The notes under the pieces: model-generated | Seen by the model: the letters and a program-made list of their open reading frames with translations, nothing else | Database searches by the model: none | What the model was told of the DNA's origin: nothing | Virus record (IMG/VR): IMGVR_UViG_3300037264_003947 | Span: 1-59,304 of that record | Length of the DNA: 59,304 nucleotides | Source: a virus | Taxonomy: Duplodnaviria > Caudoviricetes | Direction: 5' to 3' (one strand) | Shown here: positions 1 through 59,304 of the stretch, in pieces | Position numbering within the stretch: position 1 is the first letter of the stretch | How the letters are laid out: each line of letters starts with the position of its first letter | Position numbers and translations under genes: made by a program

Positions 1-238
1 CCTTAACCAATTCAACTGGTTCAAAATTTTCTACTTTGAGAGTTAGTTTCTTTGGATCGAAACTATAATCTGCAGCGTAGAACTGTCCAGTGTTATGGTC
101 AAGAAGTATCAAGCTATCCTCAAACATATTAATAAGTACCGCATTGGATGACTTATTAACGATTGAAGAAATTACCTTCTCTAGGTTTTTGTTTGAGAAC
201 AAATTCATGCTCTCAAAATCTCTTAGCTTAACTTCCAT
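1..238 (-). CDS. Partial hypothetical protein, runs off the window start (head-gene region)
   Basis: ATG at 238 with AGGAGGAG SD; open frame MEVKLRDFESMNLFSNKNLEK... to base 1. Confidence 0.7.
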   Translation of the reverse strand, partial: MEVKLRDFESMNLFSNKNLEKVISSIVNKSSNAVLINMFEDSLILLDHNTGQFYAADYSFDPKKLTLKVENFEPVELVK

Positions 239-270
239 TATATACTCCTCCTAATTGTTTGACACAAAAA

Positions 271-711
271 TTACTTTAGATACTTGTTGATTTTTCGTCT
301 GAAAAGTCTAACAGTTCCATTTGCCAGTTCGTCTATTCCTAAAGTAATTCTATCTTCTTTGTAATACTTTTTTGCTATATCTTCTTTTAACGAAAGATTG
401 ATACATTTTGCTTTTTCACCCTCAAGCTCCACCACTTTCAAAAAATCGCCCCTCGTTAAATTCTTGAAAAAACCGAGCATTTTACTGTCCTCTTTCATTA
501 GCATAGATTTGTCCTTTCTGCTTAATGCTAAAGGCTTAGTAAATGTCGCATCTTCAAGTTGTATGTTCTTCTTTTCCTTCGGAGTTTCGCTATCTGGGTA
601 GATAGACTTCAACGTTTCAAAGATCTGACCTTTTTCAATTTTAGGTAATTTTTCTTTTAACTCTTCCAGAAGAGATCTGAGGGTGTAAGCGGATCTTTTT
701 TCATTATTCAT
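271..711 (-). CDS. Hypothetical protein
   Basis: 146 aa ORF co-oriented downstream of the portal. Confidence 0.65.
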   Translation of the reverse strand: MNNEKRSAYTLRSLLEELKEKLPKIEKGQIFETLKSIYPDSETPKEKKNIQLEDATFTKPLALSRKDKSMLMKEDSKMLGFFKNLTRGDFLKVVELEGEKAKCINLSLKEDIAKKYYKEDRITLGIDELANGTVRLFRRKINKYLK

Positions 712-753
712 TAACTAGTCTCATTTATCTTTCCAATATGGTAAAAAGGTTAT

Positions 754-2721
754 TTAATCCCTCAAGAACTTACCTTTACCCCTATCTACTGTCACCTCTT
801 CGAATATCATATTTTTCATAGCACTCTTTACAGATAATTTCTCTAATGGTTTCTTTCCCTTTACTTTAGATTCGTAAAGACGAACGGTTCCCTCTTCAAG
901 AGCAAGGCCACCAAATTCGTTAGTAATTATTTGTCTAGTGACGTTCTTAGAGCGCATGTAAGGCTTCTTTCTTTCACCAGGCATAAATATCTCTCTTAGC
1001 TCTCTAGCAATATTTGTCTTTGATCCCTTAGAAGGTTTATCATAATCTTCAAGCATCTTAACCATCTTAAAGAAGTCCTTTGAATTCTCTGCCAAGAACT
1101 CTTTGCCAAATACATTAATAAGTGTTCCAGCAGTAAGAGGCATACCAGCCTCTGCACCCGCTTCTGGAGGAGCGCCCGCCTCTGCGCCCGCGCCCGCGAC
1201 AAATGGAGCTTCTCCACCAGGAGCCGCACCCGCTTCAGGTGCTGGACCCGCTCCACCACCGCCGCCACCAGCTCCAGCTTCTGCGCCTTGAGGATTTTCT
1301 CCCTGCTCTAATTTCTTATAAAGCATAACGTCTGCAATTTCTTTTTCTGAGAAACGCATAATGTTCTTAAGCATCCATTCAGTGCTGAAAATATTGAGTT
1401 GTTGAATAGTTTGTAATAGTCCCATCTTCTGGTTTATTAAGTCAATTTCAGTAATTTCTTTAATGTTTGAAGGTGGTGTCATTTCAAGTTCGAAAGAAGA
1501 AAGGTCTGCTTTCTTTGCGCCCTGGAAGAATAACTCTAGAGCAGCAATTTTATTAAGCCCCTTTATTACCTGCGATTGTATTCTTTCAATGAAACGAGAG
1601 AACTTAATATCCAACTGGGCCAATGAACCTCTAGATCTATCAGCTTCATCACCCATATAGGCAGCTGGAATATTCATAGTGCGAAGTATCTTATCTCTAA
1701 AATACTTCATATCGTCAATAGCTTCAAGTCCCTGACCACCAGCCAAGGTTTCAATTTTAGTTCCCTGTGTTCCCTCACGAATAGGCACGAATATATCACT
1801 AGTTATAGAAAGTATATGCGCCTTCTTATTGATATTTCCACTCTCGTCAATAAATGAAGCGGCACGATATTGGTTCTTAACTCTTTCAAGGAATTGTCTA
1901 GCTTCTATTTTATTGAGATTTCCTACATCAATATAGAATACCCTACGCTCGGGCGCGCGCGAGATACGATAAACCAACATTACATCTTCAAGTAATGAAA
2001 GCTTTCTGTAAGTGCCTACACCAGCATCTAGCAAACTGCATCCATAAGGAAGTTTTTCTTTATCTTCTATTTTGAAGTGGACTATCTGCCAAGGTTGTAG
2101 CTTGTATATTATGTCCTCTTCCCTTTTAAGTGTGGATATTGCTGAAGTAAGCGTTTCCAGTTCAGACGAGTATCGCTTATAAACGAAGTGAGATAATCGT
2201 CCATTTTCTTCGACTCGCTCGACTTTTGTCGGCTCAAGATAACGCAAGTAAACAATTTTCTTAGGGTTTTTGTAATCATCGACTATTACCTCGTAAAAAT
2301 TATCTCCCATTTTACAGGTTTCATAAACTACGGACCATAACTCGTTATTTATGTCTAGTCTTTCAAAAAACAAATCTTCAAGCAATTCTTTTACTTCTTC
2401 ATCGTCTGAGTAGATTTTTAAAGAGTTGCCTTCATTGTTTTTCTGGGAACTATCATCTGATACAATTTCAATAGCACGATGGACGAATTCCATTTTATCC
2501 ATTTCACGATAATAAGCATAACGAACTTTACGATCAGCAGTTTCAGCAGATTCCTTCTCAAACATAGAAAATTGATTATAAGAAAAATCAATATCTTTTT
2601 GTTGTGCTGGAGAAATTTCTGATTTTAGATCTGTTTTTAACGTATCAATTACGTTAATTTTTCTCTGTATATTTTCTGGTTGTCCAGGTCTTATTTCTAT
2701 TTCTTTGCCATTCACGAGCAC
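754..2721 (-). CDS. Portal vertex protein, T4 gp20-like
   Basis: Motifs LLEDVMLVYRISRAPERRVFYIDVGNL, GTKIETLAGG, DIKFSRFIERIQ typical of gp20; Gly/Ala/Pro-rich linker near the C-terminus. Confidence 0.93.
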   Translation of the reverse strand: MLVNGKEIEIRPGQPENIQRKINVIDTLKTDLKSEISPAQQKDIDFSYNQFSMFEKESAETADRKVRYAYYREMDKMEFVHRAIEIVSDDSSQKNNEGNSLKIYSDDEEVKELLEDLFFERLDINNELWSVVYETCKMGDNFYEVIVDDYKNPKKIVYLRYLEPTKVERVEENGRLSHFVYKRYSSELETLTSAISTLKREEDIIYKLQPWQIVHFKIEDKEKLPYGCSLLDAGVGTYRKLSLLEDVMLVYRISRAPERRVFYIDVGNLNKIEARQFLERVKNQYRAASFIDESGNINKKAHILSITSDIFVPIREGTQGTKIETLAGGQGLEAIDDMKYFRDKILRTMNIPAAYMGDEADRSRGSLAQLDIKFSRFIERIQSQVIKGLNKIAALELFFQGAKKADLSSFELEMTPPSNIKEITEIDLINQKMGLLQTIQQLNIFSTEWMLKNIMRFSEKEIADVMLYKKLEQGENPQGAEAGAGGGGGGAGPAPEAGAAPGGEAPFVAGAGAEAGAPPEAGAEAGMPLTAGTLINVFGKEFLAENSKDFFKMVKMLEDYDKPSKGSKTNIARELREIFMPGERKKPYMRSKNVTRQIITNEFGGLALEEGTVRLYESKVKGKKPLEKLSVKSAMKNMIFEEVTVDRGKGKFLRD

Positions 2722-2722
2722 T

Positions 2723-3280
2723 TTATTTGCCTCCTGGTAGAAGGTCTTTTATGTTGTACTCTTCCACTAATTTCATATTTAATTTGTTCCATTTTATTTG
2801 ATTATCTTTTCTTTCTAATGGACGAAGATTTCTTAAATCACAACATTTTTTAAATTCTTTTTCATTGTTTAAATCATACAAAGAAATTGGAATAATGTGA
2901 TCTATAGTCCAAAATTTACCGCAATTGTTCCAACTCATTTTTTCATCAAATTGTTTTTCTAAACATAGTTTGAGATTTTCAAGAGAAAAATTCATGATGC
3001 TACTATTATATCCATTTTTTATCTTTATTCTAGCTCTCATTAATTTTTTTAATTTAAAATTTATGTCTTCTCTATATTGTTTTCTTTCACGTTCTCTTAT
3101 TTTTTCTCTATTGTTTTTATTCCATTTTTTATTTTTTTCATTTTCGTATATTCTATGTTTTTCTTTATTCTTTAATAACCATTTTTTCATGTTTAGTTTA
3201 CATCTATCACAAACTTTTGCTTCAACAGGACTAAAGTCAGACCTTTTATTTTTACAAGTGAAACAGATTTTTACTAACAT
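2723..3280 (-). CDS. HNH homing endonuclease
   Basis: N-terminal CxxC pairs, basic helix, MSWNN..W.IDHIIP..NLRPL..N. Confidence 0.8.
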   Translation of the reverse strand: MLVKICFTCKNKRSDFSPVEAKVCDRCKLNMKKWLLKNKEKHRIYENEKNKKWNKNNREKIRERERKQYREDINFKLKKLMRARIKIKNGYNSSIMNFSLENLKLCLEKQFDEKMSWNNCGKFWTIDHIIPISLYDLNNEKEFKKCCDLRNLRPLERKDNQIKWNKLNMKLVEEYNIKDLLPGGK

Positions 3281-3555
3281 TATAAGATACCTCTAGCTTT
3301 TGCCTTATTTTTATGCATAAGCAACATTTCAACTCTATCGTGAGCCTTATTTATAACATCATATTTTTTAGCAACATTTCTTCGTGCTACATTTCCAACC
3401 ATTTTCTTGTGGCTTCTCTCAAGTTCACCGCCACGAGAAAGTCCAGCCAGATGCCTAGCTAAATTTTTTTCCTGTTTTTGAGTAGGATCAGCTTTGTCAG
3501 CCAACCTTCTCATTCTTTTTATTATTTTTGCGTTGTGCTTGTTACAATACACCAT
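3280..3555 (-). CDS. Small basic hypothetical protein
   Basis: 91 aa ORF abutting the HNH gene. Confidence 0.55.
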   Translation of the reverse strand: MVYCNKHNAKIIKRMRRLADKADPTQKQEKNLARHLAGLSRGGELERSHKKMVGNVARRNVAKKYDVINKAHDRVEMLLMHKNKAKARGIL

Positions 3556-3633
3556 TGCTTTTTACCTGTTTTATCTTTTCCAAAAAATTTTGTGTCCTTT
3601 TCTATATTACAACTAACGCAAATTTTAACCATT

Positions 3634-4110
3634 TTATTCTCTATCAACGTCTGTCTTATGGAAATCTAAAATTTCTTTAAAGTAAGGATGCTTTTCATAA
3701 TTTGCGGATTTTCCTTTTCTCATTTCGCCTTCAGTATATTTAGCAATTCTCATATGTTCTTTCACTAACTCGTAAATAAACTCTTTATTCTCAAAAGGAA
3801 ATAAATGAAGATATTTGTCTAAATACTTCATTGATTCTTTATCGTGTCCATAATGATGAACGCCAGTTTCATTTTCTGATTCTGTATCAAGTTTTCCTAA
3901 GTCGTGAAATATTGCTGCTATGGCCCAGTCTTTTCCTCTACTTTTTATTTTATCAAACACTATTTTAAGATGGTTATAAACAGAACCTTCTGGGTGCCAT
4001 TTAGGATTTTGTTTAGATCTTCTCAACTTCTCCACTATTTCTTTAGGAAGTTTGCTTATGTATTCTTCGAAGTTTAAAGTTTGTGCTTCTATCAATTCAG
4101 TTATTTTCAT
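3634..4110 (-). CDS. HD-domain phosphohydrolase (resembles the HD domain attached to CCA-adding enzymes)
   Basis: QNPKWHPEGSVYNH...AIFHDLGK...HYGHD...HM. Confidence 0.75.
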   Translation of the reverse strand: MKITELIEAQTLNFEEYISKLPKEIVEKLRRSKQNPKWHPEGSVYNHLKIVFDKIKSRGKDWAIAAIFHDLGKLDTESENETGVHHYGHDKESMKYLDKYLHLFPFENKEFIYELVKEHMRIAKYTEGEMRKGKSANYEKHPYFKEILDFHKTDVDRE

Positions 4111-4607
4111 TTCTTATTCACTAGTTTATTATACATAGGTGTTGTTAAAATATATCTATCTAGCCAAGACCAATCGTGGGAAGCGTAATCCTTCTTCCTG
4201 TCTTCTTCCTTACTTCTCATTACATATTCTACATTATGCGCTTCTACCATAGTCCATTTTCCATTTACTTTTTTTGCAATGCCGTGGATAAAAATAGCCT
4301 CAGTTTGTTTTACTCCAAGTTTTTTATCTAAATCTTCGTGCATAATCCAAGGACTAAAAACATAAACTTTTTTATTTGCAGTTGCCGTAAATCTTATATA
4401 CTTTTCTTTTTTGGACTTCTGATACTTCATCCAAGCGCCGCCTGGATCGTTTGCTCCACCACCTTCATGTGGCTCAACAATTTCTGCAACTTCATCCATT
4501 TCTGATTCAGTGGGATTGACATAAATTTCTTTATAGTCCCTTCCCATATGTTTTATTCCATCCAGAAATTCTTCGAAGAGTTTATCTATCTTTTTCCTAT
4601 TAGCCAT
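4107..4607 (-). CDS. Hypothetical protein, paralogous to 22996..23655
   Basis: Shared NPT..EMDE, KKV.VF and DW.WLD.YI motifs. Confidence 0.65.
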   Translation of the reverse strand: MANRKKIDKLFEEFLDGIKHMGRDYKEIYVNPTESEMDEVAEIVEPHEGGGANDPGGAWMKYQKSKKEKYIRFTATANKKVYVFSPWIMHEDLDKKLGVKQTEAIFIHGIAKKVNGKWTMVEAHNVEYVMRSKEEDRKKDYASHDWSWLDRYILTTPMYNKLVNKK

Positions 4608-6484
4608 AAATATTCTTCCCTACCAATTCCATATTTTCCCTTGAAAAATAGATCTTCAGAATTTCCTTCTTTTTCATCAGATGAAACAAATTCAAACTTA
4701 TTTTTCTGATCTTCTTCGTTTACAACTTTATCTTTACTCTCTGAGTACTCTATAAATTCACCTTTTTCGTTAATCATAAAGCTTTCACCAGAGTTACTAG
4801 CCTTATGTCTCAAATAGAGTGCAAGTGCAAACGCCATTATAGCATCATCGGTCGAACCAGAGTCGTGAACAGGTTTAGTTCCATCCCAAATCCACGTAGC
4901 CATTTCCATATAGACCCGTTTTGAGTACATTTTGAGTTCCGAAAAGAGTCCATCTACGGTAAACCAGTCAATGAATTCATTTGTCAACAATTTTCTAGTC
5001 TTTGTATCAGTAATCCATCCAGTCATTCGTGTAATATTATTTTTTGTCTTTGCTTGTTTAAATACATTTTGATATGGCTCTGTATCGTGATAATAAACTT
5101 CGTTAAATACAGCTTCACCAATACCATTACATTCTATTACTATGAACGCTTGATTATAATAATTGGCTACTGCTTTCACCATCACACCAAAATTTTTAGT
5201 AGCCATCATTCCTTTATATTCGCAAACTTGTTCATAAGTTTCTACATCTAAAACCTGGAACGAAGAAGTTTCTGCTCCTGTTCCAGAAGCAATATCTACT
5301 CCCATTATATAGCGATGTCCACGCAAAGGATTTCCCCATACCCAAACATTATCCATTCTAACGCTACCAATTCTTCCTTGTGTAATGGGGTCTTTAATTC
5401 TACCTTCAACTTTCTTCAATGTGTCTTCGTTGAATACAGCGTTTCCACCTACTATAAAGTTGTGTAATACTTCTTGTTTATAAAGAATTTCACCTAAGTC
5501 ATCGTGTTGCTTTTTGAGCCAAGGATTTTCTCTCCAGTTATTTTCGCCAATTGGATCAAAAAATTTCTTTGCTTCTCTTTTTACTTCTGGATTATAATAA
5601 TAATCTTTCTCAACGAAACGCTCTAGTATTTGACTATAGCCTTTTTTAGGTCCATCTATTTCTACAGCATCGGGCACTTCCCACCAGTCAACAGAAACTA
5701 ATCTAGTATTATTTTCTGACTCCATTTTTGCTTGCTGGACCTGTTCATAATAATAAGCGCCAGGTCCAGATGTTTTATTTGGAGTTGAGAGAATAATGAA
5801 TTGTCCATTTGTTCTAGAAAGTGTAGGTTGAGCGGCGGCAACAATTCCGCGAACCATTTTTTCTGATTTGTAGTGTGCTGCCTCATCAAGCACTAACAAT
5901 GAAAGAGTATCAGAACGGCCAGCATTTTCTGATTGGCTCTCTGATATGATTTTGCTTCCATTTTCAAACTGAAGCACTTGTTCGTTGTCTTTAACTATTC
6001 TTGTTCTTAAGAAAGGTGGTAAATATTTTATAGTAGAATCCATTTTTGCTACAAAGGCTTGTGCCTTAAGTTGCTTCAATGAAACTACATCTATATCTTC
6101 AGCTTCCCTGAAGTTTAGTTTCCACAAACAATACATAGAAAATAGTGTTGATAGTCCGCACTGACGAACTTTTTCGCATACCATTTTTTGGAATTCTAAT
6201 AAATCTCTTAAAATACTTCTTTGGAAATAATATAGATTAAATGGTATAATGCCTACATTTGGTAAACTTATCCAGGCATAACGATGGATGAAATAATAAG
6301 GAGACATTTTACATAAAAATCTCTCTATTCCAGTATCTATTAGTTCTGTTGTTCCATCACTATATTGTGTTTCAGTAAACACATCATTAGCAGTTTCTAT
6401 TGCGTCATCAAAAGTAGTTTTTATTCTGTAAAATTTTATCTTTTTTTCAATTGACTCTACAAACTTTTTTTCTTCTTGGTTCAT
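4586..6484 (-). CDS. terL: Terminase large subunit
   Basis: KVRQCGLST Walker A variant, LLVLDEAAH Walker B, STPN coupling motif, nuclease MGVDIASG...IECNGIG...DDAIMA. Confidence 0.93.
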   Translation of the reverse strand: MNQEEKKFVESIEKKIKFYRIKTTFDDAIETANDVFTETQYSDGTTELIDTGIERFLCKMSPYYFIHRYAWISLPNVGIIPFNLYYFQRSILRDLLEFQKMVCEKVRQCGLSTLFSMYCLWKLNFREAEDIDVVSLKQLKAQAFVAKMDSTIKYLPPFLRTRIVKDNEQVLQFENGSKIISESQSENAGRSDTLSLLVLDEAAHYKSEKMVRGIVAAAQPTLSRTNGQFIILSTPNKTSGPGAYYYEQVQQAKMESENNTRLVSVDWWEVPDAVEIDGPKKGYSQILERFVEKDYYYNPEVKREAKKFFDPIGENNWRENPWLKKQHDDLGEILYKQEVLHNFIVGGNAVFNEDTLKKVEGRIKDPITQGRIGSVRMDNVWVWGNPLRGHRYIMGVDIASGTGAETSSFQVLDVETYEQVCEYKGMMATKNFGVMVKAVANYYNQAFIVIECNGIGEAVFNEVYYHDTEPYQNVFKQAKTKNNITRMTGWITDTKTRKLLTNEFIDWFTVDGLFSELKMYSKRVYMEMATWIWDGTKPVHDSGSTDDAIMAFALALYLRHKASNSGESFMINEKGEFIEYSESKDKVVNEEDQKNKFEFVSSDEKEGNSEDLFFKGKYGIGREEYLWLIGKR

Positions 6485-6505
6485 AATATTCCTTATATAT
6501 TATAT

Positions 6506-6778
6506 ATGGATGATATAAATAAAAGATGGGAAGATGCTATAGCAAAAGCTAAAATATTATTGGTTCAATATAATGAGCTTGATAAGACGCACGAAAAATA
6601 TACTTTTCGCTCTGTTATAGACGCTCTAGAAGCTTACCTTTACTTAGCAGATGTTTATAAAAGAGAAAGCATTGCCGTATTACATAGACTAGAAGCTATG
6701 ACTTTAGATATAGAGGCGTGGAGAGATAGAATACCTATAGGACCAGGCAGAAGAAAAATGGGACACGATTTTATCTAG
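6506..6778 (+). CDS. Hypothetical protein on the opposite strand within the packaging cluster
   Basis: Fills the gap between TerL and 6771..7199; ATG at 6506 preferred to the ORF-track start. Confidence 0.5.
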   Translation: MDDINKRWEDAIAKAKILLVQYNELDKTHEKYTFRSVIDALEAYLYLADVYKRESIAVLHRLEAMTLDIEAWRDRIPIGPGRRKMGHDFI

Positions 6779-7199
6779 TCTTTTTTTCTTTTCTTATTGC
6801 GCTTAAATCTATTCCAGCTTTTTTACCTGGCATTGAGTTAAACATAATACCGATATTTGTCTTCATTTCATCGGCCTTAGTTCTTATCTTCAAAAGCTCT
6901 ATCAAGTTTTTACTTGCTTCAATTTTAAGCTCTAGCGCGCGCGTGATAGCTTCTTTTGAAGCTTCAGTTCTGTCTTTATCTAAACCTAGATTGGTGAAGA
7001 AAAGTTCAAAAATTTTATCAGCTTTCTTTCTATCGTCTTGTGTCATTTTAACTAGACCTTCTGCGATAGAATTAATGTCTTCTACATCAAGCTCCAAATC
7101 TTTTCTTTTTTTAGCTAATTCTTTATCATCAATGACGACTGGCATTTTTTCTTTCTCATCCATTTCGTCTAACATTTCGTCTATTAAATCTTTACCCAT
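6771..7199 (-). CDS. Helical hypothetical protein, possible terminase small subunit
   Basis: Size, two-helix pattern and position upstream of TerL; positional inference only. Confidence 0.4.
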   Translation of the reverse strand: MGKDLIDEMLDEMDEKEKMPVVIDDKELAKKRKDLELDVEDINSIAEGLVKMTQDDRKKADKIFELFFTNLGLDKDRTEASKEAITRALELKIEASKNLIELLKIRTKADEMKTNIGIMFNSMPGKKAGIDLSAIRKEKKTR

Positions 7200-7819
7200 T
7201 ATTTCATACCTTCATTTATTTTTCTCAAAACATCTATATCACTTCCATCTTTAGGTCTAGCTCTATTACATTTTCTACATATATATCTTATATTAGATTT
7301 TATGTGAGAGCCACCAATGTTTATTGGAATAATATGGTCTAGATTATATTGGTTTGGTCCTAAAGTTTCTACTAAATTAACCCCACAAATTTTACAATAT
7401 AATGTTGTTTTTTTAAGTTCTCTTAAAAATTTTTTATCAACATCTGTATTAGAATTTTCTATTATTTCTCTTCTTTTATGAGCATTATTAGTATATCTAT
7501 CTATATGTTTTTTATAATCTTGTTTATTTTTTAATTTATATCTTTCTGGAAATTTTTCTCTCCAAGCATTTCTACTTAATTTAATTTTTTCTGGAAATCT
7601 TTTAGCATATTCTTTTTTATATTCTTGCCTTTGCTTATTATATACTTCTTTATGTTTTTCATTACATCTTCGACTAGCTTCTTTCACAGAATTTTTATTT
7701 TTATTTTTCCAAATTATAATGCATAACTTGCACCAATAATGCAAGCCATCTTTATTATATTTATTCTTATAGAAATCTGTCTCATTTTTTTCTTTTTTAC
7801 ACTTAGAACAAATTTTCAT
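7199..7819 (-). CDS. HNH homing endonuclease
   Basis: MKICSKC..FYKN..GL..WCK.C zinc ribbon; CKICG...LDHIIP..GGSH..SNIRYICRKCN; probable ATG at 7819. Confidence 0.88.
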   Translation of the reverse strand: MKICSKCKKEKNETDFYKNKYNKDGLHYWCKLCIIIWKNKNKNSVKEASRRCNEKHKEVYNKQRQEYKKEYAKRFPEKIKLSRNAWREKFPERYKLKNKQDYKKHIDRYTNNAHKRREIIENSNTDVDKKFLRELKKTTLYCKICGVNLVETLGPNQYNLDHIIPINIGGSHIKSNIRYICRKCNRARPKDGSDIDVLRKINEGMK

Positions 7820-7820
7820 T

Positions 7821-8507
7821 TTAGCGAATACCTTCAAATATATCACTATTGTAGCGACTCAAATCATTTACAAATTCTCTTATTTGATTATTCTTCACGC
7901 CTAGAGATCTACCCCAAGCATAAAGGTCAGATTTGCCTACAAACTTCTTCGTTTTTCTAAGATAATCAAGTATAATACTTGCTATCTTAATATACCTTGT
8001 CCTCTTAGTTCCTATAAAATTTTCGTCTATAACACCAAATAAAGTATTTTCCAGCTCGTCAAAAAACAGATCATAATTCATCGTTTCTTTTGCCTCTAAA
8101 TCTAACTCATCATCTATATTCTTGTGATTTCTATGTTTTTGTTTTCGGTCCGTATAGTTAAGCAAGCTTATTTTTGATATAATGCTGTAGTAGTTAAAAG
8201 CAGTGCCTTTACTAGGGTCGAATTTTAAGAAGTTTGAATAGCAAGCACTTAAAGCATGTTGCTTTAAGTCATCATAATCTTCAAAGATATAATAACGATA
8301 GACTATGATGATAGCATTAACTATTTTTTCTACTTGTTTGACGAGATCGTATTCTAACTTTTCGTCCTTAATAACTACTTTGCCATCACGAAATACTAGG
8401 CTATTTTTATAGTCAAGAAGAGTTTTTCTAAATTTCTCTTCGTCAAAGTATTTCCTAGTTGATTTAAGTAATTCTCCAGACTTTTCTACATTTTCTACTT
8501 TTTCCAT
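7821..8507 (-). CDS. Phage late-transcription sigma factor, T4 gp55-like
   Basis: Sigma region-2 pattern DDLKQHALSACYSNFLKFDPSKGTAFNYYSII; located beside packaging genes. Confidence 0.75.
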   Translation of the reverse strand: MEKVENVEKSGELLKSTRKYFDEEKFRKTLLDYKNSLVFRDGKVVIKDEKLEYDLVKQVEKIVNAIIIVYRYYIFEDYDDLKQHALSACYSNFLKFDPSKGTAFNYYSIISKISLLNYTDRKQKHRNHKNIDDELDLEAKETMNYDLFFDELENTLFGVIDENFIGTKRTRYIKIASIILDYLRKTKKFVGKSDLYAWGRSLGVKNNQIREFVNDLSRYNSDIFEGIR

Positions 8508-8515
8508 TAAATACT

Positions 8516-9178
8516 TTAAGCGCCAAGAACAGAATTTCTGAAGAACACAAGTTGCTTATTAAATTCTTGTAGATTAAAAGTTCCTGGAAAAACTTTATTA
8601 TCTTTCTTCATCACTAGAGATACAGTATGCGAACCAGCACTCTTTAGAACTTTAAATCCAATTGAATTATCCTTGTCTTTGCCATAATCGACATTGATAA
8701 GTATTTTGTCGTCTTTGTTTACAAGATCGCCAATTGACTCGCCGCCACCAGTTGCCACATTCATGACAATTTCTGTTATGGCTTCGTCAATAACTGACGC
8801 TCCCTTTATTTTAACATTTGTAATATAGTCCATCATATCTTCTAGACTTTGTATATTATCAACATCATCTTCTTTAACAACTAATTTTCCAGCACGCTTT
8901 GAAGTAAATGTCTCTTCGTAAATTGTCTCTTCATTTGCTCCAGGTGGAAGAGGAATTTGGTCAGCTGGAACTTCTTGTCCCTGCTCGGCTGGTTGCTCTG
9001 GTTGAGCTGGTTGCTGTGGTTGCGCTTGCTGTTGTTTAGCATTTTTCAACTCTTGCTCCATTTCTGGAGATTCAGTGATGGAGACATCAACCTTATAGAA
9101 GATAATTAAACTCTTTCTTTCTCTTTCATAGAGAACTTGGTCAATCAGATTCCGAACACTCATATTTTGCTCCACCAT
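8516..9178 (-). CDS. Hypothetical protein with Q/P-rich linker
   Basis: 220 aa ORF in the operon. Confidence 0.65.
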   Translation of the reverse strand: MVEQNMSVRNLIDQVLYERERKSLIIFYKVDVSITESPEMEQELKNAKQQQAQPQQPAQPEQPAEQGQEVPADQIPLPPGANEETIYEETFTSKRAGKLVVKEDDVDNIQSLEDMMDYITNVKIKGASVIDEAITEIVMNVATGGGESIGDLVNKDDKILINVDYGKDKDNSIGFKVLKSAGSHTVSLVMKKDNKVFPGTFNLQEFNKQLVFFRNSVLGA

Positions 9179-9380
9179 CTTTTTCCATCACATGTTCTGC
9201 AACATCAGTAAGCATGTTTATGAAAATGATGAATTTCTTAACATTAGCAAAAATAAACCCTGTATTCCCAGGATTCTTGGTTTCATATACTTCGACTTGG
9301 TCGTCATCAGAAAAAAACACTTCAAATTCTGTTCCGCGCACCGTAAATGCAAAAGTATTGCTATTTTTTTTCTCTAACAT
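9141..9380 (-). CDS. Hypothetical protein
   Basis: 79 aa ORF with AAGGG upstream. Confidence 0.55.
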   Translation of the reverse strand: MLEKKNSNTFAFTVRGTEFEVFFSDDDQVEVYETKNPGNTGFIFANVKKFIIFINMLTDVAEHVMEKDGGAKYECSESD

Positions 9381-9397
9381 ATTGCCCTTTCGTAAAT

Positions 9398-9448
9398 AAA
9401 AAAACCCACTCTTCTACCTTTACTTTATATAAGGGGTAGAAAAGTGGG
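9398..9448 (-). terminator. Probable intrinsic terminator
   Basis: CCCACTTTTCTACCCCTT-loop-AAGGTAGAAGAGTGGG followed by a T-run on the minus strand. Confidence 0.6.
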
Positions 9449-9478
9449 CTAATGAAAAAAAATAGAAAAACTTATTTT

Positions 9479-9766
9479 CTAGTCAAGCAAATCCTTAAAG
9501 TCATCCCATCCTTTAGCGGCACACAAAAGAAGCAAATAACCAATTTGATCTGCTACATCATTCTTCTTTAATTCATCTGCATTTTTTATACGCATCAACT
9601 TGTCATCAAGGCGTTCTAGAATTCCATCTATTGCCCTATTACCACTTTTATGTTTAGTGAAAATAACCAGTGATTCTAGAGCAGAATTTCCATAACGCTT
9701 ATTTTTCTCTAATAGAAAATACTTTATTGCATCAACTACTTTTTGTAATACTTCTTGGTTTGCCAT
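9479..9766 (-). CDS. Nucleotide-modification-associated protein (Nmad1/DUF1599-like)
   Basis: KNKRYGNS...RLDDKLMRIKN...DQIGYLLL. Confidence 0.65.
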   Translation of the reverse strand: MANQEVLQKVVDAIKYFLLEKNKRYGNSALESLVIFTKHKSGNRAIDGILERLDDKLMRIKNADELKKNDVADQIGYLLLLCAAKGWDDFKDLLD

Positions 9767-9776
9767 TTATCAATCC

Positions 9777-9977
9777 TCATTTTATTGGTTCAAAACCATC
9801 TCGGCAATATTCAATTGAATAAAAAGAAAAATCACATTCATATAAAAGACGACACATAGAACACAAAAGATATGAATTTTGCTGACCTTTACCTTTGTAT
9901 TGTTTTATGTAAAGGGGAACAAATTTTATTACTCTTGTTAATATCTCAATTTTTGTCTTCATTTTGACATCAAGCAA
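9777..9977 (-). CDS. Small Cys-containing hypothetical protein
   Basis: Short ORF in the operon, CxxC. Confidence 0.45.
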   Translation of the reverse strand: MLDVKMKTKIEILTRVIKFVPLYIKQYKGKGQQNSYLLCSMCRLLYECDFSFYSIEYCRDGFEPIK

Positions 9978-10115
9978 TCGCCATAAGTATTATACAAATC
10001 GAAACTACAACCACAACCCCATTTTGAATCACAATGAAAACAAGTAATTCTATTGAAGTGGACGCTTCCCACCATTTTTTGCTTGATTAAATACTTTGGA
10101 ACATGAACTAGTATA

Positions 10116-10631
10116 TCAATCTTTTCCAAAGAGGCTGGCAAGTAATTTTTCAATGTTTCCATAGGTCCCACTGCTAAACGCCAACTTTTCTTTATTTGCT
10201 TCAAACCATTCAAGAGCATTATGCTTGGACTTTTGTGCTTTGCCAGCGCCAATCCAATCACATACCATTTCTTTAATATAAACTTCAGGTATATCAAATA
10301 TTTTTTGGTGTTGCTCACTCTTGTCATCCTTATCAAATGGAAGAACCCAATACTGCCAATGATGTTTATTCTTTCTTGTATGGTTTAACCATGCATATTC
10401 AAACTCTTCATTGCCAGTGTCATATGGTTTGTAATAACCTGTTTCGTCTCTTATGGATTTAATATCCCCATAAAACATTCTAGCATAGGGAAAAAATTCT
10501 TTTGGAGAAAGCTTGCTCAGATCGTGAACTAGCCCTCTCCAAATAATTCCCATTTTGGCACATTCTAAAAAGACATACCATTTATGAGCAAGAACATATT
10601 TCAAGCAGTTTAAATAATTTTTGCACTTCAT
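10116..10631 (-). CDS. HD-like protein (DUF5662-like)
   Basis: HKWYV...HDLSKLSP.EF...WLNH..KNKHHWQYW...EMVCDW. Confidence 0.7.
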   Translation of the reverse strand: MKCKNYLNCLKYVLAHKWYVFLECAKMGIIWRGLVHDLSKLSPKEFFPYARMFYGDIKSIRDETGYYKPYDTGNEEFEYAWLNHTRKNKHHWQYWVLPFDKDDKSEQHQKIFDIPEVYIKEMVCDWIGAGKAQKSKHNALEWFEANKEKLAFSSGTYGNIEKLLASLFGKD

Positions 10632-11011
10632 CCAATTGTTATATCTCTTTTGATAAGACCATTGGCAAGAGTATTGAAAGGAAGAAGCATTGAACCTTCA
10701 AGTAAAGCATTCATGTTTTTAGCACCATCAGGATTGATGGAGTGAATAATAATCTTTGCCTTGCCCAAATCTTTGGTTGATAAAAACTTAGCAAACTTAT
10801 GTCCAGTATTCGCATCTTCGGAACTCATATAGAACTCGCCATCTAGATCGTGGTCTAGTAGAAATAAACTAAATGGCTTGTTTTTCTCAAACATGACTTT
10901 TGCTTCTTCTACATTTTTTGTAACAAAAAGTTCAAAATCACGATTGGAGAAATACCACTTGAAGAACTTGATTCTGTCTGGATTATCTTCTAGTATAAAA
11001 ATCTTTCTCAT
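10628..11011 (-). CDS. Stand-alone receiver-like domain of the cyclic-phosphate-processing type
   Basis: IFILEDNPDR...LDHDL...TG...IIIHSINPDGA. Confidence 0.65.
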   Translation of the reverse strand: MRKIFILEDNPDRIKFFKWYFSNRDFELFVTKNVEEAKVMFEKNKPFSLFLLDHDLDGEFYMSSEDANTGHKFAKFLSTKDLGKAKIIIHSINPDGAKNMNALLEGSMLLPFNTLANGLIKRDITIG

Positions 11012-11260
11012 TTAATTCTTGCTATAAAGAACGGCGTCTACTATCGCCATTATTATCCTTCCATTTTTATCTATTTCTACAATATCTAAATTTGTTCTTC
11101 CAGTAAAAGCTGGCACCATAGTAAGAACGGTGTTTAGGCTGGAAGACTGATCGTCAAAACCTTTTTCGAGAAAGGTATTTTTCATCTTGCAATACATTGC
11201 AGTTAAAAAATAGGGGTCTTTCATAAACCTACTCAAAATTTTCTTTTTCATTTTTATCAC
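11012..11260 (-). CDS. Hypothetical protein
   Basis: 82 aa ORF. Confidence 0.5.
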   Translation of the reverse strand: MIKMKKKILSRFMKDPYFLTAMYCKMKNTFLEKGFDDQSSSLNTVLTMVPAFTGRTNLDIVEIDKNGRIIMAIVDAVLYSKN

Positions 11261-11396
11261 CTTGGCTTTATAGCATATATTCGATATTGACCATTGATTA
11301 AAAGCCGTCTCAATGGATATTTTGCAATGTTTCTGGCATCGCTAAAAAACTCTGCCAAGAAACGAAACCTAAGTCCATAATCACAAAAATTTTCAT

Positions 11397-11729
11397 TCAT
11401 CCGTATAGCTCTTCCCAATGCTTAATTCTATGACAATTAGAACAAAAAATATCACATTTTTCTATTTCTTCCGCAATCTTTTTGATGCTAACATTGGAAG
11501 AACTCATTTCTCCTATACCATTATCTTTTTTAGTTCCATCTCTATGATGAAAATCTAAGCACTGGAATCTATCCTCCCCACAAATAACGCACTTAGATTT
11601 TTTTTTAATTTCAAGAACAAAGTCTCTATTTTTATTTCTTTTTTCTTTTTGTCTTTCTAAATACTTTTCTTTATTTCGTAAATAACTTTCATGTTGTTTT
11701 ATTTTTTGTTTTTCTTTATTTCTAGGCAT
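11397..11729 (-). CDS. HNH endonuclease, tRNA-cluster associated
   Basis: CVICG...LDFHH...KC...CSNCHRIKH; start MPRNK at 11729 with AGGAG SD (the ORF-track start overlaps a tRNA). Confidence 0.85.
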   Translation of the reverse strand: MPRNKEKQKIKQHESYLRNKEKYLERQKEKRNKNRDFVLEIKKKSKCVICGEDRFQCLDFHHRDGTKKDNGIGEMSSSNVSIKKIAEEIEKCDIFCSNCHRIKHWEELYG

Positions 11730-11755
11730 ATAGAACTCCTTGTGTTCTATATGCC
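11725..11755 (-). promoter_or_regulatory. Hairpin sequestering the SD and ATG of the HNH gene
   Basis: Perfect 12-bp inverted repeat GGCATATAGAAC-ACAAGGA-GTTCTATATGCC. Confidence 0.75.
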
Positions 11756-11770
11756 ATATATGATTCGAAC

Positions 11771-11843
11771 TAGGGGTAGAGGGAATCGAACCCCCAATCA
11801 ACAGATTAGAAATCTGATGCCTTATCCGTTAGGCCATACCCCC
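11771..11843 (-). tRNA. tRNA-Arg(TCT)
   Basis: Cloverleaf GGGGGTA/TACCCCT, loop TT-TCT-AA, T-loop TTCGATT; no CCA. Confidence 0.9.
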
Positions 11844-11849
11844 AAATTG

Positions 11850-12059
11850 TTATTCCTTCATTTGAAGGATTAATGCCTCATAAACCATGCGTGGAGTTAG
11901 AACAAAAGCATCAATTCCTTCTGGATGATTTGGCCCTACGGTACAATCCCTTTTAAATGGACCATAATAAACAGTGGCATTTTTTCCCTGCTTATTTAGT
12001 TCATTAACCTTATCATAGATTTCTGTAAGGGTTCCAATAAAAGTAAATCGCTTTTCCAT
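11850..12059 (-). CDS. Hypothetical protein between tRNAs
   Basis: MEKRFTF... start after an AAGGAAG SD; the ORF-track start overlaps a tRNA. Confidence 0.55.
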   Translation of the reverse strand: MEKRFTFIGTLTEIYDKVNELNKQGKNATVYYGPFKRDCTVGPNHPEGIDAFVLTPRMVYEALILQMKE

Positions 12060-12071
12060 ATTAACTTCCTT

Positions 12072-12143
12072 TTGGGGCAGATGGATTCGAACCACCGCGT
12101 GCAAGCTTCAGAGACTCGCGCCTTACCACTTGGCCATGCCCCA
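12072..12143 (-). tRNA. tRNA-Gln(CTG)
   Basis: TGGGGCA/TGCCCCA acceptor, loop CT-CTG-AA, TTCGAAT. Confidence 0.9.
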
Positions 12144-12148
12144 TAGCA

Positions 12149-12221
12149 TTGTCCCGGAACGGTTCGAACGTTCGACCTTGAGCTTCAAAGACTCCAACTC
12201 TACCAGCTGAGCTACGGGACA
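12149..12221 (-). tRNA. tRNA-Gln(TTG)
   Basis: TGTCCCG/CGGGACA acceptor, loop CT-TTG-AA, TTCGAAC. Confidence 0.88.
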
Positions 12222-12242
12222 CAATTATATCTTCACAAATAT

Positions 12243-12271
12243 ATTATAACGGATTTATTATTTTTCGTCAA
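12243..12271 (-). promoter_or_regulatory. Sigma70-type promoter for the tRNA-Gln pair
   Basis: TTGACG-17 bp-TATAAT. Confidence 0.75.
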
Positions 12272-12450
12272 TCGCTTGCAAGATCTTTTGGTTTTCTTGC
12301 TGTAGCGTGACAGGAATCACACTCTGCCTGTGGAGTTAGCTTACCATGAGCAAATCTGGAGACAACTTTTACGATTCCACCACAACGACAAAGATTAGTC
12401 TTTGTCTTTACGTTATGGCCTACTTTTGCCTGACCCTTTGGGACGTTCAT
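12268..12450 (-). CDS. Small zinc-ribbon protein
   Basis: CRCGG...CDSC. Confidence 0.5.
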   Translation of the reverse strand: MNVPKGQAKVGHNVKTKTNLCRCGGIVKVVSRFAHGKLTPQAECDSCHATARKPKDLASD

Positions 12451-12588
12451 TTACAATCACTTCCTTCCTAACTGGTTTCTTTACTAAACGATACTTAATC
12501 AAAATATACATTAATCCAAGTGTCTCAATGATAGAAATAATACACAGCGCTATAAAAGCAACTGTAAAAATACCATCTAAATTTTGCA

Positions 12589-12759
12589 TTACTTTTTACT
12601 AGGAAGACAGGCCACTACGATTAGGCCAATAATGCCCAAGAAAAATCCCCAGCAAAAACCACCACCTGGACTTCTTCCCTTCTCCTTACTAATATATCTA
12701 GTAATAAGACCAAGACCAACCCAAACCGCTAGCGAAATAACCCAAACCAATGGCTCCAT
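12589..12759 (-). CDS. Small two-TM membrane protein (below the ORF-track cutoff)
   Basis: MEPLVWVISLAVWVGLGLITRYISKEKGRSPGGGFCWGFFLGIIGLIVVACLPSKK with AGGAG SD. Confidence 0.65.
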   Translation of the reverse strand: MEPLVWVISLAVWVGLGLITRYISKEKGRSPGGGFCWGFFLGIIGLIVVACLPSKK

Positions 12760-12894
12760 TTTAAACTCCTATCTCTTTGGCTTTTCGTAAGCTTTTGAAT
12801 TTACTTTTGGACGCCTTAGAACAGCTCCAACGCCAATTATAATAATTACCAATGCAATTGAAAAACCTATTAAACCATTCATTTTACTTACCTC

Positions 12895-12966
12895 TGAGGC
12901 CACCAGGGTTCGAACCTGGGCATGGAAGATTAAAAGTCTCCTGGCTTACCACTTGCCTATGACCCC
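12895..12966 (-). tRNA. tRNA-Lys(TTT)
   Basis: GGGGTCA/TGGCCTC, loop CT-TTT-AA, TTCGAAC. Confidence 0.88.
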
Positions 12967-13103
12967 AATTTCATGACGACCCGTAAAGAACGACACTTAG
13001 GACAAAAGTATTCTATCCATTTCAAGCCTTCGCTCTTTTTGATCATTTCACGATTGCACTTGTCATTAGGGCAATTCATAAGCTCCTCCTTTTTAAAAGA
13101 ATT

Positions 13104-13430
13104 TTAACCTCTATGAGAATCTATATCTACCGTAAAGCGCATGTTAGGATCAGCACTCTCGCCAGTTAGAATAGCAATTACGTCAACGTCTCTAATGAGA
13201 ACGTATTCCTTCTTGCCTTCCTTACGGCGAATCATTGCTCCATAAGCATTAACAGCAACCTTCATTCCAGACTTTAGGTCTCTATCTTTTACATAGGGAC
13301 CAACAGAAACTATAGTTCCCTCAAACTGCTTTTCAGGCATAATCTTTGGGGGGATAATAATTCCATTAATCATCTTCTCTTCGTTTCCCTCTTGCTCTAT
13401 CACCAAATAATTCTGTAACGGAATAATCAT
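13104..13430 (-). CDS. groES: Co-chaperonin GroES/Cpn10-like
   Basis: IPLQNYLVI...GIIIP...EGTIVSVGP...LKSG..V...YVLIRDVDVIAIL. Confidence 0.85.
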   Translation of the reverse strand: MIIPLQNYLVIEQEGNEEKMINGIIIPPKIMPEKQFEGTIVSVGPYVKDRDLKSGMKVAVNAYGAMIRRKEGKKEYVLIRDVDVIAILTGESADPNMRFTVDIDSHRG

Positions 13431-13451
13431 AAATGCTCCTTTTAAATTATA

Positions 13452-13523
13452 TACGGGATGTAAGATTTGAACTTACGACTTTTACGGTGTAAACGTAACA
13501 CTCTACCGCTGAGTTAATCCCGC
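13452..13523 (-). tRNA. tRNA-Val(TAC)
   Basis: GCGGGAT/ATCCCGT, loop TT-TAC-AC, TTCAAAT. Confidence 0.9.
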
Positions 13524-13724
13524 ATTAAACAACTATCGTATTCAAAAAATCTTCTAATGTCCAAGCATAACGATGTATGTATGTATAATGATTCTTGTAT
13601 TCTGTTGGTTTCTGTTTTGTTTCGAGCCCTATTCTTAATTCTCCTGCTATTTTTTTACCGTAAGTAAAAAATCTTTTAGTAAATAGACCGTGTATAAGCA
13701 ATACTTTGTTTGTCATAAAAATAT

Positions 13725-13797
13725 TGGGAGTATCTGGATTTGATCCAGTTTTCATGGTTTATAAGACCAATGAGAACACCGTCCTCAACCTACTCCC
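13725..13797 (-). tRNA. Atypical tRNA-Ile(TAT)
   Basis: GGGAGTA/TACTCCC acceptor, loop CT-TAT-AA, non-canonical T-loop ATCAAAT. Confidence 0.65.
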
Positions 13798-14210
13798 TTG
13801 TTTGTTCTACCCCTAAATCTATAATTCTTATCAATTGCCGAATGACAATTTGGGCAAACAATTAAAAGATTTTCTCTTTTATTATTTTTATTGTCATCAT
13901 CTATATGATGAATTTCTAACCAAATTTGTTTTCCCAACCATTCATTGTTCTTACAAACTTCACAAGAATTTTTAGCTTCTTCAAGTAAAACCTTTCTCCT
14001 AAATTTAGGACTTAGTTTCTCATATAATCCTAGTTCTAAATAACTTTCATTGTTTACCCTGTGTCTCTCTACAGTTTTTTCCGTAGATTTTTTTCTATCT
14101 TCTTCTGTGAAGACATGTCCTCCACGATAAACGTGAGTTCTTCCCTTTAAGGATTCTCTTATCTTATTTTTAGTCTCTTCTGTATGTTTAAAACCAATTT
14201 CTCTAGACAT
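13785..14210 (-). CDS. HNH endonuclease with NUMOD3-like motif
   Basis: GFKHTEETKNKIRESLKG; CEVC..W....LEIHHID...NKRENL..CPNCH; probable ATG at 14210. Confidence 0.87.
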   Translation of the reverse strand: MSREIGFKHTEETKNKIRESLKGRTHVYRGGHVFTEEDRKKSTEKTVERHRVNNESYLELGLYEKLSPKFRRKVLLEEAKNSCEVCKNNEWLGKQIWLEIHHIDDDNKNNKRENLLIVCPNCHSAIDKNYRFRGRTNKGVG

Positions 14211-14224
14211 TAACCTTATATTAC

Positions 14225-14253
14225 ATTTTACAATATATATCAATTTCTGTCAA
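14225..14253 (-). promoter_or_regulatory. Sigma70-type promoter
   Basis: TTGACA-17 bp-TAAAAT. Confidence 0.75.
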
Positions 14254-14264
14254 TTTATTTTACG

Positions 14265-14339
14265 CCAGAGTAGCGGGGTTCGAACCCACAAGTCGTCGCG
14301 TTCGTAGCGCGAAATTTTATCCATTTAAACTATACTCTG
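14265..14339 (-). tRNA. tRNA-Arg(ACG)
   Basis: CAGAGTA/TACTCTG, TCGCG-CT-ACG-AA-CGCGA, TTCGAAC. Confidence 0.9.
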
Positions 14340-14447
14340 ATAAAGCTCTTCTTTATACCACTAGATATAAGACACGCTTTAAAAATAGAACTTCTTCCAG
14401 ATTGAATAAGTGCTATTAAATAAAGCACTTTAATATTTACTAGTTTA

Positions 14448-14729
14448 TCATACATTATCTTTAATAAAAAACCTTCCATTTTCGCAAAGAACTGTTATAA
14501 TTTTTCCATCCAACAATCTCACTAGAAATTTTTTATACTTATACTCTTCGAAGATTTCAGAGCAAGTAAATGTTTTGCCAGAATCTGGTTCCTCAAATTC
14601 CGCAACTAATCCTTCGAAGGCATCGGGCGACCCAGCTATTTGCTTGGGTGCCCGCTTAAACGCCAATTTCAAATGATCTAAATTACTAAATCTAGTAAAA
14701 CTCGGTTGCACAAAAAGTTTTAGAGTCAT
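14448..14729 (-). CDS. Hypothetical protein
   Basis: 93 aa ORF. Confidence 0.55.
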   Translation of the reverse strand: MTLKLFVQPSFTRFSNLDHLKLAFKRAPKQIAGSPDAFEGLVAEFEEPDSGKTFTCSEIFEEYKYKKFLVRLLDGKIITVLCENGRFFIKDNV

Positions 14730-14764
14730 AAATTTTTCCTGAATTTTATTTTATCTTATCAAGT

Positions 14765-15610
14765 TCATTTGCTAGCAGTAGCAATAATTTCCCAGTTCTT
14801 GAAAGCATAATAATATTCAAGAATACTCTTTAAATCACCAGACTTATAGTTAGCTTCTGGAATTTCACCTTTACCATCTTCCCAATACTTAGCTATTATT
14901 TGATTTTCGTCATGGTTGAGAAGAGCAAAAATAACCCAGTCTTCACGGTTATTAAAAGTTCTCATTAAATCATCCATACGAGCAACAAGCAATCTTAAGC
15001 TTTCGGTTGGATTTTGTAAAGTTTCTCTTCCTTTATACGCCACTCTTAATGCCTGATTTTCTTTTACTATAGGTAAGTTAGCAATTTGCTGTCCCTCTAC
15101 CGTAAAGAAACCAGAAATACCAGTTTGATAATTATCGCTAAAACTTGGATTATAATTTGTCTTAACTCTCATATACGCGAGAGGCAAGAAAAAGTTTACA
15201 GAATTAACTGTATAAATTGCGTCATGATAAGTATTGAAAGCTAGTAAAAGTTGTTCATCGCTCATTTTTTGGCTTAGTGGAGAAGCCACTGTATAATATT
15301 TTATAATTTCATAGAACCTACTTCTCAACTTCTCTTTTCTCTCATTGATTGAAAGTCGTTCCCAACTATTTGCTGTTTCAATCTGTGAGCGAGAATCAAT
15401 TATCTCTCTCGTATTTTCTATATAATTTTTATAAAGTGCGTCTGCTGTTCTCTTATTAAAATAAACACCTAAACCCATAGCGGTAACAAACACTATTATT
15501 AATGCCACCATTATACCAACTAAACGTTGTGGTAATGTTTCTGGTTTAAGCTTACTTATAAAGTTATTCACTGCATTACCCTCTACTACATGTGTAATTT
15601 TTTTCTTCAT
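14765..15610 (-). CDS. Membrane-anchored protein with a degenerate lytic-transglycosylase-like domain
   Basis: One N-terminal TM; LAYMRVKTNYNP and LQNPTESLRL..RMDDLMRTF..DWVIFAL resemble SLT motifs but lack the catalytic Glu. Confidence 0.45.
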   Translation of the reverse strand: MKKKITHVVEGNAVNNFISKLKPETLPQRLVGIMVALIIVFVTAMGLGVYFNKRTADALYKNYIENTREIIDSRSQIETANSWERLSINERKEKLRSRFYEIIKYYTVASPLSQKMSDEQLLLAFNTYHDAIYTVNSVNFFLPLAYMRVKTNYNPSFSDNYQTGISGFFTVEGQQIANLPIVKENQALRVAYKGRETLQNPTESLRLLVARMDDLMRTFNNREDWVIFALLNHDENQIIAKYWEDGKGEIPEANYKSGDLKSILEYYYAFKNWEIIATASK

Positions 15611-15614
15611 ACTT

Positions 15615-16364
15615 TTATCCTCTTAATCTATCTGTCGCAATCTGTATATATTTATCGTCTATATCAAAACCGATAAATTGTCTGTCTAAATCTTTTGCTA
15701 CTTTAAGTGTAGTGCCACAACCAGCAAATGGATCTAGAACTACATCGCCTTTATAGCTAAACATTTTAATCAATCTTCTAGGTAATTCTTCTGGAAACAT
15801 TGCTGGGTGTCCAAATTTTTTCATTTTTGTTTCTGGAGGAAAACTCCAAAGAGCAAGAGAGTTAGTTATAAACTCTTCTCTCGTTAAATCGCTCTCTCCT
15901 TTATGTATGAGTTTGCGACTGTTCTTATAGAAAACAAGTATGTATTCGAAAGGAGTAGGAAAAGAAGGACTTGATGGCGAAAGCCAACTACCCCAGCTAG
16001 TCCTATTGCTTACTTGAGATTTATTCCAAATTATTGTAGTGAAAGGTTTGTAACCAATGTCTATTAGAAACGAGGAAATGAAAACACTTGTTGGTATTGA
16101 ACCATTTTGCTGATCGCCAATATTTATACAAACACGGCCATCATCGGTGAGCTTATCCCATAGAGCAGTAAAAATACTTCTCAGCCAAGCAATATATTCT
16201 AGAAAATCTTTATCATCTTTATATGTATTATAGATGATTTTCTTTTTCTTCGCAGTATTGCCTAAATTATAAGGTGGGGAAGTTACACACAAATGAATAG
16301 AACTGTTTGGAAGGGAAGAAATCCCTTCCAAACAGTCCATCTTGTAAATGGAGTTTGGCTCCAT
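15615..16364 (-). CDS. DNA amino-methyltransferase, beta class, probably m4C
   Basis: VTSPPYN catalytic motif before HPAMFP and VLDPFAGCGTT. Confidence 0.9.
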   Translation of the reverse strand: MEPNSIYKMDCLEGISSLPNSSIHLCVTSPPYNLGNTAKKKKIIYNTYKDDKDFLEYIAWLRSIFTALWDKLTDDGRVCINIGDQQNGSIPTSVFISSFLIDIGYKPFTTIIWNKSQVSNRTSWGSWLSPSSPSFPTPFEYILVFYKNSRKLIHKGESDLTREEFITNSLALWSFPPETKMKKFGHPAMFPEELPRRLIKMFSYKGDVVLDPFAGCGTTLKVAKDLDRQFIGFDIDDKYIQIATDRLRG

Positions 16365-16798
16365 TACTTATCCTTGAAATATCTGAATGCTCTGTCCTGC
16401 ATTTCTCTCAAGCCGTCTAGCACCGCCGCTAACTTTGGCAGTCCACTAGTTGCGACATTGCCAATATGCTCGGATTCACCGAAATACTTGTTCTCAATAG
16501 TGTAATCCAAGAACTTAGCAATCCAGTAGTCTACTCCACGCATTGCTCTGCCAGCCGCTCGCTTTATGGCTTCCTCTCTGTCCCATGTGTCAATGTTATG
16601 GCACAAGCTCCAGCCGATACGATCCCTACCCAAAGCTACTATAACGCCAAACGGTCTGCCTTTCTGCTTTCCGTCAGTTGGAGTGGTTGGATCTGTCTTT
16701 GGGGCGTTTCTCCGCAAGTAGTTAACAAGTATTGGATACTTCTTACCACTGATAGTCACTGCGGAGCAATTGTCCATTTCCACTTTAAAATTAGGCAT
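16364..16798 (-). CDS. Hypothetical phage protein
   Basis: 144 aa with GGAGG SD; GWSLCH..D.WD....A.GRA. Confidence 0.65.
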   Translation of the reverse strand: MPNFKVEMDNCSAVTISGKKYPILVNYLRRNAPKTDPTTPTDGKQKGRPFGVIVALGRDRIGWSLCHNIDTWDREEAIKRAAGRAMRGVDYWIAKFLDYTIENKYFGESEHIGNVATSGLPKLAAVLDGLREMQDRAFRYFKDK

Positions 16799-16818
16799 AT
16801 TGCCTCCTATAAAAATTT

Positions 16819-16841
16819 ATAGGGGGTTTAGAACCCCCTAT
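16819..16841. terminator. Hairpin downstream of the Ro60 gene
   Basis: ATAGGGGGTT-TAG-AACCCCCTAT. Confidence 0.65.
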
Positions 16842-16847
16842 TAAAAA

Positions 16848-18440
16848 CTAGAGATTTCCATTTGCGATCATCTGGATAAATCGTGGAGTCTCAGAGGAGA
16901 AACCAGCGATATCGTAGGACTTGTTATCCTTTGGATCGCTCAAAGAACTTCTATCGGAATAAGGAGTAAGAACAACGTAGATGATTTTCGCATCAGCGTT
17001 AATCGTGTCCCTATACTTCTTCATCAAGGTAACAGGTTGCTTGCCCTGCCAGTTCTGTCCATCAGTCCAAATCACAAGGTTATCAGCCTTGAGCTTGTTG
17101 TCGATGGCAAACTGAATTGCACTTTCAACGTCAGTTCCAGCAGGAGTCATTGGCATGAAGCCACGGCTCAAAGCTTCCTTGAAAGAGGTCGTCTTTCGAA
17201 GCTTTGGAAAATCGCTCGTTGTGGTCGTAAAGGCAGAAGTAAAGTAATACTTCTCTGCCTTGATCGTAGCAAGAGCCATGATCGTAGCGACCTCGGAAGG
17301 TGTCATCCACATCGTCTCCAAAGGAGCAGTCTGCATAGAGCCAGAAACGTCGATTGAATGATAGAATACCTTGTTGGTTGGCTCAAGAGCAGTGAAAGCC
17401 TCTTCAACCGCCTTCTCAAGAATATCCTCGACAACTGGATGAGCAACCCAAGTCAACTGAGAACGACCAAGAGTTCCACTAGCAGAGTAAATCTTGTAGG
17501 CAGAAACGATGTTGATAGGGTGAACCCTACCCTTCACCAATCTCTCTTTCGTGAACTTCTCTTCAAGAACCTTGAGGTTCTCAATGTTGGTGAAAATACC
17601 CTTGTTAGTCAAATTGGCCAAGTTACGCAAAGTAGCCGTAATAGGCATCTTGGTGAAAAGAGCTTCCCAAATACCCTTGGTTCGTGCTACGTTTGCTGGA
17701 ATCATTTCCTGAGTCAAACCGAAATCAAGGATTGCCTTGATGACATCTGCCTCTTTCATATTTCCAGTCTTGAGAGACTCATAAATCCCGATGAGAGGAA
17801 GAGTCTCAATAGAAGCCTTCTTATCAGCCATCCAAGCAAACAGATTGCTTTCGGATGCATCCCGTGGAACTGGCTTGATCTTCCGAAGAACATCACGACC
17901 AGCCCAATTGTATCTGCTCTGATACTTGAGGAACTGATACTCAAGGCCCTTTACATCATGAGACGTAATCCACTTCTCGACTGCGGAATGAATAAGTCTA
18001 CCAAAGCCACGAAGGCCCTTGGTATACTCAAGGAACTCATAAAGGTGAGAAGCGGTTCTCACAATCTTATTGAAGATCTGTGAGAAATAAACCTTTGCAT
18101 CAATACCTCCCATAGAGAGATAAACAAGAGCAAGCAAAGGCGTGTGGTTATTGATTCCATGATCACTTGCGTAAACGATTTCGTCCGCAACGACCTTTGG
18201 ATCTTTTGCAACCATGCAGGAAAGAATCTTGACGTTTTCAGTCGTCAACTCTTCCTTACCCTGATAGAAAAGGTTATTCTCAGAGCCAGTCAAGAGCCAG
18301 CGTCTAAGAGCCGTGAGGTCATCGGCCACGAAAGCCTTACCCCCAGCCATGTTCTCAGTCATTTCAGCCTCTCGGCCAGGAATAACCTGAGTAGCAAGAA
18401 CATCCTTCTTCTTTGTGTGGAACGTGTAGCCAGACTTCAT
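16848..18440 (-). CDS. rsr: Ro60-related RNA-binding protein (TROVE + vWA)
   Basis: N.AGG.AF, LRRWLLTGS, KYQSRYNW..RDVLR, MPITATLRNL, RVHPI, vWA DVSGSM and TD MIDAS residues, DIAGFS. Confidence 0.93.
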   Translation of the reverse strand: MKSGYTFHTKKKDVLATQVIPGREAEMTENMAGGKAFVADDLTALRRWLLTGSENNLFYQGKEELTTENVKILSCMVAKDPKVVADEIVYASDHGINNHTPLLALVYLSMGGIDAKVYFSQIFNKIVRTASHLYEFLEYTKGLRGFGRLIHSAVEKWITSHDVKGLEYQFLKYQSRYNWAGRDVLRKIKPVPRDASESNLFAWMADKKASIETLPLIGIYESLKTGNMKEADVIKAILDFGLTQEMIPANVARTKGIWEALFTKMPITATLRNLANLTNKGIFTNIENLKVLEEKFTKERLVKGRVHPINIVSAYKIYSASGTLGRSQLTWVAHPVVEDILEKAVEEAFTALEPTNKVFYHSIDVSGSMQTAPLETMWMTPSEVATIMALATIKAEKYYFTSAFTTTTSDFPKLRKTTSFKEALSRGFMPMTPAGTDVESAIQFAIDNKLKADNLVIWTDGQNWQGKQPVTLMKKYRDTINADAKIIYVVLTPYSDRSSLSDPKDNKSYDIAGFSSETPRFIQMIANGNL

Positions 18441-18474
18441 TTTCAGCTACCTCCTTGATAGAATTTGTGAGATA

Positions 18475-18503
18475 ATTATACTAAATTTTTTGTTTTTTGT
18501 AAA
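18475..18503 (-). promoter_or_regulatory. Sigma70-type promoter for Ro60
   Basis: TTTACA-17 bp-TATAAT. Confidence 0.7.
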
Positions 18504-18511
18504 GAGAAAAC

Positions 18512-18573
18512 AGGGAACAAGTTTTTATCCAAAGGCTGCTTTTTCATAGTTAACCTTTAGAATTCAGTTCTCT
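18512..18573 (-). ncRNA. Y RNA-like element 7 (minimal, ~62 nt)
   Basis: AGAGAACTGA...GGTTAAC...CTTGTTCCCT terminal stem. Confidence 0.65.
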
Positions 18574-18592
18574 TTATTTAAGCAAAAAAAGT

Positions 18593-18759
18593 GCGGGAAC
18601 CAGGGCAACAAGAAAACGAATAATGATAAGCTTCATGATGATGGATGAATCTTATATCATTGCTGCTTTTTAAACCATGAAAAAGACTAGCGAAAACATA
18701 TCCTTAAATGCATCATTGGCTTCTAATGAATTTGTTAACGTCTTCTAGTCAGTTCCCGC
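18593..18759 (-). ncRNA. Y RNA-like element 6 (long, not tRNA-like)
   Basis: GCGGGAACTGA...CGTTAAC...CTGGTTCCCGC terminal stem. Confidence 0.65.
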
Positions 18760-18774
18760 TAAAGTTTCAAAGAA

Positions 18775-18840
18775 AACGAACAAGAAATTGTCGATAGGCA
18801 CTAACTTTACAAATGTTAACCTAAAGACGAGCAGTTCGTT
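18775..18840 (-). ncRNA. Y RNA-like element 5 (minimal)
   Basis: AACGAACTGC...GGTTAAC...CTTGTTCGTT. Confidence 0.62.
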
Positions 18841-18841
18841 A

Positions 18842-18912
18842 AGCGACCAACGGGAGTCGGACCCGTTTGTAAACCTTGGCAAGGTTTCATAATACCGTTA
18901 TATCATGGTCGC
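18842..18912 (-). tRNA. tRNA-Gly(GCC) inside the Y RNA array
   Basis: GCGACCA/TGGTCGC, AAACC-TT-GCC-AA-GGTTT, variant T-loop TCCGACT, U73. Confidence 0.82.
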
Positions 18913-18918
18913 AAAAAA

Positions 18919-19038
18919 AGGGCAAGACTTGTATTTGGCAAAACAACCACTATAGGGAAAGTGGGCGAAGGATTCGAGCCTTCTATAAATTTTGGTTAGA
19001 AAATTTAATTATCCAGGTAACCAAATATCTTCAGCCCT
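18919..19038 (-). ncRNA. Y RNA-like element 4 with T-arm
   Basis: AGGGCTGA...GGTTACC...GAAGG-CTCGAAT-CCTTC...CTTGCCCT. Confidence 0.68.
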
Positions 19039-19051
19039 ATTATTTTCAAAG

Positions 19052-19157
19052 AAAAAGAACAAGGTTTAATAAGAAGTATGCCCCCACTGGGCTTCCCCCA
19101 CGAAGCGGGGGAAAGAAGATTCGAACTTTTGATAACTTCTCATTATCAGTTCTTTTT
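19052..19157 (-). ncRNA. YrlA-like Y RNA 3 (tRNA mimic)
   Basis: AGAACTGA...AGTTATC, T-loop GTTCGAATC, closed acceptor-like stem TTCCCCC..GGGGGAA, D-arm GCCC-AGTGG-GGGC, CTTGTTCT. Confidence 0.8.
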
Positions 19158-19169
19158 TAATTTCAAAAT

Positions 19170-19302
19170 GGTGAACAAGTATTTAGAAAAGGATGTTTTA
19201 GTGCTCTATCCACTAAGCTACCAGCCCACGAAATGGGCTGAGTGAGAATCGAACTCACGACCACTCAATTGTATTTGATAACCCTTCTCAAGTCAACTCA
19301 CC
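19170..19302 (-). ncRNA. YrlA-like Y RNA 2 (tRNA mimic)
   Basis: GGTGAGTTGA...GGTTATC, T-arm GTGAG-TTCGATT-CTCAC, closed stem CAGCCCA..TGGGCTG, D-arm TAGCTTAGTGGATAGAGC, CTTGTTCACC. Confidence 0.88.
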
Positions 19303-19317
19303 TTAATTATCAAAGAA

Positions 19318-19401
19318 AAGGAACAAGTATTTGAAAGACGATATTGCCCGAAGGCAGTTAATTTGCTGATAATTATGATAACGCCTCTCTGTCAGTTCCT
19401 T
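19318..19401 (-). ncRNA. Y RNA-like element 1
   Basis: AAGGAACTGA...CGTTATC...TGCC-TTCG-GGCA...CTTGTTCCTT, starting just after the promoter. Confidence 0.72.
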
Positions 19402-19409
19402 ATAAAACT

Positions 19410-19438
19410 ATCTTATCACTTCGATCGAATTCTGTCAA
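19410..19438 (-). promoter_or_regulatory. Sigma70-type promoter for the Y RNA array
   Basis: TTGACA-17 bp-TAAGAT, 8 nt before element 1. Confidence 0.8.
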
Positions 19439-19440
19439 GT

Positions 19441-20283
19441 CTACAAAGACAAAAACCACATTGGGTCTACCGTCTTTTCTCCAAAGTGAATTTCGTAATG
19501 AAGATGACAACCAGTCACTTCTCCACTAGAGCCCATAAGACCTACCACATCACCTTGCTTTACGACTTGACCTGATTTTGCTTTTATCTCGCTAAGGTGA
19601 GCGTACCAAGTCTCAAATCCTAACTCATGCTTAACTATAACTACCATACCATAAGTAGGATTTTCATATTCTACATAGGCCACAGTTCCATTCGCCGTTG
19701 CCTGTATTTCATCACCGAGCTTACCAACTAAATCAATTCCAGGATGGAACCTTAACTTGTCTTTATCTGCTACGAATAATCCCTCCCTAAATCCATACGC
19801 AGAAGATAATTTAACGGTTCCACTAGTTTTTACAGGATAGATGAAAGGTGACTCTTTAAAGTACCTATTAAAAATAACTACTCTATCCTTCAGTCCATAC
19901 AAAGAATCTAACAATTCTTTGTAAGAGTTGTATGCTTGCGTAGCATACTTAACGGTCATTTCGTCTGACCCATTAATTGCTGGTTCTAAGGAAGTTCCAC
20001 CTACAGGCATATTGGTGAAGAACATCAAATCAGCAATTTGTTTTACTACTGTCCTATAGCTCTCTTGTGTTTTGTAAGTATCGAAAACAATCTTTTTCCA
20101 CTTATCATTTTCTTCTTTTAATTGTGCATTCTCAACTTTTAATACTTCAATTTCGGCATTAACACTTGCTTGTGATACTGTTTTTCTAAACCCGAAAAAG
20201 AGGCCCAAGGCTATAATAGGAATCAACAAAAAAATAGCGAAATTCTTATTCAGCCTAAAGCCACGCTTAGGTTTCTTCTTCAT
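19441..20283 (-). CDS. M23 family peptidoglycan endopeptidase, membrane-anchored
   Basis: TM, coiled coil, HPGIDL, YAHL, TGCHLHYEI. Confidence 0.92.
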   Translation of the reverse strand: MKKKPKRGFRLNKNFAIFLLIPIIALGLFFGFRKTVSQASVNAEIEVLKVENAQLKEENDKWKKIVFDTYKTQESYRTVVKQIADLMFFTNMPVGGTSLEPAINGSDEMTVKYATQAYNSYKELLDSLYGLKDRVVIFNRYFKESPFIYPVKTSGTVKLSSAYGFREGLFVADKDKLRFHPGIDLVGKLGDEIQATANGTVAYVEYENPTYGMVVIVKHELGFETWYAHLSEIKAKSGQVVKQGDVVGLMGSSGEVTGCHLHYEIHFGEKTVDPMWFLSL

Positions 20284-20329
20284 TCACACTCCTTCCACTA
20301 TTAAAGAGCTAAAGATATATAGTTAAATT

Positions 20330-20403
20330 TGGACCAGACGGGAATTGAACCCGTGTCTCCAGTGTATCCGCTTGGGATCTGGATCGACTTCAAGCACTGG
20401 CCC
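20330..20403 (-). ncRNA. Stand-alone tmRNA-type tRNA-like domain (Ala identity)
   Basis: GGGCCAG/CTGGTCC-A with G3:U70, no D-stem, TCGA..GAC junction, ACGGG-TTCAATT-CCCGT T-arm. Confidence 0.75.
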
Positions 20404-20420
20404 CATTGCTTGTTAAAAAA

Positions 20421-20518
20421 TGCCGTTTTTTTGATACTACCTAGAATAGAGAGGAACGGCAAAACTCAGTTCTAGGAGCAGACCGCAGTTAAGCGGCGAA
20501 AGCTGTTTTGGCTTCTTG
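20421..20518 (-). ncRNA. tmRNA-like mRNA module (tag frame plus pseudoknot) upstream of the tRNA-like domain
   Basis: GAA GCC AAA ACA GCT TTC GCC GCT TAA = EAKTAFAA*; CCGC/GCGG hairpin over the stop; H-type pseudoknot. Confidence 0.6.
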
Positions 20519-20524
20519 TATTAT

Positions 20525-20553
20525 ACTTTACCAGAAGCGTTAATTCGTGTCAA
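20525..20553 (-). promoter_or_regulatory. Sigma70-type promoter for the tmRNA-like locus
   Basis: TTGACA-17 bp-TAAAGT with extended -10 TG. Confidence 0.7.
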
Positions 20554-20559
20554 GTAAAA

Positions 20560-21303
20560 CTATGCCTTAAGGGCTGGAAGTGCTGCTTTTTTACGCAAAG
20601 CATTAATTTTTTCATTATTTTTATCTGCGTAAGTCTTTAAAGCCACTTCTTCTTCGGAGGACATCTTTCTCTTTCTTACTCTATTCATAAGTTTTTTAGC
20701 CGCTACTACTCCACCAGTTATTAATAGAGCAGGAAGCATTACTTTAGCCCAAGGAGTTTTGCTGAACCAAGCTAGACCTTGCTGTGCTAGTCCCTTTGCC
20801 CAAGCAAAACCTTGCTTTAGGAAAGGAACTATAGGACCAAAGATTGCCCGACCCAATGACTTCAATTTTTCCCAAGCTCCAGTAATTATGTTGCCCATTT
20901 TAAATTGCCCAGCCATTGAAGATCTAGCTGCCATATTAGCTGGAGAATCTGCTTTAGTCCACCATAATCTATCTAGTCCTTTGGTGAACTTTACATCTGG
21001 ATAAGGGAATTTTTCTACAAGAAGATTATTAATTTCTTTTTCTGCATAACCTTCAAAAAGAAGAGGTGATTTAAGCTCGGAAAATTCCTGTAGTGTTTCA
21101 ATATCTTGGTTTACAAGAAATTCATAAAGTTCTTTTCCAGCTTCACCATATACTTCTGTATAACCTTCTACTACGGCCTTGTTTCCAAAAGCTTTTATTT
21201 CATTAGGGAGATTTTTTATAATATTGCTAAGTATATAATTCTCCCAGAACCAGTCGCCCTTATATCTAAAGGCTTCCTTTAGCAATTCTTCTCTGATTTC
21301 CAT
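20560..21303 (-). CDS. Hypothetical protein with amphipathic/TM segment, possible ejected head protein
   Basis: 247 aa; N-terminus MEIREELLKEA; internal LxE sites. Confidence 0.6.
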   Translation of the reverse strand: MEIREELLKEAFRYKGDWFWENYILSNIIKNLPNEIKAFGNKAVVEGYTEVYGEAGKELYEFLVNQDIETLQEFSELKSPLLFEGYAEKEINNLLVEKFPYPDVKFTKGLDRLWWTKADSPANMAARSSMAGQFKMGNIITGAWEKLKSLGRAIFGPIVPFLKQGFAWAKGLAQQGLAWFSKTPWAKVMLPALLITGGVVAAKKLMNRVRKRKMSSEEEVALKTYADKNNEKINALRKKAALPALKA

Positions 21304-21587
21304 TACTTATCTCCCTTTTGTATAGCTAAACGCTTTTCTGTTGATTTAGATACAATCTTTTTTTCACCCTTAAGTTTCTTTTCCATATTTAACAAACCCT
21401 TTGGACTTGTATAATAATGGGGAAACTCGGATAGATGTGCCTTAGCTATTTGCTTGGCTACATTAGGATCACTTGTGTGTTCCATCTCTATTCGAATTCC
21501 AACTTTTAAATCTCTTGGGTCAAAATTTTCATCTGGCTCTTCGCCATGCTTTAATTTTATTTCTTCAAGTAGTTCACTGAATTTCAT
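21303..21587 (-). CDS. Small conserved phage protein (DUF5661-like)
   Basis: GIRIEMEHT.DP..AKQIA.AHL.E.PHYY. Confidence 0.65.
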   Translation of the reverse strand: MKFSELLEEIKLKHGEEPDENFDPRDLKVGIRIEMEHTSDPNVAKQIAKAHLSEFPHYYTSPKGLLNMEKKLKGEKKIVSKSTEKRLAIQKGDK

Positions 21588-21588
21588 T

Positions 21589-22374
21589 TTACTTTGCCTC
21601 TAACTGCTTCTGCTTATCTGCTTCCAGAGATTTTTGTGCCTTAGCAGAATCTATCTTCTTATATTTATCGGCCTGAAGTTTAAGTGTCTGATCAGTCGGT
21701 TTTACCATCCCTCCACCAGCTACTCTTTTCTTAAGAGCCACCATGACTTTTTCGCCCTCATCCACTATGGTATGCATTATATCAATAGCCTTCCCTTTAT
21801 CTTCTCCAGTTGTGGAAAACTTTTTAAGGGTAGCTATGAAATTTTTATCTTCGTCTGTAAGTGTGGCAAACTTCATATCTTTGACCATTTCAATAGCCAT
21901 TTTACGAAGTCCAGCTATATCTGTTCCAGCATCAAGCATAGCTCTTTCTGCATCAATTTCTTTCTTCTGCTTGTCTATTGTCTTAAGGACATTTTCTTTC
22001 TTTGCTTCTGGGCTCATTCCCTTAACTACAATTTCTTCGCCCTTACGGGTCATTCCAGTTGTGCCAGTTTTATATTCCTCTGGTCTTGCACTTTTGACAC
22101 CTTTGTCTGCTGCTACTTTTGTAACAGAACTTTTAAAGGTTTCAAAATTATTTGCATCAACAGCAGGGTTTTTCTTTAAAAAAGAATTGACTGTTTTGGC
22201 AACGCCAGAAGACGAAGGATTTCCACCATACTCAATATATTTAGCGGCTGCTTCATCTACATTTCCAGACTTGATTAGCTCTACAACTTTAGCTAGTTCT
22301 GTTGCTGCCATTTCAAATAGGCCCTTCTCTTCGCCACGAGATCTATATAGAATTTCTTCTCTTAAAGATATCAT
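21589..22374 (-). CDS. Lys-rich helical hypothetical protein
   Basis: 261 aa ORF in the operon. Confidence 0.65.
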   Translation of the reverse strand: MISLREEILYRSRGEEKGLFEMAATELAKVVELIKSGNVDEAAAKYIEYGGNPSSSGVAKTVNSFLKKNPAVDANNFETFKSSVTKVAADKGVKSARPEEYKTGTTGMTRKGEEIVVKGMSPEAKKENVLKTIDKQKKEIDAERAMLDAGTDIAGLRKMAIEMVKDMKFATLTDEDKNFIATLKKFSTTGEDKGKAIDIMHTIVDEGEKVMVALKKRVAGGGMVKPTDQTLKLQADKYKKIDSAKAQKSLEADKQKQLEAK

Positions 22375-22375
22375 T

Positions 22376-22996
22376 TCATTTCTCCATTTTATTAGCTAGT
22401 CTGGGGTATACATTTTTCAATCCCAAATTTTTGACCGCTGTTATATTCTTTGCATCATCGTCGATAAAAACTATTCTATCATAATCTTTAGCTAATTTCT
22501 GTATTACATTAGCTTTCTTTTCAAAGTCAGTTTTGCCTTCGTATTTCTTTTTGTCATCATTTACAGCATGAACTAAATCTCTAACTAGCTTATCTCCTAG
22601 TAAATTTAAATCGCCAGAGGCATCTCTGTGCTTCAACCAATCTTTTATGGAATTATAAACTAAATCTTCCATTCCTCTTGCTGTAAGAATTCCTATTTTC
22701 CATCCTCGCTTAACATATTCATCAAAAATTTTTAGATTAGAAACTATTGGAAGTCCAGTTTGAATTGAATTATAAATTTTCTCTGGGTTTCTAAATTCTC
22801 TATAGTCATAATCCTTTTTAGTTTCAGGTGTTATTTTTTCTCTAGAGTATTCAGCAGGAGTTAATCCTACTTCTCCTTGAGGAGTTTTCTTATAGATTTT
22901 TATATTTTGAGGAACTACTAGAGTGTCATCTATGTCGAGGAGTAATAAACTTTGTCCTTTGTCTTCTAGTAAATCTAGAACTTCAGAAAATTTCAT
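22376..22996 (-). CDS. HAD-superfamily phosphatase
   Basis: LLLDIDDTL motif I, ILTARG motif II, FIDDDAKN motif IV. Confidence 0.8.
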   Translation of the reverse strand: MKFSEVLDLLEDKGQSLLLLDIDDTLVVPQNIKIYKKTPQGEVGLTPAEYSREKITPETKKDYDYREFRNPEKIYNSIQTGLPIVSNLKIFDEYVKRGWKIGILTARGMEDLVYNSIKDWLKHRDASGDLNLLGDKLVRDLVHAVNDDKKKYEGKTDFEKKANVIQKLAKDYDRIVFIDDDAKNITAVKNLGLKNVYPRLANKMEK

Positions 22997-23655
22997 TAAT
23001 TATTCCCGTGCAACTTTCCGTAATCTTTAAGTAGTTTCTTAAGATCCACTTTTTCCATCTTGGTTACATCGCCAGATCTATCATAAATGTTTCTAAATCT
23101 ATCTCTAGCAACATTAGAAGTCTTTCTTATTTCATCTTTTATTTTATCTGTTCTTCGTCTAGAAGCAGCATCTTTCTCTTCTTCTGCGTCTTTTTTGCTT
23201 GCTTTTTTTTCTTTGCCCTTTTCATCTTCTAGGTTTTTTACAACTTCTTCTTCACTCTTATCTTTTGTAGCTCTAAACTTATCTTTGTATTGACTCCAAG
23301 CAAAATTCATTAAGGTTTTAATATCAATATATTTGTCCAGCCACATCCAATCTTCACTTGGCTTAACATAGGCAGAGTTAGCTATCTTTAAGAGCATCCA
23401 TTTGAAACCAGTTTTTTGAGCCGTTCCAAATAAAGCCTTATCCTTATATTGAGAGATACTCTTACCAGTTCCCTCTAGAAAATCGGCATAGGGAACTCCG
23501 AATGGAAAAACAACTACCTTCTTTTCTGGAAATGCTACAAAGTGAACCTTGCCATCTTTTCCAGCTATTTCATCCATCTGTTCTTTTGTTGGATTTTCGT
23601 GCCAAACGAAATCTGGTTCAGCAGTAGTAGAATCAAATAAATTCTTAAATTTCAT
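22996..23655 (-). CDS. Hypothetical protein, paralogous to 4107..4607
   Basis: ENPTKEQMDEIA...DWMWLDKYI plus a charged C-terminal tail. Confidence 0.65.
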   Translation of the reverse strand: MKFKNLFDSTTAEPDFVWHENPTKEQMDEIAGKDGKVHFVAFPEKKVVVFPFGVPYADFLEGTGKSISQYKDKALFGTAQKTGFKWMLLKIANSAYVKPSEDWMWLDKYIDIKTLMNFAWSQYKDKFRATKDKSEEEVVKNLEDEKGKEKKASKKDAEEEKDAASRRRTDKIKDEIRKTSNVARDRFRNIYDRSGDVTKMEKVDLKKLLKDYGKLHGNN

Positions 23656-23670
23656 TTCTAAATTCCTTTC

Positions 23671-23708
23671 TTATATCTTTACCCAACGACACGGGCGAGT
23701 AAAGATAA
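23671..23708. promoter_or_regulatory. Divergent pair of candidate late promoters (GTAAAGATA)
   Basis: GTAAAGATAT on minus (23682) and GTAAAGATAA on plus (23699) at the strand switch. Confidence 0.65.
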
Positions 23709-23731
23709 GTTTGTATTAGGAGCAATTAATA

Positions 23732-24289
23732 ATGCGAAAGTGTTCTAAGTGCAAGACAATGAAAGATGACTCAAATTTCTATAAAAATAAAGCTATGAAA
23801 GAAGGGCTTTCTCATTATTGTAAAGAGTGTGATAATGAGAGAGGAAAAAAATATATAAATAAAGAAGCTCAAAAAAAGAGATCAAAAAGATGGTATGAAA
23901 ATAATAGAAGTCTAACAATAGAGAGAGCAATTAAGTGGGAAAAAGAAAATAAGGAGAAACATTACTTATTTACTAAAAATTATAAAAGAAAAAATCCAGA
24001 AATTTATACCTTAAACAAAAATAAAAGAAGAGCCAAGCAAAAAGAAACTGATATAACTATGGCTTATTTAAAACAATTAAAAGAAGAAACTGAAAATTGC
24101 CCTCTTTGTGGAGCAAAATTAAATAATATAAATTATCACCCAAATCAATATCACCTTGACCATATCATTCCTATAGGTATAAATGGTAAACATATGAAAA
24201 ACAATGTTAGATATATTTGTGGAAAATGTAATTTGGCTAGGCCAAGAAATGGAAGTGATTTAGTGGAGGCCCAACTTGGACTACTTTGA
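23732..24289 (+). CDS. HNH homing endonuclease, paralog of 7199..7819
   Basis: MRKCSKC..FYKN..GL..YCKEC; CPLCG...LDHIIP..GKH..NNVRYICGKCN. Confidence 0.88.
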   Translation: MRKCSKCKTMKDDSNFYKNKAMKEGLSHYCKECDNERGKKYINKEAQKKRSKRWYENNRSLTIERAIKWEKENKEKHYLFTKNYKRKNPEIYTLNKNKRRAKQKETDITMAYLKQLKEETENCPLCGAKLNNINYHPNQYHLDHIIPIGINGKHMKNNVRYICGKCNLARPRNGSDLVEAQLGLL

Positions 24290-25682
24290 TAGCCACATAG
24301 AAGTTGAATACCTAAATAAACCCTTCTTCGTTCAACTCAAAAGAGTATGGAGAAAGGTTAAGTCCTTTGCTGATCCAGATAAGCCAAAGAAGCTCGGTTT
24401 TTTCTTACAGAGTGTTAGGGGCTTAGAGGGTTCGGCCCAAGTTAATGAGAAAATAGTCAAAGACATCTTTGGAAATTCCCAACAGATGACCCCAAATGAT
24501 TTTATAAAAAAAGTATTCTCCTTTGAAGTTCCACAAGGCAAGAAAACTTATGTAAAGCACGAAACTGCTTATCAACAAACTCAAAGACTAGTAACTAGTA
24601 GAGATAGTGATACTGGTGCTACTAGAGATAGAGAGATTACACACCAAGCTCACGGATCGCAAGCTCCTAGAAAATTTGGTGTTAGTGGTGGTAAAAAACT
24701 ACCCCCAGAACCATTAAATAAAACCATCCAAGTATCTATCTTTGGTGATGTTTATGAAGATATACTAAAGAAGTATAAAGACCATCCACAAGGCGATAAT
24801 ATCATTAGGGCTATAAATAGAAACCTAGACGGACATTTCACTAATGCCGCAGCTTTCGTTAGATGGACTCAAATGACGCCTTCATGGATACATATTGACG
24901 CATTCCAAACTGACTTCTTCAACAAAGTAAAAGCAATGAAATTTACCGCTGATAAAAAAGGTGACGAACTTTCAGCACAAGTGTCAGATGATTTTAGAAA
25001 ATACGAAGATGAATTTTTTAAAGCAGCACTTTCGTATATTACCCGCTCGCACCCAGGCGTGAAGATGTATACTGCCAACACAGAGGACCTGGTAAAAGCA
25101 GTAGAGCGTGTAAGAGGAGATGTCAAGCTTAAGGAATACTATTATAAACTACCAAAAATGCTAGGCTTTAGAATGGTGAATCTTTCTGATATAGAAAAGA
25201 AATTTCATCTAGGCCCAGAAAAAGCAGCATTAGAAAAGCACTTCAAACCAGCTTTAAGTGGTATGTCTACAAAAGTTTCTGATACTGATATTAATAATGC
25301 CGTTGATACATTCAAGGAAAATTTAATCGTTCTTAAAAGAGAAAAAGAAAATAAAGAAATTACCAAAGAATTAATAGATGAACTAATGGCAAATACAGAT
25401 ATGCCAGACCAAGTTTCTTCAGCATTACACCAAATACTAGATGAACTTACTGATGTGGTAAATGGAAAAGTTAAGAAACCTAATGCTAGCGGAAAAGAAA
25501 TAAAAGTAAGTATCATGTCCTATTTAAATAGTAAGAAAGCTCACATAAAAGAAATTATTTCTAAAGCCAGTGGACCTGGAACTAAAATTTGGTGGGCTGA
25601 TAAAAGGATGCTCTTTGAAAATACCATTCGTCATAACAACAGGATTATTCTAGAAGACATTAGAAGAATGGCAGGATTATAA
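24276..25682 (+). CDS. Hypothetical protein
   Basis: 468 aa ORF, TTG start after GGAGG. Confidence 0.7.
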   Translation: MDYFDSHIEVEYLNKPFFVQLKRVWRKVKSFADPDKPKKLGFFLQSVRGLEGSAQVNEKIVKDIFGNSQQMTPNDFIKKVFSFEVPQGKKTYVKHETAYQQTQRLVTSRDSDTGATRDREITHQAHGSQAPRKFGVSGGKKLPPEPLNKTIQVSIFGDVYEDILKKYKDHPQGDNIIRAINRNLDGHFTNAAAFVRWTQMTPSWIHIDAFQTDFFNKVKAMKFTADKKGDELSAQVSDDFRKYEDEFFKAALSYITRSHPGVKMYTANTEDLVKAVERVRGDVKLKEYYYKLPKMLGFRMVNLSDIEKKFHLGPEKAALEKHFKPALSGMSTKVSDTDINNAVDTFKENLIVLKREKENKEITKELIDELMANTDMPDQVSSALHQILDELTDVVNGKVKKPNASGKEIKVSIMSYLNSKKAHIKEIISKASGPGTKIWWADKRMLFENTIRHNNRIILEDIRRMAGL

Positions 25683-26425
25683 TGGACTTAGTAGCAGGAG
25701 AAGGGCTCTTAATAGCCATTTTCAATAAACTTGGCGTTGCTGGTAGCATGATCACATTATTATCCATAATGTTTGGACCATACATTTTTCAATTAGTAAA
25801 ATTTCTCGTAGGTAAGAAACTAGATTGGAAGAAGAAGTCAGAAGTAGAAAAATGCATAGAAGACTTAATAAAGGCGGTAGATTATAGAATTCTACAGATA
25901 GTAGATAACCAAGAAATCATAATGAATACTTTAAATGCTTCAGTGCATTTGGCACAAGCAATAGAATATAAACTAAAAAACATAATCTCAGAAACTGACA
26001 GCATTAACATGCTTAGATTGTTTTTTAATGGAAGCCTTTATTCAAACCTAATTGAAAAGAGTATGGCACTAGCTTTAAAAGTAGACCAATCAACTACTTG
26101 CAAAGATGGATTGAAACAAGTTTTAATTGATCAGTTTAGATTAGAAATGACTAATATTTGGAACGAATTTCTTACAACGCTAGATGATTTTGACACTCCC
26201 ATAAAAATGGGTCTTTTTGTAAAAGAACATTATAGCGAATCTTTTTTTAAAGAGAATACTGGTTTATTAAATAAAATAATTACACTTATAGTAGATACTA
26301 CAAAAGATCAATTATTAAGACGGGATCAAGTAAAAGCAATGTTTAACCAATTTGCCTCTGAGGTATTGGCTTCTTTGACAGAAAGTTTTAAAAAATACGA
26401 AACGATAAGAAAGTCGATGGAGTAA
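25682..26425 (+). CDS. Membrane-anchored hypothetical protein
   Basis: N-terminal hydrophobic segments, helical body. Confidence 0.6.
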   Translation: MDLVAGEGLLIAIFNKLGVAGSMITLLSIMFGPYIFQLVKFLVGKKLDWKKKSEVEKCIEDLIKAVDYRILQIVDNQEIIMNTLNASVHLAQAIEYKLKNIISETDSINMLRLFFNGSLYSNLIEKSMALALKVDQSTTCKDGLKQVLIDQFRLEMTNIWNEFLTTLDDFDTPIKMGLFVKEHYSESFFKENTGLLNKIITLIVDTTKDQLLRRDQVKAMFNQFASEVLASLTESFKKYETIRKSME

Positions 26426-26597
26426 GGATATGAACGAGAAGGTAGCAGAAAAATCAATAGAGATTTATAAGTTCATACTTTCCAACTTCTATGGCATTAT
26501 AGATGATGAATTCAGAAAACAAGTTAGTAAGAGCATGAAAAAATCTGAAGAAATCATAAATAGAAGAAAGCTAGAAGAAGCGAAAGTGATGTAACTT

Positions 26598-26849
26598 ATG
26601 TATTATGATTATGAATGTCCTCTTTGTGAAACCATCGAAGAAAAAATGCATGGAATGAATGAAACTCCTCTGTTCTTTTGTTCCAAATGTCATAGCTTAA
26701 TGAAAAAAGTTATTTCTGGAGGAGCTGGAATTCATTTTAGAGGAATAGGCTGGGCTTCTAATAATACCGCCACTAATCCCACTGCCAAGAAATACCATGT
26801 AAAAGAATTGGTTGGCCCAAAGTTCTTACAAAAGGCAATAAGAAAATGA
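26598..26849 (+). CDS. FmdB-like zinc-ribbon protein
   Basis: YDYECPLC...CSKC..MKKVIS...FRGIGW. Confidence 0.8.
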   Translation: MYYDYECPLCETIEEKMHGMNETPLFFCSKCHSLMKKVISGGAGIHFRGIGWASNNTATNPTAKKYHVKELVGPKFLQKAIRK

Positions 26850-27109
26850 AGTTAAGAGATTTCTTAACTAAAGCTCCACCTAAATGTGAAAGGTGTGGGA
26901 TTTGCTGTAAGTCATGCACTTGCGAACAAGGTAAAGAAGACAAGAATGGCAAGTGTATCTACCTAAAAAAAAGAGGCGACCTACATTCCTGTGAACTCCA
27001 CGAAAAAGGTTTGCTAGATACAGATAAAGTAGGATTAGGTAGAGGTTGTAATCTAAAGAAATATCCAGATATATATAATAAGTATAAAGAAAAATACGGA
27101 GGAAGATAA
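26846..27109 (+). CDS. Cys-rich Zn/Fe-binding protein (YkgJ-like)
   Basis: CERCGICC..C...CIYL...C...C. Confidence 0.6.
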   Translation: MKLRDFLTKAPPKCERCGICCKSCTCEQGKEDKNGKCIYLKKRGDLHSCELHEKGLLDTDKVGLGRGCNLKKYPDIYNKYKEKYGGR

Positions 27110-27460
27110 ATGGACGCATTAGTAATAGTGGCAATTGTCGCTTTAGCTGGAGCAGCTGGTTGGGTTGTGTATGCTTTAATATCAGGCAAGAAAGGTATGT
27201 TGAACTTTGCTTTGGCTACTCTAGCAGGAGCTGGAATTTTTCTAGCTATTGCCGCAATGAGAAGTTTTGGAACTTTCAAAGCGAAAGCTCTAAAGGATAT
27301 AGAGAAAGCTTTAGCAGATATAGCAAAAGCAAAAGCAGATGCTGCTGCTGTTGCAGAACACGATAAAATAAGAAAAGATGCTGCCCAAAAGGCAGAAGAA
27401 CAGATAGCTGCTAACCAGAAACTTATCGACGCAATAAAGAAGGCACTAGCCAATAACTAG
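27110..27460 (+). CDS. Membrane protein with coiled coil, possible spanin or holin component
   Basis: Two TM segments then an Ala/Lys coiled coil. Confidence 0.5.
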   Translation: MDALVIVAIVALAGAAGWVVYALISGKKGMLNFALATLAGAGIFLAIAAMRSFGTFKAKALKDIEKALADIAKAKADAAAVAEHDKIRKDAAQKAEEQIAANQKLIDAIKKALANN

Positions 27461-27469
27461 GAGTTAAAT

Positions 27470-28135
27470 ATGAAAAAGTTATTTTTGATAGTAGGATTTT
27501 TACTAGCTGGTTTATGTCTATTTGCTGCTACACCTACTTACGATGAGCTAAAAACTATGCTGTCTCAAACTACAGCAGCTTTGGTGACGACAACTGACCA
27601 ACTAAAAGCCTCTAGCGATAAAATTTCCACTCTGGAAAAAGAAAATCTGGCACTAGAAGCGGAAAATAAAAAACTGGTCACTAATACAGAGGACTATGAT
27701 AAGGTCATCAAGTTCTTCCAAGACCTAGATCCTTCCATAAAAGATTATTCTGGTATTAAGTTATATTTCTCTAATGTCATACTTCCTACACTAGAAGCCA
27801 ATACACAAATGATTGCCCAGCTTAAAGAAGTAATAACTAAAGTAGATCAGATAGACATTAATTTATTACGGGATGATATTAACAAATTACTAGTTCCAGA
27901 TATACTAATATTAAAGAAAGACCTAGAAGACCTAATTGCTAAATATACTCAAATGAAGTATTTTGCTCTTGGACTTGGTTTAAATTATGATTTCCTTAAT
28001 AAGAAATTCGGTATTAATACTTTATTTACTTTAAGCATTCCTTATCTTCCTTTGAATGTTTATGCTGGAGCTTCTATTCCATTTAACGATCCTCCTAACC
28101 CTTCGTTAATGGTGGGAGTGCAAGTTAGGTTCTAA
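27470..28135 (+). CDS. Exported coiled-coil protein with a C-terminal outer-membrane beta signal
   Basis: Signal peptide MKKLFLIVGFLLAGLCLFA; ends in amphipathic strands ...VGVQVRF. Confidence 0.55.
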   Translation: MKKLFLIVGFLLAGLCLFAATPTYDELKTMLSQTTAALVTTTDQLKASSDKISTLEKENLALEAENKKLVTNTEDYDKVIKFFQDLDPSIKDYSGIKLYFSNVILPTLEANTQMIAQLKEVITKVDQIDINLLRDDINKLLVPDILILKKDLEDLIAKYTQMKYFALGLGLNYDFLNKKFGINTLFTLSIPYLPLNVYAGASIPFNDPPNPSLMVGVQVRF

Positions 28136-28149
28136 GTAAAGTTATTACT

Positions 28150-29310
28150 ATGAATAACTTTAATCACCTACAAATGCTTATAAAGAAAGCAATTCTTTAT
28201 AAGAGAAGACACTTAAAAGAAGACGGGGAAGTAGTAAAGAAAGAAAGAAAACTTCCCACTTCGAAAAATAAAAAAACAGAACTCAAAAAAATTTATAAAA
28301 AAATACTCACTGGAACTCCTTACGAAGAGAACATCCCTGTCTTTATGCAATTGATAGATGCTTCCCCTGATAGTTATATCAACTATGAGATGGGAATAAA
28401 TCTAGAAAATGCTTTAGAGATGGTTGATGAACTTATTAAAGGAAGTGGTGATTTTACTACTGATGAACTTAAGAACATCGTTAATATTACTAGAGGAGTT
28501 GGTTTTCCTGCCATAGAGCATTATGCTGCTGGTGGTAAGGCAATGCCAAAAGAAACACAAGTGTTCGGCGCTCATCATATGGATCAAAATGTAAATGAAT
28601 TAATGGGAAGTATAAAGCAAAGGAAAGATCCTTCTAGACAACTTCCAGCACCAGAGAAAAAAGAACTAGGCACTACAATGCCAGATACAATTCATAGAGA
28701 AGTATTGGTAAAGAAGTTTGACTCTAGATTAGCTAAAATAATTGGCTTTCCAAATGTAAAAAATACTGAATTCGGTAATATTGCTTCCAAGATGAAATCT
28801 AGTGGTATGAATACCAATAGAATGGCGTCTGCTATAGCAAAAATTATATTAGGTTCTACTAGTTATGAGGAAGCTAAAAAAGAAGCAGAGCAGAAATTAC
28901 ACCTAGATTTTTCTAAAGGTGATGATTTGTTTAGTAGTATGTGGAAAGAGAAAGCCAGACAAGAAGACAAAGTAAAGATAAAGCGTGAGGAGAAGTTTAT
29001 GAAACTAAGAAATTTTTTGAAAGAAATGAGCTTGCCAACAGTAGATAATCAACAGCAAGCAACGAAGCAAATTGAAGCTGCTTATATGGCCGCTACCAAA
29101 GGCCCAATGGACCAAGATGTAATGGGTGGCCTACACGCCGCTGCTACTTGGCTTCAGCAACAGCCAAATGTGGGAACAGATCCTATTATGATAAATCTAG
29201 CTAAGAAGGCAAAGATAGCAAAGCAAAAGTTAGATGCTGATAGATCTAAATTCTCACCTAACCAAGCCAGAAATACGACTGTAAAGAATGTCGAAAGAAC
29301 TTGGGGATAA
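28150..29310 (+). CDS. Hypothetical protein with a likely internal in-frame start at 28999
   Basis: 386 aa; internal GAGGAG SD plus MKLRNFLKE. Confidence 0.65.
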   Translation: MNNFNHLQMLIKKAILYKRRHLKEDGEVVKKERKLPTSKNKKTELKKIYKKILTGTPYEENIPVFMQLIDASPDSYINYEMGINLENALEMVDELIKGSGDFTTDELKNIVNITRGVGFPAIEHYAAGGKAMPKETQVFGAHHMDQNVNELMGSIKQRKDPSRQLPAPEKKELGTTMPDTIHREVLVKKFDSRLAKIIGFPNVKNTEFGNIASKMKSSGMNTNRMASAIAKIILGSTSYEEAKKEAEQKLHLDFSKGDDLFSSMWKEKARQEDKVKIKREEKFMKLRNFLKEMSLPTVDNQQQATKQIEAAYMAATKGPMDQDVMGGLHAAATWLQQQPNVGTDPIMINLAKKAKIAKQKLDADRSKFSPNQARNTTVKNVERTWG

Positions 29311-29559
29311 ATGGATCTATCTTTTGATTATATCAATATGACAGAAGATACTTTCAAAGTATCTTATGCCCCAAAAAAGATTTGGATTAATTTTTGGGGA
29401 AAGGGAAATTTTCTAAAAGAAGATTATGGTAAAATAATTAAACTCTTTGGTGATTTTCCTCATACTGAAATTATAATGATGAACCTGAATAAAAAAACTA
29501 GAGAAGTTTTAAGTAATTTATTCCAAGATTATTCACGCGTGAAGGTTTTAGCAAAATGA
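29311..29559 (+). CDS. Hypothetical protein
   Basis: 82 aa, translationally coupled. Confidence 0.55.
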   Translation: MDLSFDYINMTEDTFKVSYAPKKIWINFWGKGNFLKEDYGKIIKLFGDFPHTEIIMMNLNKKTREVLSNLFQDYSRVKVLAK

Positions 29560-29744
29560 AATTTAAAGAATTAAGAGAAATGACTACCAGTGATGGAACT
29601 GGAACAGACAATTTTGTTTTTCACCGCTTTTTTAATTCAGTTATGAGAAGACCCAACCTTGATAATAACGATACATTTTATACAGACATTAACCTAGAAA
29701 AAAAGAGAAGTAAAAAATGGAGAAAGAAAAAAAATGCCAGATAA
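29556..29744 (+). CDS. Small basic protein
   Basis: MKFKELREM...; ATGA overlap with the previous gene. Confidence 0.55.
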   Translation: MKFKELREMTTSDGTGTDNFVFHRFFNSVMRRPNLDNNDTFYTDINLEKKRSKKWRKKKNAR

Positions 29745-30153
29745 AGAAACAACCAATCCAGAAAATATATCTCCAATCCCAGCTCCAGTTACTCCCACTG
29801 TCGAGCCTACTACCACAACTACATCCACTACATCAGTCACGGCATCTGTCTCGGAGACTTCCACTGTTCCAGTTGTAGAAGAGGTAGAAGAAGATATAGA
29901 CCAAGAAAATATAGAAGAACTTACCAAAGATAAGTCTTTTAAAAACTTACTTGCAGCAGTGCCTAAAAGAATATTGGAACTTATCATTAAAGTGGTAGGT
30001 GGTAAAGGTGCTGTTCTAGCAGTAGGAACTTACCTATTTATATATACCGAAAAAATTCCTTTATGGGCTTGGCTTCTATTGGTAGTAATATTTATCGGTG
30101 GTAGATACGCTGATAAGTTGATTGACAGATTGACACCTAAAGGAACATTTTAA
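29734..30153 (+). CDS. Two-TM protein with a Thr/Pro-rich N-terminus, holin-like
   Basis: C-terminal TM pair. Confidence 0.5.
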   Translation: MPDKETTNPENISPIPAPVTPTVEPTTTTTSTTSVTASVSETSTVPVVEEVEEDIDQENIEELTKDKSFKNLLAAVPKRILELIIKVVGGKGAVLAVGTYLFIYTEKIPLWAWLLLVVIFIGGRYADKLIDRLTPKGTF

Positions 30154-31395
30154 GTGAGTGATGTTGGCGGACCTTTCAGTAGTTTAGTAACAGATAAACA
30201 CCCCTCTTATAAAAAGGCATTAAGAAACTTTAAAAAAAATGCCCTTATTAAGATGTATTTTGCTAATGAGAAATCCACCAAAAATAAAGATGAACTGGTA
30301 AGAGAAGACGGATCATATAAATTAAACCCTTTCTTAAAAGATGCTTTCAATTGGTTAGAAGCTGGAGCTAAAGAAGGGTTTTCTCCAGATAAATTTCATA
30401 ACTTAATTTACAATGCCTTTCATGCTCGTAGGGAAGATTTAGTTAAAGATGCATATAAAGATTGGCCTAATTTTGATTTTACTAAAGCTGAAAAAGTAAT
30501 TAAAGATTTTTTTCCAGCTTCCCTAGGCAATGATGTCACTTATCGTTATAGAGTTGAGAAATTTAAAGAACTTATTCTTTCTTTATTGCCAAATAATATA
30601 AAACAAAGCAAAGAAGAATTAGATAAAATAAAATCCACTGCTTCTAAACTAGCAACCAAGAAACTCAAAATTACTGAAGCTTCAAACGATAATAGTCTTT
30701 CACAAGAATTTTCAACTTTTTTCAAAAACTTAAGAAAAAAATACGATTCTTTAAATGTAATAAGAAATCGTATAAAATCCTTTATAAAAAATTGGGATAA
30801 TTTAGATATAGATAAAGCTAGAGTCATAGTACAAGAATATTATCAATTTCTAATAAAAAGATCTTCTCCTGCCCGAGAAGAAGCCTTGAAGACAGAGATG
30901 GAATTAGTTTTAGAAGTTTTTCCCTTGGGTATAAAAGAAACTCAAAGAAACATTAACCAGCTAAAAAATAATGCCTCTAAACTAGCAACCAAGAAACTCA
31001 AAATTACAGAAGCTTTACAAACAGTTAAGTTTCGTTATATGAGCGCTAGACACGACCCAGTCCCAGAAGTTAAAGTTCTAGACACAGAATATCCAGGTGC
31101 CGAAGGACAGAAAACCTACGGACAGAGACAGGACATTCTTGGTTGGAACCTTAATTACTTTGAAAACAAAAAAGAAGCTAAAAAAACTATAGATGAAATA
31201 GATGATTTTGCCAAAATTCTAGGTGCTGACAAGAAACAGAAATACGAAAGAATAAAAATGCTCTTCCCAGAGCAAGCTTCTTACTTAAGAAGATATATTA
31301 AGGACAATTGTAAGGGTGTTAAAATAAAGGAAGAAGGTCTATGGAGACCAGCTGACTGGGACGAGATAAAACACCTAAATACCCAATCCTTCTAA
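30154..31395 (+). CDS. Modular hypothetical protein with a duplicated domain
   Basis: ASKLATKKLKITEA occurs twice (30640, 30973). Confidence 0.7.
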   Translation: MSDVGGPFSSLVTDKHPSYKKALRNFKKNALIKMYFANEKSTKNKDELVREDGSYKLNPFLKDAFNWLEAGAKEGFSPDKFHNLIYNAFHARREDLVKDAYKDWPNFDFTKAEKVIKDFFPASLGNDVTYRYRVEKFKELILSLLPNNIKQSKEELDKIKSTASKLATKKLKITEASNDNSLSQEFSTFFKNLRKKYDSLNVIRNRIKSFIKNWDNLDIDKARVIVQEYYQFLIKRSSPAREEALKTEMELVLEVFPLGIKETQRNINQLKNNASKLATKKLKITEALQTVKFRYMSARHDPVPEVKVLDTEYPGAEGQKTYGQRQDILGWNLNYFENKKEAKKTIDEIDDFAKILGADKKQKYERIKMLFPEQASYLRRYIKDNCKGVKIKEEGLWRPADWDEIKHLNTQSF

Positions 31396-31443
31396 CCAAA
31401 AGCGGAAACCATAGTAAAGATAATCTCAAATTGAGGTATTATT

Positions 31444-34125
31444 ATGTTTAGAGTATGGTCCGCTGGCGATGACTTAAAAAATGAAACCTTTTCCTCTGCT
31501 GATACAGCTAGACCTGGATATTATCTAGGTATTGAAGGATTAGAAGTAAGAGATAATGTCAGTAAGGTAGATCTAGGCAGACCCTTAAGAAATATTTGGG
31601 AAAATACACAACACTTAAGCGATTTTGATGATAGAATGTTCTATCATGTCAAGGGTGATAGTTCTGGCGTATTTAATAGATCGTTAGTCAATGGATTTTC
31701 TATCGGTGATACTGATATAGTAACCGTAACGGTAAATCCTGGAACTGGTGATACTATTAGGTTCTATGCTCGTCTAGGACCTGGAATTGCTTATCATAAT
31801 AAACATGTAGTTGTCAATAGACCTCAAACTCAAATAGCAGAAAGACAAATATCTAAAATACTTAAGCTTGATGACTGGAAAGATGAAGGAGTATCAATTA
31901 GATACTTCTTTAATACTGACATGTTTCAAGCGAAAATAACAAAGAGAAATACCAACGCCGTTCCAATAAGTTATTACTTTGTAGATCCTGCCTTCTATGG
32001 TGACAGCACAAAGTGGGGCGATAGTAGAGTTGGTTATTCTTCTTCATTAAAACTATTCGAAGCAATATACAATACCGCAATTTTCACTTCTAGCTGTAGG
32101 ACTTCATTAGGCGATAGCATCGACTTAATACAATGCGAACCAGTAGTAAACTTTAAGAAATCACAAATAGTTTTTGCTGGTGACACAATTTTCTGGGTAG
32201 TTAAGGCAAATGGAAGCGTGGTAGGAACAACTACTTTCCCCGCTACTACAGACCTTTGCCTATGGGCCACAAAAGTAAATATTACGGCACAAGCAGGAAC
32301 TACAGTAAATAAGGGTGACTCTAGAAAATTCATTCCTTTATACCACGATTTCGGTCAGCACCTATTCCTAAATGTTCCTAAAGAATGGGCAGATACAAAT
32401 ACTTTAAGTATGACTAGACCTTGGAGTGATACAAGAAATCACCCCTATACTTTTGTAACTAATAGAAATAGTTTCATTGTATTCTTAAGACAAACTGCTG
32501 GAGTTGGAACTAGTCCAATACTAGGATGGACAGAAGACAATGCCGTAGGAGTCACTCCAGCTAGATCTGGAGTTTTCTATGGAAACAAAGATTTAATCAT
32601 AAGTAGATGGACTAACGCAGGAGATACTCTAGGTAGAGCTTGGGCTTCTGTAATGAGTATGTCTGGTGACTCTTGGACTTTCTATGGCGATAAAGGCTTA
32701 AGAAATGGTAGTTTTTTTCCAATGGCTTCTTCAGGGCAAAATCTTGGAAGACCTTCAAATACTTGGAGAGTTTGGGGAGACTCTGGAATATTTACTAGAA
32801 GTTTAAGTATAGGCGATACTGTTTTTGTAAATACTGTTAAATCTAATAAATTAATAGGTGATACTGTTTTTGTAAATACTGTTAAAGCATTAAAGTTTGT
32901 AGGTGATACTGTTTTTGTAAATACTGTTAAAGCATTAAAGTTTGTAGGTGATACTGTTTTTGTAAATACTGTTAAAGCATTAAAGTTTGTAGGTGATACT
33001 GTTTTTGTAAATACTGTTAAATCTAATAAATTAATAGGTGATACTGTTTTTGTAAATACTGTTAAATCTAATAAATTAATAGGTGATACTGCTTTTGTAA
33101 ATACTGTTGCTGTTAAAAAACATTTAGCAGCAGACACTATCTTTAATTATGGAGGAGTTTATAGTACTTTTGCTGGACATAAATTAATAGGTGACACTGC
33201 TTTTGTAAATACTGTTAAAGCAAAGAAACTTATAAGCGATAGCATATTTACTGGAACATTAAAGACCGCCGGTTCTACAAATATAGGTACCACTTTAAAT
33301 GTAACAGGTCATACTATTTTAAATACTTTGGGGACAACAGGTGCTGCCACTGTTGGAACTACTTTAGGAGTAACAGGAGCTACTATACTTAGCTCTACTT
33401 TAGCTGTAAATGGTGATGAACTCACTAGTACATCAGCTTCATTTAATTTATTGAATTCTCCTACTACTATAACTATTGGATCTACCACTGGAACTACAAC
33501 TATAAGATCTAAAAGAACAGTTGTTGGAACTACTGATGGTGACTCCTTTATAGTAAGAGGTGGAATAGTAAGACTTGGTAGCGGTGACTCTAACGGAATA
33601 TTCATGTTAAGCAGAAGAATATCTGCTGGTGATACTGGAAAGAGAATAACTACTGCTGGTGGTGATACAGGCATTCTATTTAGAGGTTCTATAAACGCTT
33701 ATAAAGTTTATAACGCAGTATGGAATGACTACGCAGAAGCTTTCACCTTTGATCCAAAAGAAAAACATCTAGTAGCTGGATATGTTTATGCACAAGGTCC
33801 AGATGGAGCAGTAAGGGCTAGAAGAAGAGCAGATAAAGCAACACTAGGAGTTTTCTCTGATACTTACGCAATGCTACTTGGTTCTAGAGGTTGTATATCA
33901 GAAGATAAGAATGGAACTAAAATACCTATAGCTCTAGCTGGTAAGGTTCAAATTTATGTTAGAGGAAAATTAGGTATAGGCGATTTGTTAGTTACTGATA
34001 AAAATGGATTTGGTGTAAAGGCCAACTTCTTTGAGCGAATATTTAAATCAGATAGAATACTTGGTAAAGTTCTAGAAAATCATAATGGGAATAATCCTTC
34101 TAGAATATGGATGTTAGTGAGGTAA
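31444..34125 (+). CDS. Tail fibre/spike with C-terminal intramolecular chaperone-like domain
   Basis: Beta-rich G/T repeats; C-terminal NDYAEAF...PIALAGKV...GDLLVT...GKVLE. Confidence 0.75.
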   Translation: MFRVWSAGDDLKNETFSSADTARPGYYLGIEGLEVRDNVSKVDLGRPLRNIWENTQHLSDFDDRMFYHVKGDSSGVFNRSLVNGFSIGDTDIVTVTVNPGTGDTIRFYARLGPGIAYHNKHVVVNRPQTQIAERQISKILKLDDWKDEGVSIRYFFNTDMFQAKITKRNTNAVPISYYFVDPAFYGDSTKWGDSRVGYSSSLKLFEAIYNTAIFTSSCRTSLGDSIDLIQCEPVVNFKKSQIVFAGDTIFWVVKANGSVVGTTTFPATTDLCLWATKVNITAQAGTTVNKGDSRKFIPLYHDFGQHLFLNVPKEWADTNTLSMTRPWSDTRNHPYTFVTNRNSFIVFLRQTAGVGTSPILGWTEDNAVGVTPARSGVFYGNKDLIISRWTNAGDTLGRAWASVMSMSGDSWTFYGDKGLRNGSFFPMASSGQNLGRPSNTWRVWGDSGIFTRSLSIGDTVFVNTVKSNKLIGDTVFVNTVKALKFVGDTVFVNTVKALKFVGDTVFVNTVKALKFVGDTVFVNTVKSNKLIGDTVFVNTVKSNKLIGDTAFVNTVAVKKHLAADTIFNYGGVYSTFAGHKLIGDTAFVNTVKAKKLISDSIFTGTLKTAGSTNIGTTLNVTGHTILNTLGTTGAATVGTTLGVTGATILSSTLAVNGDELTSTSASFNLLNSPTTITIGSTTGTTTIRSKRTVVGTTDGDSFIVRGGIVRLGSGDSNGIFMLSRRISAGDTGKRITTAGGDTGILFRGSINAYKVYNAVWNDYAEAFTFDPKEKHLVAGYVYAQGPDGAVRARRRADKATLGVFSDTYAMLLGSRGCISEDKNGTKIPIALAGKVQIYVRGKLGIGDLLVTDKNGFGVKANFFERIFKSDRILGKVLENHNGNNPSRIWMLVR
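32812..33110 (+). repeat. Tandem 45-bp (15 aa) repeat, about 7 copies, one more at 33190
   Basis: GDTVFVNTVK(SNKLI/ALKFV) units start at 32812, 32857, 32902, 32947, 32992, 33037, 33082. Confidence 0.95.
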
Positions 34126-34128
34126 GCA

Positions 34129-34773
34129 ATGGCTAAAGAAAATAGAATTTATTTAAATAGTTATAGAAAACCCTTTTATTTCGACAAAACTGGTGAAACA
34201 AAAAAATTGCCTAGTTGGGAAATACTGGAAGAATTTTTACAGAATATTGTTTTTAAAAAAGAAAGTTCTGGAGACACTGATTTTCTAACAATAAATCATT
34301 TTCTCATTGATTTTATTCCAACTAGTATGCTTACTTGGGGAATGAAATATGTTTCTTCTAGCCCAAAACAATATAAAATAAATTTTGCTTTTTCTATGTA
34401 TAATCTAGATCAAGCAAGTTTAGCAAAAAGTTGGTTTGATTCCTTTAAGCCTTACTTAAAAGATAGAGCTTCATATTTAATTTCTGCTACTGATTTTACT
34501 ACAACTATAAATAATTATCTAGAAAGAAAAAAAGTGACTGGTGATATGGCTATAGCAGATTTTGAAGATATTATTTATGTAGATAATGATGATTCTAAAA
34601 CTTTATATGATAATGTAAAAGTTTTAATGGGAAAGTTTGATGAAATAATAATCATTTCAAACATTAAAACACTTGACTTAAACTTACTATATTCTAGTTC
34701 GGAAGATGATATAATCTCTTTCCCTACCAAGAAATTAAAACTCATAAATAAGTATGATTTGAAAATAATATAA
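34129..34773 (+). CDS. Hypothetical protein
   Basis: 214 aa, directly after the tail fibre. Confidence 0.65.
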   Translation: MAKENRIYLNSYRKPFYFDKTGETKKLPSWEILEEFLQNIVFKKESSGDTDFLTINHFLIDFIPTSMLTWGMKYVSSSPKQYKINFAFSMYNLDQASLAKSWFDSFKPYLKDRASYLISATDFTTTINNYLERKKVTGDMAIADFEDIIYVDNDDSKTLYDNVKVLMGKFDEIIIISNIKTLDLNLLYSSSEDDIISFPTKKLKLINKYDLKII

Positions 34774-34782
34774 GGCAAAATT

Positions 34783-35151
34783 ATGGCATATACTTGGATA
34801 GGCTCAGTAGTTCGTGGTGCTAAAATAACAAATGAACTCGTATCAGAAATGAGAGTGCATGGGGATACTATTGCCACATGGAACTTAGCAAGAAATCCAT
34901 CTCCTGCTGCTTGTACCTCATATAATAAATGGGTATATCCATTAGCTTCTGGAGCAGATTCATATATAGCTACATTCAGCCAAATATTTGATGAGCTTCA
35001 ATATAACTTAAATCATTGGAGAGTAAATAACTGGTGCAGAGGATATGCTGTAACAGCTCATGTAACTCAACATAGTAGTAAGCAACTATCTTATAACGCT
35101 ACACAATATTCTCCAGCTTGCAGTCAATGTGTAGCACAAGGATCAGGTTAA
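34783..35151 (+). CDS. Small protein with Cys-containing C-terminus, candidate rSAM substrate
   Basis: C-terminal HVTQHSSK..YNATQYSPACSQCVAQ periodic tail. Confidence 0.6.
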   Translation: MAYTWIGSVVRGAKITNELVSEMRVHGDTIATWNLARNPSPAACTSYNKWVYPLASGADSYIATFSQIFDELQYNLNHWRVNNWCRGYAVTAHVTQHSSKQLSYNATQYSPACSQCVAQGSG

Positions 35152-35152
35152 T

Positions 35153-35788
35153 ATGGCCAAATTTACTTCAAGTCAGGGAAATTTTGCTTGGACCACAAGT
35201 GGTGCTCCTCCAACTGGAGTTGATAGATCTAGAACAGAATTTAGTGCCTATATAACTGAAGTCAAGGCCAATTTTGACTGGTTACAAGATAATTTAGAAA
35301 GTTGTTGGGCTGAAAAAGTTACTAGATGTGCTACTAGATATGATACTGTATTAACTACTGCTTATGGAGAAAGACATACAACTGCTAATGATACACAATA
35401 TGATGTTCAGCATACTACCAAGTATAGTTCTAATAATAGCACTTATTGCAGTCTTCAAAATGCTTCAATAAACTGGTCAATAAATAGCACAAATCACTCT
35501 GCAATTAATGGAACTGATCGAAATGTAGATAATGTCGTTGTAGATTCTTCAGTCTATTTGACCAACAATGCTCCGCAAAATGGTTCCGTCTACTCCCCTT
35601 ATAATGCCTCACGTTGTACATCTTATAATTCCACAATTCATTCTTCTGTAAGATCTACGCAATACGGTAGCAATTGTTCTACTGTACAAACATCAGATCA
35701 TACTGGAAGAAATGGCTCTAACTATACAGGAAATAATGCCACAAATCACAATAGTGTAAATGCTAATTTAGATTGTCAAGTCGGTTAA
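35153..35788 (+). CDS. Asn/Ser/Thr-rich 4-residue-periodic protein, candidate rSAM substrate
   Basis: N/H/Y/C/D/R at every fourth position for about 150 aa. Confidence 0.7.
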   Translation: MAKFTSSQGNFAWTTSGAPPTGVDRSRTEFSAYITEVKANFDWLQDNLESCWAEKVTRCATRYDTVLTTAYGERHTTANDTQYDVQHTTKYSSNNSTYCSLQNASINWSINSTNHSAINGTDRNVDNVVVDSSVYLTNNAPQNGSVYSPYNASRCTSYNSTIHSSVRSTQYGSNCSTVQTSDHTGRNGSNYTGNNATNHNSVNANLDCQVG

Positions 35789-35798
35789 AAGGAATGTT

Positions 35799-37154
35799 AT
35801 GCATCAATTTATCTCAACAGAAGTGCCGCAAGCGTCGGTTTGTAATTTAGATTGCGTTTATTGTTATATACCCAAAAATAAACAACTAACAAAAATACAT
35901 AAAAAATGGGCAGAAAAAATTAGAGATGGCACTCACAATGAAGTAATGTCAGAATATTTTAATGGCAACTTACAGGCAATTAGTTTCTGGGGTGGCGAAC
36001 CAACCCTAGGCATGAACGATTTACAAAGAATAGATGACTTACTTGATTTCAACAAAAATTTAACTAACCTTTCTACTTCTACAAATTTTGCTAGAATAGA
36101 AAATTTAGAATTTTTAATAAAAAAATTAGATGATTACCAAAAAAGAACTGGGAGAAATCTTCATTTGGGTATACAGGTTTCTTTAGATGGAACCAAAGAA
36201 AACACTGAAAAAAATAGGGGAAAAGGAACTTACGATAAAGTAGTAAGTAATTTGCTAAGACTAAAAGAATTCTCTAAAGAGATAAATTTTTTGAAAGTTA
36301 GAATTCACATAAAGGCTACCAATACAGCAGAAGATTACGAAGGGTTTGCCAAAAATCCTCAAACTTTAAAAGATTTCCTAGATTCATTTAACTATATAAA
36401 TAACCTAATTTTATCCACACCTTTTCCAGAAAACTGGGATGTGTCTTTAAAAACTCTACCTACTTTATCGTTGCCAGGAGATTATACTAAAGAAGATGGA
36501 GAAAATTTTTATAAGTATCATGTAGAGCTTAAAAAATTATTAGATACTGACTATAAGAATTATGTCCAAGAAGATGACTATATATTTAGATTCAGAACAC
36601 TGTGGGCAACTCAATATGAATTGAATAGAAATAATTTCATATTTCAATGCTCGGCAGGAAATTGCCAATTACCCATAGATCCAGAAGCAATGGTTCATAT
36701 GTGTCATGGAAGTTTCTGGTTCAACCAAGAAAATTATTTAGAAGAAACAGAAAATTCGGCAGCTGGATGGTGTGAGGGTGAAAGAATAGTAGATTTTGAT
36801 GCCGATAAATTCTGGAATGTAACTAAATCCACTATGGTAGAATATAGAGATAAGTATAATTTTGCTAGATCCAAATATACACTACGATGTTTTAATGACA
36901 TGATAGATCATTATTTAGCAATTACTTACTCAACCATTTTAATGCTAGCCAAAGCGGGACAGATTAGTGAAATTTACAAAGATGATGATTGGGCTAAAAT
37001 GTTTGCTTATTTTTTGGTATTAAAATCTGGTTGCTGGATGAATGGTTTATTAACAACTGGATCAATTTTTGTAATGCCTTTAAGCATATATAGAATATAT
37101 GGAAATGGGACTTTTGAATTTATAGTTAGAGATTTTGCAAGTAAAATACTATGA
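35799..37154 (+). CDS. Radical SAM enzyme with partial SPASM/twitch region
   Basis: CNLDCVYC, FWGGEP, QVSLDG, CSAG...MCH. Confidence 0.9.
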   Translation: MHQFISTEVPQASVCNLDCVYCYIPKNKQLTKIHKKWAEKIRDGTHNEVMSEYFNGNLQAISFWGGEPTLGMNDLQRIDDLLDFNKNLTNLSTSTNFARIENLEFLIKKLDDYQKRTGRNLHLGIQVSLDGTKENTEKNRGKGTYDKVVSNLLRLKEFSKEINFLKVRIHIKATNTAEDYEGFAKNPQTLKDFLDSFNYINNLILSTPFPENWDVSLKTLPTLSLPGDYTKEDGENFYKYHVELKKLLDTDYKNYVQEDDYIFRFRTLWATQYELNRNNFIFQCSAGNCQLPIDPEAMVHMCHGSFWFNQENYLEETENSAAGWCEGERIVDFDADKFWNVTKSTMVEYRDKYNFARSKYTLRCFNDMIDHYLAITYSTILMLAKAGQISEIYKDDDWAKMFAYFLVLKSGCWMNGLLTTGSIFVMPLSIYRIYGNGTFEFIVRDFASKIL

Positions 37155-37357
37155 ACATAAAAGAAAAATTAATTGAAGACTGTAAAAATCTTATTATATT
37201 AAATAAACATCTAATGAATTTAATAGAGAATGAGTTAAGATTTAAGCCAGAGGTCGTTGATGCTCTTATAGAATTTTCAGATATTAGCAAAGAAGAAATG
37301 CCAAAACATACACTTCATAGCTTCTGGAAAGAAAGAATTACAAAACAAAAGATATGA
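37151..37357 (+). CDS. Small hypothetical protein between the rSAM genes
   Basis: 68 aa, ATGA-coupled on both sides. Confidence 0.6.
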   Translation: MNIKEKLIEDCKNLIILNKHLMNLIENELRFKPEVVDALIEFSDISKEEMPKHTLHSFWKERITKQKI

Positions 37358-38685
37358 AAAAAGAATATATAGATCAAAATAGAGAGTTATTTAAAAACTT
37401 TCTAGAGGCAACTTTTTTTAAAAATTGGAGAGAGTCAAGTAGAGATAAAATTGCAATAGAAAATTATCAATCTGTAGAAATGTCTATAGGTTATAAATGC
37501 GATCTTCACTGCAAGTATTGTTATTATAGCAGATATGGTAAAGAACTCTATCAAAACAAACCAGTCAAGGCAAACGACATATTAAAAAATACTGAAAAGT
37601 TAATGAACTTTTTCGTTAAAAATAATATGTGTGTAAAAATAGAACTTTTTTCTGGAGATCCTTTTAATCTTCCTTATGTTTGGGATTATTTTGATATTAT
37701 TCTAAAGTATTCAGAGATGATGCCAATTGAAAAAAGGCCAGGGTATCTTTCTATACCTACAAATCTTTCTTTTTTACGATCAGAAGATGATACAAAATTA
37801 AATAAGATAAAAGATTATATATTAAAATTTGAGAAAATAGATGTTCCGTTTTATTTATCTGGTTCTGTTGATGGTCCTTTCATGGATAAGTTTAATAGAC
37901 CTTCGATAAAACAATTTAATTATGAAAAAAATTTTTATGATAAAGTATTAAAGTATGGGAAAGAGATTCGTTATGGTTATCATCCAATGATATACTCTAA
38001 CAATATAGAAAACTGGATAGAAAACTTTCTCTGGTTTTATTATTTAACAGAAAACCTATATTTACTAGAAGTAAGAAATGCTGAATGGACCGAAGAACAA
38101 TGTGTTCAAATTTATTATTTAATGAAGTTTATAATTCATTTTCTCTATAATGCAAAAGATAAAGATATTAAAAAAATGAACGAAATTTTGCAAGCAAATA
38201 AAGGATACAATATTTTGATGAGTCCTTTTATGAGAACTGGGAGAGGTTTGGGTTGCTCAATGCAAAGTACTTTAAATTTTCAAATGAATGACCTAACTAT
38301 TGTTCCTTGCCATAGAACTTCTTATAATGAATTCGTCGCTGGTAGCATGATCCTAAATGATGATGGATCTTATGATTTTAATCCAAAAAATGTGGAATAT
38401 TATTTAGCAGAACAATCAACTCAAATAAATAGGACTTATCCATGTGTTTCTTGCTCTGTCAATGAAATGTGTAGTGGTGGATGTTTGGGTTCAAATTATG
38501 AATCAACGGGAGATCCTTTCGTTCATCATCCAAATATGTGCAGAATGGAACATTATAAAATAGCGGGAATAATACATGGGTTTGATGAAATTGGTTTATT
38601 GGACGAATTTATGCGTGGCCAGACTGAAAGAAAAAAATCACAAGTTCAATATGTTTTAAAGACTTTTGGAGAAAAAAATGGATAA
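37354..38685 (+). CDS. Radical SAM/SPASM peptide-maturase-like enzyme
   Basis: CDLHCKYC, FSGDP, SVDGP, SPASM GC...PCHR...CVSCSVNEMCSGGCLG...C. Confidence 0.92.
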   Translation: MKKEYIDQNRELFKNFLEATFFKNWRESSRDKIAIENYQSVEMSIGYKCDLHCKYCYYSRYGKELYQNKPVKANDILKNTEKLMNFFVKNNMCVKIELFSGDPFNLPYVWDYFDIILKYSEMMPIEKRPGYLSIPTNLSFLRSEDDTKLNKIKDYILKFEKIDVPFYLSGSVDGPFMDKFNRPSIKQFNYEKNFYDKVLKYGKEIRYGYHPMIYSNNIENWIENFLWFYYLTENLYLLEVRNAEWTEEQCVQIYYLMKFIIHFLYNAKDKDIKKMNEILQANKGYNILMSPFMRTGRGLGCSMQSTLNFQMNDLTIVPCHRTSYNEFVAGSMILNDDGSYDFNPKNVEYYLAEQSTQINRTYPCVSCSVNEMCSGGCLGSNYESTGDPFVHHPNMCRMEHYKIAGIIHGFDEIGLLDEFMRGQTERKKSQVQYVLKTFGEKNG

Positions 38686-39223
38686 AGATTTCAATTTAGT
38701 AGAAATAGAATTAAGAAAAGATTTTATTATAGTAGAACCTGATTTAGCATTTTTTACAAATGATAATAGTTTTCCAATGTTCTTAAAAGATTTCATGGAA
38801 AAATTATTTAACAACATTAAGGAAGCTATGGCCGATAAGGAAGTTTCCGAATTTAAAGATGTTAAAAATTGTTTGAAAAGATTTTTTCAATCAATTATTG
38901 ATGCCAGTAGTTTTAAATTGTTGGACTATAGAAGCATTTCCTTCTTAACCAATTTTTTACTTTTAATAAACAATTGGTTGTTAATGATAGAACAGGGAAA
39001 TCTTTTGCCATTTTTTGATTTATCTAAAGAAGAAGTTGATAGTCTCAAAAAAACTAGCGAAGATTTAACGGAAATAATTACTTTAAATTTGGATGTAGAA
39101 AATTTACACAATTTAACAAATAGATTAATGAAAAAAGCAGAACAAATTCTAGCATCAGTTCCATCTAACTTCAAAATAAGCGAACATTTTTTCAACGTCT
39201 TAAAGAAAGAAATAACTAAATGA
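38678..39223 (+). CDS. Hypothetical protein
   Basis: Helical ORF; ATG at 38678 after GGAG. Confidence 0.6.
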   Translation: MDKDFNLVEIELRKDFIIVEPDLAFFTNDNSFPMFLKDFMEKLFNNIKEAMADKEVSEFKDVKNCLKRFFQSIIDASSFKLLDYRSISFLTNFLLLINNWLLMIEQGNLLPFFDLSKEEVDSLKKTSEDLTEIITLNLDVENLHNLTNRLMKKAEQILASVPSNFKISEHFFNVLKKEITK

Positions 39224-40056
39224 CATTTATAAATAAAGAAAAGTTGCCAACAACAAATTTTTTATATTCCCTTAAGCATTTAGCAATTCCTAATAAAGTC
39301 ATTTTGACTAAATTGGAAATTAAAGATGTTGAATCATTAGAGACGCTAATATTTTTTAATCCTAATTACGATGATTTAAAATTAACTGAAGATCTAAACA
39401 AAAAAATAATATTGTTTTTTTCTTATATTGATGAAGAACTACTTCCACTTCTAGGACATCAGAACATATTAAAGATAATAGTTTTTGATGATTTGGATGC
39501 TTTATTTCTTACAAAAAATCATATAAGAAATTTTGAATTGGCCTTTCCTTCTATAGATAAAATAGATACTACAGATGTGTATAACTATTTTTCTATCTTT
39601 AATGATATACAAGATGTTGATGTAAGAAAAATAATTGAAGCCAAAGCATTATGTAATGTAAGTTATTTTGGTTATAAACATATAAACAAGACACTAGACT
39701 TCAATAAGTTAAAAGACATAATGTATGCAGGAATTAAGATAGTTCCTTTTGCAATATTTGACATGCACGAAAAAATAGCTAGATTTCAATATACAATAGA
39801 TTTTTCAAACAAGCATTTCCCAATAGTTTCATTTTACTCTGCTCTTTGCAACAAAATTCCAATCCATTATGGTAATAGATACTTTAAATGGATGGCTTCT
39901 GAAACTCAAAATCCATCTGCAGAAACTCTTGGCAAGATATTAGCAGATGAGAATTTTAGAAAAAACATCATAGAAAAACAACAAGCAAGAATGTCAGATG
40001 TTTTTAATAATAGACGAAAAGTGGAAGAAATTTTAAATGAAATTAAACCAATGTAA
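39220..40056 (+). CDS. Possible divergent GT-B glycosyltransferase
   Basis: C-terminal LGKILADENFRKNIIEK helix pattern; adjacent to a GT4-like gene; weak. Confidence 0.4.
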   Translation: MTFINKEKLPTTNFLYSLKHLAIPNKVILTKLEIKDVESLETLIFFNPNYDDLKLTEDLNKKIILFFSYIDEELLPLLGHQNILKIIVFDDLDALFLTKNHIRNFELAFPSIDKIDTTDVYNYFSIFNDIQDVDVRKIIEAKALCNVSYFGYKHINKTLDFNKLKDIMYAGIKIVPFAIFDMHEKIARFQYTIDFSNKHFPIVSFYSALCNKIPIHYGNRYFKWMASETQNPSAETLGKILADENFRKNIIEKQQARMSDVFNNRRKVEEILNEIKPM

Positions 40057-40879
40057 CGGACCAGTAAATAAATACTACGAACAATTATTAAATAATGGAA
40101 TCATTAAAGAAAGCGATAATGTTTTAGTAGATCCGCGTAACGAAAAGGAATTTCCTGATATTAACGATTTAGTTATCTTACAACAAGGAGATCTTTCTTG
40201 GAATGTAAAAAATTTTTCAAAAATAAAGTATATATTTACTCCATCTCTTTATCTATATGAAAAATATAGTTATAGTAAAAAAATATTTTTAATACCTTTT
40301 GCAATTGAGCCTGAATATAAAAAAATAAGTAAATGGTCTGATAGAGAAAACGCCCTTTATTATCACGGAAGAATAATTTCTGAAAAATTAGGAATAATTG
40401 GCTTAACGAAATTATGTTCAGAAGGAATAAAAATAGTTCTACGAGGACCAATTTGTAAAGAATACTGGACCGATAAAGATATTGAGCGTCCAGAATTTAT
40501 TTCCTATAAAGAAAAAGTCTCTAAACTCAATATAGAATTTTTACCACCCACAGATGATAAAGAAGTAATAATAAACGATCTTAACAAATACAAATTTTAT
40601 TTCACTCTATCTAATGGGGAATGCTTTAATCTCGCTCTACAAGAAGCAATAGCTTGCGGAACCATACCTTTAGTAAAACCTAATTTTGCGTATTGGTGGG
40701 CAGAACACTTAATACTACAATTTGAAAATACCAATGAACTAATTAAAAAATTCAATGGTCTAAAAGATATGGACATGGACGAATATTCTAGTCTACTTTC
40801 AAAAGAATTGCATAAAAGATTTAATTATGAATCTTTAATTAAATCGTATGAGTATCAGAAAAAAGAATTATTTCCTTAA
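40037..40879 (+). CDS. Glycosyltransferase, GT4-like
   Basis: YHGRIISEK and S..ECFNLALQEAIACG (E-x7-E). Confidence 0.8.
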   Translation: MKLNQCNGPVNKYYEQLLNNGIIKESDNVLVDPRNEKEFPDINDLVILQQGDLSWNVKNFSKIKYIFTPSLYLYEKYSYSKKIFLIPFAIEPEYKKISKWSDRENALYYHGRIISEKLGIIGLTKLCSEGIKIVLRGPICKEYWTDKDIERPEFISYKEKVSKLNIEFLPPTDDKEVIINDLNKYKFYFTLSNGECFNLALQEAIACGTIPLVKPNFAYWWAEHLILQFENTNELIKKFNGLKDMDMDEYSSLLSKELHKRFNYESLIKSYEYQKKELFP

Positions 40880-42116
40880 TTAAAATATCTATTTCTTCTA
40901 TCGTATTAAATCTATTTAAAGAAATTCTAACACTTTTAAATGCCTCTTCATCTGTAAGATCTAAAGCCTTTAATACATAAGAAGGTTTCTTTTCGTTAGC
41001 ATTACAGGCAGAACCAGCAGAAATAAAAATGCCTTTATTAGATAAATGTTCTATCAACTTCTCGCCATATATTTCTTTAAATGTTATAGAAGATGTATTT
41101 ACCAAACGAGGAGAGTTCTTACAATTAATTGTTGCTCCAAACTTAACTAATTGATCTTCCATATAGTTTCTTAAAGCTTCTATTTTTGGAAGATCGCTTT
41201 CTACCAAATTATCAATTGCCTCTCCCATTCCTACAATTAAAGGCATATTATAAGTTCCAGCCCTCTTATCCCATTCTTGATGCCCGCCTTGAATAAAAGA
41301 TTTAATTGTATTCATGTCTTTAATATATAAAACTGACACTCCAACAGGACCACCAAATTTATGAGCAGTAAAAGTAGCAAAATCAAGATTTCCTACCTTT
41401 ACATCTTTCATCTTTCCTAAACATTGGCACATATCAGAGTGAACTAGCGCATTAGGATTAGCAAACTTAATCTCATTAACATAATCATGAATAGGAAGTA
41501 TGCTACCAGTTTCATTATTGGCAGTCATTATACTTACTAGGCAAGGTTCTTTTGAAAGTTCTATGACTTTTTCTAGATCTATATAGCCGTTGTTAAATAC
41601 ACCTACTTCAAAAGCATTCATTTTTTTGGAAGAATTAATGATGCAACTATGTTCAATAGAACTTATAATGACCTTATTAAAAGTTCCTTTAATTACCATG
41701 TTATTAGATTCTGATCCAGAAGCGGTAAAAATAAGATTAGATGGTTTACAACCAATCTTATTTGCTATTTTAGCTCTAGCTTGTTCTAGATAAGCTCTAG
41801 TTCTTTCTCCAGCTTCATGTCTAGAAGAAGGGTTGCCAACTACATCATACATTTCTCTTATTTTATTTGCCACTTTAGGCAACACTGGATGCGTAGCATT
41901 GTTGTCTAAATAAATAAATTGATTAAATTTCTTACTAGTTAGCTCGTGCATTCTTTCACTTTTAGGTGATGGACATAAAGGACTATAAGAAGCATAATCA
42001 GAACTACAAGAAGAAAGCATTTCTTTTCTAATTTCTTCTCTTATTTTTTCTCTATCAAAATCTAAAATTGGTAAATCAATTTTTTTTGTTTCTTGTGTTT
42101 GCCATTCATATCTCAT
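40839..42116 (-). CDS. iscS: Cysteine desulfurase (IscS/NifS class I)
   Basis: IYLDNNAT, GNPSS.H, ANNETG, TAHKFGG (PLP Lys), RAGTYN, SAGSAC. Confidence 0.92.
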   Translation of the reverse strand: MRYEWQTQETKKIDLPILDFDREKIREEIRKEMLSSCSSDYASYSPLCPSPKSERMHELTSKKFNQFIYLDNNATHPVLPKVANKIREMYDVVGNPSSRHEAGERTRAYLEQARAKIANKIGCKPSNLIFTASGSESNNMVIKGTFNKVIISSIEHSCIINSSKKMNAFEVGVFNNGYIDLEKVIELSKEPCLVSIMTANNETGSILPIHDYVNEIKFANPNALVHSDMCQCLGKMKDVKVGNLDFATFTAHKFGGPVGVSVLYIKDMNTIKSFIQGGHQEWDKRAGTYNMPLIVGMGEAIDNLVESDLPKIEALRNYMEDQLVKFGATINCKNSPRLVNTSSITFKEIYGEKLIEHLSNKGIFISAGSACNANEKKPSYVLKALDLTDEEAFKSVRISLNRFNTIEEIDILIKEIILFSDTHTI

Positions 42117-42151
42117 ATTTTTATATATGAGCTAGTCGTAAAGATAAATTT

Positions 42152-42604
42152 ATGAATATACGCGAACTCATTGAAGCAACCGCCCAAGAAATGTATCGCC
42201 AGCTAGCCCTAAAGTTCCACCCTGATCGTGGTGGAGACCAAGAGAAAATGGCTAAGTTAAATGCTGCTAAAGACGAAGGCAATTGGGATAAAATAAAAGC
42301 AATGTATCATATGGTCGTCGAACCAGACCCAGATGAAGATGAGCCAGTAGAAAAACCACAGAAAGTATCACAACTTTACAAACTATACAAGCAATGGGCA
42401 GAGCAAATAGAAGAAGAACTCGCACAACGCGGCAGTCATGGAATAAAAATAACTATAGAACTACAAGGAACTAGTGCTAATGCTTGGGTATTTTGGTTAA
42501 TTAATGGCGTAAAAAGAAGTGTCTATATTCCAAAGATAGAACGCTTTAGAAGAAAAAAGGACTTCGCACTGGAAGTCCTTCGTAAATTCCAACAAAATAA
42601 ATAA
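42152..42604 (+). CDS. J-domain (DnaJ-type) protein
   Basis: YRQLALKFHPDRGGD.EKMAKLNAA with HPD. Confidence 0.85.
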   Translation: MNIRELIEATAQEMYRQLALKFHPDRGGDQEKMAKLNAAKDEGNWDKIKAMYHMVVEPDPDEDEPVEKPQKVSQLYKLYKQWAEQIEEELAQRGSHGIKITIELQGTSANAWVFWLINGVKRSVYIPKIERFRRKKDFALEVLRKFQQNK

Positions 42605-43213
42605 TTACACCTTCGATACTAATTTACACATTTCAATAAAATAATCTTGGCTAAAATCATTTTTCATTATATTAACATTTTTATGAACTAATTGAACATT
42701 GCCCTCAATATATCCTTTTGAACTATCTATTCTATCAAGTGAGGCAGAACACATTAACCATCTAGAATTTTTTTCATTTTTAAAGTCTATTGGCAAATTT
42801 GTCAAGGCACATTTTTTATTCTGTTTATTCCACAAATCATAAATATATTCTTTCGTTATTTTAAATTCTTTTTTTCCTTTTCTTTGAAATTTTCTAATCC
42901 AACTTCCCGGAATTTCTTCTATTCCTTTCCAGTTTGGATTCTTATCACCTTTTTTATTTATGACAGAACACTCATAACAACTTTTCGATTTATTTAAAAG
43001 ATTATAACAATTAACATCAACAATTTTTCCGCATTTACATCTACATTTAACATAAAAAATATTTATTTCATAAGAAATTTTACCTTTATCTTTTTTTGTT
43101 TTAAATTGTTTTTGTTTCTTTTTTGGAAAAGGTATCTCTAAAACTTCCCAGTCTCCATATTTATCTCCTATTTTTATTCTTTCTAGATATGTAGATTTCA
43201 TACTACCCCCCAA
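42605..43213 (-). CDS. HNH homing endonuclease next to RNR
   Basis: CRCKCG...SCYEC; SLDRIDSSKGYIEGNVQLVH..VN.MK. Confidence 0.85.
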   Translation of the reverse strand: MGGSMKSTYLERIKIGDKYGDWEVLEIPFPKKKQKQFKTKKDKGKISYEINIFYVKCRCKCGKIVDVNCYNLLNKSKSCYECSVINKKGDKNPNWKGIEEIPGSWIRKFQRKGKKEFKITKEYIYDLWNKQNKKCALTNLPIDFKNEKNSRWLMCSASLDRIDSSKGYIEGNVQLVHKNVNIMKNDFSQDYFIEMCKLVSKV

Positions 43214-43218
43214 TGAAT

Positions 43219-45207
43219 TTATTTTAACTTTACATTAGAAGGTAAAGAACAAACATCTCCATCACAATAAACCTCACCTTCTGGTTTAGTAGCAATGGTA
43301 TAGTTAGGAATTTTTAAGTCTCTAGTTAATTCTATATATTTTTCTTTGCTTATCTCTTCATATGGCATTTGTTCATATTTTCCTGCTTCGAGTGGCAAGA
43401 AAGAAATTGCCTTTAGCGTGTCTTCATAAGCTTCCAAAATGGATGAAATTTGATCTGCCTCACTCTCTTTAAAGGTGACTGTGATGGAAACATTATTATC
43501 GGCCCAGAATCGCTGAAAATCCACAGCATTTTTGACTTGTTCCCATATAGATACATCCTCTTTTCTTCTAATGAAATTTCTTTCCCATACAGGAAAATTG
43601 ACGATAGAAGTTTTACTCTTCTCCTCATCGTCCGTCCCATAAACAGATGTTTCAACATGATAACCAGCCTTAACCATTGGCTCTACCAATGGAGAATTAG
43701 TTGCAATTCTAACTCTTCTAATATAATACTCTGAATGGGGGTAATGAATGCCAGCACTTACTCCAGGAAGCAGTGAGACGCTTCCAGAGGGCTTTACAGA
43801 GGTAATTTTGATGGACTTAGGAATACATAGCCAATTAGAATATATCTCATCTAATTGCTTTAGATAAATATATCCCTCATCTGCCCAACGAAGCATAGCT
43901 CTTCTACCATGTTTTACAAAGGCATCAATAATGCCTGACATAGAAGTTCCTATACGCCTATTCTTCATCATAACAGCGTTGGTTTCTTCCCAGTGCGTAG
44001 GAGTTAGAGTTACTGACTTAGCATAAAGATATGCATATTTTAATGTTTCTTTATACTCTTCAAAATTTTCATGCTTAGATGGAAAGGTTTCTACCAAGCA
44101 GCAAAGTTCATATGATTCAAGTGTTTGTTCACCACATGGGTTAACCCCCGCCGCGAATTTGTCAGCATAATTTTCTGGGTCTTTAGTCCGCCCAAACTTG
44201 CGTATATTTTCAAGCCATATGACCCCTGGCTCTCCGTTTGACGCAATCGACTCAATGAACCGCTTATAGTCAGTCTTGCCAACTTCAGCGAACACAGAAT
44301 TATTGGATGCCCACCTGTGGGTCTTAAGTTCTTCCGCATGGTTCTTTGGGTCCTTCATGGTTGTGTATAATTTATCGTCGTGATTACCTATAGCAATCTC
44401 GGCAGAACGCCTTACATTACCAGCCACAACGCATACACCAATCATATTAAATATATCAACTATATCTACAGAAGAAAGTTGTTCTCCAGCCTTCGCATCA
44501 AACAATTTAACTAGGCTCTGATGAAGCGTCATCAATGGTTCAGGTCCAGATGCCACACCACCAAATCCCTTTATTGGAGCGCCGTAAGGTCTAACTAAAG
44601 AATAATCAATCTTGGGAAGCTTCTTTCCATAGAAATAAGCATCAATAATCATTCCTGTTGCTTCAACCCAACCTTCTCTAGTGTCAGGGATCTTAAATAC
44701 TAGATCATCACCAGCCTTTACTGGTTTTATAGAAATCTTTCCAGCACCCTTAGCATCAAATCCAACGCCAACGCCAAGCATAAGAGCATCCATAGTCCAA
44801 GTAAAAGCAAAAGAACCTCTAGTATCAATGTCTTCTGTAGAAACGAAAGCACAATTATTAAGAGCGGCACTTCCACGCTCCTCAATAAACTTCGTTCCCA
44901 TCATCCATAGACCACGTCCTGGTGGGAGGAATTTGAAGTTGAACATTTTATCATACATGATTTGAGCAGATCGTTGTGCTTTTGTATTTTTCCAAGGCAG
45001 ACGCAATCTAACACAGTGCTCTTTCTGGATTGAGAAACATCCCTCGACAACACGCCTGATCGTTTCGAACCATTGCTCATTTCTGTTCTCTCCCTCAACA
45101 ACCCTTGAGTAAGTTCTTAAATATACGAACTCTCCAAGTGGTCCCCATTCGGGTTTCTTATACCTATATTGATCAATGAATGTATCTGACAATGTGAATT
45201 TCTGCAT
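43219..45207 (-). CDS. nrdJ: Ribonucleotide reductase class II (B12-dependent, monomeric type)
   Basis: PPGRGLW, NNCAF, GNVRRSAEI, NPCGEQ.L, KPSGSVS, C-terminal CDGDVC. Confidence 0.93.
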   Translation of the reverse strand: MQKFTLSDTFIDQYRYKKPEWGPLGEFVYLRTYSRVVEGENRNEQWFETIRRVVEGCFSIQKEHCVRLRLPWKNTKAQRSAQIMYDKMFNFKFLPPGRGLWMMGTKFIEERGSAALNNCAFVSTEDIDTRGSFAFTWTMDALMLGVGVGFDAKGAGKISIKPVKAGDDLVFKIPDTREGWVEATGMIIDAYFYGKKLPKIDYSLVRPYGAPIKGFGGVASGPEPLMTLHQSLVKLFDAKAGEQLSSVDIVDIFNMIGVCVVAGNVRRSAEIAIGNHDDKLYTTMKDPKNHAEELKTHRWASNNSVFAEVGKTDYKRFIESIASNGEPGVIWLENIRKFGRTKDPENYADKFAAGVNPCGEQTLESYELCCLVETFPSKHENFEEYKETLKYAYLYAKSVTLTPTHWEETNAVMMKNRRIGTSMSGIIDAFVKHGRRAMLRWADEGYIYLKQLDEIYSNWLCIPKSIKITSVKPSGSVSLLPGVSAGIHYPHSEYYIRRVRIATNSPLVEPMVKAGYHVETSVYGTDDEEKSKTSIVNFPVWERNFIRRKEDVSIWEQVKNAVDFQRFWADNNVSITVTFKESEADQISSILEAYEDTLKAISFLPLEAGKYEQMPYEEISKEKYIELTRDLKIPNYTIATKPEGEVYCDGDVCSLPSNVKLK

Positions 45208-45234
45208 TTCTTCTCCTAAAGCGATCTATATTAT

Positions 45235-45678
45235 TTATGCCTTATTACCAGTAGATCCGAATCCACCAGCGCCTCTAGCTGTTTGCGATATATCATCTAC
45301 TTCTTCTATATCAAACTTTGGAATATAATAAACTACTCCTTGAGCAATTTTATCTCCATTCTTTATAGAAAAGGGATAAATAGTAGAATTGTAGAGTATA
45401 ATCTTAATTTCTCCACGATACTGTTCATCTATAGTTCCACCAAGAACTTCTATGCCATTCTTTAATGCTAGACCGCTTCTTTCTTGGATTTTCATATAAA
45501 TATTCCAGATAGAAGGAAGTTCTCTAGGTTCCCAAATCAAACCAGTCTCTACTATACTTCTAGAATATGGCTCTATTACCAAATCCTCATCAGCATAAAA
45601 ATCTATTCCAGCATCAGTATCAAAACTTCTAGTGGGAAGCATTGCTGTCGTGGTAATTCTTTTGAAACAAACTATCAT
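45235..45678 (-). CDS. dut: Trimeric dUTPase
   Basis: AGIDF, RSGLA, GTIDEQYRGEI, KIAQ, RGAGGFGSTG. Confidence 0.95.
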   Translation of the reverse strand: MIVCFKRITTTAMLPTRSFDTDAGIDFYADEDLVIEPYSRSIVETGLIWEPRELPSIWNIYMKIQERSGLALKNGIEVLGGTIDEQYRGEIKIILYNSTIYPFSIKNGDKIAQGVVYYIPKFDIEEVDDISQTARGAGGFGSTGNKA

Positions 45679-45710
45679 TTTAAAACTCCATCTAAAAAAT
45701 TTATTAGTTC

Positions 45711-45739
45711 ATTTTACATAAAAAATCGTTTTCTGTCAA
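45711..45739 (-). promoter_or_regulatory. Sigma70-type promoter for dut-nrdJ
   Basis: TTGACA-17 bp-TAAAAT. Confidence 0.78.
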
Positions 45740-45743
45740 TAAA

Positions 45744-45766
45744 TAAGGCTCCTCATCGGAGCCTTA
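45744..45766 (-). terminator. Intrinsic terminator after the structural genes
   Basis: TAAGGCTCC-loop-GGAGCCTTA then TTTATT. Confidence 0.7.
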
Positions 45767-45824
45767 GCGTTTGACCTATAAAGGTACAACGTTCATTAAG
45801 CATTTCTGCCTATATTTATTTATG

Positions 45825-46997
45825 TTATAAGTAAAGTGTCCAACGAGCTGTAATACTTACGTCATGTGATTTAGTTATGGGAGATATGTATCTCTTAGCT
45901 ATCATTATTCCATAAGGCATCTTTAAATAGTTCTTATACTCTTGTAGAGCTGAATCGTCTGAATGTGCATCATCTGATGGAGTATCGTTTCTCAAAATGA
46001 ATCTTGCATCGCAGAATAGTCCAGCTACCTTCAGTACATTTCCGTTATAGGGATAGAATATTCCAGCATTTGTTCCAGTTTGCTCTGGCATTGTAACGGT
46101 AAATGTTATTTTGTTTTCTACAGACGCATCATAGTCAAGTGCTACTTCTGTACCTGACTGATAGAACCTAGATTCTCTCTTGCTATAAATGAAAGCTGGA
46201 AGTCCTACACCTTGATATGCCTTCTGCAAGAAATAGTTTCCACTAACAGATTCAAGTTTACCAGAGTCACCTTTCAAACTTTCATAAAGACCTGTTTTTA
46301 TTGCTCCAGGAACACCAAAGTCACTATCAACTATAGTAGGTGTAACTAATGTAGTTGAATAAATATCATTCATTGACTTCATCTTATAAAGAGAGTCACC
46401 AGTGGCACCACCAAAAGTATTGCTGTAGTTGTTATCAGCGTTTGCTACACTGGCCCAAGACGCAGACCAAGTACCAGTTGGATAATAAGTTTGGAAATCT
46501 GCTGGCATTGAAGCATAACTTGCGTATTCATAACCAGTGCCGAAAAGAATTTTAGTTGGGAAATAAGGATAAATATAGTTAGTAGCAGAAGGAATGTTTG
46601 AGTCACCCTTAGACCACCAACCTAATGTGCCAGGAAACTTGACAGATGAGAAGAACTGTTCGTTCGACATCAAAGTTCCATCTTTATTGAAAGCGGAGTC
46701 ACCAGCAAATGCTGCTGAATAGTGGTCAGCACTGGACTTGGATCTTTGTTGTCCTACAGCAGAGAATGACTCTCCACTTAATATGTGCATCATTGAATGC
46801 TTGGCCCACATAGTTACAGTATTGGGGCCTTTATCGTGATAGAAAAGTTTTCCACGTTTATGGCCAAATATTTCTACTTCGCCACGCATAGAATACATTT
46901 TATCATGATTTTTTCTTTGATCTACTAAAAAATAAAACCCGTTCCTCAAAATATCTTTTAACATGTTTATCTCCAAATTTATCTTTCCAACTATCAC
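45825..46997 (-). CDS. Putative baseplate/tail structural protein (true start probably ~46964)
   Basis: Ends ...ITKSHDVSITARWTLYL; four GDS motifs; structural context. Confidence 0.55.
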   Translation of the reverse strand: MIVGKINLEINMLKDILRNGFYFLVDQRKNHDKMYSMRGEVEIFGHKRGKLFYHDKGPNTVTMWAKHSMMHILSGESFSAVGQQRSKSSADHYSAAFAGDSAFNKDGTLMSNEQFFSSVKFPGTLGWWSKGDSNIPSATNYIYPYFPTKILFGTGYEYASYASMPADFQTYYPTGTWSASWASVANADNNYSNTFGGATGDSLYKMKSMNDIYSTTLVTPTIVDSDFGVPGAIKTGLYESLKGDSGKLESVSGNYFLQKAYQGVGLPAFIYSKRESRFYQSGTEVALDYDASVENKITFTVTMPEQTGTNAGIFYPYNGNVLKVAGLFCDARFILRNDTPSDDAHSDDSALQEYKNYLKMPYGIMIAKRYISPITKSHDVSITARWTLYL

Positions 46998-47012
46998 CCT
47001 TAACTTTACAAA

Positions 47013-47035
47013 AAACCCCGTATTTCTACAGGGTT
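47013..47035 (-). terminator. Terminator followed by the GTAAAGTTAA motif
   Basis: AACCCTGTA-GAAA-TACGGGGTT-TTTT. Confidence 0.7.
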
Positions 47036-47039
47036 AAGA

Positions 47040-47843
47040 TTACACATCTAGACAATATTGCCCATTGGGGAAAGGTTTTGGCAAGCCATCAACTCTACTT
47101 ACATCTATTCCTCTTCTAATAAGTCCTTCTCTTGTATCGTAGTAAAGTATTAAAGTTGCCTCTAACACTCTTTCACCAAAAGAAGCTTTATGAGTTCTAA
47201 AATCTTTTACCTCTCCAGATCCTGTAGCTAGTTTTGGTTCTGGCAAAGCAACATCCATATAATTCATATTATAAGCAACAGATTTTTCACTACCTACACT
47301 AAAGCAACTAGACATTTTAGTGCCACCACCACTATTACTTACGCCATCATTAATATTTAAACTTAATGGTTCAAAAGTATTAACGTTCCAATTAGGAGAA
47401 GGAATTTCATCCCACTTGCGTAAAACAGTAGGATATATAGTAGTAGCATAAGTATAGGTATAAGCAATTTTTTCTTTAAAAATGGCTGATGCTATTACAC
47501 CAGTATTTGCTGGATTGGCCCCAAGTTTTGACGAATAAGAACTTTCTTGCGGAGTAAAATAAAACTCTCTTATGTTGTCAGCACTTATTTTCCAGCCAGG
47601 AATCTTAATGTTATTATAAGGATGAAGAATATAACCTGGTGCGGTTAGCGAATCTTCGTGCTTTCCATTAACTACATTAAGACCATCTACAGAAACAACA
47701 GATAATATTCTAATATAGCTATTGTTCTTTACTTCGATTACATACTTGGTTCCGTTTCTAGCTTCAATCCAATCGGTGCCTGTTCTATAATCACGATAAA
47801 TTGGGACTGGGCGATCATTAACTAAAATTCTCATTTGATACAT
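47040..47843 (-). CDS. Hypothetical protein
   Basis: AGGAG SD; SVDGLNVVNG...GY...IPGW...F.F...GVIA. Confidence 0.65.
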   Translation of the reverse strand: MYQMRILVNDRPVPIYRDYRTGTDWIEARNGTKYVIEVKNNSYIRILSVVSVDGLNVVNGKHEDSLTAPGYILHPYNNIKIPGWKISADNIREFYFTPQESSYSSKLGANPANTGVIASAIFKEKIAYTYTYATTIYPTVLRKWDEIPSPNWNVNTFEPLSLNINDGVSNSGGGTKMSSCFSVGSEKSVAYNMNYMDVALPEPKLATGSGEVKDFRTHKASFGERVLEATLILYYDTREGLIRRGIDVSRVDGLPKPFPNGQYCLDV

Positions 47844-47994
47844 AAAATTTCTCCTTGCGCTTTAAGCGACTTATATATCTCGGCCATCTTTTCTAGATTT
47901 ATCCTTATAAAATTCGTTTAGAGATTTATTTTCTTTACAGCAATAACAAATTTTCATAATTTAGGGACTTTAAATTTTATAGACCTATAAAGGT

Positions 47995-50900
47995 CTAACC
48001 TTTTCTAGTTTCTGTCATTTGGAACTTGTCGAACATGAATTTATACTTTGGTTCATTTAGCGTCCAAGAACCACCATTTAATCTCATTGCTCCTTTATCG
48101 CTGTCTCCATAACCTCCAAGCAAAACTGGACTTAAAATTATGGTTGTCAAACCAGAGTCGCCAGCTATTCTAGCATGTCCTACGGAATCAGCGTAATAAG
48201 TTCCTTCTGTGCTATCACCTGTATTTATGATTTGAAGAGTGTCACCTTTTCTTAATCCAGTGAAAAGTCGTGATCCATCATAAATAACAATTCTAGAGAA
48301 TGTAGGAGCACCAGCATCTGAAGAATAATACTTAATTCTTCTTACTTGCTCGAAGTCCAAGTAACCTTTGAATAAATTGACTTGGTCTATTGCTGATATT
48401 GGTGGCTTTACAGTTATTTCTGTAGTATCTCCATACCAAGTTACAGCATCAACCATTCTGGTTACATTATTTACTTCGTGCTTAGTATCGTATAAAGTCA
48501 CATAATCATCTTTAACTAATCTACTAAACTTTCTAATGCTATCTCCTACTGCAAGAGTATCTCCATTGTTTACAAATCTTCTATGATCTAGAACTCTTAT
48601 CACTCCCTGACCTGAACCATTGTCTGCATCTATGTAGAAAACTTGTCCTGTGTTATATCCCCATGTAGTATCAGCATTTGCAGTTATGTTAAAATCTAAA
48701 TAATACTTTTCTTGTGGTCTTATATCCCAAGATCTTAATGGATGATTAGCTCCCAAAGTTATAAAATTTCCAATAACCTCTTCTACTGGATTATAAACAG
48801 GGACTATCCAAGCTCCATGTCTCCAATAAACTTTGCTATCAGCAATCTTACTATCACCCACTACAGCTATTCCAGAATTTACTGCTGATTTTCTATAATA
48901 AATTACCCAACTATCTCCAGTTGGATAAGTATCTGATCTATTAGTAGGCAAAGAGTAATGTCCAGGAGTTAAATAACGAACTGCATCAACAAAGAGGAAC
49001 ATATCTCTTCTTCTTAAGTTCCAGTTTTGAGCAGACAAACCACTATCGCCAGAAGTTTTTATAAGAACTCTCATGTTCTCATAAATTTGTTCATCGTTCC
49101 AACTTGGATTAACTGCTTTCAACTTAGAAAATACTGAAGTTGAAACCTCTGGTGCGGTGTATGATTCTCGTGTATCTGTGTGGTCTCCAGAAATCCAGTG
49201 TCCTGTTTTTCCTAACCTGGTAGGAACTGTCCAATAACTGCTATCTCCCCAATGGAAGTTATTAGTACTTCTAGTATTATAAAGTAAGGCATCAGTTATT
49301 AAACCCTCAAATACATAGTTCGTTGCGATATAAGGGGTGCTACCTATTGAAAGGAATGAGTTCTTGGCCCAAGTATTAGCAGTTCCAGCGTAAGTAGAAT
49401 CTCCGTGTTGAATAGTTCCATTTACATAAAACTCTGCATAGTTAGCTAACACATTCCAAGTTGCTTTTAAATGAGTCCATTCTCTTAAAGCAGCGTTAGT
49501 AGTATAAGCAGTTGTGCAAGAAACATTTCTATAGTTTGAAGCATCCTTCATTATGGAGAATAACCACTTATCTGTTGCCTGACTATATTTTAAAACTATA
49601 TGAACAGAGTCACCAGTGTAATCAGACATTACAAATTTATCTACTGTTGTATTATAGTTGAAGTAAGGTCTTACCCAGCACTCAAATGTTCCACTATCGC
49701 CAACAGTTAGAGGATATGCTAAAGAATCTCCTCCTCTTAAAGAAGGTTTAGCGAAAGGTCTAGCAAAATCTACACTCTTCTCTATTTGAACATTATAAAC
49801 TTTAAAAGTGTCTCCACTTGTTAAGTTGGAAGAGTTTCCCTTTATCCACCAACCAAAACCATTGTAGGTTGCTTTTGAAGAAACTGTTGGTTCAATGAAA
49901 GTCCAAGTGTTTGCATAAACTATATTGGTATCACCAAATAAAGTATCGCCCGCGCGCGAGAAGAAAGGAGTTACTTTTATATCTCTAGTGGATTTAATCC
50001 ACATAGTAGTATAGTAATGCCCTGTATCTCCAGGAGATTGGTTGGTATCCCCAATTATAGTTCTATAAATATCAGTTCCAGTGCTCCAAGAGAAAACTGA
50101 ATCTCCTATTGTGACATCATAAACTCTTTTATAATTAGTATTCCAAGCTGGCCAAACATTCCATTTAGAAGTATCGGCCAAGTTTTCTGTTGCTATTTTA
50201 TTTATTATAGGATTCCAGAAACCAGTAACACCTTTTCCAGTCCATCGAACTCTTGTATTTGTTACAGCAGTGCCATAGGTAGGTAATTCAAAAATTGGAT
50301 TAGAGTTTCTTGTTGGTATTTTATTATCAGATGTTTTATTCTTAGTATCATCTAATCTTATTAACTCACTTCCACCAGGAATAGTTCTGCTAGCCTCAAA
50401 CAAGTTTCCTTCCCAATATCTTCTATCTGGATAATAACCAGAATAAAGGTGCATCATTCTATCTGGGCCACCTATATAAAGCGTTCCACTTGGACTTGCT
50501 TTGCTGCTTCCGTGCATTCCTACATTCGTGTCACCTTTCAAGTAAATAGTTACTTGCTTTGTAGAAGGGTTATAGGCAGGGGCGACAATATCAGCAGCAA
50601 GATAATAAGTTCCATCATTGGCATCTGCACTAGTTCCAGCAATTGTAATTCTATCTATTACATATTTACCAACTAAACTATCGCCAGTTGGATTTAGAAG
50701 CTCCATTAAAGCAGTTTTTGCAGATCCAGAAGATATGTTATTTACTACTATTTTTCCTCTTGGATAAACCGTATCCCCAGCTCTTGGATAAACCGTATCC
50801 CCAGCTCTAGCATCAATAGATTGAATGGCATAACTTCTATTGTAAAAAGATAGTAAAGGCCCAGTCCTATTCATATAAATAGGATCTGCTCTAGGTTCAT

Positions 50901-52764
50901 CTAATAAAGTCCAGGCATATTTTGCTGTCTCTATGGAAGGTCTGGCGCTGAACAATATGTTTCTTTCTACGAAAATTGGTGACAAGAACTCTGCGTAGAA
51001 TTCTATAGCATCCAAGTCCGCTGCACTTAAGTCAGCTTCCTGTCCAGTTCCAAGTGAAGTAATACTATACTGAATTACATTTGTTTTAAAGTAAGTGTAA
51101 GTATCTCCTAGTGGAGCGAAAAGATGTTTTATCTCATATGCACTTAACTCTCTAGTATATAATCTAGCTTCCTCCATTGAACCAATCCATCCATAACCTT
51201 TTATTGGTGTTGAATAATTTCCCAAATAAATAAATCCAGTGGGAAAAGTAGTTGTAATGGTTGCCGTTTCATTTACAATTATTACAGAATTTTTATAAAA
51301 TACTACTTTTTTTGTATTGCTATTAAAAGTAAATGCATAGAAACGAAGCTTATCATCAAAAGTTCCTACTGGTATATCAATATCTTCGTGACTAGTATTT
51401 GTATTAAGCCTAATTATACCACTTCCATCTGTATTGGCCCAAATACAGAAACCATCTGTATTAGATCTTCCAAATGTAAATGCTACACAAGAATCTCCAG
51501 CTAGTTTAGTTGCCCAGAAAGTAAAAGTTAATTCTTTAATGCCGAATCTATAATCTGGATCAATTATGGATTTGACATATCTAATTACTTGTTTATCAGC
51601 AAAATATATTTGTAAAGTGCTTGAATAACCAGATCTAGTCCACTCTGTATTATAAAGAGTCATTCTATTTCTATTTGTTGATAGATCTAGGATAGTATCG
51701 CCAATTCCCTCATTGAAATTCCAATGTCCTTGTAATCCATAAGAAGAATTTATTGAAACATTTCCAGTTAAATGATAACTAGAGTAACCATTAGAATCTC
51801 CAGTGGTATAAGTAGAAGCCAATCTATCAAAAGCATTTAAATCCATTGGCTCTGTTATAGAATCCTTTGAAACAGAGTAAGTTCTAGACATTCCAGTTGG
51901 AATAGCATCCGTTGGTTTATCTGGTGTTAAATAAAATAAATAAGAATCCTTATTTGTAGATGCGGTATAAAGATTGGCATTTATTGAAGTATCGCCAAAC
52001 CTTCTGTCAAACCAGAACTCTTGTGGTATTATTTCAAAACCAAGTAAGTTAAAGAATAGTTCGAACGAATAGTTTGTTCCTTTTATTCTATATATCTCAA
52101 TAATATTTTTAAGTAACTCTCTAAATGAAGAGTTAGTTAATAATTGATAGTCGTCTCTTTCATAACCTATTATTTGAGCTAGATAATTTAAATATTCCGT
52201 TGGTATTTTATCTAAATCTACTATGTTATAAAGATTATCTATAATCATAGTAAATTTATCAAACTCTCTCATGAAAGCTTCTTGGTACATTTTAGTTTTT
52301 TCTTCAGAGTTAATCATATCATAATCAAACTCTGGCAAGAAATACTTATATTTCTGTCTAAAGAAAGTTTTTACTGCAGAGTATTTAAAGGAATACACCA
52401 TCCAGTGAGCTAGAGCACTATCAGTAAAACCACCACTAGGAACAAAATATCCATAAGGAGTAGAGATTGGATTAATTACAATGGCCCAAATAGCACTACA
52501 TATTGTTGCGTTGCCAGAAAGATAGATGGCAGTGTTAGAAGTAAAAGTATCAACGTTTGCTAAATAATATTCTGCCAAAGCTGAGTAACCAGTTATCGTT
52601 AAATAGTAACTTCCAATATAGGTGTCACCAGTAAATTTTGGAGCTATATCACCAGAAGAATATTGTGGAACTAATGTATAACCCAGATTTTTAAATTCTG
52701 TATTTAAATCAGAGTCATTCTTTAGTATTGATACTATTTGATCTACTTCAAATTTTTCTGCCAT
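47995..52764 (-). CDS. Large baseplate/tail protein with a tail-protein-I-like segment and LamG-like domains
   Basis: YLNYLAQIIG...IYRIKGT..SFELFF; GHWNFNEG.G...RLYTRELS. Confidence 0.75.
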   Translation of the reverse strand: MAEKFEVDQIVSILKNDSDLNTEFKNLGYTLVPQYSSGDIAPKFTGDTYIGSYYLTITGYSALAEYYLANVDTFTSNTAIYLSGNATICSAIWAIVINPISTPYGYFVPSGGFTDSALAHWMVYSFKYSAVKTFFRQKYKYFLPEFDYDMINSEEKTKMYQEAFMREFDKFTMIIDNLYNIVDLDKIPTEYLNYLAQIIGYERDDYQLLTNSSFRELLKNIIEIYRIKGTNYSFELFFNLLGFEIIPQEFWFDRRFGDTSINANLYTASTNKDSYLFYLTPDKPTDAIPTGMSRTYSVSKDSITEPMDLNAFDRLASTYTTGDSNGYSSYHLTGNVSINSSYGLQGHWNFNEGIGDTILDLSTNRNRMTLYNTEWTRSGYSSTLQIYFADKQVIRYVKSIIDPDYRFGIKELTFTFWATKLAGDSCVAFTFGRSNTDGFCIWANTDGSGIIRLNTNTSHEDIDIPVGTFDDKLRFYAFTFNSNTKKVVFYKNSVIIVNETATITTTFPTGFIYLGNYSTPIKGYGWIGSMEEARLYTRELSAYEIKHLFAPLGDTYTYFKTNVIQYSITSLGTGQEADLSAADLDAIEFYAEFLSPIFVERNILFSARPSIETAKYAWTLLDEPRADPIYMNRTGPLLSFYNRSYAIQSIDARAGDTVYPRAGDTVYPRGKIVVNNISSGSAKTALMELLNPTGDSLVGKYVIDRITIAGTSADANDGTYYLAADIVAPAYNPSTKQVTIYLKGDTNVGMHGSSKASPSGTLYIGGPDRMMHLYSGYYPDRRYWEGNLFEASRTIPGGSELIRLDDTKNKTSDNKIPTRNSNPIFELPTYGTAVTNTRVRWTGKGVTGFWNPIINKIATENLADTSKWNVWPAWNTNYKRVYDVTIGDSVFSWSTGTDIYRTIIGDTNQSPGDTGHYYTTMWIKSTRDIKVTPFFSRAGDTLFGDTNIVYANTWTFIEPTVSSKATYNGFGWWIKGNSSNLTSGDTFKVYNVQIEKSVDFARPFAKPSLRGGDSLAYPLTVGDSGTFECWVRPYFNYNTTVDKFVMSDYTGDSVHIVLKYSQATDKWLFSIMKDASNYRNVSCTTAYTTNAALREWTHLKATWNVLANYAEFYVNGTIQHGDSTYAGTANTWAKNSFLSIGSTPYIATNYVFEGLITDALLYNTRSTNNFHWGDSSYWTVPTRLGKTGHWISGDHTDTRESYTAPEVSTSVFSKLKAVNPSWNDEQIYENMRVLIKTSGDSGLSAQNWNLRRRDMFLFVDAVRYLTPGHYSLPTNRSDTYPTGDSWVIYYRKSAVNSGIAVVGDSKIADSKVYWRHGAWIVPVYNPVEEVIGNFITLGANHPLRSWDIRPQEKYYLDFNITANADTTWGYNTGQVFYIDADNGSGQGVIRVLDHRRFVNNGDTLAVGDSIRKFSRLVKDDYVTLYDTKHEVNNVTRMVDAVTWYGDTTEITVKPPISAIDQVNLFKGYLDFEQVRRIKYYSSDAGAPTFSRIVIYDGSRLFTGLRKGDTLQIINTGDSTEGTYYADSVGHARIAGDSGLTTIILSPVLLGGYGDSDKGAMRLNGGSWTLNEPKYKFMFDKFQMTETRKG
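50757..50808 (-). repeat. 24-bp direct repeat (RAGDTVYP x2)
   Basis: CTCTTGGATAAACCGTATCCCCAG twice on the plus strand. Confidence 0.9.
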
Positions 52765-52768
52765 TTAA

Positions 52769-55700
52769 TTATCCATTATAAACCAAGTAAGTTATATTTA
52801 TACCGTGAACTAATGTAGAACCAGAAAGAACATTATCTGATAAAAGAATTATCTCGTCAAAGTTACAAGTAATTTCATTCTCTTCATTTGTTAATGAATT
52901 TGTCAAATCCTTACCAAAATAAGACATAGTTACATATTCTACTCCAGCAACTGAGTGTATCAAACTTTCTACTTTTGATCTAACTACTGATTGAGCATAG
53001 TCTCTCTTTACCACTCCACTTGTTACGAAACTATATTCTTCTGATAAAGCTGTCTCTACAGCGGACTTAACCTCACTTGAAGAATAAGATTTATTATAAT
53101 AAACATTTGCTACAATATCAAAAGTGCTAAAAGTAGTTTGCTTAAAAATAGTGTCAATTCCAACTATTTTTTTATTCTGCATATAATCTTGATATGTAAA
53201 CTCGTCTGTTGTTATATCGTTTCTTCTATCCCAAATAAAGTGATCGTAGAAACTTGCATCTGGAACTTGAGATAACCCATTGTTCGTCTTTATCATTTCC
53301 ATCAAATCTTCTGTTGCTGTATGTCTTTGTCTTAAATAATAATCTCCATTTACTTTATAAACATAGTTAGTATCGCCACTCAAATCAAACAAGTTTCTTG
53401 CAGCAGTAGAAAGTTTATTTCCACGAACACTTATTCTAACCTGGCTATTATTATTGGCAAAAGGACTAGTAATGGTAATTCTCTTATATACAGGATCTAT
53501 TGTTGCGTAAGTGAAATTTCCATAAGAATCTCCAGTGGCCCACGCTCCATATTTTGCTTTTAGTTGGCTATTAATAGTGTCTCCAATTAATGAAAGCCAA
53601 TAGAAAGAATCGCCACCAGAATCTCCTACCCATAATGTTACTAGAGTATCGCCTCTTGTATCTATTCCTAACATAAGCACTGGAACGCAAGGTTTTATAA
53701 TTACTGAGTCTCCAAGTGTTGGACTTACTAACTGAGCTGGTGTAGCATAAGTTAAGTCCCAACTATTATTAATTGCAAATAATGAAGGAGAAGTAGTTGC
53801 AACCTTGGTAAATCTTACTTTATAATCTGACAAATTTGCATCTGGAGTTGTGTCTCCATAAGTATTATAAACTCTATCAGCTATTGGTCTCCACTCATAA
53901 TCAGTTCCTTGAGTGTAGTTATAGTTATGATAAGTTCCTAAAGTTATAGTTGATGTATCTCCAGTCATATAATGAACATAAAAACTTGAAGGATTTGGAG
54001 AAATAGTTGTAGATCCAAGTTCATAAATTATTTTTCCAAAATTTGCTAGTGTATTATTGGCTATTAGAGTAAGCCTTCTATATCCATAACAAACATAAGT
54101 ATCTCCAGCTACAGCAGTTCCCAATACTGCAGAAGTGGCGTCTTGACGAACTACGCTACCTATTTCAATTCCAGGCTGAACCTTCTTTATGTAAATTCTA
54201 GCAGTTGGTGTATCTCCACCCCAAATGTTTCCCTTTCCATATCCTTGAATTTTAACATAGTTAGCAGTTCCAATTTGAACTACACTAGCTCCACCACGAA
54301 TACCAGTAGAGTCAGCATAGTTAATGCCATAAGCTCCAATACTTCCCAATTTTCTATTTATTGATTGTGCTACTTCGTGGGCGTGAACATTATTAATATT
54401 TAAAGCAGCAGAGGCTATATCAATTACTGTATCACCTTTGCTATCTATGTTGAGTTTGATAAATCTTAAGTTTTCTAGATCAAGTCCCTGTACCATATTT
54501 ACCGAAGAGATAAAATATGCTTGAATAGGTTCAACTATTTTATATCTACTGACTAAAATTGAGTCACCAGAAAAAAGTGTGTCTCCTACTAGTTTATTTT
54601 GTATGTCAATAAATTGCTGAGAAGTGTCTATTGCAGAAGTTGCTATTGCTTTGAATTTTGTGTCACTTAAGAAATTATCCTTAAGGTCTTGCGGAGTATC
54701 TAAATATATATAATTAAAGAAAGTATCTGTAGTGTCTCCATTCCAAGCTATAGCAGTTCCAGCTAGCTTAGTCCTACCAGCAACAGCACTACTAGTGCCT
54801 AGAGTAACGGTATTAAATGCTCCAGGCCTGAAGGCATTTATCTCATTAAATCTATTTTCTAGATAAAGACTCATCCAATTAAACTTATTATAGTCAGAAG
54901 TTTCTACACTTTCCCATCCAGTAGCTTTTGGAACTACATAACTCCAAACTTCTGTAGGAGAAATGTTCTCTCCATACCTAGCATATACTCCAGTAGGAGC
55001 ATTTCCAGCTCCATAGCTTACAGCAGTTGTTGAATTTGCATTGGCATTTAAGAGAATATCATAGTCTTCAGCAGTTACTGCTTTCTCTACCGTTCTTATT
55101 GATAGAGGTGCGTAGATTACTGCGTGTTCTGGAGTTTCTGAATCCTGACCACCTGAACCTTCTGATAAATTTTCAAAAGAAATGTGAATATTTCTTATGT
55201 TGGTTGGGTTAGCTATTGGTGAAACTGCTATTAGTTGAGTTGTATTTATAGCGTCACGAACTATATTTCCGTTCGCTCCACCACCAGCTCTATAGAAAAC
55301 TCTTATCTTATCTCCTATTGCTGGTCTTCTTGTTGCTGAAGGAAGCAATGAGGTTGGACCAAATGAAATAGTCACTGTATCATTTTCTCCAACTGATAGA
55401 GTATATGGTATTGGTCTAGCTAAACCAGTAACATCATCCGTTTCTTCCTGTGCTTCTGCATCTAGGAAAGAGTCAACCTTTATAAGTTCTTCCTCTGTAA
55501 ATAGAGTATCATCGGCAAAATAAACTATTGGAGAACCTTGTATTACAGAATTTTTATTTAGCGTAAAAGTGAAAGAGTTATCTGTTGTTACAGTAAAGGT
55601 TTCTATATAGGTTGTGCCCTCATAAAAGGTTACTGTTCCAGCAGTTGTTATGAAAGAAGTATCTATTTTAACTCCTACTTTGTAGCTATACTTTTCATTA

Positions 55701-56191
55701 GTGCTATCATAACTTAATGCTTCGAAATTTCTATTTACTCCAAGTTTGTCTTTTGCTGTCAATGAGTAAGGAGCGAAAGTAACGCCCTGAACATATAGCG
55801 GAGTTAAATAAAACTCGCCAGGCCAGCTATCTCCATAACCAGTTGCTGGAACTGTAGTAGTTACATTCACTTCTGAAGCATACGGAAGGGTGAAGTTATA
55901 ACCAATAATTTTCAATATTCTCATTATGCTGGATTTTTGTGTGGCAGTTGATAACCAGTTTTCATTTGCTACCCAGTCAACTCTAGTTGCTAGGTTGTCT
56001 GTTATGTAAGCAAAGAGTTCTATCAACATTCTTCCAGCATCAGAGGATAGGAAGTCGTCCCATTTTTGATTATAGGTAGGGTTATCAGTTACTAGACTTA
56101 ATATATCGTCTCGTATATTCGCATACTCTAGTCCACTAAATTGAGTTTTTGGTAACGGAGTTAAAGTTCTAGCGATGGCACTACCCTCCAT
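52769..56191 (-). CDS. Baseplate wedge protein (T4 gp6 / baseplate J-like)
   Basis: WDDFLSSDAGRMLIELFAY...GY; ISFG...P; YRAGGGANGN; GGQDSET; AVTAEDY; V.GV.YV. Confidence 0.88.
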   Translation of the reverse strand: MEGSAIARTLTPLPKTQFSGLEYANIRDDILSLVTDNPTYNQKWDDFLSSDAGRMLIELFAYITDNLATRVDWVANENWLSTATQKSSIMRILKIIGYNFTLPYASEVNVTTTVPATGYGDSWPGEFYLTPLYVQGVTFAPYSLTAKDKLGVNRNFEALSYDSTNEKYSYKVGVKIDTSFITTAGTVTFYEGTTYIETFTVTTDNSFTFTLNKNSVIQGSPIVYFADDTLFTEEELIKVDSFLDAEAQEETDDVTGLARPIPYTLSVGENDTVTISFGPTSLLPSATRRPAIGDKIRVFYRAGGGANGNIVRDAINTTQLIAVSPIANPTNIRNIHISFENLSEGSGGQDSETPEHAVIYAPLSIRTVEKAVTAEDYDILLNANANSTTAVSYGAGNAPTGVYARYGENISPTEVWSYVVPKATGWESVETSDYNKFNWMSLYLENRFNEINAFRPGAFNTVTLGTSSAVAGRTKLAGTAIAWNGDTTDTFFNYIYLDTPQDLKDNFLSDTKFKAIATSAIDTSQQFIDIQNKLVGDTLFSGDSILVSRYKIVEPIQAYFISSVNMVQGLDLENLRFIKLNIDSKGDTVIDIASAALNINNVHAHEVAQSINRKLGSIGAYGINYADSTGIRGGASVVQIGTANYVKIQGYGKGNIWGGDTPTARIYIKKVQPGIEIGSVVRQDATSAVLGTAVAGDTYVCYGYRRLTLIANNTLANFGKIIYELGSTTISPNPSSFYVHYMTGDTSTITLGTYHNYNYTQGTDYEWRPIADRVYNTYGDTTPDANLSDYKVRFTKVATTSPSLFAINNSWDLTYATPAQLVSPTLGDSVIIKPCVPVLMLGIDTRGDTLVTLWVGDSGGDSFYWLSLIGDTINSQLKAKYGAWATGDSYGNFTYATIDPVYKRITITSPFANNNSQVRISVRGNKLSTAARNLFDLSGDTNYVYKVNGDYYLRQRHTATEDLMEMIKTNNGLSQVPDASFYDHFIWDRRNDITTDEFTYQDYMQNKKIVGIDTIFKQTTFSTFDIVANVYYNKSYSSSEVKSAVETALSEEYSFVTSGVVKRDYAQSVVRSKVESLIHSVAGVEYVTMSYFGKDLTNSLTNEENEITCNFDEIILLSDNVLSGSTLVHGINITYLVYNG

Positions 56192-56394
56192 TCCTGAATT
56201 CTAACAAATTTAAAATCAGGAAATAGTTCTTTTATTTCTTTCTCTCTTGTAATATCTTTCATTTTCTTTTTTTCTCGTAAGTGATATTTTTCATCCCACT
56301 CTATTATTAATTTTTTCTCAAAATTAATATAATCAACCCATCTTTTTTCTTTTAATCTTTTCATAAATTCTTCTTGAGATAATAACTTAGCCAT
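56161..56394 (-). pseudogene. Remnant of a Vsr/DUF559-type homing endonuclease
   Basis: LSQEEF N-terminus fused directly to VDY....KLIIEWDE.YH...KD..RE..I......FVRI; only 77 aa. Confidence 0.55.
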
Positions 56395-57001
56395 TTAAGT
56401 CCTCATACACAACATAGTAAAAGTTGTTATCTATTTTCAATTTATAATTATTCACAGTTTTGTATATTAATTCTTTCGCAAAATCATCTTTCACTTCAGA
56501 TACTTTCCCACTTGAAAGGATTCTTCCAGCTGAAAAGTTGTTTATCATTCTCGCATAGTTATTCGCATTTATATCACTTGTCAAAATAACATTATATCCA
56601 TCCACCTTATAGTGTGGAGGGGCAGTAAGTAGTTCTTTAGACACTTCCTCAAACATCGACTCTAATTTTAACTTCTTGGAAGGCAGTTTTACAGAAGAAG
56701 TTTTAATGTCTTCTATCTTTTCTTCAGTTCTTTTTATACCCTTGGGAAGCCCTTCCAAAAAAAATGCTCTAACCGTAGGAGACATTTTCGTTTCTTTTAT
56801 AATTTTCTCCGCGTCATCATAATCAAAGCCCTTCCAATTTTGAGGTGCATTTTTCATCCATATATCAATGAAAAATTTATTAGCTTCAACATATTCTCCA
56901 AGCAAAAATAACATTCCATCAACAAGAGTTTTAAATAGTTCGTGACTATAACCGTTTTTTATTCCTAGTTTATCTAACTTTGAAAGATCTTTCGTAGCCA
57001 T
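56387..57001 (-). CDS. Hypothetical protein sharing a module with 30154..31395
   Basis: LPKGIKRTEEKIEDIKTSSVKLPSKKLKLE. Confidence 0.65.
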   Translation of the reverse strand: MATKDLSKLDKLGIKNGYSHELFKTLVDGMLFLLGEYVEANKFFIDIWMKNAPQNWKGFDYDDAEKIIKETKMSPTVRAFFLEGLPKGIKRTEEKIEDIKTSSVKLPSKKLKLESMFEEVSKELLTAPPHYKVDGYNVILTSDINANNYARMINNFSAGRILSSGKVSEVKDDFAKELIYKTVNNYKLKIDNNFYYVVYEDLNG

Positions 57002-57345
57002 TATATTCTTACAACCTTTTCAAGCGTAAAAACTTCTAGAGTTTCATTGATAATTACTTCTACTTTAACTGCTAGTGTATTAGCGTCTAAATTAGTAAGC
57101 GTTATTGCTTGAACAGTTACTCTAGGTTCCCACTTACCTATTGCTGTAGCTATCTCGGACATTATCTCTTCTTTCATTATGATTGATTGATCGAATAGAA
57201 ATGCCTTAAACCTACAACCGAAGGTGGGATTACCCACTCTTTCACCTGGCATAGTAAGAAGTATGCGGGTAAGGTTCTCTTCTAATAGAGCTGAGTCTTG
57301 TAATATTGTGGGAGAGTCCACATTGTATATTCCTACACCTTTCAC
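57001..57345 (-). CDS. Baseplate wedge subunit gp25/GPW-like
   Basis: ILLTMPGERVGNPTFGC...I.KWEPRV. Confidence 0.92.
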   Translation of the reverse strand: MKGVGIYNVDSPTILQDSALLEENLTRILLTMPGERVGNPTFGCRFKAFLFDQSIIMKEEIMSEIATAIGKWEPRVTVQAITLTNLDANTLAVKVEVIINETLEVFTLEKVVRI

Positions 57346-57388
57346 GGATTACCTCTTTGAGATTAACTTTACTCAAAAAGTTGTTTAT

Positions 57389-57562
57389 CTATGGTTTATT
57401 TGGTGTAAAGGAATATTCAGCGCAGGGATTTATAAACTTAGGGCTTACTTTCGCCATAAGTGTTTTTAACTTGGGGAGTATTTCTTTTACTTTCTCAATA
57501 CTTACTACTTCATCAAGTAGAGAATAGATAGTGGCTAGTTCAGCGAATTCTTTCTCTGTCAC
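57389..57562 (-). CDS. Small hypothetical protein
   Basis: GTGA-coupled ORF MTEKEFAELATIY... Confidence 0.45.
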   Translation of the reverse strand: MTEKEFAELATIYSLLDEVVSIEKVKEILPKLKTLMAKVSPKFINPCAEYSFTPNKP

Positions 57563-57771
57563 GGCCTTACCAGAGTATGCATATGATTGTCTTCACCAGC
57601 GGGGAGAATAGTGAAGTGTTCGATCTTATGTTTATGCTTAGGTCCAGGTCCCATAGTTTTTCTAGTAGAACCATTACCAGTCAAATCTATTTTATAAGTG
57701 TGGGTATGGTTGAAGGTTCCAGAGTTACTGGTTTCGCCTTCTTCTTCTTTTAGAAATTGTTTTAAGTTCAT
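57559..57771 (-). CDS. His-rich HxH-repeat protein (YmaF-like)
   Basis: HTH...HKH...HMH; start MNLKQFLKEE at 57771. Confidence 0.55.
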   Translation of the reverse strand: MNLKQFLKEEEGETSNSGTFNHTHTYKIDLTGNGSTRKTMGPGPKHKHKIEHFTILPAGEDNHMHTLVRP

Positions 57772-57792
57772 ACTTTTAACTTTACAATAAAA

Positions 57793-57814
57793 AACCCCAG
57801 ATTGCTCTGGGGTT
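57793..57814 (-). terminator. Terminator followed by the GTAAAGTTAA motif
   Basis: AACCCCAGA-GCAA-TCTGGGGTT-TTTT. Confidence 0.72.
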
Positions 57815-57832
57815 AAAATTGCCAAGGTTTAC

Positions 57833-58090
57833 TTACTTTTTAATTAGGGACTTAATCCAGGCTACTATTTTAGCAATAAGTTCTACTGTTACTTCGTAGA
57901 AGATCTGACCGCCAGCAATTACGAGGGCGAAACCAAGCACCCACATAAAGACCTTATCGGACATAAGAGAAAGAGCGGTAAAGCTCAATGCTCCTAGAAC
58001 TGGAAGGGCTAGCTTCCACACCCAAGAAGGTGCTTTAGTCCATAGTTGCTTAACGTATTGAATAAGACCAACTGTGGAAAAAACTGATAG
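57833..58090 (-). CDS. 3' part of a holin-like membrane protein, cut by the GC junction
   Basis: STVGLIQYVKQL...LALPVLG...GFALVIAGGQIFYE; AT-rich codons. Confidence 0.55.
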   Translation of the reverse strand, partial: LSVFSTVGLIQYVKQLWTKAPSWVWKLALPVLGALSFTALSLMSDKVFMWVLGFALVIAGGQIFYEVTVELIAKIVAWIKSLIKK

Positions 58091-59304
58091 AGCGGCGATG
58101 GCCGCTGCCAGTTTGCAATCGTCCTTGTGGATCGTGCAGTCTTGCCTACCGCATACCGCGCAGTGACAACATGGGTCGCTATCCTGTAAGCATCCCATGT
58201 CTACTGACTCGCAGAGAACCATCGCCTCCCGTGCCCGCGAGAGCAGCGCCATATACAGCGTCTTCGTGTCCTCCGCTGCCGGCCCCCGGCGCTTGCGCTC
58301 GTCGGCGATGATGCTGCCGAGTGTCCCCGCTACGCTCGCAGCGAATAGTTTGGCACCTGCTGAATGTACCAAGCTATGCTCCATGTCTGTGCATCGCAGT
58401 AGCAGCGCCTCCAACCTCTCCGGCAGCGTGCTCATACCTTCTCCTCCTCCGCGATGACGGCGCGGGCCACGCGCTCTACGAGGGTGCGCTTCACTTCGGG
58501 CCTCCAAGCTTCGCAAGCACGGCGTCGAGACCGCAGGTGCAGGGCAGGCGTTCCTCAACGTCATCGGCAGCATCGTGATATCTTTCGCATCCCCACCAAT
58601 GCCTCATGTACTTCACCACTTCCTGCGCGAGAGAGTCGGCGGGGAGGGCGAGGGCGGCGCGGGCAACGTGGGCATCTTCCACGCATCCGTTGTGCTCGAT
58701 CTTTTCCAGCGCCGTCCGCAGAGCCGCGTTGGTGAGGGAGGAGGCGGCGAGCTTGGAGGCGATCCGATCCGCCGCGAGCTGCACCGAATTGCAGAGGTCT
58801 CCGTCCACCTCGTTGGTGCCCTTTAGGACGAAGTGCACGTACTCAATCACCTTGCGCTGTACACCCTCGGCAAGCTCGCGTGCGGCGCATTCCTCTCGAA
58901 CCTCGCGCTTCAGGTCGTCGAGCTTGTCCTCGGTCTCCAGCGCCGCGTCGTGGAGCTGCTGCACGTCACGAAGGGCCTCGTCGCGGGCGTGCCGAAGGTC
59001 GGCTACCTCCTGCTGCTCGGCGGGGCGGGTGAGGGCAGCGTCGGAAGCTTTTCGTTCGGCGTCTATCTGATTACACAGGCCATCGTAATCGCCATTAGTC
59101 AGACCGAACTCACGGCGTATTACATTGCGGACCACCATGTCGGTCAGTAGCAGCCCCGTCTCCCGCTGCTCGCTTTCGGCCGTGGAGAGGAGGGCGATCA
59201 CTTTATCGGCCTCCTTCACGCAATCACCCATCTCGGCGTCGGACTTCCACCACGAAAGTTCTACAGCTACCTTCTCGCGCAGCGTCATGGCGTCTCCTCC
59301 TTCA
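58090..59304. other. GC-rich foreign segment with coupled small phage-like genes
   Basis: Abrupt change in base composition; ORFs starting at 59288, 58494 and 58435 with GGAG SDs and GTGA/ATGA overlaps. Confidence 0.8.
58491..59288 (-). CDS. Hypothetical coiled-coil phage protein
   Basis: 265 aa, GGAGGAG SD, C-terminal H..GC...CTCGL. Confidence 0.65.
   Translation of the reverse strand: MTLREKVAVELSWWKSDAEMGDCVKEADKVIALLSTAESEQRETGLLLTDMVVRNVIRREFGLTNGDYDGLCNQIDAERKASDAALTRPAEQQEVADLRHARDEALRDVQQLHDAALETEDKLDDLKREVREECAARELAEGVQRKVIEYVHFVLKGTNEVDGDLCNSVQLAADRIASKLAASSLTNAALRTALEKIEHNGCVEDAHVARAALALPADSLAQEVVKYMRHWWGCERYHDAADDVEERLPCTCGLDAVLAKLGGPK

Follow-up and report, generated by a model that had tools for sequence, protein, structure and literature searches.

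Background

In vertebrate Y RNAs a stem is followed by a 1-nt pyrimidine bulge, two base pairs, two nucleotides and a second stem of 7-8 bp (PMC4619022), and a human Y4 fragment reads GGUC-C-GA, 10 nt, GUUAUC (PMC5331234, Table 3). Chen et al. 2014 described contacts of Xenopus Ro60 with GGUCCGA within a bulged helix, and listed Ro60-adjacent Y RNAs in 22 phages, with up to three per phage and, in Caulobacter phage CcrColossus, up to three in tandem (PMC4201824, Table S2). In Thermus phage phiLo, Ro60 binds two Y-like RNAs encoded upstream of it and is found in complexes with the PNPase of the host (PMC12135203). Phage Ro60 proteins with Y RNAs are therefore already in print, and the seven units described here exceed the maximum of three per phage given in that Table S2.

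The locus comes from a large, uncultivated tailed phage recorded in sediment metagenomes and consists of an array of Y RNA-like units and a Ro60 gene, all on the minus strand of the window, by which we mean the whole 59,304-base stretch of DNA that was analysed. We think it likely that the array is a non-coding RNA operon, in which one promoter would give rise to a precursor of seven Y RNAs and a tRNA-Gly, supplying Ro60 with cargo RNAs that dock through a common handle.

Results

The Ro60 gene and the layout of the array

A sequence-only reading of this DNA had proposed a phage Ro60 gene preceded by a TTGACA-17-TAAGAT promoter and seven self-closing RNA units, and both the promoter-like site and the units were found, with the Ro60 gene after them (Table 1). 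The gene is full length: the TROVE ring and the vWA domain both score above their Pfam cut-offs, and the product gives full-length alignments with PDB entries 2nvo (Rsr, E 1.5e-46), 1yvp (Xenopus Ro60, E 6.7e-45) and 9nen (E 3.9e-44). The residues of its metal site (DxSxS, T, D; D364, S366, S368, T436 and D437) are invariant in five phage orthologs. With the NCBIfam Rsr equivalog model it reaches 221.7 bits against a cut-off of 900, and we therefore regard it as a divergent Ro60 ortholog. Its neighbours include an M23 peptidase, an SLT-like protein and a DNA methylase, which are silent on RNA function, and ORFs at 20560-23655 and 16364-16798 gave no useful family match, only a weak one to HAD hydrolases. 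A 281-aa protein near Ro60 in two related loci (L006 and L015) was considered as an RNA partner and rejected, as it looks SLT-like (Atlas score 0.92), a cell-wall enzyme.

Table 1. Features of the Ro60 locus, in the order in which they are met on the minus strand
Feature	Position	Strand	Size	R2 score (bits)	Description
Promoter-like site TTGACA-17-TAAGAT	19410..19438	-			10/12 sigma-70-type matches; TG ahead of -10
U1	19318..19401	-	84 nt	50.7 (R2 training member)	Handle with GCC-UUCG-GGC hairpin cargo; folded
U2	19170..19302	-	133 nt	27.5 (outside training)	YrlA-type permuted tRNA mimic
U3	19054..19155	-	102 nt	49.0 (R2 training member)	Folded
U4	18917..19040	-	124 nt	32.9, E 5.9e-5 (outside training)	U7 tail (seven U) to 18913
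tRNA-Gly(GCC)	18842..18912	-			No encoded CCA; Rfam tRNA 53 bits (gathering score 29); ARAGORN
U5	18775..18840	-	66 nt	27.4, E 0.0011 (outside training)	Minimal stem; handle GAAC-U-GC
U6	18594..18758	-	165 nt	20.6 (outside training)	115-nt cargo without recognised family
U7	18512..18573	-	62 nt	58.9 (R1 67.1)	Minimal stem, nearest consensus; seed sequence
Repeated 3' trailer UUUUCUUUGA(A/U)A	19308-19319 (after U1), 19044-19055 (after U3), 18765-18776 (after U5)	-
Second promoter-like site TTTACA-17-TATAAT	18475..18503	-			11/12 matches; between U7 and Ro60 start
Ro60 (Rsr) ortholog	16848..18440	-	530 aa		Pfam TROVE 81.7 bits and vWA_Ro60 91.8 bits; PHROG 850
Terminator-like hairpin and T run	16819..16841	-			10 pairs, 5 G-C; just past Ro60 stop codon

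U1 begins about 9 nt past the -10 of the first promoter-like site, and 72 nt separate the end of the array from the Ro60 start codon on the same strand, with no intrinsic terminator found between U7 and Ro60. Such an arrangement would also suit a cis-acting leader of the Ro60 mRNA, in which the units are 5' UTR sites for autoregulation by Ro60 and no separate small RNAs are made. We consider this improbable, however, as a near-consensus promoter-like site (11/12) stands between U7 and Ro60, and the tRNA inside the array must be excised. Moreover, some units in related loci are parted from Ro60 by ORFs or kilobases (L002:1849, L002:2069, L005:654), and the bacterial and phage Y RNAs described in PMC4201824 and PMC12135203 are separate RNAs. 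The second promoter-like site also weighs against our operon reading, in that array and Ro60 need not be co-expressed. The contigs of RNA run X6 (n=1 run) were uninformative on array transcription: two lie on the Ro60 ORF and none on the array.

The trailer UUUUCUUUGA(A/U)A has four matches in the window against 0.21 expected, three of them in the array directly behind units, and may be a processing or 3'-end signal. On the plus strand a 94-aa ORF spans U3 and U4; a scan against NCBIfam assigned it to no family.

One element of the array, between U4 and U5, is a genuine tRNA-Gly(GCC) gene, with cloverleaf and anticodon found by tRNA models; the array of RNA units had been recognised by the sequence-only reading, which made no mention of a tRNA gene in it. 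The tRNA adjoins the U tail of U4 and ends 1 nt ahead of U5, and in a closely related strain two pairs of its T-stem are changed on both sides (18850/18851 with 18865/18866).

The shared handle and its covariation

All seven units share a motif that reads 5' (R)RRAC-U-GA, 9-10 nt, GUUA(U/A/C)C and 3' CUUGUUC or a variant. It is part of a handle composed of a 6-bp terminal stem closed by a C-G pair, a bulged U, a G·U and an A-U pair, an asymmetric A-rich internal loop and an 8-bp second stem, with GUUA(U/A/C)C at the mouth of the apical part. In the 59,304 bases of the window ACTG-N10-11-GTTANC occurs five times (0.54 expected from shuffles), each time in the array and on the minus strand.

A sequence and structure covariance model, R2, was made from related phage loci, and its training took in U1, U3 and U7. 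In a search of 981 bases with filters off it found all seven units, from 58.9 (U7) down to 20.6 bits (U6), and on the Ro60 strand only, the best plus-strand score being 7.9 bits. In a search of 112,691 bases six of the seven units were recovered at E ≤ 0.0011; U6 was missed, and the only other match in the window had E 3.1. The earlier reading had called for a covariance model made from the seven units; the model built on related loci recovers all seven, with U2, U4, U5 and U6 outside its training, and confirms the observation. A scan of IMG/VR with GCTGAA-N7-8-GGTTATCG returned 116 stretches, of which 80 were retrieved as a test set for R2; in these unrelated viral loci (367,468 bases), holding the 5' motif by chance, R2 had no match at E ≤ 0.01. 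Since none of the 80 holds a unit by R2, the scan serves as a negative control only. In a further search of genome contigs with a profile from the Ro60 alignment, which gave three loci, R2 matched in one (L137, 27.6 bits) and not in the other two (L136 and L138).

Across 27 units from seven non-redundant loci, pairing holds in 95.6% of 430 pair cells, compared with 66.8% after shuffling and 43.8-52.3% when slid, and compensatory changes on both sides are seen in 13 of 16 pairs. In the bulged terminal helix 92.6% of cells are paired, with both-side changes in five of eight pairs; U6, with CUGG, departs from this. U8, G9, UUA, C, and U and G of CUUG are identical in all 27 units, and C7 and the second U of CUUG in 26. 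Because the units were picked by the covariance model and the alignments fitted to it, there is some circularity in the share of paired cells and in the invariant columns. Wobble pairs are strand-specific, with 63 G·U pair cells against three A·C, which points to an RNA read from the minus strand. The consensus and covarying stems noted earlier therefore hold for the seven units and extend over seven loci, and these comparisons support the prediction that we are dealing with genes for structured RNAs built like Y RNAs, whose handle covaries among the Ro60 loci of related phages.

Repeats of this kind, arranged in tandem as inverted-repeat units in non-coding DNA beside a tRNA gene and with a content that varies by strain, could alternatively act as DNA, whether as protein-binding iterons, as an origin or as a recombination site, or be decaying tRNA pseudogenes with no function. 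This we judge highly improbable. The asymmetry between G·U and A·C pairs is not expected to persist in a DNA cruciform or on the opposite strand, where the R2 maximum is that of 7.9 bits, and the compensatory changes in 13 of 16 pairs are found among phages whose Ro60 proteins are only 41-50% identical. Furthermore, changes between strains leave the invariant handle positions of the units intact, with the exception of the already deviant 18601 in U6.

The apical cargo of individual units

What the handle carries at its apical end ranges from 17 to 115 nt, and from nothing through a UUCG hairpin, a T-arm and a full permuted tRNA mimic to a large domain. An all-against-all comparison of the 15 inserts of at least 30 nt (blastn-short) gave no pair at E ≤ 0.01, so the cargoes appear mutually unrelated. 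In U2 the handle is the variant GAGU-U-GA, with U·G replacing C-G, and the cargo consists of a T-arm, a closed 7-bp acceptor and a D-arm, as judged by inspection and by alignment to YrlA. U3 has a UUCGAAU T-loop, a closed CCCCC/GGGGG hairpin and a short D-like hairpin, all recognised by inspection only, and no Rfam match supports a tRNA-like layout for it. The handle of U4 is GGGC-U-GA/CUUGCCC, and its cargo is one T-arm (GAAGG-CUCGAAU-CCUUC) together with other hairpins. In U6 the 5' half and the second stem match the consensus, and the 3' motif is CUGG in place of CUUG, which breaks the conserved G·U, so that the helix is able to form without the bulge. No tRNA-like part is present in U1, U5, U6 and U7, and five of the seven units are without a full tRNA-like domain.

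The sequence-only reading had listed one unit with a UUCG hairpin, one with only a T-arm, two minimal stems and one with an insert of ~100 nt; sequence and folds agree, and identify these as U1, U4, U5 with U7, and U6. Its claim of two units of YrlA layout is upheld for U2 by the YrlA alignment, and stands only in part for U3. The search with the YrlA model (RF02553) that it had proposed listed U2, at 33.7 bits and E 5.8e-5, and no other unit; only U2 is clearly YrlA-like, yet it remains below the gathering score of 69. An Rfam tRNA match at 19106-19227 (21.9 bits) was discarded as an artefact in which the D-arm of U2 is joined to the T-loop of U3, these being neighbouring permuted modules.

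Related phage loci and strain variation

Y RNA-like units were found upstream of Ro60 in six of six related IMG/VR loci, whose Ro60 proteins are 41-50% identical to that of the window. Each of the six holds two to six units, and arrays are therefore the rule in this clade. First-unit promoters of the same kind are seen in L001 (TTGACA-17-TACAAT) and L018 (TTGACA-17-TAGTAT). L005 also interleaves its units with tRNA genes, and has one unit within a tRNA cluster 3.3 kb from Ro60. Cargo with a T-loop or T-arm recurs in L001:3527, L002:3195, L006:3440 and L018:2700, and L001:3542-3655 scores 36.6 bits with Rfam YrlA, likewise short of the gathering score. A blastn search of the locus against the phage collection gave no match; among named phages, a protein search returned 352 records with Ro60, mostly from actinophages and at only ~30% identity.

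The recurrence of such cargo (U2, U3 and U4 here; L001, L002, L006 and L018 among the relatives), and the presence of tRNA genes among the units both here and in L005, could mean that the RNAs are real and act mainly without Ro60. They would then be tRNA-like or structured decoys or sponges that take up host enzymes of tRNA processing, modification or defence, or else punctuation or stability elements of a tRNA operon, and their proximity to Ro60 would be secondary. We regard this as unlikely, since conservation and covariation sit in the handle and not in the cargo, the handle is built like the stem through which vertebrate Y RNAs bind Ro60, and nothing tRNA-like is present in four of the seven units. 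Ro60 is also encoded in all seven unit-bearing loci, though this is not an independent test, as the loci were found through Ro60.

In DNA contigs of a closely related strain (runs X2 and X3), 15 nt stand in place of 19055-19187, with the loss of U3 and of the 3' end of U2. The replacement restores a CUUG-type 3' handle ahead of the trailer. Close strains thus differ through gain, loss and exchange of units, for which recombination within the handle and trailer that the units have in common is the probable route.

Proposed mechanism and significance

We suggest that the array, which lies directly upstream of Ro60, would be transcribed from one host-type promoter into a precursor holding the seven Y RNAs and the tRNA-Gly. 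RNase P and RNase Z would process this precursor at the tRNA, and further cuts would fall in the U/A-rich spacers, three of which carry UUUUCUUUGA(A/U)A. We infer that the units bind Ro60, the handle docking every mature RNA onto the phage protein. Each RNA might then gate the Ro60 ring, or tether the ring via its cargo to a separate partner, for example a host exoribonuclease or a tRNA-recognising enzyme, and one Ro60 scaffold could in this way acquire several specificities during infection. The adaptor role of each individual cargo is purely conjectural. It may even be, doubtful as we find it, that the array holds a rapidly evolving set of adaptors for one Ro60 scaffold, with cargoes each aimed at a different host RNA enzyme or tRNA-directed defence factor and swapped between strains by recombination. 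If so, the locus would be one of RNA-based counter-defence, and its docking handle would have been kept from phages through to vertebrates.

Little is understood so far about the role of the variable part of Y RNAs. With seven natural RNAs (62 nt upward) beside one phage Ro60, all having a common docking handle and differing in cargo alone, the 'gate and tether' idea could be tested in a compact setting, and the system could help to identify partners of tRNA-like cargoes. The turnover of units between strains hints at changing selection on the cargo set, and the close match to the vertebrate bulged-helix layout bears on the age of the Ro60 recognition rule. Rfam does not pick up the handle particular to this clade, so that standard annotation would list only the tRNA here; such loci would be annotated with a covariance model of the R2 kind.

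Comparison with known Y RNAs

No unit reaches the gathering score of any Rfam family. The Y_RNA family (RF00019) gave no match at E ≤ 10 on 18300-20600, and U7 searched alone against Rfam had chance-level matches only, with no Y_RNA at E ≤ 10. In build, the units are nevertheless like vertebrate Y RNAs: a lower stem, a 1-nt pyrimidine bulge beside a C-G pair, then G·U and A-U, and in the vertebrate RNAs two nucleotides, an upper stem of 7-8 bp and a variable loop, with C-Y-G-A on the 5' side and CUUG on the 3' side. GUUAUC also follows the upper stem in the human Y4 fragment given in PMC5331234. Vertebrate Y RNAs differ in being single Pol III genes, whereas the phage units form an array behind a sigma-70-type promoter, and in having a lower stem of 8 bp rather than 6 bp; unlike theirs, the cargoes of the phage units include tRNA mimics.

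With YrlA and YrlB of Salmonella Typhimurium and other YrlA-like RNAs, the units have in common a same-strand position by Ro60 and a Ro60-binding type of stem with a cargo, and U2 shares the permuted domain of T-arm, closed acceptor and D-arm with YrlA. However, the YrlA motif GNCGAA(N0-1)G is not present in the units, which read (A/G)C-U-GA(A/C/U), and their extra pyrimidine between C and G resembles vertebrate GGUCCGA and not YrlA. The array also differs from YrlA loci in its seven units and in the tRNA gene inside it.

The two RNAs of phiLo, Yrl1 and Yrl2, are likewise Y RNA-like genes directly upstream of a phage Ro60, for which in vitro binding is described in PMC12135203; they were found via a CGAA motif, and the phiLo protein is distant from the Ro60 of the window (PDB 9kop, E 6.2e-9). 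We conclude that this locus is a large, well-supported example of the known partnership of Ro60 with Y RNAs and not a new kind of system.

The Ro60 gene and the array of units ahead of it

The window takes in an IMG/VR virus record from end to end (59,304 bases; 29% complete by CheckV estimate). Judged by that estimate and by its genes for a portal protein, a large terminase, baseplate proteins, ribonucleotide reductase, dUTPase and several clustered tRNAs, it is part of the genome of a large tailed phage. The genes surrounding the array and Ro60 all lie on the minus strand. The Ro60 protein exceeds the Pfam cut-offs for both TROVE and vWA_Ro60, and aligns over its full length with D. radiodurans Rsr (E 1.5e-46), Xenopus Ro60 (E 6.7e-45) and human RO60 (E 3.9e-44); its vWA metal-site residues are invariant in all five phage orthologs compared. 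A terminator-like hairpin lies 3' of the gene. No credible ORF was found in the 1 kb upstream, and a 94-aa plus-strand ORF upstream of Ro60 had no family in a scan of NCBIfam.

The sequence-only reading had placed seven self-closing units behind a TTGACA-17-TAAGAT promoter. A promoter-like site is indeed present, and all seven units (U1 to U7) were found behind it, each folding with its ends paired; the cargoes, or variable apical parts, had also been described accurately, as judged by Rfam, folds and inspection. What that reading had missed is a genuine tRNA-Gly(GCC) gene without an encoded CCA, which follows directly on the U tail of U4 and ends one base before U5.

Features of the Ro60 locus, the rest of the window and related loci
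Feature	Position	Strand	Description
Promoter-like site, array	19438..19410		
U1	19401-19318	-	UUCG hairpin
U2	19302-19170	-	permuted T-arm, closed acceptor, D-arm
U3	19155-19054	-	U2-like layout, weaker; by eye only
U4	19040-18917	-	T-arm only
tRNA-Gly(GCC)	18912-18842		
U5	18840-18775	-	minimal, 66 nt
U6	18758-18594	-	115-nt insert
U7	18573-18512	-	minimal, 62 nt
Second promoter-like site	before Ro60	-	11/12 matches
Ro60 ORF	18440..16848	-	530 aa, full-length
Second small non-coding locus	20330-20553	-	own promoter-like site TTGACA-17-TAAAGT (20553..20525)
Structured leader	20404-20520	-	~120 nt
tRNA-like element	20403-20330	-	after leader
Six tRNA genes	11770-14339	-	Arg-TCT, Gln-CTG, Gln-TTG, Lys-TTT, Val-TAC, Arg-ACG
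Weak tRNA match	13725-13797		30.9 bits; no ARAGORN call
DUF5662 gene adjoining cREC_REC gene	10116-11011	-	cREC at 10628-11011
M23 peptidase	14765-15610	-	N-terminal coiled-coil or DivIC-like part
SLT-like protein	19441-20283	-	281 aa
Two adjacent radical SAM proteins	35799-38685	+	451 and 443 aa, PHROG 1802
RNA ligase	L018:1206-2201	+	PF09414 and PHA02142 OB domain
UvrD-like helicase fragment	L018:2-1063	+	with intein splicing domain
Units and seven tRNA genes	L005:200-3944	+	interleaved
Unit in tRNA cluster	L005:654-719		3.3 kb from Ro60
ABC-transporter genes	L001:6223-8413	+	solute-binding protein and permease

The units follow the pattern 5' RRAC-U-GA, 9-10 nt, GUUAnC, a variable part, and CUUGUUC or a variant as the 3' end, with U/A-rich spacers between them. 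Chance would give 0.54 occurrences of the motif ACTG-N10-11-GTTANC in the window; there are five, all of them within the array and on the minus strand. Directly behind three of the seven units stands a repeated trailer, UUUUCUUUGA(A/U)A, for which the window holds four matches (0.21 expected), three of them in these positions.

A second small non-coding locus of the window has a leader that includes a GAACUGA-like stretch, followed by a tRNA-like element with a 7-bp acceptor stem and a good T-arm, without normal D or anticodon arms. The element scores 29.4 bits with the Rfam tRNA model (gathering score 29); ARAGORN made no call here and the unit model R2 (see below) found no match.

Unit arrays in related phages

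A protein search of IMG/VR with Ro60 returned six more non-redundant loci (L001, L002, L005, L006, L015 and L018; 41-50% identity), the remainder being duplicates of these. Units of the same kind lie upstream of Ro60 in 6/6. A consensus promoter directly precedes the first unit in the window, L001 and L018, and tRNA genes occur within the arrays of the window and L005. Of two covariance models of the unit, R1 was built from six short units and R2 was rebuilt from 18 matches, its training set containing none of U2, U4, U5 and U6. At E <= 0.5, R2 recovered 27 units in 112,691 bases: six in the window, three in L001, six in L002 (one at E 0.33), three in L005, five in L006 and two each in L015 and L018, where two further units with a bulged C were seen by eye. 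The wide search found six of the window's seven units and a single stray match (E 3.1), while a narrow search with filters off found all seven, U6 at 20.6 bits, against at most 7.9 bits on the opposite strand. Eighty unrelated viral loci with a chance 5' motif (367,468 bases) gave zero matches at E <= 0.01. The related loci hold two to six units each, the window's seven being the largest set among the loci compared, and we conclude that unit arrays are the rule for this phage clade.

Several of these loci have features of their own. The tRNA genes of L005 include those at 200-272 and 3549-3622 and genes for Gln, Glu, His and, just ahead of Ro60, Trp. In L018 the RNA ligase gene, preceded by the helicase fragment, lies directly upstream of the array and Ro60. 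The ABC-transporter genes that follow Ro60 in L001 suggest that this contig may cover the edge of a prophage or be cellular. A further Ro60 gene, 48% identical to that of the window, comes from a 3.1-kb contig (L136, genome_contigs) in a Methanosarcinales MAG bin; it probably reflects phage DNA that ended up in that bin rather than an archaeal gene, and no unit was found on this short contig.

A conserved handle probably read as RNA

Over both helices of the 27 units, 95.6% of 430 cells are paired, against 66.8% in shuffled controls and 43.8-52.3% with the partner slid, a percentage that is partly circular because the model served both to fit the alignment and to select the units. The same holds for the invariant columns, namely the bulged U, G9, the UUA and C of GUUAnC and the U and G of CUUG (27/27 units); the closing C7 and the second U of CUUG each have one exception (26/27). 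Changes on both sides occur in 13 of 16 pairs, with covariation in all eight pairs of the second stem, and the pre-model MAFFT alignment already had compensatory changes in five of the six terminal-stem pairs. Wobble cells comprise 63 G·U against 3 A·C, an excess which argues that the structure is read as RNA from the minus (Ro60) strand.

This handle, the shared terminal part of the units, runs from the terminal stem through a one-base pyrimidine bulge beside C-G, a G·U and an A-U pair and two bases to a second stem of 7-8 bp. A vertebrate Y RNA, shown with its Rfam structure in PMC4619022, has the same layout. The phage units have GAAC-U-GA, 9-10 nt and GUUAYC where the human Y4 5' fragment listed in Table 3 of PMC5331234 has GGUC-C-GA, 10 nt and GUUAUC. 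Chen et al. 2014 describe Xenopus Ro60 as contacting GGUCCGA, a stretch that can pair with 3' residues as a bulged helix, and give the bacterial YrlA motif as GNCGAA(N0-1)G (PMC4201824). Set beside these published forms, the phage handle is nearer the vertebrate than the YrlA form. The likeness to YrlA proposed by the sequence-only reading was borne out in part: the YrlA covariance model matched U2 at 33.7 bits, below its threshold of 69. No Rfam model reached threshold on the units, and Rfam Y_RNA gave no match at all on the array.

Variation between strains

DNA contigs from two sediment runs (X2 and X3; 95-99% alike) span the array with several differences. In place of 19055-19187 (U3, its spacer and the 3' strand of U2) they carry 15 other letters, which on the minus strand restore a CUUG-type 3' handle just ahead of the trailer; the remainder of U2 is far more diverged than the flanks. 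Two T-stem pairs of the tRNA-Gly are altered on both sides, the N of GUUAnC differs in U4, and the deviant G of U6 (18601) becomes A. These differences fit a swapping of units as cassettes, with the handles and tRNA under selection. Contigs of RNA run X6 lie on the Ro60 ORF only and are uninformative for the array.

Proposed working and genomic context

We infer that a polycistronic precursor is probably processed by RNase P and RNase Z at the tRNA, with host endonucleases cleaving in the spacers, that each RNA would dock on Ro60 via its handle, and that the cargo would gate the Ro60 ring or tether a partner. The last step is proposed by analogy with the D. radiodurans Y RNA, described with PNPase (PMC4201824), and with phage phiLo, whose Ro60 is described with Yrl1, Yrl2 and host PNPase (PMC12135203).

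The genomic context offers little, with a cREC domain protein and a weak match to HAD hydrolases both some distance off. Iyer et al. 2021 connect the cREC domain with RNA-end processing, report cREC_REC (cyclic-phosphate processing receiver domain) beside RNA ligases in jumbo phages, and treat TROVE proteins of some jumbo phages as an RNA repair component (PMC7824862). The tRNA cluster is interspersed with ORFs for HNH endonucleases and one GroES-like ORF. Next to the Ro60 locus lie genes for cell-wall enzymes and for a DNA methylase. The M23 peptidase is kept within a few kb of Ro60 in L002 and L015 and the SLT-like protein in L006 and L015, in orientations that vary among loci. The radical SAM pair is set among a run of ORFs that match no family.

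Comparison with known Y RNA loci

YrlA-type RNAs have been listed beside Ro60 in 254 bacteria and 22 phages, the phages having one each except CcrColossus with three (PMC4201824, Table S2), and phage phiLo has two (PMC12135203). Literature searches on phage, Ro60 and Y RNA brought up neither larger phage arrays nor this handle. To these known systems the present locus adds a handle that is specific to the clade, resembles the vertebrate form and is missed by the Rfam models, the largest phage array found in this analysis (seven units), a tRNA gene embedded in the array, and unit turnover between strains.

Follow-up and report, generated by a model that had tools for sequence, protein, structure and literature searches.

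A conserved phage RNA element that places a tmRNA-like tag frame ahead of a closed tRNA-like domain

In a large phage, we find a conserved element in which a tmRNA-like tag frame and a pseudoknot lie ahead of a complete, closed tRNA-like domain of the tmRNA type. The window, that is, the whole stretch of DNA analysed here, is a 59,304-base IMG/VR virus record, a fragment of the phage genome with a CheckV completeness of ∼29%, and the DNA runs that contain it are sediment and freshwater metagenomes, with no RNA run among the ten runs listed for it. All the features named by the original prediction (promoter, frame, hairpin, pseudoknot and tRNA-like domain) are present on the minus strand between 20330 and 20553, and comparative evidence strongly backs this observation, which we regard as confirmed at the level of sequence. 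Our favoured interpretation, held tentatively and with slightly more doubt than belief, is that the element could be a conserved phage 'tag-first' tmRNA, from which RNase P would probably release two pieces: a template RNA with hardly any leader and a tRNA-like domain that lacks a coding sequence (CDS-less). In the window, its parts are as follows:

20553-20548, minus strand: −35 hexamer TTGACA, the same in all six elements compared
20530-20525, minus strand: −10 hexamer TAAAGT, with TG before it and a 17-nt spacer from the −35 hexamer
20524-20513, minus strand: 12-nt segment between the −10 hexamer and the resume codon, ending in AAGAA before GCC
20512-20489, minus strand: tag frame GCC AAA ACA GCT TTC GCC GCT TAA (AKTAFAA and stop), with length and frame the same in six of six elements
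20497-20482, minus strand: hairpin P5, GCCGC/TTAACT/GCGGT, with TAA in its 6-nt loop
20481-20477, minus strand: junction CTGCT, whose GCT forms a conserved GCTCCT with the first CCT of pseudoknot stem S1
20476-20421, minus strand: H-type pseudoknot with two crossing 7-bp stems, S1 and S2
20476-20470 with 20446-20440, minus strand: pseudoknot stem S1, CCTAGAA/TTCTAGG
20461-20455 with 20427-20421, minus strand: pseudoknot stem S2, TGCCGTT/AACGGCA
20469-20462, 20454-20447 and 20439-20428, minus strand: pseudoknot loops 1, 2 and 3
20420-20415, minus strand: U6 tract directly 3′ of S2, seen in the window and in the related loci L013, L015 and L017 (see below)
20414-20404, minus strand: linker AACAAGCAATG, 11 nt, up to G1 of the domain
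20403-20330, minus strand: closed tmRNA-type tRNA-like domain, 74 nt, delimited by RF00023 alignment, folds and covariation
20403-20397 with 20337-20331, minus strand: acceptor stem GGGCCAG/CTGGTCC, with G3:U70
20396-20384, minus strand: D region, 13 nt, stem-less, ending in TCGA
20383-20358, minus strand: long arm TCCAG-ATCC-CAAGC-GGAT-ACA-CTGGA, 26 nt
20357-20355, minus strand: GAC junction
20354-20338, minus strand: T arm ACGGG-TTCAATT-CCCGT
20330, minus strand: A73, with CCA not encoded

The element lies between the genes of a 247-aa protein and an M23 peptidase. Further landmarks of the window are the following:

754-2721: portal
4586-6484: large terminase
16848-18440: Ro60 homolog with TROVE and vWA domains
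19180-19281, minus strand: YrlA-like RNA (RF02553; 33.7 bits, E 2.8e-5, short of the gathering score of 69)
19438-19410: second promoter, TTGACA-17-TAAGAT, upstream of the YrlA-like site
19441-20283: M23 peptidase gene downstream of the element, with its start at 20283
20560-21303: gene of the 247-aa protein just upstream of the element, with no Pfam or PHROG family
43219-45207: ribonucleotide reductase

Several HNH endonucleases and seven tRNA genes (ARAGORN) are also encoded. Genes for SmpB, a PolyA_pol/CCA-adding enzyme or RtcB were not found in the 59 kb, which is uninformative as the fragment is only ∼29% complete. In the comparison with cultured phages, the closest terminases, ∼30% identical, were those of Microcystis phage Mel-JY01 and Flavobacterium phage immuto, together with those of two huge uncultured phages.

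To find relatives, we searched with both sequence and protein queries. Cultured phages gave no nucleotide match to positions 19800-21200, and the 3′ half of the tRNA-like domain had no exact counterpart in the viral contig collection. A degenerate pattern for this domain hit nine loci, each an ordinary tRNA or the 3′ end of a normal tmRNA, and a P5 pattern gave nine matches that were chance occurrences within GC-rich coding DNA; both sets were discarded. The promoter-plus-frame pattern had no match in genome contigs or viral contigs, single-protein searches with either flanking gene found nothing in viral contigs, and an alignment-based protein search was negative for viral and genome contigs alike. 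The 247-aa protein has 12 homologs with 47-97% identity, and their alignment led to six metagenome loci (L013, L014, L015, L016, L017 and L018). The element follows the 247-aa gene in five of them (L013 to L017); in L014, a GIY-YIG/NUMOD3 endonuclease gene is inserted between the two. Contigs end inside the pseudoknot in L016, inside the arm of the tRNA-like domain in L017 and just past P5 in L014, leaving two full-length independent copies (window/L013 and L015). At L018, the most divergent of the loci (35% identity of the protein), the promoter is retained, the frame is a different one (ANKLTVNNTV and stop), and there are a plain hairpin with U7 and a GGGGG...TTCGA remnant without a T arm; the element of this locus looks decayed or different. 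Assembly of four DNA runs around the locus yielded near-identical contigs only, with the L013-type tag variant as one loose end, and one 812-nt contig from the DNA runs carries a more diverged tRNA-like domain.

Comparison of the six elements (the window and five relatives) showed that promoter and frame are kept together. With 10 of 12 consensus positions, TTGACA-17-TAAAGT is by its hexamers an early-type sigma-70 promoter. The −10 hexamer is TAAAGT in four elements and TAAGAT in two, the spacer is always 17 nt, and the frame begins 12, 12, 11, 11, 9 or 8 nt after the −10 hexamer. From this distance of 8-12 nt and the usual promoter geometry, we infer that the RNA begins just before GCC, with its 5′ end only a few nucleotides ahead of the resume codon. 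Each frame has seven codons and a stop, and none has a start codon, as no in-frame ATG, GTG or TTG occurs downstream of the promoter in any of the six elements. The encoded tags are AKTAFAA, ANLAFAA, ANLALAA, ANLSLAA, GNLALAA and ATTALAA, which gives the consensus A-[NKT]-[LT]-[AS]-[FL]-A-A-stop, the first residue being G in GNLALAA. Changes in the frame across homologs are synonymous and conservative: Leu is encoded by CTC, TTA or TTG and the last Ala by GCT, GCG or GCA. The resume codon is GCC in five elements and GGC in one (L016), and the stop codon is TAA in five and TGA in one. Upstream of the frame, position −4 is an A in four of six elements (xAGAA followed by GCC), G in L014 and C in L016; for E. 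coli tmRNA, A86 at position −4 is described as the main frame-setting nucleotide (PMC2481249). In this region, all six elements look as expected of a tmRNA: the frame has no start codon, opens with a resume codon of the Ala type, encodes a hydrophobic C terminus rich in Ala and has its stop at P5.

RNA structure is conserved around this frame. The stop codon lies within the loop of the GC-rich hairpin P5 in six of six elements, and in L014 the hairpin reads GCUGC/GCAGC, a compensated pair change that leaves the Ala codon intact. S1 occurs in three distinct sequences (CCUAGAA/UUCUAGG, CCUAACU/AGUUAGG and CCUGGCC/GGCUGGG), as does S2 (UGCCGUU/AACGGCA, GCCACCUUU/AAAGGUGGC and GCCGUCUU/AAGACGGC). 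As MAFFT alignments misregistered the stems of the pseudoknot and the tRNA-like domain in L015 and L017, compensatory pairs were counted by a script on stems located in each sequence separately. Both-sided compensatory changes were present at 1/5 positions of P5, 3/7 of S1 and 3/6 of S2, the pseudoknot counts resting on the three distinct sequences, and, between the window and L015, at 3/7 positions of the acceptor stem, 2/5 of the T stem, 3/4 of the outer arm and 4/4 of the inner arm. This amounts to 19 of 38 helix positions, with a single non-standard pair cell (the P5 closing pair of L016). The flanking protein is only 45-58% identical among the related contigs that share parts of the element, and recurrence of these parts with compensatory changes despite such divergence places the element beyond chance. 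Protein-type conservation of the start-less A-[FL]-A-A frame combined with RNA-type covariation around it is, in this comparison, the pattern of a tmRNA template region. Loss of the upstream frame and pseudoknot from homologs had been named in advance as grounds for abandoning the prediction, and both are conserved.

These comparisons also bear on whether an ordinary or decayed tRNA might simply lie behind an intergenic region with an accidental short frame and stems. Taken alone, the window leaves some room for this: its pseudoknot is only modestly unusual, as crossing 7-bp Watson-Crick stems arose in 95 of 5,000 dinucleotide shuffles of the 115-nt leader, the nested minimum free energy (MFE) of that leader has a z of −1.93, and at the domain the tRNA model RF00005 just reaches its gathering score (29.4 versus 29 bits). 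Conservation of the whole architecture, with compensatory changes at half of the helix positions between neighbouring spacers that do not align among the related contigs, contradicts a coincidence, and we consider it negligibly probable.

The 74-nt unit itself is of the tmRNA type and not an ordinary tRNA, as had been proposed. The MFE fold of 75 nt reproduces the described domain exactly (−28.7 kcal/mol, z −2.64). The standard tmRNA model RF00023 spans model positions 1-374 at 20329-20403 (29.4 bits, local E 3.9e-10), an alignment that takes in both junctions (UCGA and GAC) as well as acceptor stem and T arm and has 26 nt in place of 324 inner model positions. Against the 29.4 bits of RF00005 at the domain, six real tRNAs of the phage score 51-69 bits; the domain has neither a D stem nor an anticodon loop, and the tmRNA model is the one retained in Rfam clan competition. 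In the suggested check with tmRNA models, RF00023 aligns end to end, at 29.4 bits below its gathering score of 47, and ARAGORN finds no tmRNA. With default settings, ARAGORN called neither a tRNA nor a tmRNA at the element; at lowered thresholds there was still no tmRNA, and at the 70% threshold it made a forced Gly(ccc) call in the window and none in L015. G3:U70 is retained in the window, L013 and L015, the L017 contig ending before the 3′ strand, and position 73 is A in the window and L013 and U in L015. In L015, the T loop of the domain, AGCGAAA, is non-canonical, and RF00023 gave no match there at E ≤ 0.01. CCA is encoded neither in the seven tRNA genes of the phage nor in the tRNA-like domain, which suggests that the 3′ end of the domain would mature like those of the phage tRNAs.

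Together, these features suggest a possible course of events for the tag-first tmRNA. Transcription would begin a few nucleotides upstream of the resume codon GCC, and RNase P would cut at G1, between 20404 and 20403, to give a template RNA of ∼110 nt and a domain of ∼74 nt. The 3′ end of the tRNA-like domain would be trimmed before addition of CCA, and AlaRS would charge the domain via G3:U70. Together with host SmpB and EF-Tu, the charged domain would enter stalled ribosomes, where the template RNA would then supply the frame through its free 5′ end, so that rescued proteins would end in ...A-A(N/K/T)(L/T)A(F/L)AA. For delivery of the template, its free 5′ end may thread into the emptied mRNA channel, SmpB may touch the A-rich nucleotides before GCC, or pseudoknot loop 1 may engage the T loop. 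A two-piece reading has its weak point in the delivery of a template that is not joined to the domain by acceptor stem and P2, the usual links, and we know of no precedent for an untethered tmRNA template. Nested MFE folds add a further aspect: in them, AGAAGCC at the 5′ end pairs with GGC(A)UUUUUU, at a site identical in three sequences, and this pairing would mask the resume codon and be in competition with S2.

Contacts between the template piece and the domain were sought by listing inter-piece duplexes of at least 5 bp for the window, L015 and L017. The original prediction had suggested two 6-mer pairings, AAGCGG:CCGCTT between the arm loop and the tag end and CAAGCA:TGCTTG from the leader of the domain, and both complementarities exist in the window, where ∼2 perfect 6-mers are expected at these piece sizes. 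Neither is conserved: the arms of L015 and L017 have no tag-end complement at the same place, and the linkers to the domain in these two loci are only 3-4 nt long and contain no CAAGCA. Across the three sequences, no conserved base pairing joins the two pieces, and 6-bp counts are at chance level. Pseudoknot loop 1 could pair in the same register with the 3′ part of the T loop, as GAGUU:AAUUC in the window and AUUUCGC:GCGAAAU in L015; as the sites are at homologous places in the two full-length copies, this may be taken as a lead, not a result. With the proposed pairings failing, a new tmRNA topology is still the best reading of these sequences, albeit an unproven one. In its specific form, that is, trans-translation with a separate near-leaderless template (frame, P5 and one pseudoknot) and a self-contained, Ala-charged domain, possibly linked through loop 1 and the T loop, it is a tentative proposal that we doubt more than we believe.

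The lack of an inter-piece tether in the window, L015 and L017 would also suit a scenario in which the CDS-less domain alone matters, either as an inhibitor that titrates SmpB and EF-Tu or as a tag-less rescuer, and in which the upstream 110 nt form a structured leader for expression, stability or attenuation. Genes consisting of a tRNA-like domain (TLD) only do exist, in mycobacteriophage DS6A (43.2 bits) and at L039 in the huge phage LR756511 (28 bits), and PMC11915505 lists nine 'Standard, no CDS' sequences. A molecule similar to that of DS6A is reported to inhibit tmRNA strongly, perhaps by titration of SmpB (PMC4131195). Such a scenario leaves unexplained why a start-less A-[FL]-A-A frame is kept, why its codons are replaced synonymously and why its stop lies in a hairpin loop; moreover, the domains of DS6A and L039 are preceded directly by protein genes and not by such a leader. 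We therefore regard it as unlikely, if well short of implausible, and between a two-piece tmRNA and an SmpB decoy the sequence alone does not decide.

Alternatively, the RNA might never be cut, so that the pseudoknot and a U-rich linker keep the template covalently attached to the acceptor stem at its 5′ end. A single promoter would then provide 1:1 stoichiometry as well as the tether, and template, P5, pseudoknot and domain come in the order seen in the 3′ half of standard tmRNA. RNase P normally accepts a 12-bp stack of acceptor stem and T arm that is preceded by a single-stranded, U-rich leader, and the element, which has both, would be expected to be cut. Nucleotides left 5′ of G1 should also make it harder for EF-Tu to bind and for the domain to be accommodated in the peptidyl-transferase centre, and the L015 linker is just 9 nt long (U6 plus 3). 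An uncut chain thus appears improbable to us.

RNase P cleavage could also serve the upstream RNA instead of the domain. RNase P makes the 3′ end of the upstream RNA in MALAT1/mascRNA, and the upstream structured RNA of the element might likewise be a functional sRNA. In that case, the domain would mainly give RNase P a handle for making the 3′ end of this sRNA, or would mark where the 5′ leader of the M23 peptidase mRNA is processed. A cleaved 5′ piece would end in a stem and a U-rich tail, and L018 retains a promoter, a short RNA and a hairpin with U7 but no T arm. S2 with the U6 behind it looks like a terminator whose loop is too large, and transcription could end there, ahead of the tRNA-like domain, which would speak against the tag-first reading. 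A terminator scan of 19300-20700, covering loops of 3-8 nt, found none in this region, including the stretch from the domain to the peptidase start at 20283, so that transcription may run on into the M23 peptidase gene. For such a handle, any tRNA-like fold would suffice, yet the tmRNA-specific G3:U70, stem-less D region and UCGA...GAC are kept, and the coding-type conservation of the frame would have no explanation. We give an sRNA of this kind little credence.

The Ro60 gene lies 2 kb from the element, and a role as a Y RNA was considered; Y RNAs with tRNA-like modules beside Ro60 are described for >250 bacteria and phages (PMC4201824). RF02553 gave no match in 20200-20700 at E ≤ 10, and the element was rejected as a YrlA/Y RNA, in which the 5′ and 3′ ends form a Ro-binding stem and a tRNA-like module lies inside. 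The YrlA-like RNA sits elsewhere, at 19180-19281, and RF02553 also matches the syntenic sites of L013 (42 bits) and L015 (35 bits); the partner of Ro60 is thereby accounted for separately.

If the template is indeed separate, CDS-less tmRNAs of other phages and of organelles could have templates that have gone unnoticed, and some "CDS-less" tmRNAs may not be tag-less. The tag-first arrangement also raises the question of whether a template needs to be topologically embedded in the tmRNA, and of what sets the frame in an RNA whose 5′ end is a few nucleotides from the resume codon. As both ARAGORN and the Rfam gathering score miss the family, similar genes are probably under-counted in phage genomes. 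The element would also widen the translation-maintenance set of large phages, which here includes seven tRNAs, Ro60 and the YrlA-like RNA.

Among known systems, standard tmRNA (RF00023) has a tRNA-like domain that agrees with that of the element in G3:U70, the T arm, the UCGA...GAC junction and the lack of a stem in the D region; both also have a start-less frame that runs from GCC to A-[FL]-A-A, a stop in the P5 loop and a pseudoknot thereafter. The element differs in having its template and pseudoknot ahead of the acceptor stem, on the 5′ side, and not within the long arm, which is instead closed by 26 nt between UCGA and GAC. In addition, the template is at the extreme 5′ end of the predicted transcript, and there is one pseudoknot, with none upstream of the template, whereas standard tmRNA typically has four (PMC11915505).

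The permuted two-piece tmRNA, RF04321, occurs in Alphaproteobacteria, some Betaproteobacteria, Cyanobacteria and phages such as Melnitz. Like it, the element would be made as one precursor that tRNA-processing enzymes split into a template-bearing and an acceptor-bearing piece. Unlike it, the order of the pieces is reversed, the tRNA-like domain is self-contained and no conserved helix joins the pieces; RF04321 matches only the T arm of the element (11.4 bits). According to PMC11915505, the acceptor piece comes first in permuted tmRNA, the coding piece contains the 5′ acceptor strand, and acceptor stem and P2 hold the pieces together; in both the standard and the permuted form, helices tie the template to the tRNA-like domain. 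With the template 5′ of G1 and the whole domain after it, the gene order is thus unlike that of either form, as the original prediction had stated.

The closest parallel to the domain by itself is the CDS-less tmRNA of DS6A (NC_023744, 28478-28560, 83 nt), which is likewise a short closed tmRNA-type tRNA-like domain, and in view of this precedent (PMC11915505, PMC4131195) a closed domain alone is not new. What sets the element apart is the conserved template upstream: the DS6A domain begins 10 nt past the stop of a protein gene and so has no tag frame or pseudoknot in front of it. The element would be CDS-less only if the conserved upstream frame were left out of the gene. That phages can encode tmRNAs is already known (PMC9004378); of the sequences in the tmRNA database described in PMC11915505, 79 are from phages, 9 are classed as "Standard, no CDS" and 72 as "Permuted, no CDS", and CDS-less forms are also described there for mitochondria and for the plastids of Mallomonadaceae.

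Normal tmRNAs (122 and 72 bits) are present in the two huge phages with the closest terminases, and besides these there are short forms: the TLD-only L039 (78 nt), the 112-nt L037 and the one-piece L038 (137 nt, 50.4 bits, in LR756511). Judging from these forms, small tmRNA derivatives are thus common in large phages. L038 has the same acceptor stem as the element, GGGCCAG/CTGGTCC, and A73, and an A-rich run followed by GCC AAC T..., but its tiny frame, GCC AAC TGA, and pseudoknot-like stems are inside the arm, which is the standard topology. A literature search found no description of a template-first tmRNA gene; relatives may stand among the phage and 'Standard, no CDS' sequences of PMC11915505. 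In our comparison, template-first order was seen only in the clade of the window and its homologs. Next to the standard, intron-bearing and permuted forms of tmRNA genes named in PMC11915505, a conserved family with the template ahead of a closed tRNA-like domain would be a fourth.

The most distant relative of the tag-first locus lies on the metagenome contig L018 (2938-3130, plus strand). Its promoter is unchanged compared with that of the tag-first element, the unit of promoter, tag frame (AKTAFAA in the window, on the minus strand), hairpin, pseudoknot and closed tRNA-like domain; the short frame differs and reads ANKLTVNNTV*. Downstream of this frame stands a plain hairpin with U7, and after it GGGGGATG...TTCGA; neither a T arm nor a 3' acceptor strand was found at L018 2938-3130. 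The L018 locus may be a decayed copy. On another contig, L014, the 247-aa gene is separated from the tag-first element by the following insertion, and TTGACA promoters stand ahead of both the inserted gene and the tag-first element.

4778-5407 of L014, plus strand, GIY-YIG/NUMOD3 homing-endonuclease gene

Small-RNA genes and endonuclease genes also occur elsewhere in the window:

7199-7846, HNH endonuclease ORF
11770-14339 and 18842-18912, minus strand, seven tRNA genes (Arg-tct, Gln-ctg, Gln-ttg, Lys-ttt, Val-tac, Arg-acg, Gly-gcc)
13785-14243, minus strand, HNH/NUMOD3 endonuclease ORF
16848-18440, minus strand, Ro60 gene (TROVE plus vWA)
19180-19281, minus strand, YrlA-like (Y RNA-like) match, 33.7 bits, E 2.8e-5, below the gathering score of 69
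19438-19410, minus strand, promoter TTGACA-17-TAAGAT, upstream of the YrlA-like match
23732-24289, plus strand, HNH endonuclease ORF

None of the seven tRNA genes encodes CCA. Rfam gave a weak eighth tRNA match (13725-13797, 30.9 bits), where ARAGORN made no call and which overlaps the end of the HNH/NUMOD3 ORF; the three HNH ORFs are dispersed along the fragment. The YrlA-like match is flanked by the M23 peptidase gene and tRNA-Gly, with the Ro60 gene downstream, and matches of 42 and 35 bits occupy syntenic positions in L013 and L015, two contigs with the tag-first element. The same non-coding kilobase holds additional tRNA-like pieces (18913-19227, minus strand), among them a weak match to the Rfam tRNA model RF00005 with a 62-nt insert (19106-19227, minus strand) and a T-arm-like GAAGG-CTCGAAT-CCTTC at ~18980 on that strand. 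G1 of tRNA-Gly is immediately preceded by a T7 run, comparable to the U6 ahead of the tag-first element's tRNA-like domain. Farther along, a stretch of low GC (0.285) encodes a pair of neighbouring radical SAM-like proteins as well as a class-V aminotransferase (35799-38685, plus strand, and 40839-42116, minus strand) and may represent a modification or metabolic module.

Short tmRNA forms are found in other phages as well. A known tmRNA consisting of the tRNA-like domain only, in Mycobacterium phage DS6A (NC_023744 28478-28560, 43.2 bits), starts 10 nt past the gp33 stop and carries no annotation in that record; DS6A also encodes an RtcB-type ligase (gp76). The huge phages LR756508 and LR756511 have full-length tmRNAs (72 and 122 bits) and, alongside these, short matches spanning the full Rfam tmRNA model RF00023:

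112 nt, 58 bits
78 nt, tRNA-like domain only, 28 bits, protein gene directly 5'
137 nt, one-piece, 50 bits, inner frame GCC AAC TGA

The acceptor stem of this 137-nt form is the same as that of the window's tRNA-like domain.

Follow-up and report, generated by a model that had tools for sequence, protein, structure and literature searches.

The window, i.e., the whole analyzed stretch of 59,304 nt of a Caudoviricetes virus (IMG/VR record IMGVR_UViG_3300037264_003947), carries a tightly coupled run of genes extending from that of an 893-aa tail-fibre-like protein to that of a glycosyltransferase-like protein, GT280 (Table 1). Every ORF of the run lies on the + strand and is separated from its neighbor by a gap of 1-10 nt or overlaps it by 4-20 nt, and the run converges, with an overlap of 41 nt, on a - strand gene for a NifS/IscS-like cysteine desulfurase. 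The tight coupling and the ORFs agree with an earlier description of this DNA made from its letters alone (the sequence-only reading), which did not mention the non-periodic 214-aa ORF (p214) with which the region starts. Comparison with related loci indicates a conserved core of five genes, i.e., p122 and p211 (family F1), rSAM1, rSAM2, and p185 (family F2), whose order recurs in dozens of loci, which is beyond chance.

Table 1. Genes of the cassette and its flanks (positions in the window)
Feature	Position	Strand	Evidence
893-aa tail-fibre-like protein	31444..34125	+	PHROG tail fibre, E 0.0078; 15-aa tandem repeats
p214, 214-aa protein, not periodic	34129..34773	+	no family match
p122, F1 "long-type" repeat-family protein, 122 aa	34783..35151	+	F1 N-domain HMM, E 4.8e-6
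p211, F1 "short-type" repeat protein, 211 aa	35153..35788	+	period 8; F1 HMM, E 2.3e-3
rSAM1, 451 aa, probably twitch-like	35799..37154	+	PF04055, 39.1 bits (cut-off 29.5)
p68, 68 aa, between rSAM1 and rSAM2	37151..37357	+	L055 homologue, E 2e-6
rSAM2, radical SAM/SPASM, 443 aa	37354..38685	+	TIGR04085, 28.7 bits (cut-off 27)
p185 (F2), helical accessory protein, 185 aa	38666..39223	+	F2 HMM, E 1.3e-4
p278, 278 aa, lineage-specific	39220..40056	+	no family match; L055 homologue, E 7e-12
GT280, GT4-like glycosyltransferase, 280 aa	40037..40879	+	weak GT4 matches
NifS/IscS-like cysteine desulfurase, 425 aa	40839..42116	-	PF00266, 184 bits

Profile and BLAST searches assign p122 and p211 to one, previously unnamed family, F1. 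The HMM of the F1 N-terminal domain, which recognized p122, had been built without the window sequences, and the related locus L055 encodes relatives of both proteins (152 aa, BLAST 1.2e-8 for p122; 558 aa, 8e-6 for p211). Protein p122 consists of a conserved N-terminal domain and a short tail rich in Ser, Thr, His, and Tyr, with an invariant Cys at their junction; M, W, and C do not vary among the 18 sequences compared, and its nearest Atlas clusters are viral and unnamed. The sequence-only reading missed the common membership of the two proteins and described both as periodic, which is true of p211 (z = 7.0 against shuffles), while the periodicity of p122 is weak (period 4, z = 2.6). The candidate main substrate, p211, is built of about 19 octads, each composed of two (Asn/Tyr/His/Cys)-x-(Ser/Thr)-x tetrads, and contains 25 [HYWFN]-x-[ST] motifs vs. 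12.1 expected, with Asn, not an aromatic residue, most often in the first position. F1 proteins share a period of 4/8 based on (His/Tyr/Asn)-x-(Ser/Thr), and the [HYWFN]-x-[ST] motif is strongly enriched across the family (338 observed vs. 194 expected, z = 14; the observed count was reached in 0 of 500 shuffles). The F1 repeats are Cys-poor, certain related loci carry period-5 Ser-x-Gly-Thr-x repeats instead, and in some proteins F1 is fused to Laminin_G_3, galactose-binding-like, or Gly_rich_2 domains. Neither for F1 nor for F2 was any Pfam or PHROG annotation found.

Both radical SAM genes named in the sequence-only reading were confirmed by profile scores above the cut-offs, and in the case of rSAM2 also by the conserved Cys pattern CX2CX5CX3C. 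In rSAM1, C15, C19, C22, C284, C302, and C412 are invariant among 17 sequences, and the enzyme probably carries one auxiliary, twitch-like cluster; in rSAM2, for which 349 homologues were found, C49, C53, C56, and seven more Cys are invariant. The top solved folds were anSME, ChlB, and viperin-like enzymes for the AF2 model of rSAM1 (pLDDT 84) and CteB, anSME, ChlB, and SuiB for that of rSAM2 (pLDDT 91); DesII and viperin-like enzymes stand lower in the fold lists. Cyclophane maturase models were among the NCBIfam matches of the two proteins, but all scores against named maturases were far under the cut-offs (the best match of rSAM2 was PapB, 55.6 bits vs. 340), and thus the chemistry is not readable from homology. 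A full SPASM domain with a seven-Cys pattern is commonest in peptide- and protein-modifying rSAM enzymes. The assignment of both rSAMs to peptide- or protein-modifying types is supported, not proven, by these data.

Protein p185 shows 33% identity (E 4e-25) to a protein of L055. F2 genes follow rSAM2 in 23 of the 25 MAG loci, and the F2 cluster spans 12 viral loci. An ATG at 38678 is a likelier start of p185 than 38666, and its Atlas entry runs from residue 5 onward. This conserved helper was overlooked in the sequence-only reading. The 68-aa ORF listed there proved to be real, as L055 has a homologue in the matching place; p68 is limited to the window/L055 lineage, and elsewhere the two rSAM genes are, in most loci, directly adjacent or overlapping.

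A gene-neighbourhood comparison of viral and MAG loci, along the lines suggested by the sequence-only reading, consistently linked the rSAM pair to repeat proteins within tail modules. Gene rSAM1 immediately precedes rSAM2 in 21 of 24 viral loci of the family (of the other three, two are at contig edges and one is fragmented) and in 25/25 MAG loci. F1 pairs were found in 15 of the 25 MAG loci, and six of the ten loci without an F1 match break off either at rSAM1 or a short distance upstream of it; in the clustering of 26 loci (25 viral loci and the window), the F1 BLAST cluster spans 13. The position of F1 varies, being upstream or downstream of the rSAMs, which favors a functional link over inherited order. 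A search seeded with F1 only yielded 11 loci and recovered rSAMs in ten of them (nine with both genes, one beginning with a SPASM-like ORF that lacks its 5' end and immediately precedes the F1 pair), the last locus being truncated. No member of the cassette family occurs among 50,697 deposited phage records, and neither a cultured phage nor a published description of the cassette was found. The homologs recovered place this gene set in many uncultivated phages.

The designation of the 893-aa protein as a tail fibre stands in part, i.e., a PHROG tail-fibre match exists, but it is only marginal. Its gene contains a 45-bp repeat (6.7 copies), and its C-terminal domain is also encoded in other loci, a short distance upstream of the cassette, with matches beside the module in L006, L014, L015, L025, L048, L055, L056, L075, L084-L087, and L089. 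Moreover, a tape-measure gene (L004) or a tail-fibre gene (L011) lies upstream of the cassette, and baseplate genes are present in the window. Judged from this gene context, very different phages carry the cassette within their tail modules.

The flanking genes proved less constant. GT280 itself scored under the cut-offs of the GT4 families, but its L003 homologue passes PF00534 (33.1 vs. 26.4); GT280 has 47% identity with a 404-aa protein of L055 and clusters with glycosyltransferases of L002, L003, and L010. Such genes occur in a minority of loci (the window, L055, L002, L003, L010/L090, L071, and L089, in the last of which the gene separates the two rSAM-like genes), and the glycosyltransferase was not borne out as a part of the system. 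For p278, previously called GT-like, no glycosyltransferase signal, nor any other match, was obtained in Pfam, NCBIfam, PHROGs, or PADLOC, and the only homologue found is in L055. No family match and no periodicity were found for p214, whose positional analogue in L055 shows no significant similarity. The IscS-like gene at the convergent end is genuine (TIGR03402, 282 bits, under the equivalog cut-off; PADLOC SspA and DndA models, about 300 bits). None of the related loci examined contains a homologue of it, which undercuts the proposed "own sulfur supply", and by its distribution NifS is not a conserved cassette part.

Homology and gene order indicate that the cassette is related to the bacterial His-Xaa-Ser (HXS) anti-phage system, in which a repeat effector of the His-x-Ser type, matured by two adjacent rSAMs and a small protein, prevents the entry of phage DNA (PMC13128918). 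On three MAG contigs of candidate phyla (L073, L076, and L079), the rSAM1-rSAM2-F2 trio directly follows a His-Xaa-Ser repeat protein. L076 gave an HxsA4 score of 101 bits (cut-off 55), and in the two contigs scanned, L073 and L076, a true HxsB precedes (514 and 476 bits; cut-off 370). In a quick tree, the rSAM2s from L073, L076, and L079 fall among F1-linked rSAM2s. The enzyme clades track repeat type, with the loci of period-5 and of Phe-rich period-8 repeats grouped in a clade of their own. The sequence-only reading did not notice this kinship.

HXS (HxsA-D; TIGR03976-03979) and the cassette share two adjacent rSAM genes with a small or accessory protein, and tandem His-x-Ser-type repeats located on a protein, not on a short peptide. 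However, neither rSAM1 nor rSAM2 is an HxsB or HxsC (31 and 29 bits vs. cut-offs of 370 and 268), no HxsD match was obtained for F2 or p68, and the window contains no HxsB, HxsC, or HxsD above the cut-off. HxsA needs a signal peptide and a peptidoglycan-binding family (PMC13128918), whereas the N-terminal domain of F1 is of another kind, reading of the F1 N-termini shows no signal peptide, and family searches gave no peptidoglycan-binding match. The F1 repeats are of the (His/Tyr/Asn)-x-(Ser/Thr) type with period 4/8, and the cassette sits in a phage tail module, not in a bacterial defence locus.

Cyclophane formation by rSAM enzymes is known at His-x-Ser and aromatic-x-X motifs, and a His-Ala-Ser cyclophane is documented (PMC12912966). 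Triceptide (three-residue cyclophane) enzymes, such as MicB and ChlB, the latter being among the top structural matches of both cassette rSAMs, likewise act on substrates with several aromatic/His-x-X motifs. The substrates known for them are short leader-core peptides released by cleavage, whereas the F1 candidates have 120-560 aa and dozens of motifs, often with Asn in place of the aromatic residue; furthermore, the two cassette enzymes are always paired, and they score far under the triceptide cut-offs. anSME and the sactipeptide/ranthipeptide maturases (CteB, PapB) share with rSAM2 a SPASM fold with two auxiliary clusters and supply its top fold matches and its best NCBIfam match. As the F1 repeats are Cys-poor, thioether chemistry could take place at most on the single invariant junction Cys of long-type F1. 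Phage-encoded enzymes are known to decorate virion proteins, e.g., by glycosylation of capsid or tail proteins, and here, too, phage enzymes would alter the phage's own structural proteins, with a GT4-like gene in the operon; literature searches gave no published case of radical SAM chemistry on virion proteins.

On balance, we lean towards the view that the rSAMs post-translationally modify F1 proteins, probably by cross-linking. This keeps the earlier proposal of RiPP-type chemistry on virion appendage proteins, with which peptide-modifying rSAM types linked to repeat proteins in tail modules are consistent, and drops the glycosyltransferase and NifS as its parts. It seems unlikely that the cassette is, instead, a phage-borne HXS-like conflict system and not a virion part, with matured repeat proteins that would act in the infected cell, either blocking the entry of competitors' DNA (superinfection exclusion) or countering or mimicking host HxsA. 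Genes beside tail-fibre genes are often unrelated cargo, the bacterial system matures its phage-blocking effector with a similar gene set, and the trio occurs inside Hxs-type loci, but F1 shows neither feature needed by HxsA, is sometimes fused to lectin-like and fibre-type domains, and belongs to a cassette that keeps its tail-module place in very different phages and, in the window, is not accompanied by HxsB, HxsC, or HxsD.

Less probable still is a scheme in which the F1 proteins serve as normal fibre proteins without modification and the rSAMs have a different target, e.g., the 893-aa fibre or a host envelope protein. The period-4/8 polar repeats could reflect a beta-helical fibre needing no modification, the protein with the 893-aa C-terminal domain is encoded just upstream of the module in many loci, and anSME, a top structural match of both rSAMs, modifies whole folded-protein substrates; yet this domain is missing in many loci that keep F1 and the rSAMs, Hxs-type loci place the trio beside a repeat protein without a fibre, and the enzyme clades follow the repeat type. 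We regard as very improbable that the rSAMs produce an unusual sugar or nucleotide for the neighboring glycosyltransferase, or modify DNA with NifS as a partner, because the former gene is missing in most related loci and the latter in all, the best fold matches are enzymes that modify proteins or peptides, and rSAM2 has the full SPASM domain. This holds despite the glycosyltransferase gene that shares the operon here and in six further, distinct loci (between the rSAM-like genes in L089), the lower-ranked DesII and viperin-like folds, and the resemblance of NifS to DndA and SspA.

If F1 proteins are indeed the substrates, they would be recognized after translation via their conserved N-terminal domain, possibly with F2 as an adaptor or chaperone, and the two rSAMs would act repeatedly, by radical chemistry, on the repeat region at its (His/Tyr/Asn)-x-(Ser/Thr) tetrads. 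Side-chain cross-links of the three-residue cyclophane or His-Xaa-Ser type would be the likeliest chemistry, although a cyclophane is less in keeping with the Asn-rich first motif position of p211. A further step, e.g., glycosylation of the Ser/Thr/Asn-rich repeats, is probably added in the window/L055 lineage by p68, p278, and the GT4-like enzyme. Through cross-linking, a polar, low-complexity tail would become a stiff and stable rod. Given the location of the cassette in tail modules and the occasional fusion of F1 to lectin-like or fibre domains, the products are probably parts of a tail appendage or adhesin.

The window spans an entire IMG/VR record of 59,304 bases, which is linear, about 29% complete by estimate and about 33% G+C, it encodes a class II ribonucleotide reductase, and a sediment metagenome is one probable source run; the only other sequencing run listed has a small share, and no RNA run was among them. 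As the sequence-only reading had described, the genes from the 893-aa fibre gene to GT280, a glycosyltransferase-like gene, form a tightly coupled run, which converges on an ORF for a NifS/IscS-type cysteine desulfurase (NifS). The coordinates of these and other features are collected in the table.

Features of the window and of related viral and metagenome-assembled (MAG) loci
Sequence	Positions	Strand	Feature
Window	11770-18912	-	seven tRNA genes: Arg-TCT, Gln-CTG, Gln-TTG, Lys-TTT, Val-TAC, Arg-ACG, Gly-GCC
Window	31444-40879	+	tightly coupled run (gaps of 1-10 nt or overlaps of 4-20 nt)
Window	31444-34125	+	893-aa fibre
Window	32682-33137	-	long ORF, probably an artefact of the 45-bp fibre repeat
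Window	32809-33108		45-bp tandem repeat in the fibre gene (6.7 copies, 94% matches), giving 15-aa protein repeats
Window	34129-34773	+	214-aa ORF opening the region, without periodicity or annotation
Window	34783-35151	+	p122, repeat protein of family F1
Window	35153-35788	+	p211, repeat protein of family F1
Window	35799-37154	+	rSAM1
Window	37151-37357	+	p68
Window	37354-38685	+	rSAM2
Window	38666-39223	+	p185, family F2
Window	39220-40056	+	p278
Window	40037-40879	+	GT280
Window	40839-42116	-	NifS
Window	42152-42604	+	150-aa J-domain ORF
Window	42605-43213	-	202-aa ORF, flanked by the J-domain and ribonucleotide reductase genes
Window	47995-52764		Tail_P2_I
Window	52769-56191		baseplate wedge (PHROG)
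L002	5344-6286		56-aa duplicate of the rSAM1 N-terminus, then a 205-aa ORF, directly before full rSAM1
L012	7000-12500		cassette genes fragmented under translation table 11
L055	9724-11756		390-aa ORF with Cys-x6-Cys-x2-Cys and 290-aa Cys-rich ORF, downstream of the glycosyltransferase gene
L073	3873-9852		variant His-Xaa-Ser locus, candidate-phyla MAG contig
L076	4185-11737		variant His-Xaa-Ser locus, candidate-phyla MAG contig
L079	5928-9789		variant His-Xaa-Ser locus, candidate-phyla MAG contig
L088	695-2858		two F1 proteins, their repeats of 24 residues (3 x 8) highly regular; the second protein is fused to Gly_rich_2 (PF21722, E 2.6e-15)

Both enzymes of the run belong to the classes first proposed for them. 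rSAM1 is a radical SAM protein (PF04055, 39.1 bits vs. a cut-off of 29.5) and rSAM2 carries a SPASM domain (TIGR04085, 28.7 bits vs. 27). The PF04055 score of rSAM2 (23.4 bits) lies under 29.5, and its radical SAM membership was accepted because its fold matches CteB and anSME. The cysteines of the CxxxCxxC motif are invariant in rSAM1 (C15, C19, C22) and in rSAM2 (C49, C53, C56). The SPASM hallmark is a seven-cysteine pattern including CX2CX5CX3C, and in the alignment of 31 rSAM2 sequences C301, C319, C364, C367, C373, C377, and C396 are invariant. The invariant C284, C302, and C412 of rSAM1, whose best NCBIfam match is the twitch-domain model NF033640 (55.7 bits, under the cut-off of 170), would be compatible with one auxiliary cluster. 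The solved folds closest to the AF2 model of rSAM2 (pLDDT 91) are CteB, anSME, ChlB, and SuiB, and those closest to rSAM1 (pLDDT 84) are anSME and ChlB, with viperin-like enzymes next. NCBIfam searches gave many RiPP maturase matches to both rSAMs, every score far under its cut-off; the models of characterised cyclophane maturases (YhhB, AmcB, FxsB, GrrM, XyeB) reached 18–42 bits vs. cut-offs of 310–450, and PADLOC returned generic viperin-model matches only. Complex prediction for rSAM1, rSAM2, and residues 1–100 of p211 scored 0.00, with the partner fold uncertain, and was given no weight for or against an interaction.

Homologues of rSAM2 are numerous (349 at E ≤ 0.001 among 1,798 candidates), and among the matches listed (120 of 349) they are 425–479 aa long, except one of 339 aa, and bear generic radical SAM/SPASM labels only. 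Single-sequence locus searches of viral contigs gave no match; the search with alignment A1 (31 rSAM2 sequences) gave 53 viral loci, of which L002–L025 and L041 (E of 1e-26 or better) were taken as the family and the other 28, distant rSAMs with E of 4e-9 to 2e-4, were left out. A homologue of rSAM1 adjoins rSAM2 in 21 of the 24 viral loci L002–L025, the three others being placed at contig edges (L009, L017) or fragmented (L023). The scan of genome contigs yielded 25 loci, all on MAG contigs of many phyla and none from isolates, with rSAM1 adjoining rSAM2 in every one. As several contigs are represented by loci in more than one collection (L080 and L004, L081 and L005, L084 and L007, L087 and L006, L090 and L010; L085/L056 and L067/L008 are equal in size), the locus counts are not fully independent.

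Clustering of the neighbouring genes revealed that two more families, F1 and F2, accompany the rSAM pair across viral and MAG loci. F1 gathers proteins of 100–260 aa, mostly two in tandem, with a conserved N-terminal domain (Met-x-x-x-Trp invariant; a longer type adds a second helix and an invariant Cys) followed by repeats rich in Ser, Thr, Asn, Asp, Gly, Tyr, and His, and F2 consists of helical proteins, about 160 aa long, encoded directly after rSAM2. HMMs built without the window sequences match p122 (E 4.8e-6), p211 (E 2.3e-3), and p185 (E 1.3e-4); between p122 and p211 there is no detectable pairwise similarity, and their kinship is visible via the family profile only. In the MAG set F2 is present in 23/25 loci and the F1 pair in 15/25; of the ten loci lacking F1, six are truncated at rSAM1 or a short distance upstream of it (L060, L065, L068, L072, L074, L078), one is fragmented (L077), and three carry another repeat protein (L073, L076, L079). 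F1 lies upstream of the rSAMs in most loci, downstream in L002, L003, L014, and L075, and between them in L011. The reciprocal search seeded on the long-type F1 alone (alignment A5) gave 11 loci, nine with both rSAMs; L083 stops right after the F1 pair, and L088 begins with a 5'-truncated SPASM-like ORF directly upstream of it.

Searches of F1 and F2 against Pfam and PHROG gave no meaningful match, and in PDB sequence searches neither the F1 N-domain nor the fibre C-terminus had a significant match. The F1 N-domain profile matched 1,023 cluster representatives at E ≤ 0.001 (198 at ≤ 1e-10). In the Atlas, p185 gave chance-level rows only and p122 unnamed viral clusters only; an Atlas lead (0.76) from p122 to an rSAM-target Cxxx-repeat family was too weak to use. 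Two protein families previously without annotation are now defined.

The sequence-only reading had not recognised this as a characterised phage system. Neither at the DNA nor at the protein level did the deposited phage collection yield a match to the region or to three different rSAM2 proteins, and literature searches brought up no description of rSAM pairs in phages together with repeat proteins or tail fibres. The cassette would represent a known theme, rSAM maturation of repeat proteins, in a form that these searches did not turn up.

Some loci have particularities of their own. In L012 (also L041; probably L013, L020, L021, L023, and L077), the cassette genes appear under table 11 as numerous short ORFs; with table 4 (TGA = Trp), L012 regains two F1-sized ORFs, rSAMs of 458 and 459 aa, and a 158-aa F2-sized ORF, and reading TAG as Gln does not restore them, which suggests a TGA-recoded phage. 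The 205-aa ORF of L002 resembles a GIY-YIG homing endonuclease, judged by eye, and a further 227-aa ORF lies there between rSAM1 and rSAM2.

The postulated link to the tail is supported: in phages of different types the cassette lies within the tail region. In L004 a tape-measure gene is placed two genes upstream of it and in L011 a collagen-like tail-fibre gene upstream, in many loci the C-terminal domain of the fibre is found again directly ahead of F1, and F1 proteins occur as fusions with Laminin_G_3, galactose-binding-like/DUF5000, and Gly_rich_2 domains. This context and these fusions lead us to infer that F1 proteins are located in the virion. One F1 repeat region gave a sub-threshold match to the T4 gp5 C-terminal beta-helix (E 0.0058), a lead only.

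Of the two small proteins first described as periodic, p211 clearly is so (period 8, z = 7.0) and p122 weakly (z = 2.6). Period 8, with harmonics 4 and 12, is common to p211 and most F1 proteins (z of 3–9) and is found also in the long repeat proteins of L022 and L025; L018, L019, and L024 have period-5 Ser-x-Gly-Thr-x repeats instead. The p211 octad consists of two tetrads, (Asn/Tyr/Cys/His)-(small)-(Ser/Thr)-x, and no DNA-level tandem repeat lies beneath it. Within 20 repeat regions, [HYWFN]-x-[ST] was observed 338 times vs. 194 expected (z = 14), [HYWF]-x-[ST] 225 vs. 128 (z = 11.1; 12 vs. 6.4 in the window alone), and Asn-x-[ST] 112 vs. 65, and for each of these three patterns all 500 shuffles stayed below the count observed. 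Read in mirror order, the pattern ([ST]-x-[HYWF]) is as strongly enriched; the signal is therefore a period-4 alternation, which would also suit a beta-strand face and alone is not proof of a modification motif. It should be added that p211 has 15 sequon-like Asn-x-Ser/Thr triplets (6.9 expected from shuffles) in an operon with a GT4-like gene; a like surplus is seen in the F1 proteins of L002, another glycosyltransferase-linked locus, and not in those of L010.

The enrichment in [HYWF]-x-[ST] agrees with the aromatic/His-x-X substrate motifs of triceptide/3-CyFE systems. A triceptide enzyme would also belong to a characterised cyclophane maturase family and form a C-C cross-link; by the five models named above, the window rSAMs do not reach such a family. 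In published work (PMC12912966), ChlB is named as a synthase of multiple cyclophanes, and minviopeptin is described as containing a His-Ala-Ser cyclophane.

The closest relative of the window is L055, an 11.9-kb MAG contig, in which the whole window cassette is repeated in the order: fibre C-terminal domain, 224-aa ORF, long-type F1, 558-aa protein (a Laminin_G_3 domain joined to a short-type F1), rSAM1, p68 homologue, rSAM2, F2, p278 homologue, and glycosyltransferase. Identities are 43% for rSAM1, 49% for rSAM2, 33% for F2, 23% for p278, and 47% for the glycosyltransferase. Since p68, p278, and the glycosyltransferase are shared with L055, they are lineage additions. Judged by eye from its cysteines, the 390-aa ORF of L055 is possibly a further Fe-S or rSAM-like enzyme; the window has no counterparts of this and the 290-aa ORF.

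Among the loci examined, a GT280-like gene occurs only in the window, L055, L002, L003, L010/L090, L071, and L089. The GT4-like assignment of GT280 is weak by itself (PF00534, 14.7 bits, under the cut-off of 26.4); its L003 homologue passes (33.1 bits), and the two cluster together by BLAST. The glycosyltransferase-like label of p278 has to be dropped, no family match being found in any database searched.

The desulfurase-like gene was correctly recognised (class V aminotransferase, PF00266, 184 bits; TIGR03402, 282 bits, under the equivalog cut-off of 530), and its translation contains His-Lys and Ser-Ala-Gly-Ser-Ala-Cys stretches, which we take to be the PLP lysine and the active-site cysteine loop. 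PADLOC gave SspA/DndA matches, and matches in the phage collection were unannotated records. As part of the system, the suggested own sulfur supply is not supported: NifS has no homologue in any locus searched, and it is at best a local convenience. Next to it, in divergent orientation, lies the J-domain ORF (DnaJ PF00226, E 2.6e-4, under the cut-off; His-Pro-Asp readable); such a neighbourhood of J-protein and cysteine desulfurase is reminiscent of HscB/IscS in Fe-S assembly. The adjacent 202-aa ORF has no Pfam match and resembles an HNH endonuclease, judged by eye.

The three MAG loci with another repeat protein connect the family to the His-Xaa-Ser (HXS) system. In L073, L076, and L079 the 6.6 kb upstream of rSAM1 lacks F1, and the ORF directly upstream of rSAM1 encodes a protein whose N-terminus is basic and conserved and which also contains a hydrophobic stretch and extended runs of His-x-Ser. 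The L076 protein matches HxsA4 (101 bits vs. a cut-off of 55); those of L073 (55.6 bits) and L079 (27 bits) remain under the HxsA3 cut-off of 65. In L073 and L076, HxsB above its cut-off (514 and 476 bits vs. 370) precedes this protein, the order being HxsB, His-Xaa-Ser repeat protein, rSAM1, rSAM2, and F2, and in L076 two HxsC4/HxsC-like ORFs, under cut-off, follow F2. This enzyme family thus stands physically beside Hxs genes, whereas the window has no HxsB, HxsC, HxsD, or HxsA-type match above cut-off: its best scores for HxsB (TIGR03978, at least 370 bits required) and HxsC (TIGR03977, at least 267.9) are 31.4 and 28.6 bits, both of rSAM1, and NCBIfam models for HxsA-type proteins and HxsD match neither p122, p211, p68, and p185 nor the F1 proteins of L003 and L088.

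In a quick maximum-likelihood tree of 44 rSAM2 sequences with an arbitrary root (50 BLAST hits with at least 380 aligned residues and under 520 aa, reduced to 43 distinct ones, plus the window), the window pairs with L055 (100% support) and the rSAM2s of L073, L076, and L079 nest among F1-linked sequences, L073 and L079 in a starred group with L084–L087. The period-5 and Phe-rich loci L016, L018, L019, L022, and L025 form a separate starred clade. According to a recent report (PMC13128918), HXS has been demonstrated as an anti-phage system, in which HxsB, HxsC, and HxsD mature HxsA (including +8 Da on a Ser-His-Arg-Ser-Ser motif) and matured HxsA blocks phage DNA entry from the periplasm. It was reported there as the first instance of a protein effector in phage defence being modified by rSAM enzymes, and the sections consulted mention no phage-borne HXS versions.

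Most economically explained, rSAM1, rSAM2, and F2 would together form machinery that matures repeat proteins bearing (His/Tyr/Asn)-x-(Ser/Thr) motifs, and this machinery would serve tail-module F1 proteins in phages and His-Xaa-Ser proteins in some candidate-phyla genomes. It is slightly more likely than not that the rSAMs modify p211 and p122. A role in conflict or superinfection exclusion is unlikely, another protein as the substrate of the rSAMs seems quite improbable to us, and sugar or nucleotide chemistry by the rSAMs is highly improbable.

For the maturation of F1, side-chain cross-linking is our leading guess, followed by epimerisation or Ser oxidation. Still more tentatively, we consider it possible, if rather doubtful, that many uncultivated phages have polar repeat rods of tail appendage proteins stapled by two dedicated rSAMs, machinery common to the HXS variant. 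Phage and host would then both rely on one matured-repeat chemistry, from opposing sides of the DNA-entry step, the phage version possibly aiding envelope passage or evading HxsA.

The five-gene set is experimentally tractable, and cross-linked repeat rods could be of interest as stable protein materials. To our knowledge, radical SAM maturation has been studied almost wholly on small secreted peptides. If tail rods are indeed stapled, virion proteins would for the first time be known to undergo a radical, RiPP-like post-translational modification; a widespread tail-linked phage cassette of the HXS kind would carry rSAM chemistry over to virus particles and would link, in evolutionary terms, a defence system with structural genes of phages.
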